A stretch of 64,000 nucleotides of DNA from Candidatus Kerfeldbacteria bacterium CG15_BIG_FIL_POST_REV_8_21_14_020_45_12. Lineage in GTDB: Bacteria; Patescibacteriota; Patescibacteriia; UBA9570; XYC2-FULL-38-9. This document shows, one piece after another, positions 1 through 64,000 of this stretch. Made by a program: the position numbers and the translations under genes. Below the pieces are notes generated by a model, which worked only from the letters and a program-made list of their open reading frames with translations, ran no database searches and had not been told where the DNA came from. Position 1 is the first letter of the stretch. Each line of letters opens with the position of its first letter. The stretch covers positions 6,304 to 70,303 of the forward strand of contig PFGC01000050.1 in NCBI GenBank assembly GCA_002781785.1. The letters run 5' to 3'.

Positions 1-74
1 ACAGGCGCGTATGAATGAAGTCAAACTACCATACCGAAAGTCGACCTAGTAGTCAACTCGTTTGCCCCACAATG

Positions 75-392
75 CTATAACTCGTTAGTTTCGTTAGATA
101 CCGCCTTTGCGTCCACTGTCTTCAAGGCGTCCTTCAAGGCTTTGCCGGCTTTGAATTTAGGAATAACTACAGCTGGAACCTCAATCCTTTCTTTTGGGTT
201 TTGCGGGTTCACGCCCATTCGGGCACTTCTATACTTTGGTATAAAAGCCCCAAAGCCAGTAATAGTTACGGTGTCACCTTTGACCATGGCGTTGGTGATG
301 CTGTCTACCAGTGCCTCTAAATATTCTTCAGCTTGTTTTTTTGGTACACCGAGTTTTTCTGCAACGACCTCGGCCAGAATAGCTTTGTTCAT
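75..392 (-). CDS. hup: DNA-binding protein HU
   Basis: 105 aa; the motif GFGAF...RSARMGVNPQNPKERIEVPA is typical of the HU/IHF family. Confidence 0.9.
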   Translation of the reverse strand: MNKAILAEVVAEKLGVPKKQAEEYLEALVDSITNAMVKGDTVTITGFGAFIPKYRSARMGVNPQNPKERIEVPAVVIPKFKAGKALKDALKTVDAKAVSNETNEL

Positions 393-429
393 ATGAATTG
401 GCGTTGGTTTTTTAGCTAAGGTAAGTATA

Positions 430-1221
430 TTATAGCGTTACCTCGCGGTCAATGCGTTCTATTTTCGTTGCTAACTTAGTCACCTCATCAATATCAACTA
501 AAATGCCACAAGCCGTAACTGTGGTTGGTTCCGTTGGGGGTTCAAGTCTAACATCAAGTTCATCAGCCACTTTTTTTAAAGCCAAGTCCTTGTTCATGCC
601 CAGTGAAGATTCGGTGGCACCACACATGCCTAAGTCAGTTACGTAGGCCAGGCCTAGTGGCATGATGTGAGCATCAGCTGTCGGAACGTGAGTATGAGTG
701 CCGACTAGCAGAGAGGCACGACCATCGATATACCAACTCATCACTCTTTTTTCACCCGTGGCCTCAGCGTGAAAATCAACCAGCATAAGCGCCTCCGGTC
801 CTACCTTTTCTAATATGCGATCAAAAGTTCTAAAAGGTGATTGCGTGCGACCTTCCATAAAAACTTCACCAATCAAATTCAGTAGTACTACTTTTGTGCC
901 ATTAACTTCAAGTTCGGTATAGCCGCGGCCGGGTAGTGGGTCAAGATAATTTTCCGGTACCACTACCTGCTTTGGATTTTTTTCTAACATACGCACCCCT
1001 TCGCCATTTTTCCAAGCGTGGTTTCCGGTACTGAACAGATCAACGCCACAGGCTTCTAGCTCAGCTACAACCTCAGGAGAAAATCCAAAACCATGCGCAG
1101 AGTTTTCAATATTAGCCAGCACTAAATCAACCGCGTATTGTTTTCTAAGTTCAGGAACAAGCCTGGTCAGAGCTGCCCGACCAGGCTTTCCAACCACATC
1201 GCCGAAGTAGAGTAATTTCAT
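430..1221 (-). CDS. ymdB: YmdB-family metallophosphoesterase (2',3'-cyclic nucleotide phosphodiesterase)
   Basis: 263 aa; calcineurin-like fold motifs (GDVVG, GNHAW, GTHTHVPTAD); lies directly downstream of rny, as in Bacillus. Confidence 0.8.
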   Translation of the reverse strand: MKLLYFGDVVGKPGRAALTRLVPELRKQYAVDLVLANIENSAHGFGFSPEVVAELEACGVDLFSTGNHAWKNGEGVRMLEKNPKQVVVPENYLDPLPGRGYTELEVNGTKVVLLNLIGEVFMEGRTQSPFRTFDRILEKVGPEALMLVDFHAEATGEKRVMSWYIDGRASLLVGTHTHVPTADAHIMPLGLAYVTDLGMCGATESSLGMNKDLALKKVADELDVRLEPPTEPTTVTACGILVDIDEVTKLATKIERIDREVTL

Positions 1222-2736
1222 CTACCGAGCATATTCGATAACTCTTGTCTCGCGGATGACATTTACTTTAATCTCACCAGGGTATTTGAGGTCCTCTTCG
1301 ATTTGCTTGGCAATTTCCTTGGCTAGATTATGAGCTCTGTAATCGTCAACCATTTCTGGTTCTACGAACACTCTAATCTCGCGACCGGCCTGAATGGCAT
1401 AAGCCTTTAGTACGCCATCAAAACGCTTGGCGGTATTTTCGAGCTCTTCCAATCTTTGGAGATATTGTTCATAGGTGTCCTTACGTGCTCCCGGACGGCT
1501 ACCAGAAATACAATCAGCCGTTTTTACAATCATAGCTGCCAGTGTCGGTGGGTTGTCATCATGATGGCAAAAAGCAGCATCTGATAACTCCTTACTAAAT
1601 CCAAACTTACGTCCGATATCTCGGCCAATTTCTGGATGGGTTCCTTGAATGTCGTGATCAAGTGCCTTGCCGATATCATGAAACAGGCCAGCCTTACGAC
1701 ACATGGCCACGTCGGCTCCTAGTTGCTCTGCTAACAGGCCAGATAGCACACCTACCTCAATTGAGTGGCGTAAGACGTTTTGTCCGTAACTAGTTCTATA
1801 ACGCAGTCGTCCAAGAATTTGAACCAATTTTGGTTCCATAGCTGGAATGCCCATTTCGTAGAGCGCTTCATCACCAGCCTGACGGATTTCTTTTTGTAGT
1901 TCTTTTCTAGACCGCTCAACAGCGTCTTCGATTTTAGTCGGATGAATGCGACCATCTTCAATCAGTTTCTCCAAAGTCCTTTTAGCTAGATGGCGTCGAA
2001 TTGGTGAAAAACCGGAGATCAAAATTGACTCTGGAGTGTCGTCAACAATAATTTCAACTCCAGTGGCTTCTTCTAGGGCTTTAATATTTCGTCCTTCCCG
2101 ACCAATGATTCGTCCTTTCATCTCATCGGATGGAATTTGTAGAACAGTGGAAGTTGTTTCGGCCGCGTGTGATAGGCCACATCGATGAATGGCCATTGTC
2201 ATGATGTCACGAACTTTGGCGTCATAAACCTCTTGAGATTCACCTTCCAATTTTCGAATTCTAGACGCCAATGCCTCAGAGGAATCTTCCTCAACATTCT
2301 TCAGTAACAGTGTTTGAGCGTCGTCCTTAGACATATTTGCTACAGCCTCGAGCTTAGCGGTTTGCTGTTCACGCAAAGCCTCGGCTGACGCCTTTAGCTG
2401 TTCTACTTCCTCGTGCTTGCTTTCCAGCGTCTCTTTCTGTTTTTCCAGATCAAGTAGCTTTTTATCGAACATGGTTTCGCGCTGTTCAATCCGTTGCTGG
2501 GTCTTACTCAGCTCAGCTCTGCGCTCTTGCTCATCCTTCTTAGCCTCGTCCATAATTTCAATAGCCTTCTCCTTGGCTTCAATCAAAATCTCCTGCTCTT
2601 TGGATTTAGCGTCCTTAATAACATGCTCAGCCTTCATTTCGGCTGATTGTTGATTACTTGCGGCTTTAAGCTGTCGCGCTAGCCAGCCTCCTCCGAGACC
2701 AAAAACTAAAGCAACTGCGCCAATTAAAATTTCCAT
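1222..2736 (-). CDS. rny: ribonuclease Y
   Basis: 504 aa; N-terminal TM segment, coiled-coil, KH domain (GREGRNIKALEEATGVEIIVDD) and HD domain (HSIEV...LFHDIGK). Confidence 0.9.
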   Translation of the reverse strand: MEILIGAVALVFGLGGGWLARQLKAASNQQSAEMKAEHVIKDAKSKEQEILIEAKEKAIEIMDEAKKDEQERRAELSKTQQRIEQRETMFDKKLLDLEKQKETLESKHEEVEQLKASAEALREQQTAKLEAVANMSKDDAQTLLLKNVEEDSSEALASRIRKLEGESQEVYDAKVRDIMTMAIHRCGLSHAAETTSTVLQIPSDEMKGRIIGREGRNIKALEEATGVEIIVDDTPESILISGFSPIRRHLAKRTLEKLIEDGRIHPTKIEDAVERSRKELQKEIRQAGDEALYEMGIPAMEPKLVQILGRLRYRTSYGQNVLRHSIEVGVLSGLLAEQLGADVAMCRKAGLFHDIGKALDHDIQGTHPEIGRDIGRKFGFSKELSDAAFCHHDDNPPTLAAMIVKTADCISGSRPGARKDTYEQYLQRLEELENTAKRFDGVLKAYAIQAGREIRVFVEPEMVDDYRAHNLAKEIAKQIEEDLKYPGEIKVNVIRETRVIEYAR

Positions 2737-2992
2737 AGATCTCTAACGTTAGAGATGTGGACTCTACTGTACTCAAAGACCCGGAGATTATCCGGCTATC
2801 CGCGTAAGTTCCTGATTATTCGTGGCGGAATCAATTTCATGGGAGAAAAGTCTTTGGGAGTACAGCTCAACCTATGTTGCGGTTCGGAGTCCCTCATCAG
2901 TAATTAGCTGTAGTGCCAGTCTACGCCCTATGGACCTGCCTCGTCAAGATGAATTAAAAAAAGCCCCGATTTCGGGACTTTTTAATACTAGA

Positions 2993-3817
2993 CTAGACGC
3001 GGCCTACAATCTCTAAGTCAGTTCCGCTACCAACTCCCAAGCTCTCAGAGGCGCTACCGCCTTGCTGCATAATTTCCACGAACCGATTTTGGTGCATTCC
3101 AGAACTGCCCACAGTCAGGGCTACGTAGTCATTTGGAATGTCCTTTAAGCGCTCGTAGCAAGGCAGTCGGAATTGTTTATGTCCAGATACTCGGAAGACA
3201 ACCTCGCGGCCAACTTCAAAGCCAATTTCTTCAGGTAAAACATTTGTTTTCATATTTCCAAATGAGTCCACCCAGCAGATCATCGGTTTCATTTCTGGAA
3301 CTCCTGAAAACATTTCGGTTACTTCTAGCTCTTTACCCATCATGATGGCTGCAGCCAGTCGTGGTAGGTAGTCAAAGCTTCTAAATTGAGTGTGGATAAT
3401 ACGCTCCTGTACCTCAGGCGTTAGGTCCATTTGTGGAACTGTCTTTGGAATATCGTATACTTTTACATCAATATTTTTTCCACGAACTTTCTGTAACAGA
3501 CTCAAGGATAAACCATCAATTGTAGTAAAAAGATCGATATTGTCTAGCTTTACCCAGCCGAAAGGAGTTCCATTGGGCCATTTCTTTTGAGCTTCACCGT
3601 GCCGAGGGGCAACGTTTAATAGTACTACGCCTGGTCTGCCTTCGTATGCATCTACAATGTCTACAAGGTTAATTGCAGCCTCGACGTCGTTTTTAACGCC
3701 CACAAAAATAACGTTGCTCCCTGGAAAGTATGTCGAAACACGAGCGCGCAAGCGGCCGGTTGTGTTGTCGTCACGACAGTCAGAGATATAAGTGATTGGT
3801 TCGTTGAAGTTTTCCAT
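2993..3817 (-). CDS. SAM hydroxide adenosyltransferase-like protein (DUF62, chlorinase/fluorinase family)
   Basis: 274 aa; N-terminus resembles the DUF62 fold, and WVDSFGNMKTNV matches the conserved xIDRFGNLITNI motif. Confidence 0.5.
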   Translation of the reverse strand: MENFNEPITYISDCRDDNTTGRLRARVSTYFPGSNVIFVGVKNDVEAAINLVDIVDAYEGRPGVVLLNVAPRHGEAQKKWPNGTPFGWVKLDNIDLFTTIDGLSLSLLQKVRGKNIDVKVYDIPKTVPQMDLTPEVQERIIHTQFRSFDYLPRLAAAIMMGKELEVTEMFSGVPEMKPMICWVDSFGNMKTNVLPEEIGFEVGREVVFRVSGHKQFRLPCYERLKDIPNDYVALTVGSSGMHQNRFVEIMQQGGSASESLGVGSGTDLEIVGRV

Positions 3818-3819
3818 GT

Positions 3820-4434
3820 CTATTTGATAATTTTATCAATAAGTCCGTATTTCTTAGCCTCTTCTGCTGTCATAAAGTAATCACGGTCAGTATCACCCTC
3901 AATTCGGCTAAGCGGTTGCGTAGTATGTTCAACCAAAATCTTGTTTAGGCGATCTTTAATTCTAAGTATGTGTTCAGCCGCAATTTTAATGTCACTGGCC
4001 TGTCCCTCTGCACCACCCATGACTTGGTGAATCATTATCTCCGAATTTGGCAACGCAAAGCGTTTGCCGGCCGTGCCAGCAGCTAATAGCACAGCACCCA
4101 TTGACGCCGCTAGGCCCACGCAAATAGTGGAAACATCTGGCTTGATGTAGCGCATGGTGTCGTAAATTGCCAACCCGGCAGTTACCGATCCGCCCGGTGA
4201 GTTGATGTAGATTTTAATATCCTTATCAGCATCTTGTGATTCCAAAAAAAGCAGCTGAGCAATAATGGCATTGGCTACTTGATCACTGACTGGAGTCCCT
4301 AGAAAAATAATTCTCTCCTTTAGTAAACGAGAGTAAATATCGTAGGACCTTTCCCCATACTGTGATTTCTCAATGACAGTTGGGATCAGGTAATTGTCTT
4401 CAATCGCGTGTTCTCCAAGCGTTGGCGTACTCAT
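3820..4434 (-). CDS. clpP: ATP-dependent Clp protease proteolytic subunit
   Basis: 204 aa; active-site context [11 protein letters not shown] and catalytic HQ; family-wide similarity. Confidence 0.9.
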
Positions 4435-4446
4435 GAGTAGAAGTTG

Positions 4447-5436
4447 TTAAGCTGGTTCAATATGCCACTGGCCATCACGTTGTGTAATCTGGCCAGAGAC
4501 AGCGAAGCCGGCAGCCTTTTTATGGCCACCACCTCCAAATAGTGTAGCAATTTTAGAGACATCCATCAATGGGTGTGTTGTTCGCAAACTGCCTTTCACC
4601 ACGCCATTTTCACGCTCCGTCAGAACCATTATAGCCTTGGCGTCCGTTTGATCGTCTAAAGAGTTTAGGAAATTAGCTACGCCCTCAACGGCTTCTTCAT
4701 CCGCTCCGCATTCCTCGATATCTTTTAGACGCACCACGGTTGTTACCAGGCCGTCTGGTGATCTTTGTAGGCGCTCCAAGGCTCGGCCCCACAGGCGCAG
4801 GGTGGTCGCCTTCCGGTTCTGCATAGTTTTGTCTGTAATACTTTTCATGTTAACTCCCTTTAACAGCAGCTTTCCAGCTGTATCAATGGCAGATGCTGTA
4901 GTAGCTAGATTTGTAAAACAACCAGTGTCAGTAACTAGGCCGGTCATTAGGCAGGTAGCAATTTCTTTATTTAAAGCCTGAATTGAATCTAGTAAATCAT
5001 GTACTATTTCACAGGTGGAGGAGGCATCTGTAACTACGAGCTGGTGGTGACCATAACCACTATTCGTGGCGTGATGGTCAATATTAATCAATTTGTATTC
5101 ATGGTTCAGTTGGTCAATATAGTCGGCTACTCCCGCATATTTTAAATCACCCGCGTCAAGAACAATAATCAAATCAAACTTAGCTTCGTCTGGGTTCCAA
5201 TGGACGGAATCAGTTGTGACTTTATGCGACCCTGGCAGAAATTTCAAAGTCGGCGATAGGTCATCTATACAAAAACAGGTATGTGGTTTTTCAAGAGTAT
5301 CTAAATAATGAGACAGAGCTAGAGCTGCTCCCGCCGTATCGCCATCCGGCTTCTGGTGCATCACCAGCATTACATGAGAGGCTGCATCAATCTCTTTTAG
5401 AATGTCTTGGTAGATTGTTTTGAGGTCTTTATCCAT
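4447..5436 (-). CDS. nrnA: DHH/DHHA1 phosphoesterase (nanoRNase / pAp phosphatase NrnA-like)
   Basis: 329 aa; DHH motif region (NIDHHATN) and DHHA1 GGGGH motif (FGGGGHKKAAGF). Confidence 0.75.
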   Translation of the reverse strand: MDKDLKTIYQDILKEIDAASHVMLVMHQKPDGDTAGAALALSHYLDTLEKPHTCFCIDDLSPTLKFLPGSHKVTTDSVHWNPDEAKFDLIIVLDAGDLKYAGVADYIDQLNHEYKLINIDHHATNSGYGHHQLVVTDASSTCEIVHDLLDSIQALNKEIATCLMTGLVTDTGCFTNLATTASAIDTAGKLLLKGVNMKSITDKTMQNRKATTLRLWGRALERLQRSPDGLVTTVVRLKDIEECGADEEAVEGVANFLNSLDDQTDAKAIMVLTERENGVVKGSLRTTHPLMDVSKIATLFGGGGHKKAAGFAVSGQITQRDGQWHIEPA

Positions 5437-5546
5437 AGTCTTGTTCCCATTAGGGAACAGCTGACACTACAAGGATCGCCCGTTTGTGTCAAGACTTATT
5501 GCTCAAGGAAATAACTTTTCAGATATTCCTAGGTTTAGTTAAAAAA

Positions 5547-5903
5547 TTATTCAACAGCCCCGGTTTCTTGGTCGGCGGTGTCTATTGAATCGTAGACCCC
5601 CTGGGCTCGAATTTGTCCTTCGTCAAAAAGAAAGCGCAACTTTGGGGTGAATTTTATCTTAATCTGTTTGCCAAGAGCTCGCTGTACGCGCCCAAGTTGA
5701 GATTGCAATGACCTAAGTGTTGATACGCGCTTACCATCTGGAAGCACCATAACGTAGACATCAGCGTGCTTTAGGTCACGAGATGTATGAACCTCTGTGA
5801 TTGTTATAAAACTGCCGCGGGGTAATTCTACTTCTCGGTTAATAGCCTCAGACACCGCGTGCTTGAGGAGCTCATTAACTTGTCGCATGCGGTTACCTTG
5901 CAT
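5547..5903 (-). CDS. rbfA: ribosome-binding factor A
   Basis: 118 aa; RbfA-like; sits directly downstream of infB as in the canonical operon. Confidence 0.8.
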   Translation of the reverse strand: MQGNRMRQVNELLKHAVSEAINREVELPRGSFITITEVHTSRDLKHADVYVMVLPDGKRVSTLRSLQSQLGRVQRALGKQIKIKFTPKLRFLFDEGQIRAQGVYDSIDTADQETGAVE

Positions 5904-5911
5904 GGATTAAA

Positions 5912-7894
5912 TTAGTCACTTAAACCACGTTGCGTTTCTACAATTTCGTAGACCTCAATAATATCGTCTTCCTGTATTTCTACCTCAGTCTGAATTTTCA
6001 TACCGCACTCTGTGGCGTTCTTGACCTCACGAGTTTTTTTCTTGTCTTGTTGTAACTCACTGATAATACCTTCGCCAATATTTTTTCCAGCTCGCAGAAT
6101 TTTTACTGGTGCTTCAAGGCGCATAACGCCGTCCTGAACTCGTCCGCCAGCCACGGTGTATGTTTGCTCTCTTCTGAAAACGGCCAGAATTTTGAGACTA
6201 CCAATTTTATTAAAACTTTTAGCCGCAGACAGTAGTTTTGTCAGCTCTTCCTTAGCTAAATCTATAAGTTCATAAATAATATCATGCAAATGTACAGAAA
6301 TATCTTCGTCTTTGGCAAACTTCAACGCACCATTAGTAATCCCAACGTGGAAGCCCATCACTAGAGCTCCCGAGGCGCTGGCCAGATGGATATCATTTTC
6401 GGTAATGCTGCCTAAGCCTTTCTGAATAAAATCGATTCCTACCTCTTTATGTTGAATGGCTTGTAGAGATTCAACGATAGCCTCAAGCGAGCCTAACTTA
6501 TCGGCGCGAATAATAATGGTGAGTTTTTTCTTACCATCTTCATCTTGCTTTACCCTACCCTTCAGGAAGCCAAAAGAATCATAGCTCTTAACACCATCTT
6601 TCATTTCCTTCTTGTCTTTCACGCTGCGTAGGATATCTCCTACCACTGGAGCGTTTTTTAGGCCCAAGACCTGAGCTGGCGTCGATGGTCCGACTACCTT
6701 CATTTCTAATCCCTGCCAATCTTTTAGAGATCTAATTCGTCCAGGAATATTTCCAACCCTTACTAAATCACCGCGATGAAGTGAACCGTTTTGCACCAGC
6801 ACTGTCGCGATCGGACCGGTGTGTTTATCAACGTGAGATTCAATGATTGTTCCTACCACATCTCCAGCTGGGTTGGCCTTCATGCCATTAGTTTCTACTT
6901 CAGCTAGCAGTAATACAGCATCTAGAAGCTCGTCGAGGTTAGTTCCTGCCTTAGCACTGACGCCAACGGCCACTGTCTTACCACCGTAGTCTTCTGTTGC
7001 TAGATTAACTTCGGATAGTTCTTTTTTTACACGATTTAAGTCTGCTCCTGGCTTATCAATTTTATTGATAGCAACGGCAAAAGGAATCTTAGCTTCCTGG
7101 AGAATATGAATAGATTCAATGGTCTGAGGTTTAATGCCATCATCAGCCGCTACTACCAAGATTGCGATATCAGCCACTCGAGCACCTCGTGAGCGCATCG
7201 TAGTAAAAGCCTCATGACCTGGAGTATCAATAAAAGTTATTTGTTTTCCATTACGCTCAATCTGGTAGGCGCCAATGTGCTGGGTAATGCCTCCAGCCTC
7301 CCCTTCGGTAACATTTGTTTTACGAATAGCGTCTAACAAAGTAGTTTTTCCATGATCGACGTGACCCATAATGACTACAACCGGCGGACGTTCAACCATG
7401 TCTGCTTCAGCTTCTTTGCCTAGAGCCTCTTCGATTTGAGCTGCGCGGTCATCAGTATTATCAATACCAGCATTCTCCAAAGACAGTTCCGGGGTGTAGC
7501 CCATGTCCTCAACAATAATCGCCACCGTATCGTAGTCTAGAGTTTCATTAATTGTCGCCATGATCCCGTTTTGCATAAGGATGGCGATAACGTCAGGAAC
7601 GCGTTTTTCCAGTAGTTCTGCAAGATGCTTCACAGTAATTTTATCTGGCAGTTGGATTTTCTTAATATCTCCTGCTATCGAGTCAACAATAATTTCCTCT
7701 TTAGCTTCGTCTTCAAAGATACTTCTCTTATTATCAGCCTTCCGCTTCTTTTTGATGGCCTGAATTATTTTAACAGCCACAGCGTCATCGAGCTTAATCG
7801 CCCTTTCTCCAATATCAAAACCAAGTTCGTTCACCAGGGTGAAGAACTCGTCTTTAGTCATTTTTAGCTCGCGGTAGAGCTCAGTTACATTCAT
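5912..7894 (-). CDS. infB: translation initiation factor IF-2
   Basis: 660 aa; GTPase motifs GHVDHGKTTLLD and DTPGH, then the IF-2 C-terminal domains. Confidence 0.95.
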   Translation of the reverse strand: MNVTELYRELKMTKDEFFTLVNELGFDIGERAIKLDDAVAVKIIQAIKKKRKADNKRSIFEDEAKEEIIVDSIAGDIKKIQLPDKITVKHLAELLEKRVPDVIAILMQNGIMATINETLDYDTVAIIVEDMGYTPELSLENAGIDNTDDRAAQIEEALGKEAEADMVERPPVVVIMGHVDHGKTTLLDAIRKTNVTEGEAGGITQHIGAYQIERNGKQITFIDTPGHEAFTTMRSRGARVADIAILVVAADDGIKPQTIESIHILQEAKIPFAVAINKIDKPGADLNRVKKELSEVNLATEDYGGKTVAVGVSAKAGTNLDELLDAVLLLAEVETNGMKANPAGDVVGTIIESHVDKHTGPIATVLVQNGSLHRGDLVRVGNIPGRIRSLKDWQGLEMKVVGPSTPAQVLGLKNAPVVGDILRSVKDKKEMKDGVKSYDSFGFLKGRVKQDEDGKKKLTIIIRADKLGSLEAIVESLQAIQHKEVGIDFIQKGLGSITENDIHLASASGALVMGFHVGITNGALKFAKDEDISVHLHDIIYELIDLAKEELTKLLSAAKSFNKIGSLKILAVFRREQTYTVAGGRVQDGVMRLEAPVKILRAGKNIGEGIISELQQDKKKTREVKNATECGMKIQTEVEIQEDDIIEVYEIVETQRGLSD

Positions 7895-8046
7895 AGCTAA
7901 AAAACATTACTGTTTTTAGCCAAAAATGTCAATCTTTACTACTGGCTGCCAAAAGCTTGGTAAAGCAGCCTCCTTGAGTGTCCCTGGATAGAAAACACCC
8001 CCTCTTTAATGGTGAGGGGGCGTTTCTGTCTGGCTTATTGTTTTTC

Positions 8047-10434
8047 CTAACCCTTGGTTGAGAATCTTTTCCACTGAGTAAAGTTTGAGCAGCCAGCGTC
8101 GTTACAGGCTTTCAAACGCCATTGGTATAAGTGAGCGGCTTTCAGTTTTTTTACAGTTTTCTTCACTCCAGACAGGCCGCTGAACTTTCTATATTTAGCC
8201 TTCTTTTGAAAGTCCTTCGCCTTAGCACACTGAGCTTTTTCTTCATTCTTACATTTTCTAACCTGGAGTGTGTAGCTATCGGCGCTGCTAATTGCTTTCC
8301 AGGTTAGATTAACTTGTTTATTTTTTCGTTTCTTGACCACCAATTTCTTCTTCTTTGGTTGGTTTGGTTTTTCAATACTACTGCTTCCCAGCCCCTTGTC
8401 TCCGACTAGGGAGTAGGATGAGAAGTGAGCAACGCTAGCTGTGACCACATTTTTTTCGGTATCAACCGAGGTGGATGAAGTACTGGTGTATGAGTTGGTA
8501 TCTTCATCAAAGCTGGCTGCAGCTAAGTCCTCTTCTACCAAGCCCATATCAGCCAGGCGGTCCTCATCGTAGGATATATGGAGTGTTAGGTCCTGGGAAA
8601 ATTCAGTAATTTCATTTCCAGCACTATCTCTAGCCGAGAAGTCCCAGTTTACTCCAGCGTTATAGTCAGAGTCACTACTTGGTAAGCCAGAAGCTGAACC
8701 AACCGTTAAAGTGATTGTGTCCGAGGCCAAAGCTTCTTTTGGAACAATCAACTCTGACTCACCATCTGGAAGTTCAATCGTAGTTGAACCGGCACTGTTG
8801 TCGAATGTATAAGTCGTGTCATCGTACCAGTTACCGGCCTCTGTTAGGTTAACTGTGACAGAGGTTTCTCCGTCTTTATCTCCGGTCACTACCTTGGTGT
8901 CTGAGGCTCTGTAGTAGGTGTTTTCACCAAATCCATCGCAACCGATCCAAGCAGTGGTGTTGGATAGCCAAGCGATTTCACCACTTCCATTTACTAGCTC
9001 ACCCCAATTTTGTCTGCCAGTTTTTGAGTCATACACGAAGCAGAAGGCATAGTCAGCACCGAAGGCTGTGGCTCCTAACGATTCTGCACCAAATGTTGCT
9101 GTGATGTTGATTGTGTGGTCAGCCTTCACTGCTTGCATGTTCAGGCTCTTTGATCCGTCTTTCTTAAGTAGAACCAACTCATTTTCGGGGGGTAAAACGT
9201 CACCGGTCCAAGCTCCAGTTGGATAGGCCGACACCTCATAGGTAATGCCGCTCTTTACATAAAGAGTAGCCACTCCATTTTCATTAGCCGATGCTCCTAC
9301 ATAGCCGCTCCAATCTGCCGCCGAGGCATCCACTGCGCTAACCCAGGAATATGGATCTGGCTTTCCGTCGGTCCCAAGTACAGTTACTTCAATAGTTCCG
9401 TCTGCTTCCTCAAGGGTAAACGGTACAGTTGTTTCCGCGCCAGATGTTGGTGACGCAATCGTCACCATTTCATAATTCTGAATGTATTTGGTGCCACTTC
9501 CAGTGCTGTAGAGTCCGCCGCTTTTGTATTCATATAGGTCACCACTTCCAGAGTCGACGCTGTCATCTGAGCCAACGTCACTGTCTAGGTTGCTTGTGTC
9601 ATCAACCCAAACACCAACCTGGTAAACGTAGTCACCAGACAGGACGTTTAGTTCGGCGGTACCGTTACCACCCTGACTCCAAGCGAAATCATTATAGTAA
9701 TCATTTCCTTCTGGGTCCGTTACTGAGTAGGCGTAAGCCGAGAAAGATTCAACAGATGTGATAGGATCTCCGTTTTCATCAACCAAAGCTATGTTAAGAG
9801 TGGCGTCGTGAGCCAGCAGTGTAATATCCATCTCCTTAGTTTCACTAGAAGATACGGTTGCGCTTGCTGCTACAGCGCCATAGCCATCAACCCACGCTTC
9901 ACAGGTGTAGGTGCCAGCGACTACGCTAATATCAACAGTGGACTCCCCTGGGTTAAATGACCCCCAAAAATAATTTGTCCAGTCAGCTGTGTAACAACTA
10001 GCAGAGCCCCAGCTGGTTAGTGGAATGGCTACGCTGGCCCCGTCTCCATCGACGAGGTTCAAACGCAGGGTTGCGTCTGTCCTGTTGACTGACAAAGACA
10101 CAGCGGTTACGCCACTGTCTTCAGTTGTAATTCCTTCACTACTATAAGAGCTGGAAAACCCATCCCCCCAGGTGCTGAGGTACCACTGACCAGAATCATC
10201 CTCAGACAGATCCCACGAAGCTACGCCGTTTGAGTCAGTCTGCTCATAGGCCCAACCACTGGTCGTGCTCATGTCGTCGGACCAGCCAGAAACCCAAATC
10301 CCAACAGCTGGATCATCACTCTGATCAGTGACCGTTACTTGAATAGAGCGAGTAGCCGCTTGGGCGCCGGATGCCACAAAAAACACTCCGAGGAGTGATG
10401 TAGTAAACAGCGCAAGCAATGATTTAATGTTCAT
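8047..10434 (-). CDS. large secreted S/T/D/G-rich surface protein with C-terminal Lys-rich Fn3-like module (paralog 1 of 4)
   Basis: 795 aa; signal peptide MNIKSLLALFTTSLLGVFFVASGAQA; repeated beta-sandwich-like segments; C-terminus KKKKLVVKKRK...SYTLQVRKC...YQWRLKACNDAGCS...W is shared with the ORFs at 42823, 51009 and 58115. Confidence 0.6.
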   Translation of the reverse strand: MNIKSLLALFTTSLLGVFFVASGAQAATRSIQVTVTDQSDDPAVGIWVSGWSDDMSTTSGWAYEQTDSNGVASWDLSEDDSGQWYLSTWGDGFSSSYSSEGITTEDSGVTAVSLSVNRTDATLRLNLVDGDGASVAIPLTSWGSASCYTADWTNYFWGSFNPGESTVDISVVAGTYTCEAWVDGYGAVAASATVSSSETKEMDITLLAHDATLNIALVDENGDPITSVESFSAYAYSVTDPEGNDYYNDFAWSQGGNGTAELNVLSGDYVYQVGVWVDDTSNLDSDVGSDDSVDSGSGDLYEYKSGGLYSTGSGTKYIQNYEMVTIASPTSGAETTVPFTLEEADGTIEVTVLGTDGKPDPYSWVSAVDASAADWSGYVGASANENGVATLYVKSGITYEVSAYPTGAWTGDVLPPENELVLLKKDGSKSLNMQAVKADHTINITATFGAESLGATAFGADYAFCFVYDSKTGRQNWGELVNGSGEIAWLSNTTAWIGCDGFGENTYYRASDTKVVTGDKDGETSVTVNLTEAGNWYDDTTYTFDNSAGSTTIELPDGESELIVPKEALASDTITLTVGSASGLPSSDSDYNAGVNWDFSARDSAGNEITEFSQDLTLHISYDEDRLADMGLVEEDLAAASFDEDTNSYTSTSSTSVDTEKNVVTASVAHFSSYSLVGDKGLGSSSIEKPNQPKKKKLVVKKRKNKQVNLTWKAISSADSYTLQVRKCKNEEKAQCAKAKDFQKKAKYRKFSGLSGVKKTVKKLKAAHLYQWRLKACNDAGCSNFTQWKRFSTKG

Positions 10435-10540
10435 ACGCTTCTCATTTTGTTGTTTTATTATTTTCTCGTGCCACTATATAAAAATAGCACATTTAACTTG
10501 ATCATTATAACACAATAGTGAAACTTGATCAAGTCACTTA

Positions 10541-11335
10541 TCAGCTCGTTGCCGCGTCTGATTGATTATCTAGCAGACGTCCCTTGCCAACAATAATTTT
10601 CATTTGAGCAGGCACAATCTCTGCGACGCAAGGAGTATTTACGCTAAAGACATTTTCAACCGACACCTTCAGAGTTTCGCCGGTTGAATCAATGTCTATT
10701 CTTTGAGCAGGAAAAACACTAGCCCGGCCATTAGTCTTAGTTTTACGAGATAACAAGCCGCCGTTAACTTGAGGTGTGATGTTTAGCGATAGGCGACCAT
10801 CCGACGGATCGGCTAATAACGGAGTGCTGCTAGTTAGCACATCACCGGCGTTTAGTATTGAAATTCTATTTGTTTGAGAGGTTGGCGATACCGTGTACTG
10901 TTCATCGCACTGTAGCCTGAGTTCTGCCGCTGCTGGTAATTGCAGTGCCCCAAAAAAGTAATAGTCACCTATTTTACCTAGGTCCACTTCCAGCGTGCGT
11001 CGCTTGGACAATACGTCAACGGCTGCCTCTGCCACCGGCATACCTAAGAGCTTAGCGTAGCGAGAACCAGGTGCTAGTGGGATAAAACCAAAAGTAACGT
11101 CATATGGAGCCACCACGTTGACAGCTGTTGTAAACGTGTGATCATCGCCAACGGCAATAACAGTGTGAGCACCTTTTTTTATTCCGTCCTCTATTAACTC
11201 TTTGGCATTTTTAAAAATGGAGAGTTTCTCAACTCGTCCATTTATACCCAAATCAATCAGTCGCGTTTCGAGAGTTGTGAGCTGAGACTCAAACTGCTTG
11301 TCCTGGGTCAGCTTGTCGTAGAAGTAGAAATACAT
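10541..11335 (-). CDS. DAGK/NAD-kinase-fold protein with degenerate GGDGT motif
   Basis: 264 aa; VIAVGDDHTFTTAVN occupies the position of the GGDGT catalytic loop of the DAGK_cat/NAD kinase family; it may be non-catalytic. Confidence 0.4.
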   Translation of the reverse strand: MYFYFYDKLTQDKQFESQLTTLETRLIDLGINGRVEKLSIFKNAKELIEDGIKKGAHTVIAVGDDHTFTTAVNVVAPYDVTFGFIPLAPGSRYAKLLGMPVAEAAVDVLSKRRTLEVDLGKIGDYYFFGALQLPAAAELRLQCDEQYTVSPTSQTNRISILNAGDVLTSSTPLLADPSDGRLSLNITPQVNGGLLSRKTKTNGRASVFPAQRIDIDSTGETLKVSVENVFSVNTPCVAEIVPAQMKIIVGKGRLLDNQSDAATS

Positions 11336-11357
11336 GCGCGCAGCATGGTGTCACCGA

Positions 11358-11786
11358 TTAGTCTACCTTTTCCTCTGCTACAACTTGAGAGACCGTAGCG
11401 GCCGGCTTTGTGCCAGAGACACAGCGCCCCTGTACCATTGCTCCAGTTTCGATCGAGATAATATCCGTTTCAATATCACCAATAATTCTTGCTGTGCTAG
11501 TCAGTTCAATGATGTGAGTTGCAACAATGTTACCTTTCACTTCGCCGGCAATGTGCATATTCTCGGCACTGACATCAGCTTCAATAGAAGCGTCCTTTCC
11601 AACAGTTAAATTTTTTGTAGTTCTGATTGTTCCGGTCACGTGACCTTCAATCAAAATATTATCTTCACTTTCAAACACACCCTCCACTTTTACAGTAGGA
11701 CCAATCACGGTTTGGGCTGTAGTCTCTCCAGCGCTTACCATGCCATGTTCCGTGCCGTCCTCCTCTTTAGAAAACATCGCTACCAT
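11358..11786 (-). CDS. bactofilin (polymer-forming cytoskeletal protein)
   Basis: 142 aa; typical bactofilin beta-helical repeat pattern (IEGHVTGTIRTTKNLTVGKDASIEADVSAENMHIAGEVKGNI). Confidence 0.8.
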   Translation of the reverse strand: MVAMFSKEEDGTEHGMVSAGETTAQTVIGPTVKVEGVFESEDNILIEGHVTGTIRTTKNLTVGKDASIEADVSAENMHIAGEVKGNIVATHIIELTSTARIIGDIETDIISIETGAMVQGRCVSGTKPAATVSQVVAEEKVD

Positions 11787-11968
11787 AGGATATCTTGTAA
11801 CTCAAATTATCAGGTCCTTAGTGTATCGTTTCTTGCTCTCCCAAGCAAGACTCGCTGCGCGACCTACCGCTAGTTGCAGCTGGCTAGCTATAATTATTCA
11901 GTGAGGGTTGCAGAGAGTAGACGATTAGTGTGTAATGTAGCAACGAAATTCAATTCAAAAAAAGTGAT

Positions 11969-12133
11969 ATGGAAACAACTGCTCGCACAAAAAGTTTTCG
12001 TAAAGACCTACTCTTAATTGGCGCCCTTTCTATCCTTCTAATCGGCGCCATGCTAACTCTGTGGGCAATTGACGGCGACAAGTCAATTGTCGGAGATATG
12101 GCCAGTAGATTTTACACAGGCCTAATTCGCTAG
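11969..12133 (+). CDS. small hypothetical membrane protein (54 aa)
   Basis: Not in the ORF track because it is under 60 aa. METTARTKSFRKDLLLIGALSILLIGAMLTLWAIDGDK... has one predicted TM helix. It is intergenic between the bactofilin gene and tRNA-Arg. Confidence 0.25.
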   Translation: METTARTKSFRKDLLLIGALSILLIGAMLTLWAIDGDKSIVGDMASRFYTGLIR

Positions 12134-12178
12134 AAATATTGTACGACGCCTAATATTAGCTAATATTAGGTAAATTAA

Positions 12179-12250
12179 GTCCCCGTAGTTCAACGGATAG
12201 AGCAAGGCACTCCTAACGTCTAGATGTAGGTTCGATTCCTGCCGGGGACA
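12179..12250 (+). tRNA. tRNA-Arg (anticodon CCT)
   Basis: Hand-folded cloverleaf: acceptor GTCCCCG/CGGGGAC, D stem GTTC/GAGC, anticodon loop CTCCTAA, T arm GTAGG-TTCGATT-CCTGC. There is one A-C mismatch at 31-39, so the identity is less certain than the tRNA call. Confidence 0.6.
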
Positions 12251-12341
12251 CACCAGAGGACTATTAGCCTAGTTGCTTTAAGCACGCGATTCACGTGTAT
12301 GAGGATGCGAGTTCAAATATTGTATTACTTAATCTAATTAT

Positions 12342-12357
12342 TGTTCCACGTAGAACA
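12342..12357. promoter_or_regulatory. 16-bp palindromic operator-like site TGTTCCACGTAGAACA overlapping the Nudix start codon
   Basis: One of five near-identical palindromes (consensus TGTTCCACGTGGAACA) clustered around the TrmB-like regulator gene. Confidence 0.5.
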
Positions 12358-12776
12358 TGTCTAACGACTACCACCTTCCACGTGTCGCCGCTGGAGCGTT
12401 GATACTTAATAACGTCGGAGAGGTTCTTCTTTTATTGAGATCAAAAAATTGTCGTAACGATCAAGGGTTGTGGAGCTTACCCGGCGGTAAGCTTGAGTTT
12501 GGAGAAAGGCTGACCGATGCGGTTCGTAGGGAGGTTAAAGAAGAGGTCGATTTGGAACTGATCAAAATTAAACAAATAGGATACGTTGATCACATCCTAG
12601 ATGACGGCAGCCAACACTGGGTACCACAGATTTTTCTTTGCACTCAGTTCATTGGAACTGCTAGAAATGTGGAACCAGACAAGTGTGATGAATTAGGCTG
12701 GTTTTCTCTTGATAGTATCCCTGAAGAGAGGTCACAGGTGTTAACGGACGCAATCTCACTTTACACAGATCTATAA
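12357..12776 (+). CDS. Nudix hydrolase
   Basis: 139 aa; canonical Nudix box GGKLEFGERLTDAVRREVKEEVDLEL. Confidence 0.85.
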   Translation: MSNDYHLPRVAAGALILNNVGEVLLLLRSKNCRNDQGLWSLPGGKLEFGERLTDAVRREVKEEVDLELIKIKQIGYVDHILDDGSQHWVPQIFLCTQFIGTARNVEPDKCDELGWFSLDSIPEERSQVLTDAISLYTDL

Positions 12777-12781
12777 ACAAA

Positions 12782-12797
12782 TGTTCCACGTGGAACA
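12782..12797. promoter_or_regulatory. perfect 16-bp palindrome TGTTCCACGTGGAACA
   Basis: Exact inverted repeat immediately 3' of the Nudix stop, followed by a terminator hairpin. Confidence 0.5.
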
Positions 12798-12800
12798 AAA

Positions 12801-12830
12801 TAACACCCCGAGGGGTGTTATTTGTTTTTG
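12801..12830. terminator. bidirectional rho-independent terminator (aacaccccgaggggtgtt + T-run)
   Basis: GC-rich hairpin flanked by A-run and T-run. It lies between the convergent Nudix gene and the Cys-rich peptide ORF. Confidence 0.6.
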
Positions 12831-13036
12831 CAGCAATCTTCGCCGCCAGCGCACTCGTGTCCTTCTGTCTGACATTTTTCGCAAGTGCCTTGCTGGCAAT
12901 CTCCACTTTTACAGCCCCCAGCCATATTTGCTTGGACCTCTTTGGTGATATCTTTGCCATCTGGGCTAGTCGCCTCTAAAATTTCATCAGGAGTTACCCC
13001 CTTATTATCGCAGGCACAATTTCCGCCACATCCCAT
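12818..13036 (-). CDS. Cys-rich small peptide (72 aa, 12 Cys), SCIFF-like or metallothionein-like
   Basis: This is the in-frame C-terminal part of track ORF 12818..13240, starting at the internal ATG just downstream of tRNA-Ala. Sequence: MGCGGNCACDNKGVTPDEILEATSPDGKDITKEVQANMAGGCKSGDCQQGTCEKCQTEGHECAGGEDCCKNK. The Gly-Gly is followed by a Cys-dense tail. Confidence 0.4.
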   Translation of the reverse strand: MGCGGNCACDNKGVTPDEILEATSPDGKDITKEVQANMAGGCKSGDCQQGTCEKCQTEGHECAGGEDCCKNK

Positions 13037-13058
13037 AAGTATTTTGTTAAGAGTTCTG

Positions 13059-13131
13059 TGGACCATAGCGGACTTGAACCGCTGACCTCTTCCATGCCAT
13101 GGAAGCGCTCTACCAGCTGAGCTAATGGCCC
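13059..13131 (-). tRNA. tRNA-Ala (anticodon GGC)
   Basis: Cloverleaf folded by hand: acceptor GGGCCAT/ATGGTCC with the G3:U70 Ala identity pair, D arm GCTC-AGCTGGTA-GAGC, anticodon loop ATGGCAT, T arm AGCGG-TTCAAGT-CCGCT. Confidence 0.85.
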
Positions 13132-13175
13132 GTATCGAGCTACTGTATACCACGATTATCTGGCTGTGTCCACAT

Positions 13176-13191
13176 TGTTCTACGTGGAACA
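13176..13191. promoter_or_regulatory. palindromic site TGTTCTACGTGGAACA upstream of tRNA-Ala
   Basis: About 45 bp upstream of the tRNA-Ala 5' end on the minus strand; exact reverse complement of the site at 12342. Confidence 0.5.
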
Positions 13192-13212
13192 ATTGCAATA
13201 ACCAAGAAAGGA

Positions 13213-13953
13213 TTATGAGGCAGTAACCGCCGTCCGCCAAGCCAACTCAAATAGGCCTCTAAAAGTCCTAACCAAGTCCTTTGACTCAATCGCTATGGCG
13301 TATGGAGTGCTATCAAAGGAGGCGACCACAAGGGTGTTTCCAAACATGACGTTGTCACCAAAGAATTGGAACTGATCATCTATAGTACGAATAGTGTGAA
13401 AATTATTACTATATATCTTAGCATACTCTGTATTGAATTTAGTACTTGTCACCACTTCACGCACAGTATATCCACCATTACTGATCTCAGAGTAAAATTT
13501 ATTGAACAGGTCGTTTGACCTAATAACAAAAGGTTCTCTGTCAGATGAAAGCAAGTCAATCTTCGAATGTTCCACGAGGAACATTCTGTATAGCTCTGCC
13601 ACCTCTCTAGCGCCATTATAGTAATTTACGGTTGGCCGTGCCCCCTCCTTTAAATAGATATCTGACAGCAGAGGTTTAATTGATTGAAATAGGGCCAACT
13701 GCTTCTCCAGTGTGTTTCCAAGGACTGATGGTTTTTGAGCGAGAAAGATAGTGGTTGATCCGGTTTTGAGCATTGTTACTAGTCCCATGTTTTGTAACTC
13801 CTCAAGAATAACGTAGGCCGTAGGTCTTTTTATATTAGCTTGTTTTGAGATATCTAAAGCAGAAGCACTCCCTAATTCAAGCGTTGCTATGTAGACCGTG
13901 GCTTGCTTGTCGCTTAGGCCTAACTCAGTAAGTTGTTTGGTGAGTTCCTGCAT
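13213..13953 (-). CDS. TrmB-family winged-helix transcriptional regulator
   Basis: 246 aa; N-terminal TrmB-type HTH (LGLSDKQATVYIATLELGSASALDISKQANIKRPTAYVILEELQNMGLV); the C-terminal ~170 aa are uncharacterised. Confidence 0.7.
   Translation of the reverse strand: MQELTKQLTELGLSDKQATVYIATLELGSASALDISKQANIKRPTAYVILEELQNMGLVTMLKTGSTTIFLAQKPSVLGNTLEKQLALFQSIKPLLSDIYLKEGARPTVNYYNGAREVAELYRMFLVEHSKIDLLSSDREPFVIRSNDLFNKFYSEISNGGYTVREVVTSTKFNTEYAKIYSNNFHTIRTIDDQFQFFGDNVMFGNTLVVASFDSTPYAIAIESKDLVRTFRGLFELAWRTAVTAS
13568..13583. promoter_or_regulatory. palindromic site TGTTCCACGAGGAACA inside the regulator CDS
   Basis: Same motif with one central mismatch; it lies inside the regulator's own coding region. 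Confidence 0.35.
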
Positions 13954-13955
13954 AG

Positions 13956-13971
13956 TGTTCTACGTGGAACA
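13956..13971. promoter_or_regulatory. palindromic operator TGTTCTACGTGGAACA at the regulator's start codon
   Basis: Lies 3 bp from the ATG of the TrmB-like gene; suggests autoregulation. Confidence 0.55.
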
Positions 13972-14627
13972 TATGTTAAATAATGGATAGTGTCAAGAAA
14001 ACGGACACTAGAAAACTCATAAAAAATAGGAGAAAAGAGTAAAAAAACTATAAAGCGTCAAAGATTCAGACAGTCTAGATAATTCCCACAGAATTTTCAC
14101 TTGACTTACTATCTGGAAGGAGTAGCCTTTAAGTACAACTTAACTATGTCTACTAAAGTTTTCCAATTTAATTCAGTCCAGAGCGATATTCTCATCGACT
14201 CTGTTTCTTGGCGTCTGGAGTAGACCCTGCTTGATCTTTCAATGATTACTCCGGTCGCTCCGGAGTTTTTTATTTACTGGCTCCTTCACATTAGCTGCTA
14301 TTTAAGCGGCTGCTGCGAGGGAGTCAGCTGTACGTGCGAGTTCGCGCGAGCCGCTGGCCCCTCAGCTTATCAGTAAGCTTGATGCCATGAATGTTCGGCG
14401 CCTGCTCGCAGTCATGCTGCTGACTGCTTCACTGTGGGACGCCCTGCATGGGCATCACAGTCCCCACGTTGAGCCGTGCACCTCTCGTGTTGTCCGATAT
14501 GTATCTTCTAGATACGAATCGAACACCGAGGTGTTACGACTCCCCACCACGACCCGTTGAGCGCAAGCTCCGGGTCTCTTTTTTTGTAAAAAAAGACTGG
14601 CCATGAAGCGGTGTGCTCTAGGCCAGG

Positions 14628-15323
14628 TCAGGATTCGTCCTCGGCGACAACCGGGCGGCGCAGGCGCACCGTCGGGGCTTCCGTAGGATCGAAGGTAGCG
14701 GTTTCCGGTGGAGCCAGCTCCCGAGCGGTTGCCAGGTCGATGGACTGAAGTCCTCCGCTGGGAAGGCGACGAACCAGTTCGACCCTGGCGCGTGTCTGCA
14801 CGGGGGACTCCTCGCTCTCAGGAGCGATCAGCGGGAACTCTCGCATGACGTCGACGAGCGGGCTGGCCACGCCAACGAAGCGGTTGGATCGACCAGACTG
14901 GGTTTGGACACCGATCTGCTCGTTGATCCGCTCGACCAGGGACTCTGGGGTTTCGACCCCGATGCTGGCAGCGAACAGGTTCGCCTCCAGTACCACCCAG
15001 TCCTCCTCGAAGCCGTCGATCAGCGGCTGACTGCGTGCTGCCGGCCGAGGGTTGAAGGCCGAGGTCAGGCCGTCGCTCTGGCGGAAGGCCAGAGGAGAGC
15101 TGTCGTTTCGCGGCACGACCCTCTCCAGCCGGTAGAAGACGAGCGTCGGATCATCACCGAACACCCTCAGGACGGTGTCCAGGAAGTCCAAGCAGGTATC
15201 GTCTTCATCGCCGGTCGGGGCTGCCCCGAACACCAGCGCCATCATCACCGTGGGCGGTCGCCCACTTCGGGGAGCTTTCATTCTCACCTCCTTAGGTTGT
15301 GTGGTAGCCGAACTGGCTTCCAT
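14628..15323 (-). CDS. hypothetical protein on a high-GC islet
   Basis: 231 aa, acidic, no recognisable motif. The sequence is visibly far more GC-rich than the flanking genes. I preferred it over the antisense track ORF 14904..15398, which has an R/H-rich composition. Confidence 0.4.
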   Translation of the reverse strand: MEASSATTQPKEVRMKAPRSGRPPTVMMALVFGAAPTGDEDDTCLDFLDTVLRVFGDDPTLVFYRLERVVPRNDSSPLAFRQSDGLTSAFNPRPAARSQPLIDGFEEDWVVLEANLFAASIGVETPESLVERINEQIGVQTQSGRSNRFVGVASPLVDVMREFPLIAPESEESPVQTRARVELVRRLPSGGLQSIDLATARELAPPETATFDPTEAPTVRLRRPVVAEDES

Positions 15324-15402
15324 GCACGCCTACTAATTACTCTAACGCACTTAAAAAGTCAATTCTATTTACAGAATACTCTAAGCTGGGTATCGTGACC
15401 TC

Positions 15403-16875
15403 ATGAAAACACTTCAATGGAAAAAGTTGTCAGTTCGAAAGTTCTCAGCTTCTCGCTATGAGATAATTGCTCAAATTTTCTGCGATGATTTTTATCTTTC
15501 AGAATTTGGATCTAACGTACTTAATTTATTAGTCGTTCCAGAGCGTGGTAATCACGCCACCTACTTAGACGCTAATGAGTGGGAAGGATTCGCCAAGAGT
15601 CTTTATCAAACGGTAGCTAAAAGCCGTGAGACATTTGATAGGTATAAGTTGATGATTCAGCATGACCAAAAGCATTTTATCGGCGTGTGTGGAGACGTGG
15701 GCTCGCAAGATCTAACCAACGCTTCAGAGGAACAGTTGCTGGAGTGGTTTGAAGCTTATGTTGCAGCTTATCAGCAGTATTTCAGAACTTCCATCTTGAT
15801 TCCTTTTATAATGGAGCCGCTAATTAGTGATGATGCTAGGCGCCAGTTAGAAAATATTTTATCTGAACGCAAATTAGACGCTAAGTTCCAACATTACTTT
15901 GACGCCATTTTTCTTCCCGAAGAAAAAAATGCCATCACACAAGAACGTGAGGATCTTTTGCGCATAGTAGAAGACGCCGATCTGCATAGTCTCTCAGAGG
16001 TCGATGTCAACTTTCGTTTAGAAGAACATACAGCCAAATATCGTTGGATCCCTTGTTACGATATTAATGATAAGCCTTGGGGAGTTGAAACTTTTAGAAA
16101 GCTATATGATGATCTTCGTGCCGATCACTGGCAAGAAGAGCTAGAAGACCTAGTTCATTTTGGAAATCGCGCCACTGGTTTTCAGACAGCTCTAGACGAA
16201 CTTGTTACAACTGTTGATCAGAGGGTGTTGTTCACTATTGTTCATGATATTGTTTTTCTAAAAGATGAACGTGACGACTTTCGAAGACGCGGTAGTTATT
16301 TAATTCAACCATTTTTTTCAGAACTAGCTAAGCGAATGGGAGGCTTGTCCTTAGATGAAGTCTCGAATTTGCTTCAACGTGAGGTTCAAGTTTTTCTCGG
16401 TACCGGCACTTTGCCCCTGCGTAGTAAAATAAAAGAACGCACGGATGGCTTTGCTATGTTGAAGACGCCCAGAGAAGCTGAGGTTCGTATTTACAGCGGC
16501 CCTGAGGTATCCGCAGTGGCTCATGAGCAATTAGGTGACCAGCCGGAGCGCCAGGGTAATTTCCTGGAGGGCATCGTGGCTTCAGAAGGGGTGACCAGTG
16601 GTCCTGCTCGTCTCGTTATCACTAAAGACGACCTTGCTAAGATCCAACCGGGCGACATTATGGTCGCGGTTACCACACATCCAGACTATGTTCCAGCTAT
16701 GCGAAAATGTGCTGGTATTGTAACTGATGAGGGAGGGCTGACTGCGCACGCGGCCATTATTTCGCGCGAGCTTCAGATTCCATGCTTGGTTGGCGTTCAA
16801 ACTGCTACCGCAATATTTTCCGATGGTGATCAAATTACGCTTGATGCTTCAGCTGGATTTGTTAGAAAGTCATAA
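15403..16875 (+). CDS. PEP-utilising-enzyme mobile (phosphohistidine swivel) domain protein
   Basis: 490 aa; the C-terminal GGLTAHAAIISRELQIPCLVG matches the swivel His motif of PPDK/PEP synthase/rifampin phosphotransferase; the N-terminal ~350 aa are of unknown function. Confidence 0.6.
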   Translation: MKTLQWKKLSVRKFSASRYEIIAQIFCDDFYLSEFGSNVLNLLVVPERGNHATYLDANEWEGFAKSLYQTVAKSRETFDRYKLMIQHDQKHFIGVCGDVGSQDLTNASEEQLLEWFEAYVAAYQQYFRTSILIPFIMEPLISDDARRQLENILSERKLDAKFQHYFDAIFLPEEKNAITQEREDLLRIVEDADLHSLSEVDVNFRLEEHTAKYRWIPCYDINDKPWGVETFRKLYDDLRADHWQEELEDLVHFGNRATGFQTALDELVTTVDQRVLFTIVHDIVFLKDERDDFRRRGSYLIQPFFSELAKRMGGLSLDEVSNLLQREVQVFLGTGTLPLRSKIKERTDGFAMLKTPREAEVRIYSGPEVSAVAHEQLGDQPERQGNFLEGIVASEGVTSGPARLVITKDDLAKIQPGDIMVAVTTHPDYVPAMRKCAGIVTDEGGLTAHAAIISRELQIPCLVGVQTATAIFSDGDQITLDASAGFVRKS

Positions 16876-16960
16876 GAAAAACTGGGCAAAGATTTACCGA
16901 TTTGCCATTAGGGGGCTTGCATTATATTGAAAAGCCTGTATTCTATCTCTAGATCCAGCT

Positions 16961-18250
16961 ATGGACCAAGCATCGATATACATTCTTATAATCTTAATCC
17001 TTTTATCGGGATTTTTCTCAGGGGCAGAAATAGCCCTTTTTTCTCTATCTTCTGCAAAAGTACGCGCTTTAGTCGCACGTAAGTCTAGGAATGCTAAGCT
17101 TTTACAGCGAGTTAAAGCTAGGCCACAGCGCTTGCTCATCACTATTTTAATCGGAAACAACCTGGTTAATATCAGTGCTTCATCGCTCGCTACCGTTGTG
17201 GCGATCGACAAATTTGGCAATGCCGGAGTCGGTGTGGCTACAGGAGTGATGACCTTTTTGATTTTATTCTTAGGAGAGATTACTCCAAAGAGCATTGCGC
17301 AAAAATACGCCGAACAACTCTCGCTTAGAGTAGCGCCAATTATGCGGTTCTTGATGCTGGCCCTATCGCCGCTGGTTTGGGTCATGTACATCTTAACCAG
17401 AGGTGTCCAAGTTATTACCAAAACTGATAAGCTAACGTCTTCAGTGTCTGAGGAAGAGGTCAGGGCCATGGTTGACATTGGTCACGAAGAGGGCAGTTTG
17501 GAGCATGGCGAAAAAGAGATGATTCAAAATGTTTTCTTGCTCAATGATATTGCGGCTGAGGACGTCATGACTCCAGATGAGTACATGGTGTACTTCAATA
17601 CCGACACGCTCTTACGCGAAGCCATTGCCGTAATTGAAGAGTCTGGTTTTTCTCGTTTCCCAGTTCGTAGCGCCACTGGCGACGAGGTTGTAGGTGTTTT
17701 ATATATCAAAGATGTTTTTGCACTACTGGCAAAGCAAGCACACGCAGGTGCCACAGATGAAGTTTATGATACGCCGATTTCACAACTCATAAAATCACCG
17801 TTCTTTGTTCCTGAAACCATGCACGTTGATGATTTAATGAAAGAATTTCAAAAAGTTCGCAAGCACATCGCTATCGTTGTAGACGAACACGGCAAAACCC
17901 GAGGCCTTGTTACCTTAGAAGATCTTCTGGAGGAAATCGTTGGCGAGATTGTCGACGAAACCGACATTGACGACAAGATGATACGCCGCATCAACAAGCA
18001 CACCATCATGATCGATCCACGCATCGCCATTGGTAAAGTTAATACATTCTTTAACTCAGAGCTCAAGGGTCCCACCCACAAAACCATTGGCTGGTTGACC
18101 ATTAAGCACTTTGGTCGGATTCCTCAGAAAGGAGACGCTGTCACAATAAATGGATATAACTTTACAGTTGAGGAGGCAGACGAGCGCAGGGTGAAGCGCC
18201 TGTTGATGATTAAAACTGCTGAGGCCAGGGCCCTTGAACACGCCAAATAG
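16961..18250 (+). CDS. CNNM/CorC-family protein (DUF21 TM domain + CBS pair + CorC_HlyC)
   Basis: 429 aa; four N-terminal TM helices, tandem CBS region and a C-terminal CorC/HlyC transporter-associated domain. Confidence 0.85.
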   Translation: MDQASIYILIILILLSGFFSGAEIALFSLSSAKVRALVARKSRNAKLLQRVKARPQRLLITILIGNNLVNISASSLATVVAIDKFGNAGVGVATGVMTFLILFLGEITPKSIAQKYAEQLSLRVAPIMRFLMLALSPLVWVMYILTRGVQVITKTDKLTSSVSEEEVRAMVDIGHEEGSLEHGEKEMIQNVFLLNDIAAEDVMTPDEYMVYFNTDTLLREAIAVIEESGFSRFPVRSATGDEVVGVLYIKDVFALLAKQAHAGATDEVYDTPISQLIKSPFFVPETMHVDDLMKEFQKVRKHIAIVVDEHGKTRGLVTLEDLLEEIVGEIVDETDIDDKMIRRINKHTIMIDPRIAIGKVNTFFNSELKGPTHKTIGWLTIKHFGRIPQKGDAVTINGYNFTVEEADERRVKRLLMIKTAEARALEHAK

Positions 18251-18346
18251 GTTGACTTTAGCTCTGACATAACGTAAATAGAAGGCGACTCAAAAGTGAG
18301 TCGCTCTTTGTTAAACAAATCAACTCGCACGCCGACGTGCAATTTT

Positions 18347-19231
18347 GGAGGAGTGATGAAAATCTCTCCAGACGTGCTGTTCGGCGTGGTGGCAATGCTC
18401 GGCTTCGGCTGTGCAAACCTCATGTCGCAGCCAGTGGCGAAACAGGTAGGAGCTGCTCGCGCCTTGCTCTGGCGCACGATCTTCACGATCACGCTGTCGG
18501 GCATAGCGGCTCTGTCGCTAGGTGACTGGCACCGCCTGACGGCATCTGCTGTGCTGCAGTCCCTGTTCCTGGGGGCGGTCTCGTACATTCCGATCTACTG
18601 CTTCTACAAGGCTATTGAGCACGGCAAGCTGGGAGTAGTTGTGCCCATTGCCAACGCCTACGCCCTAATCACCGTGGCGGCAGGAGTGCTCATTCTCGGC
18701 GAGGTGCTGACGCCCGGGATTGTTCTTGGAGTGCTGTGCACAACACTCGGTCTTGTCATCATGACATGCAACCCAAAGGACTGGCGCAAATCGGACGTCT
18801 GGCATTGGCGCAGCGGAGCTCCCTACGCCCTGATCACGATGGTCACCTGGGGCCTCTTCTTCCCAGCCATCCAGATCCCAGCCAAGCAGCTCGGGGCTGT
18901 TACCAACACCTTCTTCGTGGAGGCGGCCGTAGGAGTAGTCGCTATCGGTCACGGTGTTTACCTGCGACAGTCGCTGGCACCACCAACCGGACGCTACTTG
19001 GTATTAGTTTTCGGGGCAGCCTTGGCTGGAGTAGTCGCCAGCCTCGGTATGTACACTGGACTGGCTGTTGGTAGTGTGAGCATCGTTGGCCCCGTGGCTG
19101 CGGCTAGTCCTGTCGTTGCTGGGATCGGTGCCTGGCTCTGCTTCGGTGAGAAGTTGCGCCCTGTGCAGTACCTGGCAGCGGTCACCACCGTGGCGGGGGT
19201 GGCCGGACTGGCTTTGTTGGCAGGAGGATAG
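18347..19231 (+). CDS. EamA/DMT-family transporter on a high-GC islet
   Basis: About 294 aa from the internal ATG preceded by GGAGG. It has ~10 predicted TM helices and a duplicated EamA-like layout. GC is visibly elevated compared with flanking corC and trxA. A hairpin terminator lies at ~18286-18305 upstream and a hairpin plus T-run lies after the stop. Confidence 0.6.
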   Translation, partial: GGVMKISPDVLFGVVAMLGFGCANLMSQPVAKQVGAARALLWRTIFTITLSGIAALSLGDWHRLTASAVLQSLFLGAVSYIPIYCFYKAIEHGKLGVVVPIANAYALITVAAGVLILGEVLTPGIVLGVLCTTLGLVIMTCNPKDWRKSDVWHWRSGAPYALITMVTWGLFFPAIQIPAKQLGAVTNTFFVEAAVGVVAIGHGVYLRQSLAPPTGRYLVLVFGAALAGVVASLGMYTGLAVGSVSIVGPVAAASPVVAGIGAWLCFGEKLRPVQYLAAVTTVAGVAGLALLAGG

Positions 19232-19338
19232 GCGTCGCCCCGGGCAACGCCACTTTTTTTACTTTCTGGGTCGGTAGTTGCCAGAGCCGTGATCAGCTCC
19301 TATAATACCGCTACCCTAATAACTAGTTATAATATTAT

Positions 19339-19662
19339 ATGGCAGAGCAAGTAACCGATACATCTTTTGAACAGGATGTTTTAAAATCAGAAGTTCCTGT
19401 GTTGGTTGATTTCTGGGCACCGTGGTGTGGTCCTTGTCGTGTTCTTGGTCCAATTGTTGAAGAATTGGCCAAAGATAACGAAGGTAAGCCTGTTAAAATT
19501 TTGAAGATGAACATTGATGAAAACCCAAACACGCCATCTCAGTATGGCGTAATGAGCATTCCAACTTTGATGATCTTCAAAAACGGAACTCCTATTGAAC
19601 AAATGGTTGGAGTCCAAGATAAAGTTGTATTACAAGGCAAGCTCGATGAGCACGCCGGATAA
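19339..19662 (+). CDS. trxA: thioredoxin
   Basis: 107 aa; WCGPC active site. Confidence 0.9.
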   Translation: MAEQVTDTSFEQDVLKSEVPVLVDFWAPWCGPCRVLGPIVEELAKDNEGKPVKILKMNIDENPNTPSQYGVMSIPTLMIFKNGTPIEQMVGVQDKVVLQGKLDEHAG

Positions 19663-20638
19663 CAATCTGCCCCAGGCCGACTACGACGTTGTTATTATTG
19701 GTGGAGCCGCCGCCGGTCTGACAGCTGCTCTGTATGCTTCAAGGCGCGCTATGCGTACTTTGGTGCTTACTAAATCTCTTGGTGGCCAGGCAGCTATGAC
19801 TCCATCAATAGAAAATTATCCTGGCACCAAACAAATTGGCGGTATTGAATTAATGCAGAACTTCTTGGCGCACGCTCAAGAATACGGAGCTAGTATTGCA
19901 TATGAAACTGTTCAAAAGGTAGAAAAAAATGGCGACGTCTTTACCGTTACAAGTAATGCCAAGTCATATACTGCCCTCACCGTCATTCTGGCCTTTGGTT
20001 TAACTCCTAGAAATCTGGAAGTACCAGGTGAGTTGGAGTATCAGGGAAAAGGGGTGACTTACTGCGCTACTTGCGATGCTCCACTCTATAAAAAGAAAAC
20101 TGTAGCAGTAGTCGGGGGCACCTTTGAGGCGTTGGACGCGGCCTTGTTTCTGGCGAAGCTGGAAGCCAATGTCACTCTCATTCATGATAAGTCAGGCTAC
20201 CCGGCCTACAAAAAACTATTTGCCGAGGCCGAAGCCAGTAGCAATATTACAGTTCGGCTAAACACTCGCGTCACTAAAGTAGTTGGAGAATTAGTTGTTT
20301 CTGGAATTGGCTTGCAAGCAGTGGGCGATGATTCAGCAGCTGAGGAGTTACTTCCTGTCCAAGGTGTCTTCGTAGAAAAGGGCCATAAGATAGACTCGCA
20401 GTGGCTGGGGGAGATGGTAGAATTTACTAAGGGGAATGCCGTTGTTGTAGATGAGTTAAAATCAACCAAAACCCCAGGACTGTTTGCGGCTGGTGATTTG
20501 ACTCCACAGCGAGATAAACAAGTAGTTGTATCTGCTGGAGCTGGAGCCACCGCTGCGCTGTCTGCCTACACCCACATTCAGAAGCTCTCTGGTAAACCAA
20601 CGCTGTTGGTTGACTGGGAGCACACTGAAGACCTTTAA
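19646..20638 (+). CDS. trxB: thioredoxin-disulfide reductase
   Basis: FAD motif VVIIGGAAAG and redox CATCDA. I chose the start at the internal Met (MSTPDNN), giving a 17-nt overlap with trxA. The track ORF begins at 19595. Confidence 0.8.
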   Translation: MSTPDNNLPQADYDVVIIGGAAAGLTAALYASRRAMRTLVLTKSLGGQAAMTPSIENYPGTKQIGGIELMQNFLAHAQEYGASIAYETVQKVEKNGDVFTVTSNAKSYTALTVILAFGLTPRNLEVPGELEYQGKGVTYCATCDAPLYKKKTVAVVGGTFEALDAALFLAKLEANVTLIHDKSGYPAYKKLFAEAEASSNITVRLNTRVTKVVGELVVSGIGLQAVGDDSAAEELLPVQGVFVEKGHKIDSQWLGEMVEFTKGNAVVVDELKSTKTPGLFAAGDLTPQRDKQVVVSAGAGATAALSAYTHIQKLSGKPTLLVDWEHTEDL

Positions 20639-20661
20639 ATCTATCCGTTAATACAATTACC

Positions 20662-21852
20662 ATGCCAGGACTTTCTCAGCGCGCGGCTGCTATGCCAGCG
20701 TCTCCCTTGCGAAAACTTGCCAACGCCGCCGAGGAGCGCAAGAAAAACGGTACTACTGTTTACCACTTGAATATTGGGCAGCCAGACATGGAAACACCTG
20801 TCGAGTTTATGGAGGCCGTGCGAGAGTTTTCTCAAAACCCAATTGCTTATGCCATGTCACAAGGAACGCCAGACGCGATTGATGCTTGGCGTGGTTACTA
20901 CGAAAGCTTGGGCATCGCTTTGGAAAAAAATGAGTTAATGATTACCACAGGCGGGTCTGAGGCGATCATCTTCGCAATGTGTGCAATTGCTGACCCGGGC
21001 GATAACATAATGGTTTTTGAACCCTTTTACACGAACTACAATGGTTTTGGAAAAATAGGCGGAGTCGATATGAAGCCTGTTACCTTAAGTATTGATAACG
21101 GCTTTCACCTTCCAAGCGACGAGCAGATTGAAGCCGCTATTGATGAGCGGACGAAAGCTATGATCGTGTGTAACCCAAGCAATCCAACTGGAACAGTTTA
21201 CACAGCTGAAGAGCTTAAGCGACTGGTAGATATCGCCATCAGACACGATATCTTTATTATCGCCGATGAGGTTTATCGAGAGTTCGGCTTCGATCAAGTA
21301 GTTACAAGTCTAATGTCTTTTCCTGAAGCGCAAGACCGAGTTATTATGATTGACTCGGCTAGTAAGCGATTCAATGCTTGTGGTATTAGGATTGGTACTT
21401 TAGTTTCAAAAAATACCGACGTCATAGCCACGGCGGTTAAGTTTGGAATGGCGCGCCTCTCTGTGGCAACTCTGGAGCAGCAAGCCTTAATTCCTGTCTT
21501 GAAGCAGGCAGCTACAATTATTCCGCCTGTAGTTGAGGAGTACAAGAAGCGTCGAGATGTAGTTTATGATGGACTTCTGGCTATCCCGGGAATTAAAGCA
21601 GCTAAACCAGAAGGAGCCTTTTACATTATTTGTGAGTTGCCAGTTGATTCCACGGAAAAATTTGCTAAGTGGATGATTGAAGAATTTGAGCATGAGGGTG
21701 AAACTGTGTTGGTGGCTCCGGCACCCGGTTTCTACGCCACAGCCGGTAAAGGTGAGCAAGAAATTAGGATCGCCTACGTTTTGAACGTCGAAAAACTTGG
21801 GCGAGCTCTTGAATTGCTCAAACTGGCTATTGAGGAGTATACTGCTCTGTAA
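20662..21852 (+). CDS. class I/II pyridoxal-phosphate aminotransferase (aspartate aminotransferase-like)
   Basis: 396 aa; SASKRFNACGIRIG lysine motif and overall AAT-family pattern. Confidence 0.8.
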   Translation: MPGLSQRAAAMPASPLRKLANAAEERKKNGTTVYHLNIGQPDMETPVEFMEAVREFSQNPIAYAMSQGTPDAIDAWRGYYESLGIALEKNELMITTGGSEAIIFAMCAIADPGDNIMVFEPFYTNYNGFGKIGGVDMKPVTLSIDNGFHLPSDEQIEAAIDERTKAMIVCNPSNPTGTVYTAEELKRLVDIAIRHDIFIIADEVYREFGFDQVVTSLMSFPEAQDRVIMIDSASKRFNACGIRIGTLVSKNTDVIATAVKFGMARLSVATLEQQALIPVLKQAATIIPPVVEEYKKRRDVVYDGLLAIPGIKAAKPEGAFYIICELPVDSTEKFAKWMIEEFEHEGETVLVAPAPGFYATAGKGEQEIRIAYVLNVEKLGRALELLKLAIEEYTAL

Positions 21853-21919
21853 TACTTCATCATACTTTTGTTCGGCGGCTGTCGATAAGGTGTGTAAGTT
21901 AAAAACTTGAGTAATATCT

Positions 21920-23155
21920 ATGGCAAATCCATTCAAAGAGGGTTTAAAACAATTAGAGCGAGCAGCCAAGCATTTGGAGGATATTAATCCAGGCGTTCTT
22001 GAGAGATTGCGCTCACCAATGCGCGAGGTGCACATTAGTATTCCTGTGCGCATGGACGACGGCAGTCTGCGGACTTTTCCTGGATACCGTGTTCAGTACG
22101 ATGATTCACGAGGTCCATTCAAAGGTGGGATTCGCTTTCATCCAGATGCCAATATTCACGAAGTTCGTGCCTTGGCTTTTTGGATGACGTTCAAATGTGC
22201 CACGGTTGGAATTCCTTACGGCGGTGGCAAGGGTGGAGTTCAGGTTGATCCAAAAAAATTGTCTGAGCGAGAGCTTGAGGTTTTGTCTCGCGGATGGGCT
22301 CGTGCCATGTCTAACGTGATCGGTCCAGATATAGACATTCCAGCACCAGATGTCTACACCAACCCAAAAATCATGGGCTGGATGGTTGATGAATTTTCTC
22401 AAGCGGTCGGTAAATGGAGCCCTGGTGTTATTACTGGAAAGCCAATTTCTATTGGTGGATCACAAGGACGTGGTCAGGCTACGGCTCAAGGCGGTATTTA
22501 CGTGGCACAGGAATTGTTAAAGCATTTGAAAATAAAAAAGCCGTCAGTGATAATTCAAGGTTTCGGTAACGCTGGCTCAGTTTATGCGGAGCTTGCCAGT
22601 GATCTTGGATGGAAGGTTATCGGCTTGTCCGATTCGCGAGGAGCAATTGTGAACACAAAGGGTATAGATATTGCCAAGGTATCAAAGCACAAGCTCCAGA
22701 CAGGTAGCGTTGTCGGATTTCCGGGTTCAGTGGAAATGGATAATGAAAAATTACTACTCCAAGCCTGCGATATTTTAGTACCGGCGGCGCTTGAGGGGGT
22801 TATTACTAAAACTAATGCTGGAAGAATTAAAGCCAAGGCTATCTTGGAGTTAGCTAATGGTCCAACTGTTCCAGAAGCAGACGATAAGTTATTCAAGAAG
22901 GGAATCATTGTAGTTCCAGATATTCTTGCCAACGCCGGCGGGGTGACAGTTTCCTATTTTGAATGGGTGCAAAACAACATGAACTACTATTGGACTGAGA
23001 CAGAGGTGCTTGATCGCCTAAAACCAATTATGGTGTCTGCCTTTAATGATGTTTGGATGGCAGCTACCTCTGCTGGAGTTGATCTTCGCACTGGAGCTTA
23101 TATTCATGCCACTCGACGAATTGCTGAGGCCATGGTAGACCGCGGACGGGTTTAA
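21920..23155 (+). CDS. gdhA: glutamate dehydrogenase
   Basis: 411 aa; Glu/Leu/Phe/Val dehydrogenase signature (GGGKGGV) and a Rossmann domain. Confidence 0.9.
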   Translation: MANPFKEGLKQLERAAKHLEDINPGVLERLRSPMREVHISIPVRMDDGSLRTFPGYRVQYDDSRGPFKGGIRFHPDANIHEVRALAFWMTFKCATVGIPYGGGKGGVQVDPKKLSERELEVLSRGWARAMSNVIGPDIDIPAPDVYTNPKIMGWMVDEFSQAVGKWSPGVITGKPISIGGSQGRGQATAQGGIYVAQELLKHLKIKKPSVIIQGFGNAGSVYAELASDLGWKVIGLSDSRGAIVNTKGIDIAKVSKHKLQTGSVVGFPGSVEMDNEKLLLQACDILVPAALEGVITKTNAGRIKAKAILELANGPTVPEADDKLFKKGIIVVPDILANAGGVTVSYFEWVQNNMNYYWTETEVLDRLKPIMVSAFNDVWMAATSAGVDLRTGAYIHATRRIAEAMVDRGRV

Positions 23156-23167
23156 ATTATGGTAACA

Positions 23168-23200
23168 AAAAAGCGTGATAGCTATAATGGCATCACGTTT
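23168..23200. terminator. bidirectional terminator hairpin (aaaaaagcgtgat...atcacgttttttt)
   Basis: Inverted repeat with A- and T-runs between convergent gdhA and the nucleotidyltransferase gene. Confidence 0.55.
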
Positions 23201-23205
23201 TTTTG

Positions 23206-24021
23206 TTACCAGTCGTTTTTGGCCAGTTCTAAACCCTTTTCGTTAGAGACATCAAACCATTTTCCCTGGAAAGGATAACCCGCTAGCTTTCCGTCGGCCG
23301 CCATTTTTGGCAGAACTTCCTTTTCAAGCGATCGAGTATCATCGTTGATATATTCAAAGACGCTTGGTTCAAATAGATAAACTCCTGCATTAACCAATCC
23401 GTGTAGAGCTTCAGCTCCAGGTTTCTCCTCGTAGTTTGCTATTTTACCGCCCTCAAGTCGGGCTACGCCGTATTTACCAGCAGATCTAATATAGGTTAGA
23501 GCCACGGTTCCGACAGCCCCAGCCTGTTTATGGTGATCTACAAAGTCAGTCAGGTTAAGGTCAACTAGCATGTCTGAGTAAAGCAATAGAAAAGCTTCAT
23601 CCAAGAGAGATTCAGCTAATGCCAGAGCCGCGGCTGTACCGCGAGTTTGATCGTCTTGTACAACTGTTAAATGAATGCCCCACTGTGAACCATCGCCGAG
23701 ATAGTCTTTTAGTTCGTCTCCTTTATCATCAAGTACCAGTACGACATCCCGAATGCCTGACAGTCTTAATGTGTCGAGCACATAGGCAATTACCGGACGA
23801 TTCTTCACTCGGGTAAGCGCAGTGACTTTTCCAGTGTCACTATCGGCTCCTGCTAGGATGACCGCTCGCTTGATGCCTAGTCCCAAGTGCTGGGTCAAAA
23901 TATACTCAATGGCGTGTGAGCGATTTCTGATTTTCTCGCCATCTACAAAATTATCAAGCGGCGTCAGCAGGTCATTCCTTAGTGTTATTGTAATTCTAGC
24001 CTTTCCACTATTTTGAGCCAT
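23206..24021 (-). CDS. sugar-phosphate nucleotidyltransferase with N-terminal ribbon-helix-helix segment
   Basis: 271 aa; N-terminal KARITITLRNDLLTPLDNFV...NRSHAIEYIL has an RHH (CopG/Arc)-like beta-alpha-alpha pattern; the rest resembles the NTP_transferase fold. Confidence 0.55.
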   Translation of the reverse strand: MAQNSGKARITITLRNDLLTPLDNFVDGEKIRNRSHAIEYILTQHLGLGIKRAVILAGADSDTGKVTALTRVKNRPVIAYVLDTLRLSGIRDVVLVLDDKGDELKDYLGDGSQWGIHLTVVQDDQTRGTAAALALAESLLDEAFLLLYSDMLVDLNLTDFVDHHKQAGAVGTVALTYIRSAGKYGVARLEGGKIANYEEKPGAEALHGLVNAGVYLFEPSVFEYINDDTRSLEKEVLPKMAADGKLAGYPFQGKWFDVSNEKGLELAKNDW

Positions 24022-24096
24022 CTTTGTATTTCACATCTAATCACACACCATCATACGTCGCACTAGCAACACCGTCAAACCAGCTCATGGTACAAT

Positions 24097-24723
24097 GTGT
24101 CTACTATGAGTGCCGCAAAAACCGCCCCGCTAACCCTTGAGCTGGAATTAATCGCTGCCGGTTACCGCTTGATCGTAGGTGTAGACGAGGTCGGACGAGG
24201 AGCCTGGGCAGGACCGATTATGGCAGCGGCAGTTATCATGCCAGTCGACAAGGTTATTGTTGGAGTGCGAGACTCAAAAAAAATAACCCCAAAACGCCGA
24301 GCTGTCCTGGCAAGCGAGATTGAGCAAGCTGCCCTCAGCATTGGCCTTGGATCAGTCGACAGCACAGAAATAGATGAAATAGGGATAGGGCCGGCTAATG
24401 CTTTAGTAATTCGTCGAGCGGTTGAGGCTTTATCCCTAACTCCGGATTATATTTTAGTTGATGCCTTCCCAATGAAGGACTTGTCTGCCCCCTCTCGCTC
24501 CATTATTCGGGGGGATAGTGCTAGTTATTCAATCGCCGCGGCTAGTATTTACGCTAAAGTGGCTAGAGATAGTCTGATGCAAAGCTATGATGAGAAGTTT
24601 CCTGGTTATTCTTTCTCGGCACATGTTGGTTATGGCACCGAAGCGCACCGTGCCGCTCTAGATCAGTTCGGGCCTTGCCCAATTCACCGCCTCTCTTTCC
24701 AGCCTATGGCCGCAATGATATAA
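24097..24723 (+). CDS. rnhB: ribonuclease HII
   Basis: 208 aa; GVDEVGRGAWAGP motif. Confidence 0.9.
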   Translation: MSTMSAAKTAPLTLELELIAAGYRLIVGVDEVGRGAWAGPIMAAAVIMPVDKVIVGVRDSKKITPKRRAVLASEIEQAALSIGLGSVDSTEIDEIGIGPANALVIRRAVEALSLTPDYILVDAFPMKDLSAPSRSIIRGDSASYSIAAASIYAKVARDSLMQSYDEKFPGYSFSAHVGYGTEAHRAALDQFGPCPIHRLSFQPMAAMI

Positions 24724-24732
24724 TTAAATTCG

Positions 24733-25302
24733 ATGGCCAACTCCCCCGAACATCCAGCTTTCAGCGAAGACAACCTCTTAAACGAGCGGGGCTTATTAGA
24801 GCACGTTGGAGTTGACGTTGGCCAGACAGTGGCTGATATGGGCACAGGTAGAGAATGCACCTTTTTATTAGAGGCGGCTAGAATGGTGAGTCAAACTGGC
24901 AAGGTTTATGCCCTAGATGTGGTAAAAGAAATCCTTGAAGTTGTTCAGGGTGTTGCCACTCAGGCCGGACTTCAAAACGTGGAGACAGTTTGGACTGATT
25001 TAGAAATGTACGGTGCTGCCAAAACGGTGGCCGATCAAACTATCGATATTGGCATACTCGCTAACACGCTTAGTCAGTCTACTGACCATATGGCGATGAT
25101 GAAAGAGGCAGCGCGGATGATGAAGGCGGGCGGTAGAATCCTGGTTGTCGAGTGGAAGCCAGTCGAAACCGTGCTTGGCCCCCCAGTGGCACAACGGGTT
25201 TCTCCAGAGGAGATCAAACAAATTGCTTTGCAGCTTGGAATTCAAGTTACAGACGAATTTGAGGCTGGCGAATACCATTGGGCCCTTGTTCTCACTAAAT
25301 AA
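24733..25302 (+). CDS. class I SAM-dependent methyltransferase
   Basis: 189 aa; glycine-rich motif I (VADMGTGRECTF). Confidence 0.6.
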   Translation: MANSPEHPAFSEDNLLNERGLLEHVGVDVGQTVADMGTGRECTFLLEAARMVSQTGKVYALDVVKEILEVVQGVATQAGLQNVETVWTDLEMYGAAKTVADQTIDIGILANTLSQSTDHMAMMKEAARMMKAGGRILVVEWKPVETVLGPPVAQRVSPEEIKQIALQLGIQVTDEFEAGEYHWALVLTK

Positions 25303-25338
25303 AGTTACTACAAACAAGCTATTCACCACCCGCCTTGG

Positions 25339-25713
25339 GTGTTTTTTATGACAAATCACAAGCAAAAACTTGGAGCAGCGGGTGAGCAACTTGTTGTTAA
25401 TCACTTAATTGCAGAAGGTTGGCAGATCTTGGCGCGCAATCTTCATACTCGCCACGGTGAGCTTGATATTGTCGTCAGTCGCGGCCGTGAACTGATTGTG
25501 GTAGAAGTGAAGGCCCGCCAGGCTGGAGTCGCCACAGCGGCTGAAGCCCTGACTCCTAGTAAGTTCAAAAAACTCAGACACGCTGCTTGGGAGGCCCAAC
25601 AAGCTGACCTGATTCCACTTGGGCACGTTCAATTTGCTCTGGCCGCGCTGGAGCTTCGTAACCAACGAGCCAAGTTGACCCTCTATTGGAGGCTTGGTCC
25701 AAATAGTTGGTGA
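25339..25713 (+). CDS. yraN: YraN-family endonuclease (UPF0102)
   Basis: 124 aa; GELDIVVSRGRELIVVEVKAR motif; conserved rnhB-yraN neighbourhood. Confidence 0.8.
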   Translation: MFFMTNHKQKLGAAGEQLVVNHLIAEGWQILARNLHTRHGELDIVVSRGRELIVVEVKARQAGVATAAEALTPSKFKKLRHAAWEAQQADLIPLGHVQFALAALELRNQRAKLTLYWRLGPNSW

Positions 25714-25945
25714 TTTATATATTTTTTCCACATTGCGCCCATTTCCTAAAAGCCGTACAATACTGGCCGTGTTCTTTAAAATACTTCTAACCAGATCGGT
25801 TGGAGGGGGGTTCCCTGTTTTTTATTTTCTCAGGGGCTCCACGGCAGTGTGTCATTTCTTGAGCGATTCATCGCAATAGAAGCCGCCGTCGTGAGCACAA
25901 TTTATTCGTAAATGTGTATCCTTCAATAGTGAAGGCAATGAAGCT

Positions 25946-27127
25946 ATGAAAAGAACTGTACTCTGGGTATTGAGTACAATCGTTTTCTCTCTCTTCAGTG
26001 CTGGGGCAGCTTCGGCTGCTACTATGCCAGCTGCGCCTACCCTCATTGCTCCAATGGAGCAAAGTGTGGTGACAACATCTCTCCCTGTCATCACCGGGTT
26101 GGTACATGCTGATTTGCGAGTCGCTGTCTACATTGATGATGTCTTCAATGGATATGCCACCATGGTCTCCGAGGCCAATGGCGTCCAGAGCTTCGCCTAT
26201 GAACCATTTCTAGGTCTAGGAATTGGTGAACATTCGGTGATGGTTCGAGCAGAAGACACTAACGCAGGAACTAGAAGTGATAAGAGTGATGTCCGCATGT
26301 TTCATGTGGTTCATGCACTACCTGCGCCTACGGTAATCGGTGCTGTTGTCAACGACGACTCAAGCGCTAGCCAACCTTTTATGGTTGGTGTTGCGCCAGC
26401 TGATTCTACCGTAACAGTCATGATTGATGGCCAAGAGGTGGGGACAACCACCGCTACTAGTCACGTCTCTGGAATCGGTGACTTTGCTTTCCGAGCGCCA
26501 AGCAACTTGCGCGCCGGTTGGCACAATGTCACCGCTATTGCCTCTGAGCCTTCCGGCTTTGGACGCACCAGTCGCGTGTCTCAGAAAACTGCCATTTTAA
26601 TCTCTGCTCCTGCTGTTACAGCAGAAGCTTCAACATCAAATTCCAACAACGACGAGCCATCAGGCTCTGCTGGTCAAGCTGACCAAGAGACTCAAGAAAC
26701 GATTGCACCAGAAGAATCATCCTCAAATAATGAGGTAGGAGATGTTACCACTGATGACACGCTATCAAGCGATGTATCAGCTGGTGATGCCGTCGCAGAG
26801 GTAAGCGAAGTTGAAACTGACTCCAAAGACGAAGAAGATGAATCAACTGAAGCTGGCACAGATGATCAGGACAACAAACTGACCTTTCTGGGCTGGATAG
26901 CTCTGCTGATTGTTGCTATCACGGTAGTTGCGCGTGCGCGAAAACGCCGGAGTGGCGATATGTCAGAAGTAACTTTCTCACCATCAAGTGATACTAAAGG
27001 TTCGGTTGATGGTTCGGGTAAGCCGCAGGGTCAACTAGACCTCCAAGCTCCCATTGAGAATAAAAACATCACGGTTATTAAGCACGACTCTGATTCAACT
27101 GACCACAAGGAAAACGGGCAATCGTAA
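25946..27127 (+). CDS. membrane-anchored surface protein with Ig-like repeats and acidic disordered linker
   Basis: 393 aa; signal peptide, two Ig-like segments, D/E/S-rich linker, a C-terminal TM helix (LTFLGWIALLIVAITVVA) and a basic stop-transfer. Confidence 0.5.
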   Translation: MKRTVLWVLSTIVFSLFSAGAASAATMPAAPTLIAPMEQSVVTTSLPVITGLVHADLRVAVYIDDVFNGYATMVSEANGVQSFAYEPFLGLGIGEHSVMVRAEDTNAGTRSDKSDVRMFHVVHALPAPTVIGAVVNDDSSASQPFMVGVAPADSTVTVMIDGQEVGTTTATSHVSGIGDFAFRAPSNLRAGWHNVTAIASEPSGFGRTSRVSQKTAILISAPAVTAEASTSNSNNDEPSGSAGQADQETQETIAPEESSSNNEVGDVTTDDTLSSDVSAGDAVAEVSEVETDSKDEEDESTEAGTDDQDNKLTFLGWIALLIVAITVVARARKRRSGDMSEVTFSPSSDTKGSVDGSGKPQGQLDLQAPIENKNITVIKHDSDSTDHKENGQS

Positions 27128-27241
27128 TTACGAAACTCATATTACCCAATCACCAAACACCGCCTCAGGGCGGTGTTTTTGGTTATCTAGACTAGCTGGC
27201 CAGGTTTAGAAAATATCAGACGACTTACTTTTTTAACTAGA

Positions 27242-28123
27242 GTGTTTTATAGTACCAACATGCGGAATCATCGGCACAACGAAACGCCCAGACGGCCAAT
27301 GGCGGCTGATCTTAAAATTGAACAGGCCTCCTTACCAACCCTTGCAGACTATTTAGCAGCTATCACTCCTGAACAAATTGAGGCTCACCTAGAGCGTACA
27401 GCTAGGTTTTTGGAAGTTAACACGGAAGTTTTAACAAATCTGGTAAATCTTGGTTTATTGCCGATTGAAAAAATCCAAGATTTAGGACTCAGTTTAATTA
27501 CAACAATAAGATCTACCATACAACGGGAGTGGGTCGCCTGGGAGGCTGAAACTAGCCTACCGACCGGTAGTCGGTACATTCTTTTTATGCGGGATTTTTT
27601 TCCTGAAGCTGCCAGAAGTCTAGGGATAGACTGGGACGAATTGATCAAGCGCGAACGTAGCGACTTTCAGTCTTGGAGTGAGCTTGAACCTAACTATGAT
27701 GAGTGGGTAGAAGGTGCCCTGGCTATGCGTCGTCTGCGACCTGATTTAGCCGCTGACTTTACACCAACTGAGGCTGCCTTGGAGCACTTCTGGCACTACG
27801 CTTATTCCTGGATAGACGACCCCTTTGCAGATGACGGTCATGATCCAATTATTTACTTCATAAACAATGCTGCGACCCTGCGCTTGTTTTCAGAGCCTAT
27901 GTTTCAAATTAAGCTCCGTAGTATGGACGAAGTTAAGGTTAAGATGCAGCGCCTGTTTGATTCGCCAGACAGAGATCTAGCAGATGATGTAAAAGCAGCC
28001 TGGGGCTTTAAGGTTATAACAGCCCAGTCTGCCTATATTGATGAACAAGGGGCAATAGTCATTTTACCAGAGCCTGCTGAGGCTAAAGCCAGCCCTCCTC
28101 TACCAGGACGCAGCCCTCTGTAA
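27242..28123 (+). CDS. hypothetical protein
   Basis: 293 aa ORF with balanced composition and no recognised motif. Confidence 0.4.
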   Translation: MFYSTNMRNHRHNETPRRPMAADLKIEQASLPTLADYLAAITPEQIEAHLERTARFLEVNTEVLTNLVNLGLLPIEKIQDLGLSLITTIRSTIQREWVAWEAETSLPTGSRYILFMRDFFPEAARSLGIDWDELIKRERSDFQSWSELEPNYDEWVEGALAMRRLRPDLAADFTPTEAALEHFWHYAYSWIDDPFADDGHDPIIYFINNAATLRLFSEPMFQIKLRSMDEVKVKMQRLFDSPDRDLADDVKAAWGFKVITAQSAYIDEQGAIVILPEPAEAKASPPLPGRSPL

Positions 28124-28129
28124 AAGGGC

Positions 28130-28157
28130 TTGACATAGGCAGTGTCCGCGCTATACT
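28130..28157 (+). promoter_or_regulatory. sigma70-like promoter candidate (TTGACA-16bp-TATACT) upstream of nusA
   Basis: Consensus -35 and near-consensus -10 hexamers with a 16-bp spacer, ~65 bp upstream of the nusA ATG. Confidence 0.35.
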
Positions 28158-28220
28158 GCGCCGTAGATGCTAGTATCTGTTGATACTGGCTTTTTTAGTG
28201 TCTAATGTGTAATTCAATCT

Positions 28221-29579
28221 ATGGCAAAAAGTGATTTAGCTCAGGCCATCGAGCAGCTTTGCGAAGAAAAGAACATCCCTTATGAGGCGGTGATTGATTC
28301 TATTGAAGCAGCGCTCGCTGTCGCCTATCGTAAGGAGTCTGGAAATAAAATGCTTAACGTCCGAGCCGAGTTTAATCCGGACGACGGCGCTTCCCAGTTT
28401 TTTGATGTTAAGACTGTGACCGAGGATCCTTCTGAGGAAGAGCTCGAAGCTGTTGCGGCTGCTGAGGCAGAAGAGCAAAAAATTAGAGAGGAACGACGAG
28501 TTGGTCGTGATGACCGGCGTGGTTCAAGACATGATGAACCAAGAGAAGGAGAAGAAGAGGAAGAAAAACGTTTCAATCCAAAGACTGACCTTGGCATTAC
28601 CCAAGCCAAGGAGTTGAAAGCGGACGCTGAAGTTGGTGATGAAATGATTACAGAGCTCCCGTTGCTCGATGACTTTGGTCGAGTTGCCGCCCAGACGGCC
28701 AAGCAGGTAATTATTCAGAAGCTGCGTGAAGCCGAGCGACAAACCTTGTATGATGTTTATAAGGACCGAGTTGGTGAGATCGTTAACGCTACAGTTCATC
28801 GCGTAGAGGGACCAATGGTTTACATGGATCTTGGTCAGGCTACCGCCATGATGCCACCGGCTCAGCGTATCCGTACTGAAAATTATTCTATTGGCGCCCG
28901 CTTTAAAGTTTTACTACTATCCGTTGAGCAGGGTCGGCGTGGTCCCGAGATCATCGCTAGTCGGTCTGCCGCTGAAATGGTCGAGAAGCTATTTGAGACC
29001 GAGGTGCCTGAAATCGGTGGCGGTTCAATTGAAATAAAAGGAGTAGCTCGTGAGGCTGGTTCCCGAACCAAAATTGCCGTATTAAGTTTAGCTGACAACA
29101 TTGACCCGATTGGTTCTTGTGTTGGTCAGCGTGGAGCTCGTGTTCAGACAGTAATGAATGAACTTGGTGGTGAGAAGATCGATATCATTGAGTACAACGA
29201 AGAGCCGGTGAATTATATTGTTAACGCCCTGTCTCCAGCTAAGGTAATTTCTGTTCAACTAGATGAAGAGGAGCGTGTTGCTAAAGCCTTCGTCGCCGAA
29301 GATCAGCTCTCATTGGCAATTGGTAAAGGTGGTCAAAATGTACGCCTGGCCGCTAAGTTAACTGGTTGGAAGATTGATGTTGTAAATGAGTCTGGCGAGG
29401 ATAATGGTCCTGTCGAAAAAACTGACGACAGCGAAGAAGTGACTGATGAAATAGCTACTGAAGCATCTGACGAAACAGTTGTAGAGGTGGTTGACGAAAC
29501 AGTTACCGGTGAAGAGTTAGCCGCCGACAGCGAGGAGACTCCTGCTGTAGAAGAGGCTGCTTCAGAAGATACAAAATAG
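28221..29579 (+). CDS. nusA: transcription termination/antitermination factor NusA
   Basis: 452 aa; S1 and tandem KH domains; acidic insertion in the N-terminal region and an acidic C-terminal tail. Confidence 0.9.
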   Translation: MAKSDLAQAIEQLCEEKNIPYEAVIDSIEAALAVAYRKESGNKMLNVRAEFNPDDGASQFFDVKTVTEDPSEEELEAVAAAEAEEQKIREERRVGRDDRRGSRHDEPREGEEEEEKRFNPKTDLGITQAKELKADAEVGDEMITELPLLDDFGRVAAQTAKQVIIQKLREAERQTLYDVYKDRVGEIVNATVHRVEGPMVYMDLGQATAMMPPAQRIRTENYSIGARFKVLLLSVEQGRRGPEIIASRSAAEMVEKLFETEVPEIGGGSIEIKGVAREAGSRTKIAVLSLADNIDPIGSCVGQRGARVQTVMNELGGEKIDIIEYNEEPVNYIVNALSPAKVISVQLDEEERVAKAFVAEDQLSLAIGKGGQNVRLAAKLTGWKIDVVNESGEDNGPVEKTDDSEEVTDEIATEASDETVVEVVDETVTGEELAADSEETPAVEEAASEDTK

Positions 29580-29598
29580 GAAGAGTAATACAAATATT

Positions 29599-30138
29599 AT
29601 GGCAACCAATCTTTGGCACGATGTTCCACTGGGCGATAATGTTCCAGAAACCTTTAACACCATCATTGAAATTCCTCGTGGATCCGCAAACAAATACGAG
29701 GTAGACAAGGAGACCGGTCTTATCAAGTTAGACCGTGTTCTGTTCAGCTCACAGTATTATCCATTCGATTATGGATTTGCGCCACAAACCTACTGGCACG
29801 ATAACGATCCACTAGACGTCATGGTGCTGTCCACCTTCCCGCTAGTACCAGGACTCTTGCTCGAGGTTCGTCCTATTGGTGTCTTGGGTATGATTGACGG
29901 AGGTGAATCAGACGATAAGATCATCGCGGTTCCATCTGAGGATCCTCGTTATGACCACATTAAAGAAATTGACGATATCGGCGAGCATCGGCTCAAGGAG
30001 ATCGAGAATTTCTTCCAGACCTATAAAATGTTACAGAAGAAAGAGGTAGAAACCACTGGTTTCCGCAATAAGGCAGAGGCACTAAAAACTGTCGAAGAGA
30101 GCGTTAAGCTCTATACTGAAAAATTTTCCAAGGAATAA
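29599..30138 (+). CDS. ppa: inorganic pyrophosphatase
   Basis: 179 aa; YPFDYGFAPQTYWHDNDPLDVMVL family-I PPase signature. Confidence 0.9.
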   Translation: MATNLWHDVPLGDNVPETFNTIIEIPRGSANKYEVDKETGLIKLDRVLFSSQYYPFDYGFAPQTYWHDNDPLDVMVLSTFPLVPGLLLEVRPIGVLGMIDGGESDDKIIAVPSEDPRYDHIKEIDDIGEHRLKEIENFFQTYKMLQKKEVETTGFRNKAEALKTVEESVKLYTEKFSKE

Positions 30139-31452
30139 ATGAAAGTTACTAGCAAACCACTTGAGAACTCACAAGTTGAATTAACCATCGAGGTATCTGT
30201 TGAGGAATTGCAGCCACACATTGATGAAGCTGCTAAGCGAATTAGTAAAGAGGTCGAGATCAAGGGATTTCGTAAAGGCAAAGTTCCCTATGATGTTTTA
30301 GCCAAGCACGTTGGCGAGGCCACAATTTATGAAGAGGCCTTTAACTCTGTTGTTGAGTCTACCTACCCACAGGCCGTAGATGAACAAAAGCTTCAGGTTG
30401 TTGGTCGTGCTGACATTACACCGCACAAAGTAGCTCCAGGCAATCCACTGGTCTACACCGCGACGGTACCTTTAATGCCAGAAATTACCCTGGGTGACTA
30501 TAAAAAACTCAAGGCCAAAAAAGGTTCCAAGCCTCTTGATGAGAAAAAGTTTGAAAAAACTATTACGGACCTTAGGCGAATGCGAGCCACTGAAAAGCTG
30601 GTTAATCGTGAAGCTAAGGATGGCGACAAGGTTATGATCGACTTTGACGTAAAGATTGGTAAAGTTTCAATCGAGGGCGGTCAGGGTACAAACCAAGCGC
30701 TAGCTTTAGGAGAGGGTAGATTTATTCCAGGCTTCGAAGAAAATATTTCTGGAATGAAAAAAGGTGAATCAAAGAATTTCAAGACAACCTTCCCAGCTGA
30801 CTACCACAAGAAAGATCTGCAAGGCAAGGCCGCGGATGTTGATGTTACTCTTAATGAGGTTTACGAAATTGAGTTGCCTGAGATGACAGACGAATGGGCC
30901 AAGGAGTCAAACTTTGAAACCGTCGATGCTCTAAAAAAAGAGTTACGTGAAAATCTAGTCAGAGAACTTGAACAAGAGGTTAATCAAGAATTCGAAACAG
31001 CTGTGATTGATGAAATTCTAGAAAAATCTACAATCGGAACATTGCCTGACCAGCTCGTGGAAGACGAGGCTAAAAAAATGCTTAGCGAACTTAAGCATGA
31101 CATTTCTCAGCAGCAAGGTTTACAGTTTGAAGACTATTTGATTCATATCAAAAAGACCGAAGACGAGTTGTTGGAAGATTTTAAAACCCAGGCGGTGAAA
31201 CGCATTCAAGCCGCGTTAATCTTACGGGAGCTAGCTGTCGCTGAAGACATTAAAGTTGAGGCCAGTGAAATCCAAGCAGAGATTGATGAGATGAAAAAAC
31301 TCTACGGGCAAATTCCAGAGATGGTGCAGCAGATTGAGTCTCCTCAACATCGTACCAGACTGGAAAATCAAAAAATCCACGAAAAATTATTTGCTAAGCT
31401 AGCTGAATACTCAGTTGGTAAAGTTGAAAAAAAGAGCGATAAGGCAAACTAG
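30139..31452 (+). CDS. tig: trigger factor
   Basis: 437 aa; N-terminal ribosome-binding GFRKGKVP motif and an FKBP-like PPIase domain. Confidence 0.9.
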   Translation: MKVTSKPLENSQVELTIEVSVEELQPHIDEAAKRISKEVEIKGFRKGKVPYDVLAKHVGEATIYEEAFNSVVESTYPQAVDEQKLQVVGRADITPHKVAPGNPLVYTATVPLMPEITLGDYKKLKAKKGSKPLDEKKFEKTITDLRRMRATEKLVNREAKDGDKVMIDFDVKIGKVSIEGGQGTNQALALGEGRFIPGFEENISGMKKGESKNFKTTFPADYHKKDLQGKAADVDVTLNEVYEIELPEMTDEWAKESNFETVDALKKELRENLVRELEQEVNQEFETAVIDEILEKSTIGTLPDQLVEDEAKKMLSELKHDISQQQGLQFEDYLIHIKKTEDELLEDFKTQAVKRIQAALILRELAVAEDIKVEASEIQAEIDEMKKLYGQIPEMVQQIESPQHRTRLENQKIHEKLFAKLAEYSVGKVEKKSDKAN

Positions 31453-31672
31453 GTCAAAATAAAAAGAAGCGGCAGATAGCCGCTTCTTTTTATTGGTGAC
31501 AATAACCCAACATAAAAAATCAAAAAACTCTAGTATTATTACACAATTCATACATCATAATCACGTCGTCCACATTTCGGATTGACCCAAGCCCTCTCTG
31601 TAGTAGACTGTCTCCCAAGTTAGCGCTGACCCGTTCATTCACAACCGAGCTATCAATCAATAACTTGATTAC

Positions 31673-32161
31673 ATGTCGTTATCAAAAATAGTGCGCGTGA
31701 TCGCCATTGGCTTATCCTTTGCGACTAGTGTTAGTTTGCCTCAGGTTGGGCTAGCAGCCAAGGATTCAAGCTACTGTGACTACTCAGCGCCAGTTGATCA
31801 ACCCTACACGGTGTCCGCTCCTTTTTCTCAGAAGCACCAAGCGGTTGACCTGGCTATCGAACTTGGCAGCACTGTTCATTCAGTAGCAGACGGAACTGTT
31901 GTAAAAATTAACCGCCCAAGAAAAGATGAGCAGGAAAGACCTGCCCGCATTGTTATAAAACATAGCGGAGGTAATCGCACTATCTATTCCCAGCTCAGGC
32001 GAGTAGATGTAAAAAAGGGCGATAAAGTTCAGGTTGGCGATTCAATCGGTCTAAGCGGCGGGAGTGGCAAGGGTTCGTTCCGTTCAACTGGCCCTCACCT
32101 TCACTTCGCAGTTAAAAATAGTCACGGTAAAAACGTAAATCCAATTTGCGTTGTCCAATAA
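31673..32161 (+). CDS. M23-family metallopeptidase (secreted)
   Basis: 162 aa; signal peptide; HxxxD...HLHFAV zinc motifs of LytM-type peptidases. Confidence 0.8.
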   Translation: MSLSKIVRVIAIGLSFATSVSLPQVGLAAKDSSYCDYSAPVDQPYTVSAPFSQKHQAVDLAIELGSTVHSVADGTVVKINRPRKDEQERPARIVIKHSGGNRTIYSQLRRVDVKKGDKVQVGDSIGLSGGSGKGSFRSTGPHLHFAVKNSHGKNVNPICVVQ

Positions 32162-32333
32162 ATTAAAAAAGAGACCCCGTTCAGGGGGTCTCTTTTTTAA
32201 CACGTCTATTACTTATAGATTTAGGCCCAAAGATGGCAATTAGAGATTTCAGAATGAGATCGAATTGACCTTGGTTGTTTCCAATCCCCGTTGGCTATTC
32301 TATACTACATAGGTAAACAAGTTATCTTCATAT

Positions 32334-33179
32334 ATGCAAAAAATCGGAGCGCACGTATCAGCGGCTGGCGGAGCACAAAACGCCCCACTTAATGCCAAGC
32401 TAGAAAAGTGTGAGACCTTTCAGTTCTTCGTTAGTAGCCCGCGCACTTTTCAATTTAAGCAACCTACTACTGAGCAGATAGCTGAATTCAAAGCTAACTG
32501 TGAGGCCGGCGGCTTTACCGACACCTATGTTCATGCGTCATATCTCATTAATCTAGCCTCAACTAACAACAAGACCAGACATGGCTCTATCAGCTTACTG
32601 AGGAAGGGTCTAGATGCCTGCGCTCTGCTGGGTGTTACTGGTATGATGTTTCATACCGGTTCGGCTAAGGATTACGAAAATAAAGCTGACGGCATCAAGC
32701 AAGCAGCCGCCTCAATCAATAAAGTTCTAGATGGTTACAAGGGCAAGACAAAATTATTAATTGAAAATGCGGCTGGCGCGGGCAGTACCATTGGTATGAA
32801 CTTTACGGAAGTTGGCGAGCTAATGAAGTTGGTAGATAAAAAATATACCAAACACCTAGGTGTTTGCTTAGACACTCAACACTCCTTTGCTAGCGGGTAC
32901 GATTGGCGCACAAAGGCAGGCACTGATGCCGCCGTTAAGGAATTTGATAAGAAGATTGGCTTAGATAACTTAGTGGTAATTCAGTACAACGATTCTAAAA
33001 CAGAGTGCGGTAGCAATAAAGACAGGCACGAGCACATCGCCGACGGCAATATGGGCCTTCAGGCGGCTAAAAATATACTTGGACACCCTAAGCTTAAGAA
33101 CTATTCGTTTTGCCTAGAGACAGAGCCGGAGGGGCGTGCCAAGGATATCAAAACTCTAAAAACTATTCGTCAAAAATAA
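32334..33179 (+). CDS. nfo: endonuclease IV (AP endonuclease family 2)
   Basis: 281 aa; Nfo-like TIM barrel, conserved His/Asp/Glu metal ligands. Confidence 0.85.
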   Translation: MQKIGAHVSAAGGAQNAPLNAKLEKCETFQFFVSSPRTFQFKQPTTEQIAEFKANCEAGGFTDTYVHASYLINLASTNNKTRHGSISLLRKGLDACALLGVTGMMFHTGSAKDYENKADGIKQAAASINKVLDGYKGKTKLLIENAAGAGSTIGMNFTEVGELMKLVDKKYTKHLGVCLDTQHSFASGYDWRTKAGTDAAVKEFDKKIGLDNLVVIQYNDSKTECGSNKDRHEHIADGNMGLQAAKNILGHPKLKNYSFCLETEPEGRAKDIKTLKTIRQK

Positions 33180-33940
33180 TGAAACTAACCTTACTAGGCA
33201 CTGGAGATTTTCGCCCATATAGACCACTCGGTTCTGCTGGTTACACACTGACAAATGGTGACGATATGTTGCAGTTAGATTTTGGTCGTGGGAACTTGGT
33301 TAATATGGCAAAGTCTGGAATAGACTGGACGGTCCTTCACGCTGTCTGCATATCACACGTGCATCCAGATCATATCTCAGATCTGTTTCAATTTCTCCAA
33401 GCTTGGACAGTCACTAATGCTTGGAAGGAGATTGATAGCGAATTGGTTATCTATGGACCGCGGGGATTTTCAGCATTCTTTGAGCATTACCGCACGGTGC
33501 TAGTCACAACTTGGGATAAGCTACCGCAAATTGTTGAAATTTACGATGACACCTTTACTGTCCAGGGGTTTACTGTGACCACCAAATCCATGCAACATAG
33601 CACTGATTGTAACGGCTATCGGGTGGAGGCAGGCGGCAAGGTCTTGTGCTACACTGGAGACACCGAGATTAATTCCAACCTCCTAGAACTGGCTCAAGGA
33701 GCAGACGTTTTGCTTACTGAGTGCTCTGGAAAAAATGCCGACGAACTGCTTGCCAACCAGTATGGTCATTTGCGGCCCACGGATATTGCTGCCATTGCTA
33801 ACCAGTCAGGTGTTAAAAAGGTGGTTGTCACACACTATCCTGACGATCCAGCAGAACGAGAACTTCGCATCGCTGAAATCGCCAAGGAATACAAAGGGCA
33901 GATCATTCGCGGAGAAGACTTACTAGAAATAGATTTTTAA
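33179..33940 (+). CDS. MBL-fold metallo-hydrolase
   Basis: HVHPDHISD (HxHxDH) motif. I chose the start at the internal Met (MKLTLLGTGD), which overlaps the nfo stop (TAATG). The track ORF begins at 33110. Confidence 0.7.
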   Translation: MKLTLLGTGDFRPYRPLGSAGYTLTNGDDMLQLDFGRGNLVNMAKSGIDWTVLHAVCISHVHPDHISDLFQFLQAWTVTNAWKEIDSELVIYGPRGFSAFFEHYRTVLVTTWDKLPQIVEIYDDTFTVQGFTVTTKSMQHSTDCNGYRVEAGGKVLCYTGDTEINSNLLELAQGADVLLTECSGKNADELLANQYGHLRPTDIAAIANQSGVKKVVVTHYPDDPAERELRIAEIAKEYKGQIIRGEDLLEIDF

Positions 33941-33943
33941 ATT

Positions 33944-34756
33944 ATGCCGAACCCAAGGCCAGAGCTGCCTCCTTTCAAAGAGTTTGCCATCGGACTTAGC
34001 ATGCGCTCGGGTACTATTTTGATGAGAAACTTTCATGATCGTCATCGGATCAATCCATCAAAAAAGTCTCGTTATGAATTAGTCACAAAAAGTGATACTG
34101 AGGTGGATAAATTTGTGCGTTTCAAAATCCGTCAACAATTTCCGACCCATAATTTTATTAGCGAAGAAGGCAAGGCCATCAATAATGGTTCTGAGTACAC
34201 CTGGGTTTGCGACCCGCTAGACGGAACTCTCAACTACACTATTGGTAATCCATTTTTTTCAACATCATTAACCTTATTGAAGAACGACGAGCCCATCATT
34301 GGAGTTACCTACGCGCCGTATACTCAGGAAATGTTTGTCGCCGAGCGCGGACGTTTTTTCCGCCTCAATGAGCGTAATATGAAGGTATCAAAAATAGGTA
34401 CCATTCAAAAAAGTGTCATCGCTTTTGCGTACTTTGAACGTAATAAAAAATCGCGCGAAAAACTCCTCAAAGTTTGGAGTAAGTTTGAAGAACGCGCACA
34501 GACTATGCGTCATTTTGGTTGCACCTCACTTGAGCTAGCTTATGTGGCTTGCGGGCGGATGGAGGCTCAAATTATCTCCCCGCCCTTGCGTTTGTGGGAT
34601 GTAGCAGCTGGACGCCTAATGATAGAAGTGGCTGGGGGTAAGGTAACAAATTTCTCTGGAAAAAAATGGGAAGGATTGGAGGAAGGGTTAGTTTGCAGTA
34701 ATGGCCTAATCCATAAGCAGGTACTAGATATTCTCAAAAGCAATAGACTAACCTAG
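33944..34756 (+). CDS. inositol monophosphatase-family protein
   Basis: 270 aa; WVCDPLDGT and the other IMPase motifs. Confidence 0.8.
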   Translation: MPNPRPELPPFKEFAIGLSMRSGTILMRNFHDRHRINPSKKSRYELVTKSDTEVDKFVRFKIRQQFPTHNFISEEGKAINNGSEYTWVCDPLDGTLNYTIGNPFFSTSLTLLKNDEPIIGVTYAPYTQEMFVAERGRFFRLNERNMKVSKIGTIQKSVIAFAYFERNKKSREKLLKVWSKFEERAQTMRHFGCTSLELAYVACGRMEAQIISPPLRLWDVAAGRLMIEVAGGKVTNFSGKKWEGLEEGLVCSNGLIHKQVLDILKSNRLT

Positions 34757-34813
34757 ACAGCAAAACACACGTCAACCAGACGTGTGTTTTATAATAATTC
34801 AGCCTTTCATACT

Positions 34814-34899
34814 TGGTGCCGGAGGTGGGACTCGAACCCACGAGGTCAATGACCGGGAGATTTTAAGTCTCCTGTGTATACCAATTCCACCACTCCGGC
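34814..34899 (-). tRNA. tRNA-Leu (anticodon TAA)
   Basis: Acceptor GCCGGAG/CTCCGGC, anticodon loop CTTAAAA, long variable arm, T arm GTGGG-TTCGAGT-CCCAC, encoded CCA. Confidence 0.85.
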
Positions 34900-35014
34900 A
34901 TGATATAGACAAATATCATGCTCGCCCGATGCCCACTAGCCACTTCTTGTGATATTTCACTAGCGGCCAATAATAGCCAATGTAAGGTACGTGAAGATTC
35001 CTAAAAATGCAACT

Positions 35015-36094
35015 CTAATTATGGGGAATACGAGACGGTATGTATTGAGTATCAGCTGGATCATCCATTGGCCAGGTAGTGTACTCAATACTAAATTCTA
35101 GTGCATTTTTGCTATTATGTCGCGTTAGCCACAGATAGTATTGCTTATTTACCTCCACTACAAAAGGGTCAAAGAAGTCGTCTCGGTCATCTTGCACTAG
35201 GGGATTTTGCTCATCTTCAACCCAAGCCTTTCCGTCTGCGCTATAGGCGCGTCCTAATTGTGACCTGCCCTGGCTGGTTTCGCCAGAAAACCACATTTCG
35301 TAACCAGTTCCGTTATTGTACGATATAATAGATGGGCCACTCACCCTAACGGAGTCCCAGGCCTTCTTCTTAGACTGCAACACCGGAACGCCTTGTGGTC
35401 GCCTCCAGTCTTTTCCGTTTGTGCTTTCAGCATAACCGATGGCAGAGATGCCAGCACGTGATCCATCAGTGTTAGCAGGATATCCGGTGTACCACATTTT
35501 GTAGGAATTTCCCTCCTTAATAACAAAAGGTTCCGAGACAGAGTGGGTGTCCCAACTTCCTGCGGAATCAAAGGTTACCACAGGGTTGCCAGAGTGCTTT
35601 GACCATTTAATACCATCTGTACTTTCTGCGTATCCTATTTGCATCCGCTTTGGCTCAGCATATTCTTCTGCGGCATACCACATTTTATATAGATTTCCAT
35701 CATGTATTACCGAAACTGCTCTAAAGCCACCGTCTTCCCAAGACAAAGATTGATTCAATGTTGGGTCAATCAGCCGTCCTTCTAAAACCGGTGAGGCACT
35801 GCTTACTGACCAAGTTACTCCGTCTGGACTTTCTGCATAGCCAATACCAGCGCGTTCAAATACTCCGTTTCCGACGTACCACATTTTATATAGTCCCGCG
35901 TTACTGTCGTAGAGTACTGACGGACTAGTAACCTTTTTGGCGTCCCAGTTTGGCCCTGGATTTGGCTGGAGGATAATATAACTAGCTTGATCGTGCTTAG
36001 AAAAGCCAGCCAGACCAAAGGGGTTATAAACAATAATCAGTCCAAGTATAACCATGACTACCAGGATCGCTAGAATTGTTTGGAGCTGTCGCAT
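35015..36094 (-). CDS. membrane-anchored beta-propeller glycoside-hydrolase-like protein (GH43/GH130 superfamily-like)
   Basis: 359 aa; N-terminal TM helix; four or more repeats of hhMWY.G.......IGYAES.DG..W, typical of the 5-bladed propeller hydrolase/phosphorylase fold. Confidence 0.45.
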   Translation of the reverse strand: MRQLQTILAILVVMVILGLIIVYNPFGLAGFSKHDQASYIILQPNPGPNWDAKKVTSPSVLYDSNAGLYKMWYVGNGVFERAGIGYAESPDGVTWSVSSASPVLEGRLIDPTLNQSLSWEDGGFRAVSVIHDGNLYKMWYAAEEYAEPKRMQIGYAESTDGIKWSKHSGNPVVTFDSAGSWDTHSVSEPFVIKEGNSYKMWYTGYPANTDGSRAGISAIGYAESTNGKDWRRPQGVPVLQSKKKAWDSVRVSGPSIISYNNGTGYEMWFSGETSQGRSQLGRAYSADGKAWVEDEQNPLVQDDRDDFFDPFVVEVNKQYYLWLTRHNSKNALEFSIEYTTWPMDDPADTQYIPSRIPHN

Positions 36095-36360
36095 GCCTGC
36101 AGTATATCACGAGAATCAAAGCAGGCCAGTAGATGGCCCTGAGATCATGTTAGGCATTGCTCGCTGGATGTAGGAGACGTATACTAGAAAGATATAAGGG
36201 CATAATCGCTTCATATGGGACAACACACCAGATTTCTATTTATACTCCTGGCTGCCATTGTGGCCTCTGTTTTAGTTTGGATTCTCTGGGCTGCAGCTGC
36301 ACGCTAATATTATTTGGTAAATAAAAAGCCCGCCGGTATGGCGGGCTTTTAAAATCGGGC

Positions 36361-37455
36361 TTATTCGACAATTACCGTTCCGGTCATTCCTGGATGGATG
36401 GCGCAATGGTATGTGTATGTACCCGCCTCAGTAAAGGTCACCGAGTAAGTATCATTTTTACTTAGAGTGCCACTACTTTCAAATGAGTCGTCGTCGCTAG
36501 TTACTGTGTGGGACATGTCGTCTTTATTTTCCCAAGCGATTGAGCCACCAACCGAAATTGTCACTGTTTGATCGTCGAAAGCAGAGTCTTGGATTTTAAC
36601 GTTCTCTACCTCGTTATTGTTATTATCCTCGCTATCCTCACTGTCATCATGGTCATCAATTTCATCTGTGGTACCGTCATTGTCGTGATCCCACTCCTGG
36701 CCGTCCTCCTCTTTTTTGTCTTTTACACCGTCATCATCGTCATCCTTGTCATGTTTGTCCATCTTACCGTCATTGTCGTGATCCCACTCCTGGCCTTCTA
36801 CTTCATCCTTATCATCTACACCGTCATTATCATCATCGTCATCATGCTTATCGGCAGTCTCGTCGTTATCATGGTCATGCAACGCACTGCAAGATCCTTC
36901 AGCCCAATCTTTTAAGCTGTCGTTATCATCGTCCATGTCGGGACGATCTTTTTTAGCATCATTATCATGATTTCTACGTTCCGCCTTATCTTCTTCTGAG
37001 TCACGAGTTCGGTCGTTATCATCGTCCAGGTCTGGACCATCTTTTAACTTATCATTATCATGATTGCCGCGATATACTCCTTTTTCAATAGCATCTGGAA
37101 TGCCGTCTCGATCTTCGTCGGTTTCAAGGTCAGTTAGGCGATTATCTTTTTCTGAGCCCTCTACGGCGTCATCATCCTTATCATCATCAACGCCATCGTT
37201 GTCATTATCAAGTCGATATTCCCCCTTTTCAACACAATCTGGAAAACCGTCGGCGTCATCGTCGACATCCTCGTTATCATTTAGACCATCATTGTCATGG
37301 TCATTCGGCATCTCATCTGCCGAGTCTACTATGCCGTCTTTGTCTGTATCTTTTGATGATTCAGCAGTCACAGTAGTAGCTCCAAGGGCTAGAACTGCGA
37401 TCATGGCTGCGGCCATTAACCAGAGCAGTTGTGTTTTTTGAAACAGATGTGTCAT
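36361..37455 (-). CDS. secreted cupredoxin (plastocyanin-like) protein with acidic TSP3-like Ca-binding repeats
   Basis: 364 aa; signal peptide; ~250 aa of D-rich DxDxDGxxD repeats; C-terminal SHTVTS...TYTYHCAIHPGMTGTVIV carries the His/Cys/His/Met type-1 copper ligand pattern. Confidence 0.6.
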   Translation of the reverse strand: MTHLFQKTQLLWLMAAAMIAVLALGATTVTAESSKDTDKDGIVDSADEMPNDHDNDGLNDNEDVDDDADGFPDCVEKGEYRLDNDNDGVDDDKDDDAVEGSEKDNRLTDLETDEDRDGIPDAIEKGVYRGNHDNDKLKDGPDLDDDNDRTRDSEEDKAERRNHDNDAKKDRPDMDDDNDSLKDWAEGSCSALHDHDNDETADKHDDDDDNDGVDDKDEVEGQEWDHDNDGKMDKHDKDDDDDGVKDKKEEDGQEWDHDNDGTTDEIDDHDDSEDSEDNNNNEVENVKIQDSAFDDQTVTISVGGSIAWENKDDMSHTVTSDDDSFESSGTLSKNDTYSVTFTEAGTYTYHCAIHPGMTGTVIVE

Positions 37456-37583
37456 CTTTTTTGTCTTTACTTTTAAAGCGCTATGCTTTGCATTCTATCA
37501 TATATTCAGCCGTTGTCATAAAGCCTGTTGAACTGTACTTTTGCCGTTTAAACTGAAATACTAATACGTGCAAACGAAGTAAT

Positions 37584-38162
37584 ATGAGCGATACTATTTT
37601 GACATTATTAATAGACCATCAGTTTCCGGCTATTTTTCTAGGCGCCGTTTTTCTTGGTGAAACGATCATCCTGTCTGCCGCCTATCTGGCTGGTCAGGGA
37701 ATGTGGTCAATCACCACAGTGTTTTGGTTAGCAATGCTAGGTACGGTTTTGTCAGACGTGGCCTGGTTTTTATTTGGGCAGTCAATTTTTTCAGCCACCA
37801 AGCGTTGGCGTGAAAAACAATTATCTTCAGAACGACTTTTAAAAAAACTGGAAAGCATCACCGGTAGCCGACCATTTTTAGCTCTGCTCTTTATTAAATT
37901 CCTTTACGGTACGCGCATCCTCACCATAGTTTATTTGTCAGCTAGAAAAATTAGGCCTTGGAAATTTATATTTTTTGATACGCTCGGTACTATTATATGG
38001 TTAGTCGTTATGTTGACGGTTGGCTGGTTGGCGGGGCGTGGTGTCTCGAACATAATTTCCGTCGTTGATAAAACTGAGTATGCGCTACTGGTCCTGGTTG
38101 TTATCATTATTTTGTATAGAGTCATCACTGTATGGACAGAAAAGAGACTCATCAAAAAATAA
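37584..38162 (+). CDS. DedA/TVP38-family membrane protein
   Basis: 192 aa; typical DedA re-entrant helix region. Confidence 0.8.
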   Translation: MSDTILTLLIDHQFPAIFLGAVFLGETIILSAAYLAGQGMWSITTVFWLAMLGTVLSDVAWFLFGQSIFSATKRWREKQLSSERLLKKLESITGSRPFLALLFIKFLYGTRILTIVYLSARKIRPWKFIFFDTLGTIIWLVVMLTVGWLAGRGVSNIISVVDKTEYALLVLVVIIILYRVITVWTEKRLIKK

Positions 38163-39121
38163 CAGCAGTAGTGCCCACCTATAACGAGGCTAGTCGGATA
38201 GCTGCTGTTTTACAAACTCTGTGTACGAGTCCAGATATAGCAGAGGTTATTGTGGTAGATGATGGCTCCACTGACAACACTGCAGAAGTTGTAGGCGCTT
38301 TTGATGTTCGTTATATACCAAGTCATTCCAATCAAGGTAAGGGAGCCGCAATGGAAATTGGCGTGCAGGCATCTTGTAACGCAGTAATCTTTTTCGCTGA
38401 CGCTGATGTGACCGGCTTAACGCACGACATGATTCATACTATTACGAATCCTGTTGTTAGAGGTGATGTTGATATGTTCATTGGTATGCGCAACCGAAAG
38501 ATTTACTATCTTCAAAAAATAATTATCTTTGTTCCGCTAGCTGGAGGTGAACGAGCTGTCACTAGGCGACTTTGGAATACTCTCCCAAACTATTATAAGC
38601 ACAGATTTCGTGTTGAGGTTGGTCTAAACTTTTTTGCACAATACTATGGTAATGGATTTCGGTTCACTATCATCAAAGGACTTAAGCAGGTAGTAAAAGA
38701 GAAGAAATACGGCTTGCTCAACGGATTGCTTCAGCGCTTCAAAATGGTGTTAAATATAATAACTGCTCAAATCAAGCTTCAGTTTGTTCATGTTCCAAAA
38801 TCAGCCAAGAACCGCCGTTTGCTAGCTCTAGTTTCTGTCCAGAGTCTCGTTGGCCTCGGTATTGGGATCATGTTAGTGATGGCTGCCTATTACGGTCCGG
38901 CTGACTTTATTTCCCTGATATTTTCTGAAGAGCTACAGGAGGATCCAGGTGCATTGTTCCCTAAATTACTGCTCCGCATTTCCAGGGCAACGGCTTGGGG
39001 CACACTCTTGTCCATTGGGGCATTTATCGCGATGGCTAACCTTATATCTTTTTTGTTGACTGCCAAAAATCTCTTAATGGTTTTTCGAGGGATCAAGAGC
39101 AAGATAGATTTGCAAGAGTAA
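38132..39121 (+). CDS. family-2 glycosyltransferase with C-terminal TM segments
   Basis: 329 aa; VVPTYNEASRI...VVDDGSTDNT GT-A motif. Confidence 0.8.
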   Translation: MDRKETHQKITAVVPTYNEASRIAAVLQTLCTSPDIAEVIVVDDGSTDNTAEVVGAFDVRYIPSHSNQGKGAAMEIGVQASCNAVIFFADADVTGLTHDMIHTITNPVVRGDVDMFIGMRNRKIYYLQKIIIFVPLAGGERAVTRRLWNTLPNYYKHRFRVEVGLNFFAQYYGNGFRFTIIKGLKQVVKEKKYGLLNGLLQRFKMVLNIITAQIKLQFVHVPKSAKNRRLLALVSVQSLVGLGIGIMLVMAAYYGPADFISLIFSEELQEDPGALFPKLLLRISRATAWGTLLSIGAFIAMANLISFLLTAKNLLMVFRGIKSKIDLQE

Positions 39122-39186
39122 CTGAAGCTAGCGCAAACTTTCGCCAGCTCTGGTATACTGTTGGCAGAAAAAACTACCAAAAAATC

Positions 39187-40812
39187 ATGCAAAACGTAGA
39201 CGCCTACATTCAAAAAATTCACTCCAGCCTACATGGCAGCGGGCCAGTTAATGTGTCACTATTTGTTAACGATCACATGCTCCTGCAGCCGGTGCTTCAT
39301 TCCAAGCTCTCAACAAAAGAGGTAGACATCGCCGCGCTGACATACTCCCTTCTAAGATTGCCTTTTCAGGTTCTTCAAAGCAAACACCTTTTTCTTGGGC
39401 AGTCAGATAGGGTCATGGAAAAAGCTGGCATTGATCTTAACTCAAAGGACTGGGACCACGTGGAGGCTCTAGCCAGAGCTCGCAAGTGTAGATATAAAGC
39501 CAGCAAGAAACACCTAGCTCTGTTCATCGCCAGCAATACCGATGTCGAGGACATTGTGACAAACTTAACCGCTATCTACATTGAGCTTGTAAAACTGCAT
39601 GCTAAATCAAATAGCGGCACTGCGCTCGAGGACAGTTTTGTTAACCGAGAAGATTTTGACAAGCTACAGGAAATTTTAGGTGACCACTTATCTCAGTTTG
39701 CAGACCTCGTGAAGAAGCCAATAGACTGGAAGGTTCAACTGTTGGCCGGTTCTCAGATGGATTACTCAAGAACTGTTCAGCAGTGGTGGATCAATATCGC
39801 TTCAAGCCGAAAGAAGGTTCCGGTCAACGTGTATGATCAGCCTATTTATTTTGTATCTTCTAACTCACATTCACTAATAAATGTGCTGTCAGGATTTCCT
39901 CTGTACAAAAAAAGTTTTATTGAGAAAATTGCCAAGCAAAGATTGGAGGAGCAGCGGCAGGCATTTGAAGACGAAGGTGTTCCGCCAGAGAACGTCCTCT
40001 ATTATTTATCACGCTTTGCGAATAAAAAAGAACAATATCGTCGTGAGCTAAAGGATTTTGAGAAGAAGTACGGCCTCTATCGGATTGCCCCCTATCACAA
40101 TATTGATATTGAAGGTCAGGTGTTCTCCATCAAGGATTTTATAAAAAATCCACACATGGATCCGCGGCTTAAAATCTCAGCTGCCCAAAAGAAGCAACTG
40201 CTCAAGAGTAACGCGCTAATTGTTAACATAGCTTACCCTTTAGGCATGGCTTCCTATCATATTCTGAAGGAGGTGAGCGAAAACGCTGAAGAGGTCAGAG
40301 GAGTTTATATCACGGGCAAGGCCGCTGCTTTAAACGCCAACATTGGTGATATCACTATTCCCCACTACGTTTACGATCATCACTTTGATAACGAAATTTT
40401 TGTTCACAACGATTTCAACAAAGATACCTTTAAGTCATACATGCAAAAGCAGTCAGTTCTTGATGCTCAAAAGGCGGTAACGGTGCGTGGTACCTATTTG
40501 CAAAACGTTGAGAGTCTACAAGCTGACTTTGCTGCTGGACGGACTATCGTTGAAATGGAGGCCGGCCCCTATCTAGAAAGACTTTATGAAATGATTTACC
40601 CAGAGCGGCATCCTCAAAACTCAACATTTGTGGTAAATCCTGATATCAGACTTGGCATGGCCTACTATGTCAGTGATACTCCATATCGATCAGAGGTAAA
40701 CCTAGGTATAAAACGACTCACCTGGGAGGGTTTAAATGGCACTTATGGTATTAGCCTTGGTATCGTTCAAGACATTCTGAATGTTGAGTGCAGCAGACAC
40801 GGCAAGAAGTAG
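39187..40812 (+). CDS. protein with C-terminal PNP/MTAN-family nucleoside phosphorylase-like domain (AMP nucleosidase-like)
   Basis: 541 aa; ITGKAAALNANIGDITIP...IVEMEAGP matches the NTGSAGG...VEME pattern of the PNP_UDP fold; the N-terminal ~330 aa are unknown. Confidence 0.4.
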   Translation: MQNVDAYIQKIHSSLHGSGPVNVSLFVNDHMLLQPVLHSKLSTKEVDIAALTYSLLRLPFQVLQSKHLFLGQSDRVMEKAGIDLNSKDWDHVEALARARKCRYKASKKHLALFIASNTDVEDIVTNLTAIYIELVKLHAKSNSGTALEDSFVNREDFDKLQEILGDHLSQFADLVKKPIDWKVQLLAGSQMDYSRTVQQWWINIASSRKKVPVNVYDQPIYFVSSNSHSLINVLSGFPLYKKSFIEKIAKQRLEEQRQAFEDEGVPPENVLYYLSRFANKKEQYRRELKDFEKKYGLYRIAPYHNIDIEGQVFSIKDFIKNPHMDPRLKISAAQKKQLLKSNALIVNIAYPLGMASYHILKEVSENAEEVRGVYITGKAAALNANIGDITIPHYVYDHHFDNEIFVHNDFNKDTFKSYMQKQSVLDAQKAVTVRGTYLQNVESLQADFAAGRTIVEMEAGPYLERLYEMIYPERHPQNSTFVVNPDIRLGMAYYVSDTPYRSEVNLGIKRLTWEGLNGTYGISLGIVQDILNVECSRHGKK

Positions 40813-40888
40813 GCCTTGCTCAAGCAGAAGTCCATTGCTGGTGAAAGCATGATATAATAAAGGCTTAATAGATAATGTTTATATTGTT

Positions 40889-41263
40889 ATGGATATTTTG
40901 TTAGTTATCGGACGTGTATTGTTTGGAGGATTCTTCCTGGTATCTGGAATGAATCACTTCATGAAGATCAACGACATGGCCGCCTATGCGCAGATGAAAA
41001 AAGTACCAATGGCCAAATTTAGCGTTATGCTCACAGGTCTACTCTTGATAGTTGGAGGGCTCAGCGTGGTCTTCAATTATGAGATTCATTATGGTTACGC
41101 CCTTCTGGTAATCTTCTTAGTGCCAACCACCTTTATCATGCACCAATTTTGGGCAGTGAAGGAGGATAAGCAACAAATGATGGTAGAGATGACCTCTTTT
41201 ATGAAAAATATCGCTCTACTCGGCGCAGTCGTTATGGGACTGGCTAGCACTTGGCCAATCTAG
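40889..41263 (+). CDS. DoxX-family membrane protein
   Basis: 124 aa; four TM helices, DoxX-like. Confidence 0.7.
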   Translation: MDILLVIGRVLFGGFFLVSGMNHFMKINDMAAYAQMKKVPMAKFSVMLTGLLLIVGGLSVVFNYEIHYGYALLVIFLVPTTFIMHQFWAVKEDKQQMMVEMTSFMKNIALLGAVVMGLASTWPI

Positions 41264-41515
41264 AAAACTGTTAGAATAGTTATAAATAAAGCGCCCCAGT
41301 CGGGGCGTTTTATTTTGTGGGTAATTATAGCTTAGACACTGCTGTATCTCTTGCAGAAAAATTAAAAAGCCCATATCCTGTTCGAGCAGACGTTCGATCT
41401 ATACATTGGTGATTTGTCGTAATGGGCACCGGATAGAGTATTTATTACTCTATAGTATGACCATTAGGATTTCGTCCACTGTATTAGGCAGGCGCTGTTT
41501 AATACATTAGTTAAA

Positions 41516-42052
41516 TTGAGTATGTTCTGGATTTTAGTATTCGGAATTATTATTAGTTTTTTTGCGTGCTGGACAATCGGTGCCAACGATGCGGCTAACG
41601 CCATGGGAACCTCTGTTGGTTCAAAGGCACTAACCTTTAAACGCGCCGTCATTATTGGTGGTATCTTCGAGTTTTTGGGAGCTGTATTGGTGGGCGCCAA
41701 AGTAACAGGCACCATTAGTAATGGGATTATTGATCCAGCTGTGCTTGCCACTAACGCAGGGTACGCCATGCTAGCCATGCTGGCGGCGCTCTTAACTACG
41801 GGACTATTTTTACTTCTAGCTAGTAAGTGGGGAATTCCAGTTTCTACCACTCACGCTATCGTGGGCTCTATGGCTGGCGTTGGTATTGCTTTGGGTGGGC
41901 TCAGCGTTGTGCACTGGAATGTTTTAGGAAAAATTGCGGCTAGTTGGGTAGTATCACCTGTGGTTGGAGGGCTCATCGCCTTTCTGATAATGCGATTAAT
42001 TAAATCGCAAATCATTTATCGAGAAGACGCTGACTACCGCATGTATCTCTAA
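41516..42052 (+). CDS. PiT-family phosphate transporter half-protein (repeat unit A)
   Basis: 178 aa with GANDAANAMG and STTHAIVGSMAGVG signatures. It is one repeat unit of the PHO4/PiT fold. Confidence 0.7.
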   Translation: MSMFWILVFGIIISFFACWTIGANDAANAMGTSVGSKALTFKRAVIIGGIFEFLGAVLVGAKVTGTISNGIIDPAVLATNAGYAMLAMLAALLTTGLFLLLASKWGIPVSTTHAIVGSMAGVGIALGGLSVVHWNVLGKIAASWVVSPVVGGLIAFLIMRLIKSQIIYREDADYRMYL

Positions 42053-42738
42053 CCAAGTAATGCTCTCAAAAAATAGAAGATAACGCCGGCACACATGGCC
42101 ACGAAAGGAATCTGTAAAATCCAGATTGCGAAGGTTTTTCTAAGAAGTTTTTTGTCGAGTACAGCTTTTTCTTTTCTAGCTAGTCCTACTCCGATAATTG
42201 AACCAACAATAGTGTGAGTGGTTGAGATCGGCATACCTAGCTGTGATGCAAATAGAACCGTGGTAGCAGCCGCAAATTCTGCAGCAAAGCCTCGCATTGG
42301 TGTAATTTCTGTAATACCTTTACCTAGAGTTTTCATAACATTACGGCCATACATGGCAAGTCCCAGAAAAATTCCAGAGCCACCCAAGACTAGGACCCAA
42401 AAGGGTACACCCACACTAGCAGCCAAAGATCCATTTTTGTATATATTTGCCATAGCTGCCAAGGGACCAATGCCGTTAGCCACGTCATTGGCTCCGTGCG
42501 CGAAGGCCACATAGGCTGCCGTCAGTATTTGCAAGTAGCCAAAGGTTCTCAACACATTCAAACCTGGCTTCCCCTCCTTGGCTTTGTCTTTTCTCTTGAA
42601 ACTAAGTCCGGCATATACTGCAACTCCTACTAACAGGGCTAAAATAGCTGCCACAATTGAAGCCTCACCAAACGAGAAATCTAGCTTGAGGTTTTTTAGT
42701 CCCTTGAAGACAATAGATAAAAAGAGGACAAAAACCAC
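42049..42738 (-). CDS. PiT-family phosphate transporter half-protein (repeat unit B)
   Basis: 229 aa with GANDVANGIG and STTHTIVGSIIGVG signatures. It is convergent with the other half and overlaps it by 4 bp. Confidence 0.7.
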   Translation of the reverse strand: MVFVLFLSIVFKGLKNLKLDFSFGEASIVAAILALLVGVAVYAGLSFKRKDKAKEGKPGLNVLRTFGYLQILTAAYVAFAHGANDVANGIGPLAAMANIYKNGSLAASVGVPFWVLVLGGSGIFLGLAMYGRNVMKTLGKGITEITPMRGFAAEFAAATTVLFASQLGMPISTTHTIVGSIIGVGLARKEKAVLDKKLLRKTFAIWILQIPFVAMCAGVIFYFLRALLG

Positions 42739-42785
42739 AAGTGAGACCAGATACGGGGTTTAGGTAGCTGCTAATGGCCAAATAA

Positions 42786-42815
42786 AAAATGACCCTCACT
42801 TGAGGGTCATTTTTG
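42786..42815. terminator. terminator hairpin (aaaatgaccctc-actt-gagggtcattttt)
   Basis: Perfect inverted repeat with a T-run, immediately 3' of the surface-protein gene at 42823. Confidence 0.55.
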
Positions 42816-42822
42816 TGTACCT

Positions 42823-43983
42823 TTATTTCAGTTTCTTTGTGGCCGCTTTGCTGCACCCAAAGGCGTTACAGGATAGGACTGTAGCTTTTAGGCCAGATTT
42901 CTTCAATTTCTTTTTATCTTTTTTAGTAAAAGATAATTTGGTTTTAGCAACGTTGCTGTAGGTGATAATCTTTTTACCCTTTTTGTTCTTCACAAAAACT
43001 TTGTAGTAAGATGCGCCACTAACGGTGTTCCAGGACACCAGCTTCTTGCTAGCCTTTTTTACTTTAGACTTAGTTGGTTCAAGCTGATTGCTATCCACCG
43101 AGCAAGTATCTCCTTCAGAGCCGCCAACACAATCAGTTAAATCAGAATCGTCAGCGCCTACAGCAGAAGATTTAACTACCTCACCCTTTTCTGTAGTGAA
43201 GGTTAGCACAACCGGAGTCCCCCATAATCGGTGGTCAACTAGATCATAAATCTTCTTGGTAGAAGCTGTCGCAATTAGAACGAAGTTACCGTTGTAAAAC
43301 TTATTTCTAAAGTCATAGTATTCCCAAGAATCACCGGACGAAGCGTACTTCGTTGTCGAAGTAGATGTCTCCATAGTATCTCCGCTTACCTCAAAGAAGG
43401 ATAGATCAATCTTGACACTGCTGTCGTCTGCCTCTGGGTTTGTCCAGGATACCGTGCCGTCAGTGGCAATAGATAGTCCAGTTACTGGAGCAACGCTGGT
43501 GGCGTAGTATTCATTGTCGGTTACGCTTGGGTATGCTTCGTCAGAGCTAGTTGTAAAAATACCATCAACGCGAAACTGATATTCTGTAGCTGGGGTCAAT
43601 CCAGTAAAGGTGTATTGTAGCTCACCGCTACCGTCGTCATTCAAGACAAGTTGAACTTCTTCGCTTCCAACTGAAGTTTGAATGTCCTCCGTCATGTTTA
43701 CCGTAACGCCTTCAAAGTTAGAGTAGCCCATTGGTAACTTAACTGTGCAATTTGAATCATCAAACGACGGTACGAATTGCATAGTAATTGTAGTCGGTGT
43801 AGCCGCTACTGGTTCAGCGTAGATTTCTAGAGTTGAGCCAGTAGTTTCTGTGTAGGCCTCGTGGGCGCTACAGTCACTAATTGTATTTTCGTAGCCATAG
43901 GTTGCCTGAGCTGCTGAGGCACTGATCATAAATAGACCCGTGGCCACAACGGAGCTTAGAAATAGCGCTCGATGTGATTTCAT
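42823..43983 (-). CDS. secreted surface protein with C-terminal Lys-rich Fn3-like module (paralog 2 of 4)
   Basis: 386 aa; signal peptide; C-terminus KSKVKKASKKLVSWNTVSGASYYKVFVKNKKG...LSCNAFGCSKAATKK. Confidence 0.55.
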   Translation of the reverse strand: MKSHRALFLSSVVATGLFMISASAAQATYGYENTISDCSAHEAYTETTGSTLEIYAEPVAATPTTITMQFVPSFDDSNCTVKLPMGYSNFEGVTVNMTEDIQTSVGSEEVQLVLNDDGSGELQYTFTGLTPATEYQFRVDGIFTTSSDEAYPSVTDNEYYATSVAPVTGLSIATDGTVSWTNPEADDSSVKIDLSFFEVSGDTMETSTSTTKYASSGDSWEYYDFRNKFYNGNFVLIATASTKKIYDLVDHRLWGTPVVLTFTTEKGEVVKSSAVGADDSDLTDCVGGSEGDTCSVDSNQLEPTKSKVKKASKKLVSWNTVSGASYYKVFVKNKKGKKIITYSNVAKTKLSFTKKDKKKLKKSGLKATVLSCNAFGCSKAATKKLK

Positions 43984-44147
43984 GTTGACGTCTTTATAAG
44001 ATAAATTTCAGGCCAATCATAGCCACCCACAGGTCATTAGTCAACTTAAAGTTGGCTGAGTTTTGCATTGGATAAGCATCAATCAAACAAGCTTACTTAA
44101 ATTTACTGCCAGATACAAAATGACCGCCACAGGGCGGTCATTTATTA

Positions 44148-44222
44148 TGGAGCGGGTAACGAGAATCGAACTCGTATCTCTGCCTTGGCAAGGCAATATA
44201 ATAGCCATTATACGATACCCGC
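44148..44222 (-). tRNA. tRNA-Gly (anticodon GCC)
   Basis: Acceptor GCGGGTA/TACCCGC, anticodon loop TTGCCAA, T arm ACGAG-TTCGATT-CTCGT, encoded CCA; a terminator hairpin follows at ~44119-44142. Confidence 0.85.
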
Positions 44223-44378
44223 GTAGATTACGCCCACAAATTGGGCAGCGGGAAACAGTATACCAAACCCCACGGAATCATCAAGTGTTAGTTCCAAAAA
44301 ACCCTAATTATATTGACAAAAATGCAATAAAATGCTATTGTATATAAATCAATTACAATCTCTAAAACTGTAGCTTGT

Positions 44379-44570
44379 ATGAGCCAGGATCAATTTTCAA
44401 AAATAAATCAAGCTGCTAAGCAAGGTTCATCGCCGGAAGATTTGTATGCAGCTTTTCAGGAGGAATTGTTGCAAATACAAAAAGATGGTGAGAGTGAGCT
44501 TGAGACCTTGCGTCGGCATGTAGACGAGCAGAGGCTTGCCGACTTAAAAAATGATATTGAAGAATTGTAA
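44379..44570 (+). CDS. small hypothetical helical protein
   Basis: 63 aa, charged/helical composition; directly precedes the 299-aa hypothetical. Confidence 0.3.
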   Translation: MSQDQFSKINQAAKQGSSPEDLYAAFQEELLQIQKDGESELETLRRHVDEQRLADLKNDIEEL

Positions 44571-45450
44571 TTTTATGAAACCAGGTCAGGACCATCTATC
44601 ACTACAGAGAAGGCGTCAACAGACGGCAGAGTCAGGCGTTGCCCCAGCTGCCAGGGAGCCTCATGTGACTCCCTTAGATATGACTGAGGCTACAGCGGTT
44701 CTCCGTAGAGAAGATCCAGCGCTGCTAGATCAAAGTACGCGCATGCATCTATCCCGAGCTAGTTTGAACGAGTCCTTGCAAGCCAGGCATGAATTTCAAA
44801 GCAGAGTAGATGGCCTGCGTAGAGCTTTTGAATCTGGTCAAACAGAGGCCTATGTCCGTCCCCCTTCTCATTTTAAAGTAGATGGTGAAGGAAGCGTAAT
44901 TCAAGTCCTGCAAGAAGGCGGTACAATTTACACAGCAGATAGAAAGGTTGGCTATCAACTTCCTTATAGCGATTTAGACCGTATTGGCCGCAAAGTTGAG
45001 CATGGTATCAGAGCCGCCACGGCTTTATTTGGGTATCGGCTTCTCGAAATGCACGGAGCCATTAAAGCAGAAGACATCTTTAGGTATATTGATGATGTGG
45101 TTTTGGCGGGCGAGGCGAACACTGGTGATAATAGACATGAGGCAATATTGAGAGAAGCAGAAAAATTATTCGCATTCGATGAACAGCTAAGTCATGACGC
45201 TATTCTCAAAGATGAAATGGGCGGAGATTTTGTAGACTATGATAACAGTGATTACGCTTTTACTCTGCGAATGCGGTCGTTGGATAGCCCGGTAGCGGTT
45301 GAGAGGCTTAATGGAATTTGTGAGATAGCTCTAGCTCGTGGTCGCGAAGAGGAGCAAGCTCGTTTGGCAAGTAAGTATGGCGAAAGTAGCCCTGTCTATC
45401 AGGCTCACGCTGTTATTGCCAAGGTCATCTCCGGATACGATGTCATGTAA
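44551..45450 (+). CDS. hypothetical protein
   Basis: 299 aa; no recognised motif; the true start is possibly the internal MKPGQDH. Confidence 0.4.
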   Translation: MILKNCNFMKPGQDHLSLQRRRQQTAESGVAPAAREPHVTPLDMTEATAVLRREDPALLDQSTRMHLSRASLNESLQARHEFQSRVDGLRRAFESGQTEAYVRPPSHFKVDGEGSVIQVLQEGGTIYTADRKVGYQLPYSDLDRIGRKVEHGIRAATALFGYRLLEMHGAIKAEDIFRYIDDVVLAGEANTGDNRHEAILREAEKLFAFDEQLSHDAILKDEMGGDFVDYDNSDYAFTLRMRSLDSPVAVERLNGICEIALARGREEEQARLASKYGESSPVYQAHAVIAKVISGYDVM

Positions 45451-45515
45451 AATTTGATATTTTTTTTAAAAAAAGAGAGTGAGTCACCAATTTGGCAACT
45501 CACTCAAAATTATTC

Positions 45516-45935
45516 TCAAGCCCGACCAATCCAAGAAACATTGGAGGGCAGGCCAGCTGGACGAAGCGTCCGGATGCGCTCGACGATCTCCGGAACTCTT
45601 GCTGTCAGCAGCAGGAGACGCTCACGGGCTTCTTCCGTCAGTCGAGTCTCACCGACAGCTGCGATGTCACACTGTTGAATGGCGTCCAGCTTTACTCGCA
45701 CCGTGACCCAGGGGCCACTGCGGCGAATCCTGGTAATCATGCGAGCGCTGTAGATCTCATGTCGAACGAAGTGCAGCAGGAGACGCTCCAGGTCGAAGAC
45801 CAGAATCGTGCCGTCGGCTGCGTAGATGACTGCCTCACCATCAGGCCGGCGAAACTCCCAGTCGGTCAGTTCCATGGGCCTGATGACAGTTTCACGGATC
45901 ATGCGCGCTCCCACGAGGATGGCTTCTTCTTTCAC
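45516..45935 (-). CDS. hypothetical protein on a high-GC islet
   Basis: 139 aa; protein-like composition; GC is visibly elevated; the strand choice against the overlapping 45492..46055(+) ORF is uncertain. Confidence 0.3.
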   Translation of the reverse strand: MKEEAILVGARMIRETVIRPMELTDWEFRRPDGEAVIYAADGTILVFDLERLLLHFVRHEIYSARMITRIRRSGPWVTVRVKLDAIQQCDIAAVGETRLTEEARERLLLLTARVPEIVERIRTLRPAGLPSNVSWIGRA

Positions 45936-46169
45936 GGTTCACTCCTGGTTTTTCTGCCAAATTCAGGCAGCTGGTTGGGTGAACAAAAACAAAGACGCCT
46001 CCCCGAGAGGGAGACGTCGCTGTTTCTGCACACGTTTAGTTCCTCTACGGGGTAGGCGAAGAGGAGGAGGATGAAACGAATTGTTTACCACAATACATGT
46101 GCATGAAGAGAATTTACACCTATCAACCAAGCGCGTCAAGATCAGTAGTTGTAATTGGTGTTGCAGTTA

Positions 46170-47627
46170 TTAAACCAAAATGTCCCACCCTTCATCGAGG
46201 GCCACTTTTTTTAACTCTGGATCAGGATGAACAGCCGTCTTATGTTTAATCAGCTCGAGCATAGGTCTGTCTGAGATAGAATCAGCGTAGCCATAACTCT
46301 TTGTTAGGTCGACACCAAATTGCTCAGCAAACTCGGTAACTAAATCAGCTTTGGTTTGGCCATAGTTTAAGCGCGCTACTTCGCCTGTGTAAATGCCTTT
46401 TTCATGAACTAGCTGTGTGTCAATGACTGAAAGTGCATCAAAATAGTTTTTGAATTGTTTAGCGAGCGGCTCAATAATTTCAGTTACCAATATTATCATA
46501 TGGCCCTGCTCCTTGTGGTCCTTCAAAACTGGAATCATGTGTTTTTGGAGGTGTTCCAGAATGTGTTCGTTAAAAAACTTAGCTGCTTCCTCTTCCACTT
46601 GCTTAGTTGTGTGACCCTTCATAATCGAGAGCGCCCGTTTCATTAACGAGCCATGGGGTAAGAGATGGAACTTCTCCAGCATCAACCAGAGGAAAACCTG
46701 AAAGACTACGCGACGGGGTACTAACCCTTTGGCCATTAGGTGTTTCAAGAAATCCTGTTGGGAATACCCCTTGTATAGAGTATTATCAACGTCCACAAAG
46801 ACACCAATATTATCGGGATGGTATTCTTCCATGTATTCTGGCAAGTATCTAACTGGAAGTAGGGTAATCATTGCTTGTTTAACTTCTTCTTGTTGTTTTT
46901 CAACTGCCTCCCGGAATGAAAAATCCTTTGTGACCTCAGCTGGTTCAATCAAGCCATCAAACCGAACGGTTACAGTGCCAGGTCTTTGGTGCAAAGGGTC
47001 CATGGCTATTTTTTCTAAACCAATCAGGCTCATCGGCATAATTGGAGTTTTTGATCGTATAGAAACTCTAGCGGCCCCAGTGTGTAAATAGTGCAGCTGC
47101 TTGGTGCGTTCGTAGTGTCCTTCTGGAAAAACTAAAACATTATGATGCTGCTCATTTACCGCATCAATCAGTTTACGGAGAGCCGCCTCTTTTTCATTAG
47201 CTTCAGTATGCTTCTCTTCGTCAACATTATCGCGCTGGACATCAATGGCGCCAGATCGCTTCATCCATAATCCAATCGGCCACGGAAAGCTCTTAAATGG
47301 AGCTACTAGTGAATTCAGTTCAGGTCCAACGATAGCTAGCACCAAAAACCCATCCATCCAAGAGGGGTGGTTGGAAACAAAAATAACGGGATGTTCATAA
47401 TTTGGGACATGTGTTCTCAGGTCTAACTTGATTCTCGATAATTTCAACAAGCGAACTGAATTATGGTGAGAAACCAAGCGCCAAAATCGCTCTCTTTGGT
47501 CAGGTTCAATAAACTTTTCTGCCAAGAACATTAAGGGTAATAGACAAATCGCTTGTAAGACAAACGCTGCTTTTACCCATATGGCAAAGATCATTTGGAA
47601 CCAGGTTTTGTCCCAGATTGAGTTCAT
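46170..47627 (-). CDS. lysophospholipid acyltransferase (PlsC-like) fused to HAD-family hydrolase domain
   Basis: 485 aa; N-terminal TM helix plus the NHPSWMDG (HX4D) acyltransferase motif; C-terminal FVDVDNTLY (DxDxT) HAD motif. Confidence 0.7.
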   Translation of the reverse strand: MNSIWDKTWFQMIFAIWVKAAFVLQAICLLPLMFLAEKFIEPDQRERFWRLVSHHNSVRLLKLSRIKLDLRTHVPNYEHPVIFVSNHPSWMDGFLVLAIVGPELNSLVAPFKSFPWPIGLWMKRSGAIDVQRDNVDEEKHTEANEKEAALRKLIDAVNEQHHNVLVFPEGHYERTKQLHYLHTGAARVSIRSKTPIMPMSLIGLEKIAMDPLHQRPGTVTVRFDGLIEPAEVTKDFSFREAVEKQQEEVKQAMITLLPVRYLPEYMEEYHPDNIGVFVDVDNTLYKGYSQQDFLKHLMAKGLVPRRVVFQVFLWLMLEKFHLLPHGSLMKRALSIMKGHTTKQVEEEAAKFFNEHILEHLQKHMIPVLKDHKEQGHMIILVTEIIEPLAKQFKNYFDALSVIDTQLVHEKGIYTGEVARLNYGQTKADLVTEFAEQFGVDLTKSYGYADSISDRPMLELIKHKTAVHPDPELKKVALDEGWDILV

Positions 47628-47885
47628 TATTCAAATTGTTTTTTGATTTCTATTTTCTCGATTTCGTTTATGTATTGTATCATTTTTTCCACTTTTAGTC
47701 AACACAAGGGGTTGACATTTTAGTAATAGAATGGTACTTCTAGCCGGCAAGAAGAGGTGCATTTCGGTGCAGATTCTTCTCGTTCTCATACATTTTAGAT
47801 CTCACCTCTATCGTCTTCAGGCTCTGCTTGAAGGCTCCTTCCCCACCAGCGGCAATTATCCGCTCCCACCACCACGGAGGCCGAC

Positions 47886-49685
47886 ATGGCCACTTCTAGC
47901 ATTGCCCCGACGGGCTCCCTCCAGGTCGTCGACCAGGTGTGGCGGGATGTCGAGGCCCACCGCAACCTCAGCCTGCTTGTCGGCGGCTGTGTGAAGCTTG
48001 GCGTCAACCCCAGTTCGGTCTTGGCGGCCATTGCGCCAGCCATCAACGGACTGGCGGCCAAGCTTCCGGCTGCCGCAGACCTGGCCAAGATGACGCCGCA
48101 GGGTGTCGCTTCGGCCCTCGGGTCCCTGCGGGGTACCTGGGTCACCCTCGACGAGTACAACCGCGCTGCGCTGGCGGTTGTGAAGGCCACGGGACACCCG
48201 TGGCACCTCCGAGAGATCGGAGGTTGCTCCCGGTTCATGGGCTTCGGTGCAGACGCGCTGAAGCTGATGATCAACAACCTCATCGGGAAGTACTTCAGCA
48301 GCCCCTGGCACGTTCTTGGTCAGCTCCCCCGCGGTTCCCACCTCTTCAACAACAACAAGGGGTGGGACAGTGAGTTGGTTGGCCGGGGACATGCCCGACT
48401 GTACTGTCGGTACATGCCGGGTGAATACGGCCAGCCGCCGCGCGAGCCCTCGGAGGACTTCCTCTCGCTGTACCACCTGATCCGGGGCATGAACGAGGCG
48501 CTGCCGATGCTCTGGCCGGGCAACAGCCAGGGTGGGCGGGTTCACTACCCGCTCGTGCAGCTGCCCCTCATGGAGCTGCTCGAGCAGTGGGCCCCCCAGC
48601 TGCAGGCGCGTATCGACGGAGGAGGTCTCTGGATCACCAATGCCGGTGAGGATCGTCTCATCGGCAAGGTGGTCTGGGCGGTGCCCGACTCCCGGGGAAT
48701 CTACGCTGGTCACACGGCGGACGAGTACCCAGGAGAAGATGGCATCGAGGGAGTGCGCCTGTCTCAGGCGATCACCACTCCCTGCACCTGCTGCTGCGAC
48801 CCTCAGGGCGAGCCCATCCACCACTCGCTGTTCGAGGCCGGCGAGACCTTCATGATCAATCGTGTGCGGGGCACCTTCCCGTCCACGATCGTGGAGGTGC
48901 AGTGGAACCCGACCCTCGGTGACCTCCTCCCTTTGAACAAGGGCACACTGCAGACCAGGCTGATGGAGGAGCATCGAGAGGACCAGGGCGCTCGCGCTCT
49001 GGTCAGCACGGTCAACAAGCTGGCCCTGGCGGAGGCGGTTCTCGGAGGGATGTTCCCCAACGAGGAAACTGCTGCCATCGTGGCAGACCGAGTGCATCGG
49101 CGCGCCACGGGCACGGAGACCAAACTCCTGTGGTCCCAGGCCGACATCGCCATCTACACAGACATCGTCAGCTCCGAGCAGGTGATGACTGGCATGGATG
49201 TTGGTGACTGGACCAAGCGGGTTCAGCGCATGTTCGACCGGATGCGCGAGCTCGCATCCAGGCACGGGGTCTGGCTCTACAAAGAGACCGGTGACGGGGC
49301 AGTATTCATCGCTACGGCCTCCTTCGGGCAGGTCGCGGCGATCAACTGTGCTGAAGTCGGTCTCGGCGGAATGCTGGACCACGCCCTGGCCTTCGCCTCG
49401 GAGCTCCCGGCCATCGTGCGGGAGACGCTCGGGGCTGAGATCAGGGTCGGAATGCATGTCGGTGAGAACTACTGGAGGATCCAGGGAGCGGGCCTGCTCG
49501 AGGCCAGCGGCGTGCCCATCACCCGAGCCGCTAGGCTCGAGGCGGCGGGACAAGCCGGTCGAGTGCTCGTCAGCCCCGAGGTCGTTCAGATGGCTAAAGG
49601 CCTGAGCTGGGAGTTCCAGCCCCGAGAAGACTACACCGTCAAGCACAGCAAGGTCATCACGGGTCACCTCCTGGTCGTCAGCTAG
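47886..49685 (+). CDS. class III nucleotidyl (adenylate/guanylate) cyclase-domain protein with ~400-aa uncharacterised N-terminal region; high-GC islet
   Basis: 599 aa. The C-terminal ~190 aa carry the cyclase homology domain pattern (IAIYTDIVSSEQVM..., KETGDGAVFIA, EIRVGMHVGE, GVPITRAARLEAAGQAGRVLVS). GC is conspicuously high compared with flanking genes. I preferred it over the fully overlapping antisense track ORF 47856..49697. Confidence 0.7.
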   Translation: MATSSIAPTGSLQVVDQVWRDVEAHRNLSLLVGGCVKLGVNPSSVLAAIAPAINGLAAKLPAAADLAKMTPQGVASALGSLRGTWVTLDEYNRAALAVVKATGHPWHLREIGGCSRFMGFGADALKLMINNLIGKYFSSPWHVLGQLPRGSHLFNNNKGWDSELVGRGHARLYCRYMPGEYGQPPREPSEDFLSLYHLIRGMNEALPMLWPGNSQGGRVHYPLVQLPLMELLEQWAPQLQARIDGGGLWITNAGEDRLIGKVVWAVPDSRGIYAGHTADEYPGEDGIEGVRLSQAITTPCTCCCDPQGEPIHHSLFEAGETFMINRVRGTFPSTIVEVQWNPTLGDLLPLNKGTLQTRLMEEHREDQGARALVSTVNKLALAEAVLGGMFPNEETAAIVADRVHRRATGTETKLLWSQADIAIYTDIVSSEQVMTGMDVGDWTKRVQRMFDRMRELASRHGVWLYKETGDGAVFIATASFGQVAAINCAEVGLGGMLDHALAFASELPAIVRETLGAEIRVGMHVGENYWRIQGAGLLEASGVPITRAARLEAAGQAGRVLVSPEVVQMAKGLSWEFQPREDYTVKHSKVITGHLLVVS

Positions 49686-49772
49686 ACCTGACCACAACCC
49701 GGAGAGTCTGATCGCGCAAGCGGACAGATTCGAAGGGTTCTTTTTTTACCCACATGTCACTAGTTTCTATAT

Positions 49773-50069
49773 GTGTTAACATCAATTAAGAGTACTATCT
49801 TACTCAAGAAAGGAGGTGTATATATGAAAGGAGCACACATGGTCGCTTTCGGTCTCGTCATCATTGGCGGGTTAAACTGGTTGCTTGTTGGGTTATTCCA
49901 ATGGGACATCGGTGAACTATTCGGTGGCATGGACGGAGTCGTTTCACGAATCGTTTATGTCCTGGTTGGTCTTTCCGCGGTTTATCTTGTTGCAATGCAC
50001 AAGAAGGACTGCATGTCCTGTAAAATGGACAGTAAAAAGCCAGCTATGCCAACAGATAGCGTTAGTTAG
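49773..50069 (+). CDS. DUF378-family small membrane protein
   Basis: GLVIIGGLNWLLVGLFQWD signature; the likely start is the internal MKGAHMVAF. Confidence 0.55.
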   Translation: MLTSIKSTILLKKGGVYMKGAHMVAFGLVIIGGLNWLLVGLFQWDIGELFGGMDGVVSRIVYVLVGLSAVYLVAMHKKDCMSCKMDSKKPAMPTDSVS

Positions 50070-50160
50070 GCAGTTTACAAAAACACCCCACGATCGAGGG
50101 TGTTTTTGTTTTGGGATACTTGAAATAACTATCCACCCTTGCTACACTGCGTGAGCTTTT

Positions 50161-50233
50161 GGCGTGGTAGCAAAATTGGTTATGCAGCCGCCTGCAAAGC
50201 GGCTATATGCCGGTTCGAGTCCGGTCCACGCCT
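50161..50233 (+). tRNA. tRNA-Cys (anticodon GCA)
   Basis: Acceptor GGCGTGG/CCACGCC, anticodon stem GCCGC/GCGGC with loop CTGCAAA, T arm GCCGG-TTCGAGT-CCGGT; a hairpin terminator follows at ~50281-50310. Confidence 0.8.
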
Positions 50234-50321
50234 CAATTAGAGAGGCGACGAGGTTATTGCCGTAGCCTCAAGCGATAAAAATAACCCCGACAAGAAGTCG
50301 GGGTTATTTTGATATCTTTTT

Positions 50322-50951
50322 CTACAGAAAAGCAAAGCTCTGTTTAGGAGATCCGTCTAGAATTTCAATTGTTGTAATAGGAGCTCCGAAACTAGGAGGA
50401 TTCAAAGTATGGTCTTGCCAAATATCAATTACAAAGCAACTCTTGTGGGAGGCTAACCTATCTTCAACCACAAAGACTTTGTCACCAAACTGATCCGGCA
50501 TCCGCAGGCGCGTGCCAAATGGCAGGCAGTTAGCAGCCACCGTTCCGTCGTGAACTCTGCTGCCGGAGGCGGTGGTAAATGGATCTCCATCTGTTTGCCA
50601 AGGCACAGAATTATAAACTGTAATTTGAGACTTATATGACCTTAGGACGCGATCTGGAAACGGCTGAATAATTGGTAGTCTGGCGATTGGTTCAGATTGA
50701 TCCCAAGGTGTAGCTGGACCTAGTACATAGGCACTGCGCTCCGAGAGAGTAGAATGAGGTGCAAATATATTATAGGCTATTGTCACAATTAACAGCACGA
50801 GCAAAGGCCAGGAAATTCTAAGGTTTTCTCCATTTTTTCTGCCAAAAGTGACAATATTTTGTATAAATGTGTTCATAGGAATTGGGTTCAAAAAAGCCTC
50901 ACCTATGTGGTGAAGCGGCCGGACCTTAGCAAAAAAATCAATTTTTGTCAA
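50322..50951 (-). CDS. 3D-domain (MltA-like) cell-wall-associated protein
   Basis: 209 aa; TM/signal segment; C-terminal VYNSVPWQTDGDPFTTASGSRVHDGTVAAN...GDKVFVVEDR resembles the 3D domain of YocH/MltA-like proteins. Confidence 0.5.
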   Translation of the reverse strand: MTKIDFFAKVRPLHHIGEAFLNPIPMNTFIQNIVTFGRKNGENLRISWPLLVLLIVTIAYNIFAPHSTLSERSAYVLGPATPWDQSEPIARLPIIQPFPDRVLRSYKSQITVYNSVPWQTDGDPFTTASGSRVHDGTVAANCLPFGTRLRMPDQFGDKVFVVEDRLASHKSCFVIDIWQDHTLNPPSFGAPITTIEILDGSPKQSFAFL

Positions 50952-50969
50952 TGCCTAGCGCAAATCAAA

Positions 50970-50998
50970 AAAGCACCGCCAGGCGGCGGTGCTTTTTG
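50970..50998. terminator. terminator hairpin (aaaaagcaccgcc-aggc-ggcggtgcttttt)
   Basis: Perfect inverted repeat plus a T-run 3' of the surface-protein gene at 51009. Confidence 0.55.
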
Positions 50999-51008
50999 TC
51001 ATAGTAGT

Positions 51009-52229
51009 CTATTTAACTGACTTTGGAGCTGTCTGAAATCTATTCCAGTCAGTATATTCTCCACAACCAGTTTCATTGCAAGCCCTCACCCTCCACTGGT
51101 AGTAGAAATCTGGCTTTAATTTTTTAACAACCTTGGATGTTGTTGTTAAGTCATTAAATTTCTTCCAATTTTTTTTCTTAGCAAAATCATTTTTCTTTAC
51201 GCATTTTTTACCACTATCGTTTTTACATTTTCTAACCTGTAGATCGTAGCTGGTGGCAGTGTCAACTTCTTGCCAACTCAGTGTAGCGGTTTTAGACTTA
51301 ATCTTTTTCTCCTTCAGCTTTTTCTCCTTCACCTTACTTGGTTTCTCTTGCGCGCTGTTTATTGTTACCACGACTCGGTCAGAACTATCTCCAGTTTCAG
51401 ACTGGGTAACAACCTGGTACCCAAAGTTTCCATCACACTTGTCGGTTAGATTGCACCAGTTGCCTAGGGCTTGGCGAATTTCTAAAGAGGCCTGAGGCAC
51501 ATCTGGACCACTGCCGGAACCATCCATATTTGTTTCGGAATCTTCGGAGTCAACCGACCCAATCAAGGTATCTTCTTCCTCTTGGAATCCAGCAGTATCA
51601 CCACTTTCCTCATAAATTTCTAAGAAACTTCTATCTTCTGAGGCAGAGCTTATAGAGTCCCCGAATTCAGCCATGCTGGCAACCTGCTCAGAAGTAAGCG
51701 TGATATTGGCTACCAGGTAGTTTGTATAGACTTCCTCGCCAGATGGTCCGAAGGCGAACACCATGTTGTGATCAAAGTCCTTGGGTAGTGAGGTAATAGT
51801 TCCGGCTAGCGCCAAGTCATAGATAGATTCGAATGCATCTTCTGTTACATTGTAGACTCCTTGCATTGGCCAAGCCGTGGTGAAGCCAACGTACATATCG
51901 GTTGCACTGGTGCCAAAATAGAGCTCAAGTAGGTCTACCTGTGACTCGTCATGGTAGAGGTAAGTAGCACAGTTATCATCACTGGCAACTTCTACCCAAC
52001 TAGACTCATCCCAACAATAAGGAGTGGAGACCAAGGGCTCCTCGCCAGACTCGTCAATAATCTGAGCTTCTTCTGGCCAGTCGCTAAAATCACCATCAAA
52101 GGTAATTGAGTCAGTTTCGATGGTAGATTCAATTGCTCTGGCGTTTGCCGCCGAGATGGTCAGCATAAGCCCGCCGGCTGTTATTAGTGCCGCTAAGGCA
52201 ACGGCAATTTTTCCTGTGGTTAGAAACAT
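51009..52229 (-). CDS. secreted acidic surface protein with C-terminal Lys-rich Fn3-like module (paralog 3 of 4)
   Basis: 406 aa; signal peptide; C-terminus ...TATLSWQEVDTATSYDLQVRKCKND...YQWRVRACNETGCGEYTDW, nearly collinear with the 8047 paralog. Confidence 0.55.
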   Translation of the reverse strand: MFLTTGKIAVALAALITAGGLMLTISAANARAIESTIETDSITFDGDFSDWPEEAQIIDESGEEPLVSTPYCWDESSWVEVASDDNCATYLYHDESQVDLLELYFGTSATDMYVGFTTAWPMQGVYNVTEDAFESIYDLALAGTITSLPKDFDHNMVFAFGPSGEEVYTNYLVANITLTSEQVASMAEFGDSISSASEDRSFLEIYEESGDTAGFQEEEDTLIGSVDSEDSETNMDGSGSGPDVPQASLEIRQALGNWCNLTDKCDGNFGYQVVTQSETGDSSDRVVVTINSAQEKPSKVKEKKLKEKKIKSKTATLSWQEVDTATSYDLQVRKCKNDSGKKCVKKNDFAKKKNWKKFNDLTTTSKVVKKLKPDFYYQWRVRACNETGCGEYTDWNRFQTAPKSVK

Positions 52230-52287
52230 AGTCCTATGTTTAACTATAAGTTATAGAAATAATAGCACGCCACCTATATTGAACAAA

Positions 52288-52812
52288 CTAATTTCTAGCG
52301 TACAAACTAAAAGTAAAGGAAATATCACCCTCGCTGCCACTTTTTAATACTTGCCTGGCATAGCCAGGGGGTAGTTCAGGGAAAAAAGTGTCACACTGAA
52401 AGGTGTAATCAATTTCAGTAAGGTACACTCCGTCCACCGCTGGATGAGTAATAGTGTCATTGTAAACAGCGCCACCACCAATAACAAAAATTCTGTCCAC
52501 CGAGTCATCAACTAACTGGATAGCTTCGTCAAAGCTACTAGCTACGGCGGCACCCTCTGCGACGTACTTTGTATTACGACTAAGAATCACATTATTGCGT
52601 TCAGGGAGTGGACGGAATTTATCAGGAATAGATTCCCACGTGGCTCTACCCATGACTACCATATTTTTTAAACCAACATCCGTAACAGCTGTTGTTAGAT
52701 TTTTAAAATAAGCCATCTCCTTCTTTAAGTGCCAAGGCAGCTTGCCAGCTTTACCAATGCCTCGTTGCTTATCGCAAGCCGCTACTAAGTAAACTTGGTG
52801 GTTACCAATCAT
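52288..52812 (-). CDS. folA: dihydrofolate reductase
   Basis: 174 aa; GIGKAGKLPWHLKKEMAYF DHFR motif; overlaps thyA by 4 bp. Confidence 0.9.
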   Translation of the reverse strand: MIGNHQVYLVAACDKQRGIGKAGKLPWHLKKEMAYFKNLTTAVTDVGLKNMVVMGRATWESIPDKFRPLPERNNVILSRNTKYVAEGAAVASSFDEAIQLVDDSVDRIFVIGGGAVYNDTITHPAVDGVYLTEIDYTFQCDTFFPELPPGYARQVLKSGSEGDISFTFSLYARN

Positions 52813-53681
52813 ACCGCTATATCAAATTTGATTCCCGGAAAACTTTTATAATCAACCACCTTTGTATCTGTGTAGGACCAATCAAAAATAGAAGTAAAGT
52901 TTTCAGTTTCAAGTTTTGCCAGTGGGTGAGCGCTAGGGTCGCGCGATAGTTGTTCGCGAGCTCCAGCTATATGATTTTTATAGATATGAACGTCAGCCAA
53001 AAAACCTGTGAGTCGCCCCTCTTCGTAGCCAGACTCCTTGGCCAGAAGGTGCAAGAGTGTGGCGTAGCTGGCGATATTGAAAGGCAGTCCCAGCATGGTA
53101 TCTACTGATCGCTGGCTCCAAAACAAATTTAATTTGTTATTTAACACAGTAACTTGAAAACCATAGTGACAGAATGGTGGCACGACCTTGTCGCGGTCCA
53201 TGGGGTTCCAGGCCAGCACCAGCATTTGGCGGCTGTGTGGTTGAGTTTTTAAATCTCCAATCAGCCGTTGCAGTTGGTCTACACCTTGCCCTGAATAGTC
53301 AGTATCAAAGGTTTTATATTCCGCTCCAAAGTGACGCCATTGCCAGCCATAGATGGGTCCCAGGTCCCTCTCTTCAAGCATGCGTTGTTTAGTAGCTTCA
53401 TCGTGGGCGTAGGGTATTTTCAAGGGAGTGCACCACTCATCCCAGATGTGGTTATTACGTTCTCGTAGCCAGTCTTTGTCTGAGATTCCCTTAACGAAAA
53501 ACTCTAACTCGCTAGCCACCAGTCTGTAGGGAACCTTTTTTGTTGTCAGTAGCGGAAAGCCATCTTTCATATCGTGTTGAAACATAGCGCCAGGCATAGA
53601 CAGTGTGCCTGTTCCAGTTCTATCTGGCTTCTCCTCGCCTGTCTCTAGTACAGCACGAACAATGTCGAGATATTGTTTCAC
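52809..53681 (-). CDS. thyA: thymidylate synthase
   Basis: 290 aa; PDRTGTGT and the catalytic Cys region (VPPFCHYGFQ) are classic ThyA. Confidence 0.95.
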   Translation of the reverse strand: MKQYLDIVRAVLETGEEKPDRTGTGTLSMPGAMFQHDMKDGFPLLTTKKVPYRLVASELEFFVKGISDKDWLRERNNHIWDEWCTPLKIPYAHDEATKQRMLEERDLGPIYGWQWRHFGAEYKTFDTDYSGQGVDQLQRLIGDLKTQPHSRQMLVLAWNPMDRDKVVPPFCHYGFQVTVLNNKLNLFWSQRSVDTMLGLPFNIASYATLLHLLAKESGYEEGRLTGFLADVHIYKNHIAGAREQLSRDPSAHPLAKLETENFTSIFDWSYTDTKVVDYKSFPGIKFDIAV

Positions 53682-53691
53682 AGCAAAAGTG

Positions 53692-54468
53692 TTAAATGGA
53701 ATTTTCTAGTTCTAGCCATTCGGTTTCAAGTCCCCAACCCTCTACCACTGGCTGCAGAGCTTGAACGCCGAATTTTTCAGTGTGATAGTGACCACCAGCG
53801 ATAAGATTTATTCCAATTTCACGGATTTGTTCACGTGTCCACTCTCCAACCTCTCCAGTTATAAAGAGGTCTACTCCTAGCTCTTTAAGCGAAGCAAAGT
53901 CCTCTTGCCGAGGCGCCCCTCCTCCACTAACTGAGATAACCGTAAAATTTTCCTTTGGTCCAAAGTCATACACTACTGTGTCAGGGCTTAATCTTCCTGA
54001 TAATTTTTCAATAACTCCAGCAACGGTTAGCGGATCCACAAAGTGCGCCAGTCTTCCCCAGGGCGCTTCGTGGGCAGGGTCAAAGTATGGCTCAGTGTTG
54101 TTTGGTGTGCCAATGGCCTGTAGCATCTCAGAGTTGTTACCAAGTTCTGGATGAGCATCCAAAACAAAATGAGCGCTCCAAAGAGCTATGTCATTCTTGA
54201 TTAAAAATTCTAGCCTTTGATAGGTAGAGGTATCTAACTGTTTTGGTAAGATTTGAAGCCCATGGTGTACTACTACAGCATCACAGCCAGCTGCCTTGGC
54301 CAGTTTAAATAATTCAACGCTCGAGGACACACCAAAACCAACCTTTTTAACTTCGCCACTGCCCTGGCTCATTAATCCGTTATACAAGTTATCTTTGGCC
54401 ACAAATGGCATCAGCTCTGGCAAGCAGAGCAACTCTTTCATTTTTTGATCAAATTCGTAGGTAGTCAT
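53692..54468 (-). CDS. Nif3-family dinuclear metal centre protein
   Basis: 258 aa; NIF3/YqfO-like motifs (VVHHGL, GGHYHTEKFG). Confidence 0.7.
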   Translation of the reverse strand: MTTYEFDQKMKELLCLPELMPFVAKDNLYNGLMSQGSGEVKKVGFGVSSSVELFKLAKAAGCDAVVVHHGLQILPKQLDTSTYQRLEFLIKNDIALWSAHFVLDAHPELGNNSEMLQAIGTPNNTEPYFDPAHEAPWGRLAHFVDPLTVAGVIEKLSGRLSPDTVVYDFGPKENFTVISVSGGGAPRQEDFASLKELGVDLFITGEVGEWTREQIREIGINLIAGGHYHTEKFGVQALQPVVEGWGLETEWLELENSI

Positions 54469-54504
54469 GGCCTCAGTATAGCCATTTTTTACCTTCGAGT
54501 CGAT

Positions 54505-55917
54505 CTATTTTTTGAGCAGATAATATACTTGATATCCAGTCACTGTTGTTGCAACGATTCCCAGGAGCCAATTTGGCGCAATTGTGGAGAGCGCCCAGAT
54601 CGAAACAATTCCATAGAAGGCAGTGCAAGCCAGTAGTATCATCATTCGCCACCAAGAGGGCCTAACAGTCGCTGGCAAGCCCAGATTTAGCTTTAGAAGC
54701 AGCGGTGGGTAGAGCCACATGACAATAGCCGAGAGGGAGGCTGACATCACTAAAAGGAAGTACGGCTGCTTGAAGCTTGGTATGACTAGCGACAATAGCA
54801 GCACAAACACGCCTAGCCCAATGGCCCCAATACTTATTTTACTGGCAGTCAATTTCAACAACTTTCCTTCATCTTGAAATGGTTTAAGCATGCGAAAGCT
54901 CAGGCGGCCAATAGCATCTAGTATGGCAACATTGGCCATTACAAAAATTAGAATACCAGCTGTTCCAAAGGCCACTCCAGAAAAAGGTATTAATTCATTT
55001 AGAGTAGCGATCTCAGCAACTAAAACTCCGAATCCTTGGGCGGATCCAAGCGGTAACAGAATTCTCCCCAGATAACTCACGAAGAAGATAGAAAATATAT
55101 TGGCGCAGAAAAACAGTAAAAAGTGCTCAGCGTTGACCATTCTAAACCATTGTCGAAAATTACTGCGTGAAGTTTCTGAAGTAAACTCTAGTTTGTTACG
55201 GTCAGCCTCGGCAACTCCAGCCACTCCGTATTTTTTATCCATTACCCACTCGCTCTGGACTAAGTTAAGCACTCCCGCGACGCCGCCAAAGGCCAGCGCT
55301 CCAAGAAAGTCGAATCTAGGCAAGTCAGCCGGCAAGTACCCCCATGAAACCAGACCACGCAATCCCTCCAAAAATATTGTCCACTGAAAATTCATGGCTA
55401 CGGTAATTCCGATTATACCAATAGCAATGGCTAGGCCAAATTTGGAAAAAGTTTCTATAATCGCGTAGCTTTTTCGGTTTTGGAAAACTCCAATTGCGAC
55501 AAGTAACAAGATGATTGTTACAACCAGGCCAACATTGCGCGCGACTCCTTCATCCAGACTCGGTGCAAAAACTGTCACAATCAAATTACCTGCCGTGCTC
55601 ATCCAAGCTGGCCAAACCAGCGAGACGATGACGGATGCGGCAAAGACCACAGCAATCCAACGAACCGAGCCTACTAAATTTTCCTCAGTACTCTTACCAG
55701 TAACCAGGGTATATCGTTCAATCTCCATGTTAATCACAAATTGCAGTATCAGAATAATTGGAATCGCCCATAACAGACGCAGGGAAAAATTGGCAGACAG
55801 GCTTGGCCACAATAATAGCTCTCCACCGTTTAGGGATAAGGCCACAAAGACTATGCTTGGACCGATCAGTTGCAATAGGCTTCGTTTGAGTTTTGGAAAT
55901 GGAATTGATTTATTCAT
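54505..55917 (-). CDS. polytopic membrane protein, NRAMP-like metal transporter fold (distant)
   Basis: 470 aa, ~11-12 TM helices; the early GPSIVFVALSLNGGELLLWPSL...ERYTLVTGKSTEENL region resembles Nramp/MntH TM1-TM3. Confidence 0.4.
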   Translation of the reverse strand: MNKSIPFPKLKRSLLQLIGPSIVFVALSLNGGELLLWPSLSANFSLRLLWAIPIILILQFVINMEIERYTLVTGKSTEENLVGSVRWIAVVFAASVIVSLVWPAWMSTAGNLIVTVFAPSLDEGVARNVGLVVTIILLLVAIGVFQNRKSYAIIETFSKFGLAIAIGIIGITVAMNFQWTIFLEGLRGLVSWGYLPADLPRFDFLGALAFGGVAGVLNLVQSEWVMDKKYGVAGVAEADRNKLEFTSETSRSNFRQWFRMVNAEHFLLFFCANIFSIFFVSYLGRILLPLGSAQGFGVLVAEIATLNELIPFSGVAFGTAGILIFVMANVAILDAIGRLSFRMLKPFQDEGKLLKLTASKISIGAIGLGVFVLLLSLVIPSFKQPYFLLVMSASLSAIVMWLYPPLLLKLNLGLPATVRPSWWRMMILLACTAFYGIVSIWALSTIAPNWLLGIVATTVTGYQVYYLLKK

Positions 55918-56089
55918 ACGCGGATTATATCACGAAAATGATGATAAATTTCTGAGCCAGCGCAAATTATTATCGGTCAGGCCCACACTTGATAAGAAAT
56001 AGGAGATAGCCAATCCCGGATATTCCATCTCCCATAGATTATTTCTATAAAAAGCAAAACGACCGCAATTAAGCGGCCGTTTTTGTTTG

Positions 56090-56161
56090 AGCGGGTGAGG
56101 GGAATCGAACCCCTATCAACAGGTTGGAAACCTGTGGTAATAGCCATTATACGACACCCGC
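56090..56161 (-). tRNA. tRNA-Gly (anticodon TCC)
   Basis: Acceptor GCGGGTG/CACCCGC, anticodon stem ACAGG/CCTGT with loop TTTCCAA, T arm AGGGG-TTCGATT-CCCCT; a hairpin plus T-run follows on the minus strand. Confidence 0.85.
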
Positions 56162-56256
56162 ACGCTCAAAGGAGTATACAGCAAGATTTAATATTGGCAA
56201 GTTTTATTGGTAAAAATGCTGGACAAACTGCCCTTCACAAGCTACTCTTGCCGCAT

Positions 56257-57030
56257 ATGCAGCCAGCGCAAGATACTTGCCATTGTATCGAGGTTAAAAA
56301 CCTTATGGTGCAATTTGGTGACACTCCAGTATTAGAAAATATCTCCTTTAGAATTGAAGAAGGTGACTACGTTGGCATTATCGGTGCTAATGGCAGTGGC
56401 AAGACAACCCTGCTGCGAGCGATTCTAGGTTTGCAAGAACCTACCAGTGGAGAAGTTTTGATAATGGGTAAATCTCCCCATCAGTCCGGAGAGCTCAAGC
56501 AGATTGGTTATGTTCCCCAAAAAGCCTCACGCGCTGGTTGGGATTTTCCTGCAACAGTTGCAGAGGTGGTATTAAGCGGACGGACTCCCCGAGCTGGTTT
56601 CTTTCACAGGCTTACTAAACAAGATCGTGAGGCTGCTGAGAGCGCTATGCAGCAAGCGGAGATCTTTGAGCTAAGAAATCATCTGGTGGGTGAGCTATCA
56701 GGAGGACAGCGGCAACGTGTGTTTATCGCCCGAGCTCTGGCGGCGGGGCCGTGTACATTAATTTTAGATGAGCCAACGGCCAATGTTGATGAGGCTAGCG
56801 AGCACGCTTTCTATGACTTTTTAAGAAAGTTAAATGCCGACGGTATTACCATCATTCTGGTTACCCACGACATAGACGTGGCTACTCAAGAGGCCAGTAC
56901 AATTATTTGTATAAATCGTGAGCTAGTCTGTCATTTGCCGGCCAGTGAGTTTATTGCCAAGCATCACTTAGAAGCTATCTATGGCAAACAGGCTAAGCAC
57001 ATCATGCATCGCCATCAACACAACGACTAA
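56257..57030 (+). CDS. ABC transporter ATP-binding protein (metal-type, ZnuC/MntB-like)
   Basis: Walker A GANGSGKTTLL, signature LSGGQRQR, Walker B ILDEP. I chose the start at MQPAQD, because the upstream part of the track ORF overlaps tRNA-Gly. Confidence 0.85.
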   Translation: MQPAQDTCHCIEVKNLMVQFGDTPVLENISFRIEEGDYVGIIGANGSGKTTLLRAILGLQEPTSGEVLIMGKSPHQSGELKQIGYVPQKASRAGWDFPATVAEVVLSGRTPRAGFFHRLTKQDREAAESAMQQAEIFELRNHLVGELSGGQRQRVFIARALAAGPCTLILDEPTANVDEASEHAFYDFLRKLNADGITIILVTHDIDVATQEASTIICINRELVCHLPASEFIAKHHLEAIYGKQAKHIMHRHQHND

Positions 57031-57032
57031 AT

Positions 57033-57836
57033 ATGTTTCTCGAGATTTTCCAATTTGAGTTTATGCAGCGAGCTTTTTTAGCTGGAGCTGTGATTGCTGT
57101 GATCGCTCCCCTGATTGGAAATTACCTAGTTGTTCGTCGTTACTCCCTGATGTTTGACACGCTGGCACATGTCGGTCTAACCGGAGTAGCGATTGGCGTT
57201 CTACTACACACCCAGCCAGTTGTCACCGCAATAGTGGTTACGGTGCTAGCGGCACTGGGAATAGAGTATCTCCGTGAGCGCAGGGAAATTCTTGGAGAAT
57301 CAGTGCTGGCCATCTTCCTGTCAGGCAGTTTGGCATTGGCCGTAGTTTTGATGAGTATAGCCGGAGGTTTAAATGTTGATTTGTTAAGTTTCCTATTCGG
57401 TAGCATTACCACTGTTACCTCAACTGACTTGTATTTCATATTAATTCTCGGCGCAGTTACTATTCTGACAATCGTTCTGCTCTATAAAGAACTCTTTTTA
57501 ATTTCATTTGACCAGGAGTTAGCGCGCGCCAATGGCTTGCCTGTTCGTTTGCTCAATAACCTTATTGTTGTTTTAGCGGCCATTACCGTAGCTTTGTCTA
57601 TGCGCATTGTTGGCGCTCTACTCATTGGTGCTTTAATGGTTATCCCGGTGGTGGCGGCTGTGCAAGCACGGCGGAGCTTTGTTCAGACGATACTAATTTC
57701 AATTGTCATTGCTGCCCTGTCCGTTTTCTTTGGATTAATCTTTTCGTACTACTTTGACCTAGCCAGCGGTGGCACAATTGTGCTCCATACCTTAGCTTTT
57801 TTCGCACTTAGTCTGTTGTTTACGCGCAAGACTTAG
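57033..57836 (+). CDS. ABC-3 family metal permease (ZnuB/MntC-like)
   Basis: 267 aa, 8 TM helices, ABC-3 family pattern; translationally coupled to the ATPase. Confidence 0.85.
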   Translation: MFLEIFQFEFMQRAFLAGAVIAVIAPLIGNYLVVRRYSLMFDTLAHVGLTGVAIGVLLHTQPVVTAIVVTVLAALGIEYLRERREILGESVLAIFLSGSLALAVVLMSIAGGLNVDLLSFLFGSITTVTSTDLYFILILGAVTILTIVLLYKELFLISFDQELARANGLPVRLLNNLIVVLAAITVALSMRIVGALLIGALMVIPVVAAVQARRSFVQTILISIVIAALSVFFGLIFSYYFDLASGGTIVLHTLAFFALSLLFTRKT

Positions 57837-57860
57837 CTTGGAATTGTTAGTTGCCTAATT

Positions 57861-57890
57861 AAAAAACGAGAGCATTCGCTCTCGTTTTTT
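57861..57890. terminator. bidirectional terminator (aaaaaacgagagc-attc-gctctcgtttttt)
   Basis: Perfect hairpin flanked by an A-run and a T-run, between the permease gene and the convergent small Cys-rich ORF. Confidence 0.6.
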
Positions 57891-57904
57891 AATTTCAAGT
57901 TTGT

Positions 57905-58069
57905 TTACTCGCCAGCTTCAGTTTGTGTCATGACCTCTGTGTGTTGAGTGTCCTCACAGTGGCACTCTGTTAATGGCTGGTCATGCTTGGGGCAAGTCTC
58001 TGCTTGGCAGGTACCCGGTGTATTTGATAGGCCCCCACACCCACCGGTACATACATAATGACTATCCAT
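57905..58069 (-). CDS. small Cys-rich protein (54 aa, 7 Cys), possible metal-binding
   Basis: Not in the ORF track because it is under 60 aa. Sequence: MDSHYVCTGGCGGLSNTPGTCQAETCPKHDQPLTECHCEDTQHTEVMTQTEAGE. It is convergent with the metal ABC transporter genes. Confidence 0.35.
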   Translation of the reverse strand: MDSHYVCTGGCGGLSNTPGTCQAETCPKHDQPLTECHCEDTQHTEVMTQTEAGE

Positions 58070-58114
58070 AATTTTTTTGTTTATTGATTAAGATGCTAAT
58101 AATATGACCCTGAC

Positions 58115-59194
58115 TTATTTAGTTGTTAACTTTCTATATTTACTCCAATCTGATTTTTCACCTGTTACGTAAATTGCTCGCACTCTAACTTTATATTTCT
58201 TGGCTGATTTCAGGAATTTCTTCTTCAGCTGTTTTTTCTTGACTGTGATTCCAGTAAAGACGTGCTTCTTCTTATTACCTTTCCAAAGCTGGAGTGTGTA
58301 TCTGTCGATGTAGGTGTTGCCTGTCCATTTTACCAGGGCTCGTCTTTTTTTAATTTTCTTAACAATTGGCTGAGCTTGTCTTGTGTTAGACAACTTCCTT
58401 TTTGTGGTGGCTGTCACGGTATCCTGTGCTAGCACACAATTATCACTGCTTAGAGCTCGTACTTGAAAGAAATATTCTGTCTTAGCACTTAATCCAGAAA
58501 CAATACTGGAAGCGTCGTCAGTCATGTCTTCAGTCTCTGCTGTGTCGTTATCAATTGCTGTCTGACTTGTAGCGTAGGCTAGCGAGTAGCTACCAACTGC
58601 GCTGTCTGTGTATGTGCCTCTTTCCATATCTACGTTCGTTCCGAAGACAGTGGCGTCAACTCCGTTAAGTTCAGCGGTTTCAATAGCGGCACAGGGATCT
58701 TCCGCTATTGTGAAAGAATCCGACATGGTGTAGTCATCGTCGGTAGCCTCAAAAGCAGATGACATGCCAATTGCGTAATCGCCTTCCGTTAAAGTATTAG
58801 TTACACCAGTTAACGTAATGGTGTAACTTCCAGAAGTTAGGTCATCAGTAAGTAGCAGGCTGTAGGCATTGTCATTATCAACACTGTCTCCAGTTGCACT
58901 AACATCATCAGACGAAAGAGTTGCTACACTAAAGTCAAAAGTAGTGTCGTCGCTTGAACCGACAATTCCATCAGTCACTTCGTACATTTTTATGTTAACA
59001 CCACCGCCAGTGAAAATGCCAAAAGCAATCGGAAATGAGATAACGTATGTAGCTTCATTGCCAGTAGCTCTACTGGAGACGCTGTCAATTGTTACCGAAG
59101 TAATGTTGGAATCAGAGGCAAAGGCTGTTGTTGGTAGTAGACTTACTAGAGCCAAGCCAAGTCCTGTGATAAATATCCCCACTGTTTTTTTCAT
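58115..59194 (-). CDS. secreted surface protein with C-terminal Lys-rich Fn3-like module (paralog 4 of 4)
   Basis: 359 aa; signal peptide; C-terminus KRRALVKWTGNTYIDRYTLQLWKGNKKKHVF...YKVRVRAIYVTGEKSDWSKY. Confidence 0.55.
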   Translation of the reverse strand: MKKTVGIFITGLGLALVSLLPTTAFASDSNITSVTIDSVSSRATGNEATYVISFPIAFGIFTGGGVNIKMYEVTDGIVGSSDDTTFDFSVATLSSDDVSATGDSVDNDNAYSLLLTDDLTSGSYTITLTGVTNTLTEGDYAIGMSSAFEATDDDYTMSDSFTIAEDPCAAIETAELNGVDATVFGTNVDMERGTYTDSAVGSYSLAYATSQTAIDNDTAETEDMTDDASSIVSGLSAKTEYFFQVRALSSDNCVLAQDTVTATTKRKLSNTRQAQPIVKKIKKRRALVKWTGNTYIDRYTLQLWKGNKKKHVFTGITVKKKQLKKKFLKSAKKYKVRVRAIYVTGEKSDWSKYRKLTTK

Positions 59195-59332
59195 AAATCT
59201 ATATATTACAAGTCTTTTGTATTGTCGTAAGCACTAATATTACGCAGTATAGCATGATACGGTTTTTACTTATGGCTGATGACTACATTTGCAATTGACT
59301 TTAAATCCAGTATCTATAGAATTTAGGAAACT

Positions 59333-59890
59333 ATGGAACCATACAGATTATTTAACAGGGAGCTTAAGACAGTCGGTGAGCCGGAAATTACGGTAGAGGC
59401 TGTACCACCCTTAGCCGTCCCTTACTATTCTCAGCCAGACGATTATTCCTGTGGGGCCGCCTGCTTAAAGATGATGTTGGAATATAATGGCATCAAAACT
59501 TCGTTAGCCGACTTGATGTCCCACCTCAACGTTATTGAGGATGACGGTCCGATGGGTGGACTGCAGGAAGAAGATATTGTTGCTCTTGCCGATAGGTTAG
59601 GTGCTAGAGCCTCGGGTAAGGGTGACGCCAGTATTAACGATATTATTCTAGAGCTTAAAGCTGGTCGATCAGTCATGATTGGCTATCTGGTTAGAGAGGA
59701 AGATGGTCAAGTCAATGGGCACTTCGTTGTCGCTGTTGGCTCTACAGAACACGACCTGATAGTTCATGATCCTTGGGGAGAGCCTAATTCACCAGTTCCG
59801 CTAGATTACCTAGATAAAAATTGGAAGGCCGAATCTAGCAAGGTAGACCGCTGGATGATGACCATGTCCCCTACAAAAAAAGAGCCCTAG
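59333..59890 (+). CDS. papain-like cysteine peptidase, C39-like (Peptidase_C39_2 / BtrH-like) domain
   Basis: 185 aa; VPYYSQPDDYSCGAACLKMMLEYNG motif with the catalytic Cys context and a downstream His. Confidence 0.55.
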   Translation: MEPYRLFNRELKTVGEPEITVEAVPPLAVPYYSQPDDYSCGAACLKMMLEYNGIKTSLADLMSHLNVIEDDGPMGGLQEEDIVALADRLGARASGKGDASINDIILELKAGRSVMIGYLVREEDGQVNGHFVVAVGSTEHDLIVHDPWGEPNSPVPLDYLDKNWKAESSKVDRWMMTMSPTKKEP

Positions 59891-59908
59891 GCTCTATTTT
59901 TGTATCTG

Positions 59909-59981
59909 TCGGGGCGCTGAGACTCGAACTCAGGATCTCATGGTCCCAAACCATGCGCCTTACCAACTAGGCCACGCCCCG
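59909..59981 (-). tRNA. tRNA-Pro (anticodon TGG)
   Basis: Acceptor CGGGGCG/CGCCCCG, D arm GCCT-AGTTGGTA-AGGC, anticodon stem CATGG/CCATG with loop TTTGGGA (G37), T arm CTGAG-TTCGAGT-CTCAG; a hairpin terminator follows at ~59873-59903. Confidence 0.85.
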
Positions 59982-60064
59982 GTATATATTTACAAAGCTC
60001 CTTTCAGAACCGTATCATCCTACCAAAACCTAAAAAAAAAGCAATGGTCGAGGTCCAGCACGAT

Positions 60065-60292
60065 CTAAAGTTGCCCGAGTAGCACTAGACCTCCAAACAG
60101 GCAGGCGAGCACTACAATTAGTCCTAAAATAAGGTAAATCAAAAAAAGCACCCTTTGCCTTTCAACTAAAGGCTGCTCTCGCATGAGGAATAAGCCAGCT
60201 ACGGCCATTACCAAAGCGGCGGCCATTACCCCAAAACTAAAGAAGAGGTTTTGCTGTACCAGGACTAATAAATCGTACACAAAGGAGAACAT
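60065..60292 (-). CDS. small hypothetical membrane protein
   Basis: 75 aa, two TM helices. Confidence 0.3.
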   Translation of the reverse strand: MFSFVYDLLVLVQQNLFFSFGVMAAALVMAVAGLFLMREQPLVERQRVLFLIYLILGLIVVLACLFGGLVLLGQL

Positions 60293-60350
60293 AGGCTCAT
60301 CTTACCGTTTATACGAAAAAACGCCACCTATTAGTGACGTTTTTTACTTG

Positions 60351-60422
60351 TGCCGGGGGGCAGGATTGAACTGCCGACACGAGGATTTTCAGTCCTCTGC
60401 TCTACCACTGAGCTACCCCGGC
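60351..60422 (-). tRNA. tRNA-Phe (anticodon GAA)
   Basis: Acceptor GCCGGGG/CCCCGGC, anticodon stem GAGGA/TCCTC with loop CTGAAAA, T arm GGCAG-TTCAATC-CTGCC. Confidence 0.85.
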
Positions 60423-60477
60423 TAATGCAAAATAGCCAAATCAGAATATCAGGCTGACTCGTCTCAGTCAAGCTCCT

Positions 60478-60783
<306 letters not shown>

Positions 60784-60801
60784 TTCGGTATTCCGTAAAC
60801 T

Positions 60802-62289
60802 TTACTCAAAGGAAGCCCTCTGGGCAGCTACTGCGCCTGAGCAAATTTCTACATACCGAGAAGGCGCACCGCTGCACATGGATTCTGCTGTTGGCAGCGA
60901 TCCTACCTGGTTTAGATACATATTGGCTATTCCAGCTGCGCAGTTTTGCTGATCAGTAGAAGTCGGTGCGTTGTCACATAAGTTAAAGACAGCTGCTGGG
61001 GTGGTTATGTTCCTTTTTATTGCCTCAGCTCCAATACCTTGCATACAGAAGTTCACAAAATCAGCCTTGACCGCAGCGCACTTGGCAAAAACATCCTCGT
61101 ATGGAATTTCCAAGGTTTCAATAAAATAGCTAGGTAGATACAAATAACAAAAAGCCGATTCGTTAACCCGGCCTAAGCAAGTTTCTGTTGGGTCACCAGG
61201 GTCCACAAACCGACTTTCATTGGCCAGTAGTTCATTATTGAAAATCTCCATGTAGACGCCATTATTGCAAGCACCGGCCCCACTACCACCGAAGCTGTCC
61301 TCACATAATTTAAGAGATTCATCCAAGTCACCCCCTGTTAGATACATCAAACCATGTCCTACACCATGCTGACACTCCCATAGATCAAAATTACGTCCAG
61401 TTGTGGCGCTGTATGCCTCACATTGGCCTGGGAGGTCCTGTAGGGGATTTGCTGCCTTTGAAAAGTAGGCTTCAAATACGCCATGAATATAGCCTGAGTT
61501 ACAAAATGAGCTCTGGTAGTTAGTAGCGCCTTGGAAGCTTCCATATTTGCTATACGCCACCTGTCCAATGTCATGTAGTAAGTCATGGCAAAGCGTCGAT
61601 ACCGTTGGATCTGTTTCAGAGTCTTGCTGCAACGTCTCTATTGCATGACTTGGATCTGCTTCCCGGGTTAGTGCCGTATAGTGCTCAGATAAGACGTTGA
61701 ACCGATCGTGCGCGCCAACCGTCGTGGCTAGCTCTACTTCGGGCTTGGCTAAAAAGAAGATCGGCTGCGGCCAGATTCCAATGACGCGAAGCACCGAAGC
61801 GATTTTTATAATTGATCTTCTAGTCGCTAAGTCAGGATTAGCCACTGCATCACTTGCTTCATCCTGGACTACAACAGATCCAGTCAGGTGAGGCCAGAGA
61901 TGATCGTGATAGAGGAATGTTCCGGCTCGATCAAACCTAAATGACCAGCTGTCGCCTGACGCAATAGGCCCACAGGCGTCGAAGGCAGCTGACTGACTAT
62001 TTAGACAGTGCTGCTCCAGAGTAGAGTCGTCATAAAAAGTGTGGGTAGGATGACTATCTGAGGCAGGCCACCTTTCCTCGTTGCTTAGGTTTTCAAACAC
62101 AACCTCTTCTCCTCGGGAAACGGTTATCAAAGCAGGTACATAACCCGTGTCAGTTATGTGGACTACTACAGAACCACTGGAGCTTGTCTCGTGAGCCGCT
62201 ACAGGAGCCGCTAGTGGCAGACTGGAGGCAACGCCTACTACCGTTGATACAATCAATTTCCAGAAAAGTCGCGATGAGAATTCTTTCAT
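60802..62289 (-). CDS. secreted cupredoxin-like domain protein with large Cys-rich C-terminal domain
   Basis: Signal peptide from the internal Met (MKEFSSRLFWKLIVSTVVGVASSLPLAAPVAA). I chose this start because the track start at 62373 overlaps tRNA-Ile. The cupredoxin-like segment is VVFENL...SHPTH...FLYHDHLWPHLTGSVVV, followed by ~330 aa with ~20 Cys. Confidence 0.5.
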   Translation of the reverse strand: MKEFSSRLFWKLIVSTVVGVASSLPLAAPVAAHETSSSGSVVVHITDTGYVPALITVSRGEEVVFENLSNEERWPASDSHPTHTFYDDSTLEQHCLNSQSAAFDACGPIASGDSWSFRFDRAGTFLYHDHLWPHLTGSVVVQDEASDAVANPDLATRRSIIKIASVLRVIGIWPQPIFFLAKPEVELATTVGAHDRFNVLSEHYTALTREADPSHAIETLQQDSETDPTVSTLCHDLLHDIGQVAYSKYGSFQGATNYQSSFCNSGYIHGVFEAYFSKAANPLQDLPGQCEAYSATTGRNFDLWECQHGVGHGLMYLTGGDLDESLKLCEDSFGGSGAGACNNGVYMEIFNNELLANESRFVDPGDPTETCLGRVNESAFCYLYLPSYFIETLEIPYEDVFAKCAAVKADFVNFCMQGIGAEAIKRNITTPAAVFNLCDNAPTSTDQQNCAAGIANMYLNQVGSLPTAESMCSGAPSRYVEICSGAVAAQRASFE

Positions 62290-62366
62290 GTAGTAATTGT
62301 AGCAAGCTTCTGGCACGCCAGCACTTATGTTACAAAAAAGCCCGCCTAAGCGGACTTCTTTTAGTG

Positions 62367-62440
62367 TGGGCATGCCTGGACTCGAACCAGGGACCTCTAC
62401 ATTATCAGTGTAGTGCTCTAACCAGCTGAGCTACATGCCC
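62367..62440 (-). tRNA. tRNA-Ile (anticodon GAT)
   Basis: Acceptor GGGCATG/CATGCCC, anticodon stem CTACA/TGTAG with loop CTGATAA, T arm CCTGG-TTCGAGT-CCAGG; downstream of 16S, as in rRNA operon spacers. Confidence 0.85.
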
Positions 62441-62707
62441 GAATTTTCTAGCTGAATCATGCTACCAGATGAAAATTAGACTGTAAAGTCCCACCCCATA
62501 AAACTAAAATAGAAATAAACAAAAACGCCCCTGAAGGCGCTTAAGCGTTTAACTTCTGAATACACGACCGATCGAGCGCCTATCGTCAAAGCTTACTCTA
62601 CGATGTACCACAGCTTTATTCAAACTGTAGCACCAACACCTAGATATCATCCAAATGTTGTCGACCAAGTGACTGTAACGTGTGAACGCTACAGCATTAA
62701 ACTCCCT

Positions 62708-64000
<1,293 letters not shown>

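Follow-up and report, generated by a model that had tools for sequence, protein, structure and literature searches.

Characterised members of the PiT family of phosphate transporters (SLC20/PHO4; PF01384; TCDB 2.A.20; solved example Thermotoga maritima TmPiT, 6L85) are single polypeptides. In the stretch of 64,000 nucleotides analysed here, which we call the window, the coding sequence for such a transporter lies on two strands, and transmembrane helix 4 (TM4) is cut. The locus belongs to an uncultured, genome-reduced groundwater bacterium of the candidate phyla radiation (Candidatus Kerfeldbacteria deposit GCA_002790455.1, contig PFVE01000025.1). Does it encode a transporter working as two chains, does it preserve the state of the family before its two repeats were fused, or is it an ordinary gene that has been broken? 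The original prediction, made from the DNA letters, had read the locus in one of the first two ways.

The two open reading frames (ORFs) were taken from the ORF listing and identified with Pfam:

41516 to 42052, plus strand: N half of the transporter, 178 aa from TTG 41516.
42049 to 42738, minus strand: C half of the transporter, 229 aa from GTG 42738.

The N half matches the Pfam PHO4 profile (PF01384) at positions 1–146 of 350 (E 2e-51, 175.5 bits), and the C half at positions 162–349 of 350 (E 1.2e-58, 199.2 bits); both scores are above the curated threshold of 33.7 bits. These coordinates and matches confirm the predicted pair of convergent half-size PiT frames. Jointly, the two ORFs span the whole profile, and since their ranges are complementary, they make up exactly one PiT-family protein. 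ATG 41522 is a likelier start of the N half than TTG 41516 and gives a product of 176 aa, identical to database protein P0001. The start of the C half is uncertain, and its length is 201, 229 or 233 aa, depending on the annotation. The G-x-N-D-x-x-N and P-x-S-T-T-H hairpin motifs of the PD001131 repeats bind Pi and Na+. Both PD001131 repeats of the locus carry these motifs: IGANDAANAMG (GANDxxN type) and PVSTTHAIVG (P-x-STTH-x-IVG type) in the N half, HGANDVANGIG and PISTTHTIVG in the C half. In the alignment to TmPiT, the motifs correspond to D22, S105–T107, D258 and S345–T347, so the GANDxxN and STTH signatures that had been predicted for each half are indeed there. The N half ends in DADYRMYL at the junction of the inversion described below. 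Its stop codon (TAA, 42050–52, plus strand) overlaps that of the C half (TAG, the reverse complement of 42049–51, minus strand). Since the ORFs lie on opposite strands and their stops overlap, they cannot be a single frameshifted gene, as the original prediction had argued from their 4-bp overlap.

The N half aligns to TmPiT (PDB 6L85) residues 3–164 (E 3e-44), and the C half together with its orphaned codons (see below) to residues 176–400 (E 7e-49). The conserved Trp of TM3 and TM8 is kept, and each half cross-matches the other TmPiT repeat as a second domain (i-E 2.7e-08 and 3.3e-07). The matches to PF01384 and 6L85 are sufficient to fix the fold. In TmPiT, repeat 1 consists of TM1, TM2, HP1 and TM3, and repeat 2 of TM6, TM7, HP2 and TM8; TM4 and TM5 form a scaffold that is part of the dimer interface, and both termini are extracellular (PMC7413737). 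Judging from the alignment, the N half is the first PD001131 repeat (TM1, TM2, hairpin HP1 and TM3), and the C half comprises a truncated TM4, TM5 and the second PD001131 repeat (TM6, TM7, HP2 and TM8). Thus, the claim of one repeat per gene held for the plus-strand N half, which is repeat 1; the minus-strand C half contains the scaffold helices as well, the first of them truncated. The alignment and the TmPiT layout place the cut at the cytoplasmic TM3–TM4 loop and the first turn of TM4, and the GTG start costs TM4 about 7 residues (TmPiT-equivalent ~176–182). The usual PiT arrangement, with both repeats and the scaffold helices in one polypeptide, is absent here: there are two ORFs on opposite strands, and TM4 is severed. 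By homology to TmPiT, the repeats are oppositely oriented and the N-terminus of the C fragment is cytoplasmic, so topology does not forbid assembly. Human PiT2 tolerates large deletions between its two repeats (Bottger and Pedersen 2011, PMC3126765), which makes the middle of PiT the most permissive part of the protein, although the truncated constructs, unlike the halves in the window, are still single chains. When both scaffold-equivalent helices of human PiT2 were deleted, only very low transport was left (PMC3126765). This speaks against regarding damage to TM4 as harmless.

The closest relatives of the locus are listed below; P0241–P0244 were found with the reconstructed full-length PiT as the query.

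Relative P0241: 80% identical, 413 aa, contiguous.
Relative L003: 79% identical, one reading frame with one in-frame TGA.
Relative P0242 (on the 47-kb contig L106): 73% identical, 413 aa, contiguous.
Relative P0243: 73% identical, 412 aa, contiguous.
Relative P0244: 71% identical, 410 aa, contiguous.

The five closest relatives are contiguous proteins of 410–413 aa with 71–80% identity over both halves. Unlike the window, P0241–P0244 and L003 are un-inverted. The relatives read through the window's break as ...ADxRMY-xx-TPYLV(S/A)(L/M)VxFVLFLSIVFKGLKNL.... Contig L106 carries trigger factor (tig), AP_endonuc_2 and Inositol_P ahead of its PHO4 gene, the order found upstream of the PiT locus in the window. 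Through this common gene order the two loci are partly syntenic, and L106 probably represents the orthologue in which the PiT gene is intact. The TGA of L003 falls at a Gly conserved without exception in six relatives, and two further assemblies contain this TGA as well; the remaining complete genes of the L003 contig end in TAA or TAG. A lone TGA at an invariant Gly, with TAA or TAG stops elsewhere, means that L003 probably uses a code in which UGA is Gly and is not split. Among the matches listed, 80 of 80 PiT loci from GTDB reference genomes (identity of at most 49%) are single collinear genes. Protein searches with the N half and with the C half found no second split relative. The check for relatives with the same split, which the original prediction had called for, therefore yielded fused genes, both in the five closest relatives and in the 80 of 80 loci among the matches listed. 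By these comparisons the split is derived and confined to one population.

Widespread tandem split PiT genes were at first suggested by many half-size matches and by the loci L003, L004 and L007. The match length in the protein searches was apparently bounded at about 1.75 times the query, with a maximum of 311 aa for the 178-aa query and of 401 aa for the 229-aa query. At L004, L007 and L012–L015, the supposed tandem split turned out to be frameshifts; L012–L015 have long-read-style contig names, and neighbouring genes in L012 are split too. L003 was rejected as a tandem split, as it has one frame with the single TGA at the invariant Gly.

The present arrangement is the product of an inversion, whose traces are the following:

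42050 to 42759, both strands: inverted segment of 710 bp in the zero-mutation model, with junction J1 between 42049 and 42050 and junction J2 between 42759 and 42760.
42047 to 42765, both strands: alternative inverted segment of 719 bp, which needs one TTA>TAA change.
42739 to 42759, minus strand: orphaned codons ACC CCG TAT CTG GTC TCA CTT (TPYLVSL), the first part of TM4.
42760 to 42765, plus strand: TTAGGT, in the zero-mutation model a remnant outside the inverted segment, with the third base of the terminal Tyr codon and then the former TAG stop.

When the segment 42050..42759 is re-inverted in silico, an uninterrupted ORF of 414 codons is obtained (...RMYL/TPYLVSLVVFV...RALLG/Y and the stop, the slashes marking the joints), and no other change is required. 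The un-inverted junctions of 42050–42759 are ...ATGTATCTC joined to ACCCCGTAT... and ...CTTGGTTA joined to TTAGGTAGC.... The segment comprises the 3' 57% of the original gene. The TPYLVSL codons lie upstream of the GTG of the C half and in its orientation, with an in-frame TAA before them, and the residues are identical to those of relative P0243. The 719-bp model gives RMYT, a stop and TPYLV, with the length of RMYTLTPYLV of L003. The two models are equally parsimonious, and both fix the breakpoints to within a few bases. Both present stops arise at J1: CTC/TAA ends the N half, and GGT-TA/G, a hybrid TAG, ends the C half. The 4-bp overlap of the ORFs is explained by this origin of both new stops at one junction. 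The short inverted repeat I11 (41951–41965 / 42733–47) was considered as a mediator of the inversion and rejected, since it lies off the mapped breakpoints.

These data show how the locus was formed. A recent inversion of about 710 bp (42050..42759), perfect to the base, cut an ordinary single-gene PiT transporter of the SLC20/PHO4 type in two. On the left it broke the cytoplasmic loop that links TM3, with which repeat 1 ends, to scaffold TM4; on the right the break is one base ahead of the original stop codon. The flip moved the 3' 57% of the PiT gene to the opposite strand, so that the N fragment now runs into the junction-made TAA and the C fragment ends in the junction-made TAG. Compared with the intact, probable orthologue, the reading frame is interrupted by the mapped 710-bp inversion, as is characteristic of a pseudogene formed by rearrangement.

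According to the index, the N half is present on 21 contigs. We compared 13 of them with the window (L001, L002, L009 and L016–L025); they come from JGI (3300003830, 3300004196, 3300004208, 3300005237 and 3300007985), from ENA assemblies made with SPAdes and MEGAHIT, from Logan and from NCBI (PFVE01000025.1). In all 13, which represent independent assemblies and several samples, the opposite-strand PHO4 gene abuts the N half. The compared contigs are about 100% identical to the window, the long ones over 20 kb. The physical division into two convergent genes is thus natural, as had been claimed. A search of JGI metagenome contigs for the un-inverted junction gave 0 matches; the observed junction, used as a positive control, also gave 0, so that collection does not contain this organism. 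The only SNP found in the locus is as follows:

42233, A>C on the plus strand, in L009/L023: population SNP, M169R in the C half (minus strand).

In the C half, Met169 is the residue just before the invariant Pro of the P-I-S-T-T-H motif, which binds phosphate and sodium. In 233 homologues this column contains L (177), I (28), M (27) and A (1), and it is never charged. M169R has been observed a single time, on a contig of low coverage.

Expression of the halves depends on signals on both sides of the locus:

41333 to 41362, plus strand: candidate sigma-70-like promoter (TAGACA-18-AAAAAT), located in the intergenic DNA native to the 5' side of the PiT gene.
42785 to 42814, both strands: bidirectional intrinsic terminator hairpin with a 13-bp stem, 14-nt perfect arms and U-tracts on both strands.

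The promoter candidate is weak, because it is a consensus match only, of which 4 were found in the region against 2.9 expected. We infer that it would drive the N half together with antisense transcription across the C half, up to the old terminator. The terminator is stable on both strands (-19.3 and -21.4 kcal/mol; z -4.7 and -5.0), and 0 of 200 shuffles were as stable. It was formerly shared by the intact PiT gene and the convergent fn3-like gene (42823..43983, minus strand); L003 has an analogous hairpin after its PiT gene. In the 49-nt gap between the terminator and the start of the C half, the promoter scan detected no promoter-like site. After the inversion, the N fragment keeps its native promoter. 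The C fragment, which has lost about the first 7 residues of TM4, starts 49 nt downstream of the former gene terminator and lies antisense to transcription of the N fragment. Probably, the C half is poorly expressed. The C half could be expressed to some extent by read-through of the terminator, and the promoters of this phylum are poorly known; both points were counted against loss of function. The missing Shine-Dalgarno motif was discarded as an argument against translation of the C half: such motifs occur in 6 of 60 ORFs of the window, and a rare motif is uninformative.

Neither half contains frameshifts or internal stops, and all Pi/Na-binding motifs are intact. At sites invariant in the five relatives, the window has the fewest unique changes (4 versus 6–20), each of the four being conservative. 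In the relative-rate comparison, the counts are balanced (8 versus 6 for the N half, 8 versus 13 for the C half), and dN on the window branch (0.065–0.080) equals that of L003. Synonymous sites are saturated, and therefore dN/dS for the period after the inversion is unobtainable. The undecayed halves show only that purifying selection acted over most of the history of the lineage, and a very recent inversion would predict them just as well. The perfectly kept orphan codons and the clonal population suggest that the inversion is recent. The reference sequence shows no decay, one radical polymorphism (M169R) is known, and the event may be too young for more. The absence of excess non-synonymous change in either half was counted against loss of function, and M169R, at a site that is always hydrophobic in 233 homologues, was counted toward relaxed constraint.

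Several explanations of the locus have to be weighed. A chimeric or mis-oriented contig could mimic such a split, as short local inversions can be assembly errors. This general expectation is the only point in favour of an artefact, whereas the same junction is present in SPAdes, MEGAHIT, JGI, Logan and NCBI-deposited assemblies of several samples. An identical junction across independent assemblies excludes misassembly, which is refuted for practical purposes. No more credit can be given to the idea that the halves were never fused and represent the precursor of the inverted-repeat PiT proteins. The locus has only a superficial likeness to paired or dual-topology half-transporters (PMC3962082), while all close relatives are fused, as are the 80 of 80 loci among the matches listed; the cut severs a scaffold helix rather than separating two equal repeats, the missing codons lie next door, and re-inversion gives back a perfect ORF. 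The pre-fusion snapshot of the original prediction is thereby refuted by the fused relatives, the TPYLVSL scar and the restored 414-codon ORF. The inversion could also be a reversible phase-variation switch (inverton): a recombinase would flip the 710-bp segment, with the intact gene as the on state and the split gene as the off state, and the assemblies would have caught the off state. Base-perfect inversion with no nucleotide lost or gained, as in the zero-mutation model, is typical of conservative site-specific recombination. Nevertheless, manual comparison of the junctions and the repeat list revealed no inverted repeat of at least 5 nt at the breakpoints, and no recombinase, invertase or transposase was found among the ~60 ORFs of the 64-kb window. 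The inverted state occurs in every examined contig that spans the end of the N half, and the protein database contains no full-length allele of about 100% identity. At the contig level, then, there are neither flanking inverted repeats nor a nearby recombinase accompanied by both orientations. A reversible switch is unsupported, and we consider it very improbable.

The more serious choice is between a disrupted gene and a transporter that survived gene fission. In our opinion, a recent disruptive inversion has probably, but not surely, left PiT inactivated or severely crippled, and the two ORFs would be a young, undecayed pseudogene in two pieces. The other reading supposes that the recently separated fragments are produced together, take up their native topologies and form a non-covalent, working Na+/H+-phosphate transporter. 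The two ORFs are undamaged, retain every binding motif and show no excess of substitutions, and the break lies between structural modules, in the structurally permissive cytoplasmic TM3–TM4 loop. At the junction both ORFs stop cleanly and carry no junk tails, as would be expected of a split that preserves function, and the inverted allele is the sole one in every contig and sample examined of this genome-reduced organism. Secondary transporters can reassemble from separate pieces, as lac permease does when it is expressed in two segments, and this also counts for a two-chain PiT. Against it, no promoter-like site precedes the C half, a strong terminator stands 49 nt upstream, and convergent transcription from the N-half promoter would be expected; TM4 is shorter by about 7 residues, and the M169R variant circulates in the population. 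No relative has a conserved split, so there is no sign of selection maintaining it, and the apparent tandem-split PiT genes elsewhere are fragments, long-read frameshifts or recoded TGA codons. A working two-chain transporter is conceivable, but we regard it as rather unlikely. Neither a Pst gene nor a second PHO4 gene was found among the ~60 ORFs of the 64-kb window.

Similar arrangements are known from other systems. Split protein genes occur in reduced genomes, for example in Nanoarchaeum equitans, and genes can be disrupted or divided by small chromosomal inversions. As in the split genes of the N. equitans type, one ancestral gene has here become two ORFs after rearrangement in an organism with a small genome. 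However, accepted functional split genes have a conserved split and expression signals on both parts, whereas the split in the window occurs in one clonal population, and its distal part lacks an evident promoter. Antiparallel half-transporter pairs and dual-topology proteins (SMR of the EmrE/EbrAB type, Fluc) are the textbook route to inverted-repeat transporters (PMC3962082). The PiT repeats in the window are likewise homologous and have opposite membrane orientation. EmrE/EbrAB and Fluc pairs, in contrast, are ancestral or conserved, equal in size and usually adjacent on the same strand, while in the window a fused gene was secondarily cut into pieces of unequal size (3 TM and a hairpin versus 5 TM and a hairpin). 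Nor does the locus resemble a conserved half-transporter pair in other respects: relatives do not share the split, and the C gene is not one complete repeat and has no promoter-like site.

If the two-chain PiT works, it would be the first natural one that could be found. It would also be a very recent natural "un-fusion", in which an elevator-type transporter with inverted repeats came apart where repeat 1 meets the scaffold. The fused architecture would then not be obligatory, and the locus would offer a natural test of the need for covalent linkage and a ready-made system for studying repeat assembly. Most of the apparently "split" homologues in catalogues of metagenome proteins are fragments, frameshifts from long reads or recoded stops. 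If the halves are inactive, which is likelier, the locus would represent a well-resolved case in which a small, base-perfect inversion inactivated a gene of a genome-reduced bacterium of the candidate phyla, and it would caution that neat half-size ORFs with all their motifs can be a young pseudogene.

Within the locus of the PiT phosphate transporter gene, the only SNP across the population is at window position 42233, where the population contigs L009 and L023 carry a change that leads to the substitution M169R in the C half. This residue adjoins PISTTH, a phosphate-binding motif of that half, and the position is hydrophobic in all 233 homologues. Elsewhere, the population contig L016 has a 12-bp indel polymorphism at 36349-36360, and L018 has one SNP at the same spot. 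In the NCBI contig (PFVE01000025.1, GCA_002790455.1), about 50 bp at the junction of the VTT-domain and glycosyltransferase genes (38113-38164) remain unaligned, which alters the annotated lengths of both genes. Apart from the differences at these two sites, the population is clonal across 20 kb.

The 5' intergenic region of PiT and the genes for secreted-looking proteins contain the following features:

41417-41469: imperfect palindrome with 24-nt arms, 75% complementary, and a 5-nt spacer
42823-43983, minus strand: secreted-looking protein with a weak or partial fibronectin-III-type match and a very Lys-rich C-terminal tail
58115-59194, minus strand: secreted-looking protein with a weak or partial fibronectin-III-type match

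The palindrome is flanked by the DoxX terminator on one side and the start of the N half on the other, and could serve as an operator or form a structure in the RNA. The gene at 42823-43983 and the former PiT gene have a bidirectional terminator in common. The 58 likely genes in the window end with TAA (33), TAG (21) and just four times with TGA. Throughout the window, a Shine-Dalgarno-like motif was found upstream of only 6 of 60 ORFs.

The PiT gene of the close relative L003 contains an in-frame TGA at 5434-5436, which is also present within the first 40 nt of the contigs L010 and L011. In the alignment, the column of the L003 TGA is Gly, invariant in six relatives. Every other complete gene on the 8-kb L003 contig stops with TAA or TAG. 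This suggests that the source organism of L003 uses a code similar to code 25, in which UGA is read as Gly. The L003 PiT shares 79% identity with its counterpart in a Kerfeldbacteria genome that uses code 11, and both come from one aquifer project.

Contigs of separate metagenome assemblies break off at one shared point in the middle of a PiT gene. L005 and L006 stop precisely at the final codon of the N-terminal fragment P0057, and L010 and L011 begin no more than 9 nt apart, near the TGA of L003. These coinciding breaks could be caused by strain-level structural variation or by shared reads.

In the 5-Mb genome record AP025283.1 (GCA_024347235.1; locus L012), the PhoU_div, PHO4 and peptidase M20/M28 genes are each an adjacent split pair. 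These pairs look like uncorrected long-read frameshifts. Frameshifts of this type are one reason why genes are wrongly listed as split in protein catalogues.

Follow-up and report, generated by a model that had tools for sequence, protein, structure and literature searches.

A GC-rich gene of a Candidatus Kerfeldbacteria genome encodes a class III nucleotidyl cyclase with a predicted H-NOX-like sensor domain

Background

What does a class III nucleotidyl cyclase encoded by a single, strongly GC-rich gene of a Candidatus Kerfeldbacteria genome sense, and is the gene a recent arrival in that genome? CPR organisms possess very few recognisable signalling proteins. The first-pass annotation of this locus described a cyclase fused to a region of about 400 aa that it could not recognise, and proposed that the gene had arrived alone on a foreign islet, possibly as a cyclic-nucleotide defence module of the Pycsar type. 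We examined the gene and its surroundings in the window, which is the whole stretch of 64,000 nucleotides analysed here, together with its relatives in other genomes.

On the evidence set out below we consider it probable that the product is a soluble, ligand-regulated class III cyclase, probably acting as a homodimer, and that it is encoded by a resident, lineage-specific CPR gene and not by a recent import. The family of sensor cyclases to which it belongs is previously undescribed and is seen only in CPR-type gene contexts. The literature yielded no specific report on bacterial H-NOX-cyclase fusions, on cAMP signalling in Patescibacteria or on GC-rich islets in CPR genomes.

Results

The gene and its transcription signals

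The open reading frame is a genuine gene, as seen from its GC3 frame signature, its Shine-Dalgarno sequence, its terminator and the presence of the same locus in three assemblies. The features concerned are as follows.

47886..49685, plus strand: coding sequence of the sensor cyclase, 599 aa (open reading frame list; GC3 of.82 in frame; Pfam match)
47876..47880, plus strand: Shine-Dalgarno-like GGAGG, 5 nt before the ATG (direct reading of the sequence)
49696..49747, plus strand: intrinsic terminator bordering the GC-rich islet on its 3' side (RNA fold -22.9 kcal/mol, z -3.07)
47628..47885, no strand: intergenic region common to the gene and the divergent PlsC-HAD gene (promoter scan)
47856..49697, minus strand: 613-aa antisense open reading frame, arising from base composition and not a true gene (Pfam, codon-position GC, relatives)

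The gene had earlier been placed at 47731-49700. The plus-strand reading frame stands; the start does not, because the ATG at 47731 belongs to an 87-aa open reading frame in another frame. The first in-frame start is the ATG at 47886, the stop codon ends at 49685, and the product is identical to protein COW24_05020 of the Candidatus Kerfeldbacteria CG15_BIG_FIL_POST_REV MAG (100% self-hit). The terminator consists of a hairpin (49696-49739) followed by U7 at 49741-49747, and the sole site predicted by the promoter scan of the intergenic region was a minus-strand promoter-like sequence at 47702-47674.

That the true gene is the 613-aa antisense frame, or that the islet is an assembly chimera, is barely credible. 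The antisense frame does extend across the whole region, but a Pfam search of its translation gave no match, its codon-position GC (.81/.47/.66) is the mirror of that in the sense frame, and it is interrupted in all relatives, being open for 301 codons only in the closest orthologue and for 39-271 codons in the others; the earlier doubt about this frame was thus well placed. The sense protein, in turn, has 43 homologues and a model with a pLDDT of 90. The identical gene and flanks, with identical junctions, occur in the independent ENA, NCBI and Logan assemblies, which rules out a chimera of a single assembly.

A small family with one architecture

Word-index searches, whether queried with the whole protein, its cyclase half or the family alignment, returned just the protein itself or generic cyclases, so that an exhaustive search was needed. 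HMMER with aa 1-380 as query recovered 44 proteins at E<=1e-3 among 1.84 billion representatives; the family is therefore taken here as about 44 representatives at 50% identity. Nearly all are 550-690 aa long and align over both halves, indicating one fixed architecture, in the order H-NOX-like fold, beta-rich domain, long helix, transducer-like element bearing a nearly invariant proline, and cyclase. A locus search with three sequences found one genome locus (L018, Ca. Microgenomatus auricola) and nothing in metagenome or viral collections.

The linker and the cyclase domain

The C-terminal half of the protein contains the following elements.

48930..49052, plus strand: long helix, aa 349-389, predicted coiled-coil or signalling helix joining sensor to cyclase
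49053..49106, plus strand: cyclase-transducer-element-like segment, aa 390-407, FPNEETAAIVADRV (phmmer, conservation, model helix 393-407)
49119..49676, plus strand: class III cyclase catalytic domain, aa ~412-597 (Pfam, residues)

The proposed fusion of a class III cyclase to an N-terminal region of about 400 aa was borne out on the plus strand by a match to Pfam Guanylate_cyc (PF00211) over aa 423-596 (E 5.8e-12, 46 bits against a cut-off of 21.9), and the cyclase-homology-domain fold is present. All of the motifs quoted in support of it were located (IAIYTDIVSS at aa 421-430, KETGDGAVFIA at 466-476 and EIRVGMHVGE at 518-527), as were GVPITRAARLE at aa 542-552 and, in the N-terminal half, TPCTCCCDPQGEP at aa 298-310. 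In the model, helix 349-389 and helix 393-407 lead as a coiled coil into the class III catalytic domain. The transducer-like segment is paired by phmmer with 'LLANMLPGSIAERLK' of the mycobacterial adenylate cyclase 5o5k, and its P391 occurs in 41/44 members.

The catalytic residues were assessed by counting non-gap family members only. The metal-binding pair, which the first-pass annotation had singled out for checking, is retained: D426 (42/42) and D470 (41/41) align with the Asp residues of FSDIRGF and GD in CyaB. The phosphate-binding and transition-state arginines are likewise kept (R520 in 42/42, R550 in 36/40). The transition-state Asn-Arg pair is present only in half, since Arg550 is accompanied by Thr546 at the Asn position (GVPITRAARLE against GREVNLASRLE); across the family this position is N in 23 members, D in 7 and T in 3. 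Loss of the transition-state Asn lowers kcat in mammalian cyclases, and activity may for this reason be low in the window protein.

It is nevertheless unlikely that the domain is a weak or dead cyclase-like module serving as a nucleotide-binding regulator, for example of the PlsC-HAD partner, instead of as a second-messenger synthase. Wherever the region is present in the family, both metal Asp residues and Arg520 are found, with Arg550 in the proportion given above, as would be expected of an active site kept by selection, and in one relative genes for cNMP-binding proteins adjoin the cyclase gene.

The canonical base-specifying pairs are Lys/Asp for ATP and Glu/Cys for GTP. The guanylate-type Glu/Cys residues are absent from the window protein, which has K466/E539 at these positions (K in 28/41 members, E or D in 32/41). 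The pair suggests ATP as the substrate, in an adenylate-like but non-canonical active site; the product is uncertain because Lys/Glu departs from the canonical Lys/Asp.

The N-terminal sensor and the middle domain

The N-terminal 380 aa have no match in Pfam, NCBIfam or PADLOC, so that the region is indeed unrecognisable by sequence methods. At the level of structure the same description fails, as the predicted model resolves into an H-NOX-like fold and a beta-rich domain that has no PDB match.

47943..48593, plus strand: H-NOX-like sensor domain, aa ~20-236 (helical subdomain, then strand-strand-helix-strand)
48594..48926, plus strand: beta-rich middle domain, aa ~237-347, unmatched by any solved structure
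48777..48824, plus strand: Cys cluster TPCTCCCDPQGEPIHH, aa 298-313, a variable loop (column counts, alignment)

The structure models are confident (pLDDT 90.4 at full length; 93.3, with a pTM of.90, for the N-terminal part). Foldseek relates the N-terminal model to H-NOX proteins with a probability of up to.99, an E of ~0.015 and an identity of 8-9%; the predicted model has the H-NOX fold, and the relation holds at the level of the fold only. Near-invariant residues of the sensor are N27, G103-H104, P140, N157-K158, D191, S194 and G201. Conservation in the middle domain is found at G260, TPC(300), GE(I/T)(Y/F) and W340, and this domain is beta-rich and not of the PAS/HNOBA type. The Cys cluster noted earlier is present; its standing as a distinctive feature is reduced by its position in a variable loop, in which C300 alone is broadly conserved (33/44) and the CxxC...H pattern is found in only ~10-12 members.

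The fold raises the question of whether the protein could be a prokaryotic counterpart of sGC, in which the H-NOX-like domain binds haem and NO, O2 or CO switches the cyclase. Haem H-NOX proteins head the structural matches, with nearly the whole H-NOX domain covered, and the order of sensor, middle domain, coiled coil and class III cyclase is that of sGC, with 6pas_B aligned over 262 residues. The sole near-invariant His, H104 (43/44), lies 54 residues upstream of strand 1 and could perhaps bind haem, and Y176 at the end of strand 2 (33 Tyr and 9 His in the family) occupies the position of the Tyr in the H-NOX YxSxR motif. Against these points, the helix before strand 1 has no conserved His: no proximal haem ligand is conserved in aa 140-153, a site placed by secondary-structure order, and H142 and H152 vary. 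Y176 is followed by MPGEY and not by S-x-R. Pfam gave no match to HNOB in the N-terminal region even at E<=10 and none to HNOBA in the protein, and hhalign of the family N-terminal profile against H-NOX sequences, including the verified Tt H-NOX sequence, returned a probability of ~0. The specificity residues are Lys/Glu against the Glu/Cys of guanylate cyclases, the related folds V4R, Bet3 and the VirS N-terminal domain take non-haem ligands, and CPR bacteria, to our knowledge, lack haem synthesis. A haem-based gas or redox sensor is thus improbable. With neither the haem-ligating His nor YxSxR in place, and with a lipid enzyme as the genomic partner of the gene, we favour a hydrophobic or lipid-derived ligand over haem.

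Gene neighbourhood and inheritance

The neighbours are those originally named, and the first of them is the usual companion of the cyclase gene.

46170..47627, minus strand: PlsC(acyltransferase)-HAD fusion gene, conserved genomic partner, native GC of.43 (Pfam)
49773..50069, plus strand: DUF378 gene (Pfam)

The PlsC-HAD product, a membrane enzyme of phospholipid synthesis, scores 59.7 bits for Acyltransferase and 90.7 bits for HAD. Its gene adjoins the cyclase gene or lies <=2.5 kb from it in 11/12 loci, the other flanks differing among divergent genomes, and the divergent arrangement is kept in eight loci (the window, L004, L009, L010, L012, L014, L017 and L018). Candidates for a third conserved gene were set aside, as homology among the small neighbours is confined to the window and L004. 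The closest relative (41-43% identity) occupies the syntenic site of a related genome. In a test of vertical inheritance based on 7 taxa and neighbour-joining trees, pairwise identities of the cyclase and PlsC-HAD proteins were correlated (Spearman 0.84) and the same sister pairs were recovered. The gene is a resident, lineage-specific gene of the CPR/Patescibacteria and not a recent import.

In one relative (L007) the stretch separating the cyclase gene from the PlsC-HAD gene contains two cNMP_binding genes, scoring 29.3 and 27.0 bits against a cut-off of 27.5; they encode small proteins with no Pfam-detectable effector domains. No cNMP-binding gene was found within 10 kb of the window gene, and no homologues of these two proteins were found in the window. 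An MBL protein of the window, considered as an Apyc1-like phosphodiesterase, matches generic Lactamase_B families only.

Composition and the question of foreign origin

The high GC content originally reported was confirmed, and its extent is as follows.

47800..49720, no strand: GC-rich islet, 64.5% against 45.5% elsewhere, coincident with the transcription unit (composition profiles)

GC rises and falls within ~100 bp at the edges of the islet. The sensor-cyclase gene has GC1/2/3 of.66/.46/.82, compared with a GC3 of.37-.54 in every other open reading frame of the window outside three smaller GC-rich islets. This composition is shared by the family: GC of the cyclase gene exceeds that of its flanks in 11/12 genomes, and the excess recurs among members sharing only 20-43% identity. 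High GC is consequently not a sign of recent transfer. The gene also evolves at ~2x the rate of its neighbours; this rapid evolution and the GC excess across the family make up a separate property of the locus.

These results tell against the proposal that the cyclase arrived alone on a foreign islet, and the reading of the gene as a recent acquisition by horizontal transfer, perhaps an anti-phage cyclase of the Pycsar kind, is very unlikely and already largely refuted. The gene is GC-rich against its surroundings, but it is syntenic with its closest relative, paired with PlsC-HAD as described, co-divergent with this neighbour of native GC, and recurrently GC-rich across divergent members. No donor-like homologue closer than the family exists among the 1.84 billion representatives searched. 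Flanking repeats and target-site duplications were limited to short matches at chance level, no integrase was found in the flanks, an Rfam scan detected two tRNAs and nothing else, and phage, plasmid and IMG/VR collections held no match to the gene. The gene is not a recent foreign arrival, being a resident CPR gene that stays beside a membrane-lipid enzyme gene and is GC-rich in many such genomes.

The defence function suggested for the gene fares no better. No PADLOC family, PycC models included, matched at E<=0.1, and, in agreement with the initial reading that no effector gene is visible nearby, precomputed Pfam assignments showed no cNMP-binding domain fused to a TM or TIR killing domain within +/-10 kb. 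Structural scores to Pycsar PycC pyrimidine cyclases are lower than those to canonical AC/GC. Unlike PycC, the window protein has a large sensor module and a conserved neighbourhood of housekeeping type off mobile elements, with neither a PADLOC match nor an adjacent effector.

Discussion

The nearest architectural analogue is sGC, the animal NO receptor (H-NOX, PAS/HNOBA, coiled coil, class III cyclase), to which the window sensor has no sequence relationship. The window protein differs from it in lacking the haem-ligand His and YxSxR, in its beta-rich rather than PAS middle domain, in its Lys/Glu rather than Glu/Cys residues and in its bacterial (CPR) origin. A homodimer is likely, and not an alpha/beta heterodimer of the sGC kind, because all catalytic residues reside in one gene. 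The bacterial H-NOX proteins (HNOB; Shewanella 4u99, Nostoc 6mx5, Caldanaerobacter 1xbn) are the best structural matches to the sensor, which spans 159-171 residues of these 187-195-residue proteins at the low identity given above; their haem motifs are not conserved in it. Known bacterial H-NOX domains occur either as separate proteins that partner histidine kinases or diguanylate cyclases or in fusions with chemotaxis receptors, and the reviews cited describe no fusion to a class III cyclase (PMC8738867, PMC9814294).

Class IIIa/b cyclases with a coiled coil and transducer element, such as Rv1625c/Cya of M. tuberculosis, Cya of M. intracellulare (5o5k) and CyaB of P. aeruginosa, carry membrane or other known sensors, whereas the present family has a cytosolic H-NOX-like module restricted to it; the window protein further differs from them in the changes Asn to Thr and Asp to Glu. 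The V4R, TRAPP Bet3 and AraC-type VirS N-terminal ligand-binding domains cover the sensor over just ~125-180 residues with scores below those of H-NOX, are not cyclase-linked and show no sequence similarity to it.

For the ligand-regulated cyclase that we prefer, a small ligand would enter an H-NOX-like pocket lined by the near-invariant N27, H104, N157, K158, Y176, D191 and S194, a placement derived from the order of secondary-structure elements. The resulting change could travel by way of the beta-rich domain and coiled coil to both catalytic domains of a dimer, in the manner of sGC and mycobacterial Cya, and would switch on cyclic nucleotide synthesis, most likely of cAMP as judged from Lys466/Glu539. 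The signal may be read by CAP-type cNMP-binding proteins, such as the two encoded between the cyclase and PlsC-HAD genes of the relative described above. Judged from gene neighbourhood, the output probably bears on membrane-lipid handling.

A more far-reaching reading holds that the protein is the counterpart of sGC, with an H-NOX-type sensor, coiled coil and class III cyclase that respond to a haem/gas or lipid ligand and control membrane-lipid handling in ultra-small symbionts, and that a locus-specific force, not horizontal transfer, holds the locus GC-rich and fast-evolving. We regard this combination as doubtful; such a force might be gene conversion biased towards GC at a locus that recombines and diversifies, or selection for rare codons.

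The locus provides a caution for composition-based detection of horizontal gene transfer, as a strongly foreign-looking gene (GC3 of.82 against ~.42) is nonetheless co-inherited with its neighbours. The predicted architecture, in which an H-NOX-type fold is linked directly to a class III cyclase, has its known parallel in eukaryotic sGC. Its tight, rearrangement-resistant pairing with the PlsC-HAD gene offers a lead on how lipid acquisition may be sensed or regulated in bacteria that are unable to make their own lipids.

Gene structure

The sensor-cyclase gene is an open reading frame on the plus strand that extends from an ATG at 47886 to the end of its stop codon at 49685 and encodes 599 amino acids, including all of the motifs cited in the first-pass annotation. 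The start proposed there, 47731, opens an 87-aa reading frame of a different frame. Two features delimit the unit:

5 nt 5' of the ATG at 47886, plus strand: GGAGG, Shine-Dalgarno-like
49696-49747, plus strand: hairpin then U7 (-22.9 kcal/mol, z -3.07), closing the unit 3'

The protein is a 100% match to a hypothetical protein of the Candidatus Kerfeldbacteria MAG CG15_BIG_FIL_POST_REV (contig PFVE01000025.1), and the gene recurs with identical flanks in ENA, NCBI and Logan assemblies, which argues against a single-assembler chimera. A 613-aa antisense frame, already judged an unlikely gene, matches no family, and the GC of its codon positions is the mirror image of the sense frame. All relatives have it interrupted, with 301 codons open in the closest orthologue and 39-271 in the others; it is a by-product of the few A-ending sense codons.

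Cyclase domain

Class III cyclases employ two aspartates for metals, a base-specifying pair, a phosphate-binding arginine, and an asparagine and an arginine for the transition state. These established roles were mapped through a phmmer alignment to CyaB, and conservation was counted among 44 family representatives with denominators varying by column (40-42). Both catalytic aspartates are kept, D426 in 42/42 and D470 in 41/41, as are the phosphate-binding R520 (42/42) and the transition-state R550 (36/40). The base-specifying positions are held by K466 (28/41) and E539 (Glu in 17 members, Asp in 15), so that the lysine is adenylate-like while its partner is not the canonical Asp of the ATP pair; the active site nevertheless looks adenylate-type, with Lys plus an acidic residue. 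The transition-state asparagine position is occupied by T546 (Asn in 23 members, Asp in 7, Thr in 3), which may reduce turnover of the window protein. Residue conservation across the representatives indicates an active site under selection, and the protein is a class III cyclase in which one catalytic residue is non-canonical.

N-terminal sensor domain

The N-terminus had been described as unrecognisable, which holds for sequence libraries: residues 1-380 gave zero matches in Pfam, NCBIfam and PADLOC, and word-index searches for relatives returned the self-match only. An exhaustive HMMER search with these residues against 1.84 billion representatives recovered 44 proteins, 25 of them at E<=1e-10. 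Almost all are 550-690 aa long and can be aligned across both halves. Within HMMER reach, the region is almost confined to this one protein architecture, the exceptions being three shorter matches (310-408 aa) and a longer one (911 aa).

The description fails at the level of fold, where H-NOX entries head the Foldseek ranking (E about 0.015, probability up to.99). These matches share 8-9% identity with the domain, and an hhalign comparison with H-NOX sequences, including a Tt H-NOX sequence confirmed identical to 1u4h, gave a probability of about 0; the predicted kinship is at the fold level only. The helix preceding strand 1 (aa 140-153) contains no conserved His, and Y176, which closes strand 2, has no S-x-R after it; by this comparison the defining haem ligands of H-NOX are not conserved. 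A near-invariant polar set peculiar to the family (N27, G103-H104, P140, N157-K158, D191, S194, G201) would sit on the pocket-lining elements of H-NOX, as placed by secondary-structure order and not by superposition.

Genomic context

We surveyed the window and the loci of 11 other family members, whose contexts resemble typical small CPR genomes; the window comes from Kerfeldbacteria and L018 from Candidatus Microgenomatus auricola. In 11/12 loci the cyclase gene has a PlsC(acyltransferase)-HAD fusion gene no more than 2.5 kb away. This partner is the immediate divergent neighbour in the window, L004, L009, L010, L012, L014, L017 and L018 (BLASTP check: L017 41%, E 8e-47; L018 47%, E 2e-179), with a single small ORF in between in L015 and likewise in L016, and three intervening genes in L007; L013 is the sole locus where it is missing from the sequence available. 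The remaining flanks vary, with DHFR/ThyA in the window, TIM/TPR in L009 and L010, and HIT/HisRS in L012, and the pairing has therefore outlived rearrangements in which all other adjacencies were lost. In a related genome, L004, the syntenic site holds the closest homologue (P0002, 41-43% identity). In seven genomes, pairwise identities of cyclase and PlsC-HAD correlate (Spearman.84) and their neighbour-joining trees share sister pairs. L016 also carries a DNA gyrase B gene with an intein (10184-11968; precomputed Pfam Intein_splicing).

Base composition and origin

GC content is 64.5% at 47800-49720 versus 45.5% in the remaining window, with steps of ~100 bp, and this islet coincides with the sensor-cyclase transcription unit. 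Codon-position GC of the gene is.66/.46/.82, and all other window ORFs outside three smaller GC-rich islets have GC3 of.37-.54.

This composition had been read as a lone foreign arrival, possibly of a Pycsar-type defence cyclase. Searches of 50,697 phage and 72,556 plasmid records yielded no match to the N-terminal domain, a pattern scan derived from the three closest members detected no relatives in IMG/VR, PADLOC gave no match, and no flanking repeats or integrase were found around the islet. Together with the PlsC-HAD pairing, the syntenic closest homologue and the co-divergence, this absence from mobile collections leaves both readings without support. A 16-nt direct repeat (TTTTACCCATATGGCA / TTTTACCCACATGTCA, 88%; 47571-47586 and 49744-49759) loosely flanks the islet; its first copy lies in the PlsC-HAD coding sequence, 230 bp off the islet edge, and the bracketing is therefore probably chance. 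Two tRNA genes are near GC-rich islets, at distances between a few hundred bp and a few kb, with no integrase or repeat marking them as integration sites:

50161-50234, plus strand: tRNA-Cys(GCA)
44148-44222, minus strand: tRNA-Gly(GCC)

The compositional anomaly is instead a trait of the family.

Gene GC minus flank GC at 12 family loci
Window: +.20
L004: +.17
L015: +.17
L012: +.16
L018: +.13
L009: +.13
L017: +.12
L013: +.11
L016: +.08
L010: +.05
L014: +.02
L007: -.03

The excess resides mainly at third codon positions (GC3.87 in L004,.77-.79 in L009 and L018). As family proteins are 20-43% identical, synonymous sites are long saturated and a single transfer event would already be ameliorated; no donor-like close homologue was present in the 1.84-billion-protein library. 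Between the window and L004 the cyclase gene evolved at ~2x the rate of its neighbours (41% identity versus mostly 56-83% for syntenic orthologues). Rapid evolution does not by itself yield GC excess, since a neighbour that shares just 38% identity with its counterpart in L004 has native GC:

51009-52229, minus strand: acidic protein of 406 aa, fibronectin-III-like domain (fn3) at its C-terminus

Other GC-rich genes were observed in the window:

45516-45935, minus strand: single-gene islet, 139-aa protein, no family match, GC.59, 47% identical to its syntenic L004 orthologue (7680-8084; GC.62, GC3.83)
14628-15323, minus strand: single-gene islet, 231-aa protein, no family match, GC.64, GC3.75
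18296-19231, plus strand: single-gene islet, EamA transporter, GC.60, GC3.68

Single genes whose GC exceeds that of the flanks by +.10 to +.15 also occur in L009 (2001-3000, 5001-6000), L012 (3501-4500) and L004 (19001-20000), all with products lacking Pfam matches, which suggests that lineage-specific genes of high GC recur as a class in these bacteria. Candidate explanations for the excess in the cyclase gene are locus-specific GC-biased gene conversion at a recombining, diversifying locus, rare-codon selection that would keep a potent enzyme scarce, and repeated allelic replacement from unsampled GC-rich relatives.

Candidate signal readers

Two of the three genes intervening at L007 encode small proteins with cNMP_binding matches of 29.3 and 27.0 bits (cut-off 27.5), the only direct hint at a signal reader. 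No cNMP_binding gene was found within 10 kb of the window cyclase, nor any homologue of the L007 proteins in the window. These two genes and one for a 157-aa unknown protein (L007 9802-11887) are GC-rich,.55-.60 in a.40 genome, unlike the L007 cyclase gene, which has native GC (.375). A metallo-beta-lactamase-fold protein was also noted (33176-33940, plus strand), whose L004 orthologue (71% identity) bears a precomputed Anti-Pycsar_Apyc1 match; this assignment, if true, would imply a cyclic-nucleotide phosphodiesterase, and the window protein itself matched generic Lactamase_B families only (E<=1e-3).

Proposed function and comparison with known systems

We propose that a small ligand binds the H-NOX-like pocket and that the resulting change would be relayed by a beta-rich domain, and then by a coiled coil or transducer element, to the catalytic core of a homodimer. 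This core would make a cyclic nucleotide, cAMP being the most likely one; the signal may be read by CAP-type cNMP-binding proteins, and the output may bear on membrane-lipid handling. The architecture, conserved catalytic core, sensor fold and PlsC-HAD pairing constitute the established part of this mechanism. Among its fold relatives, Bet3, V4R and the N-terminal domain of VirS have hydrophobic ligands, and organisms of this type are thought to depend on scavenged lipids. With a phospholipid-synthesis enzyme as the fixed partner and the haem motifs missing, a hydrophobic or lipid-derived ligand is tentatively favoured, a preference drawn from gene neighbourhood and fold analogy only; haem, which H-NOX likeness would suggest, seems improbable given those missing motifs.

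The family appears to work like sensor-coupled cyclases of the soluble guanylate cyclase or Cya type. It shares with soluble guanylate cyclase the plan of sensor, middle domain, coiled coil and class III cyclase, but its sequence is unrelated, its middle domain differs and its specificity residues resemble those of adenylate cyclases. Neither sequence nor haem motifs place it within the H-NOX family, and it is not a Pycsar system. The reviews consulted describe bacterial H-NOX proteins only as stand-alone partners of kinases or diguanylate cyclases, or as chemotaxis-receptor fusions (PMC8738867, PMC9814294). Neither a description of this family nor a bacterial H-NOX-fold–class III cyclase fusion was found in the literature searched, an absence that is no proof. 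Both the architecture and the persistent GC anomaly of this family are surprising, and both are testable.
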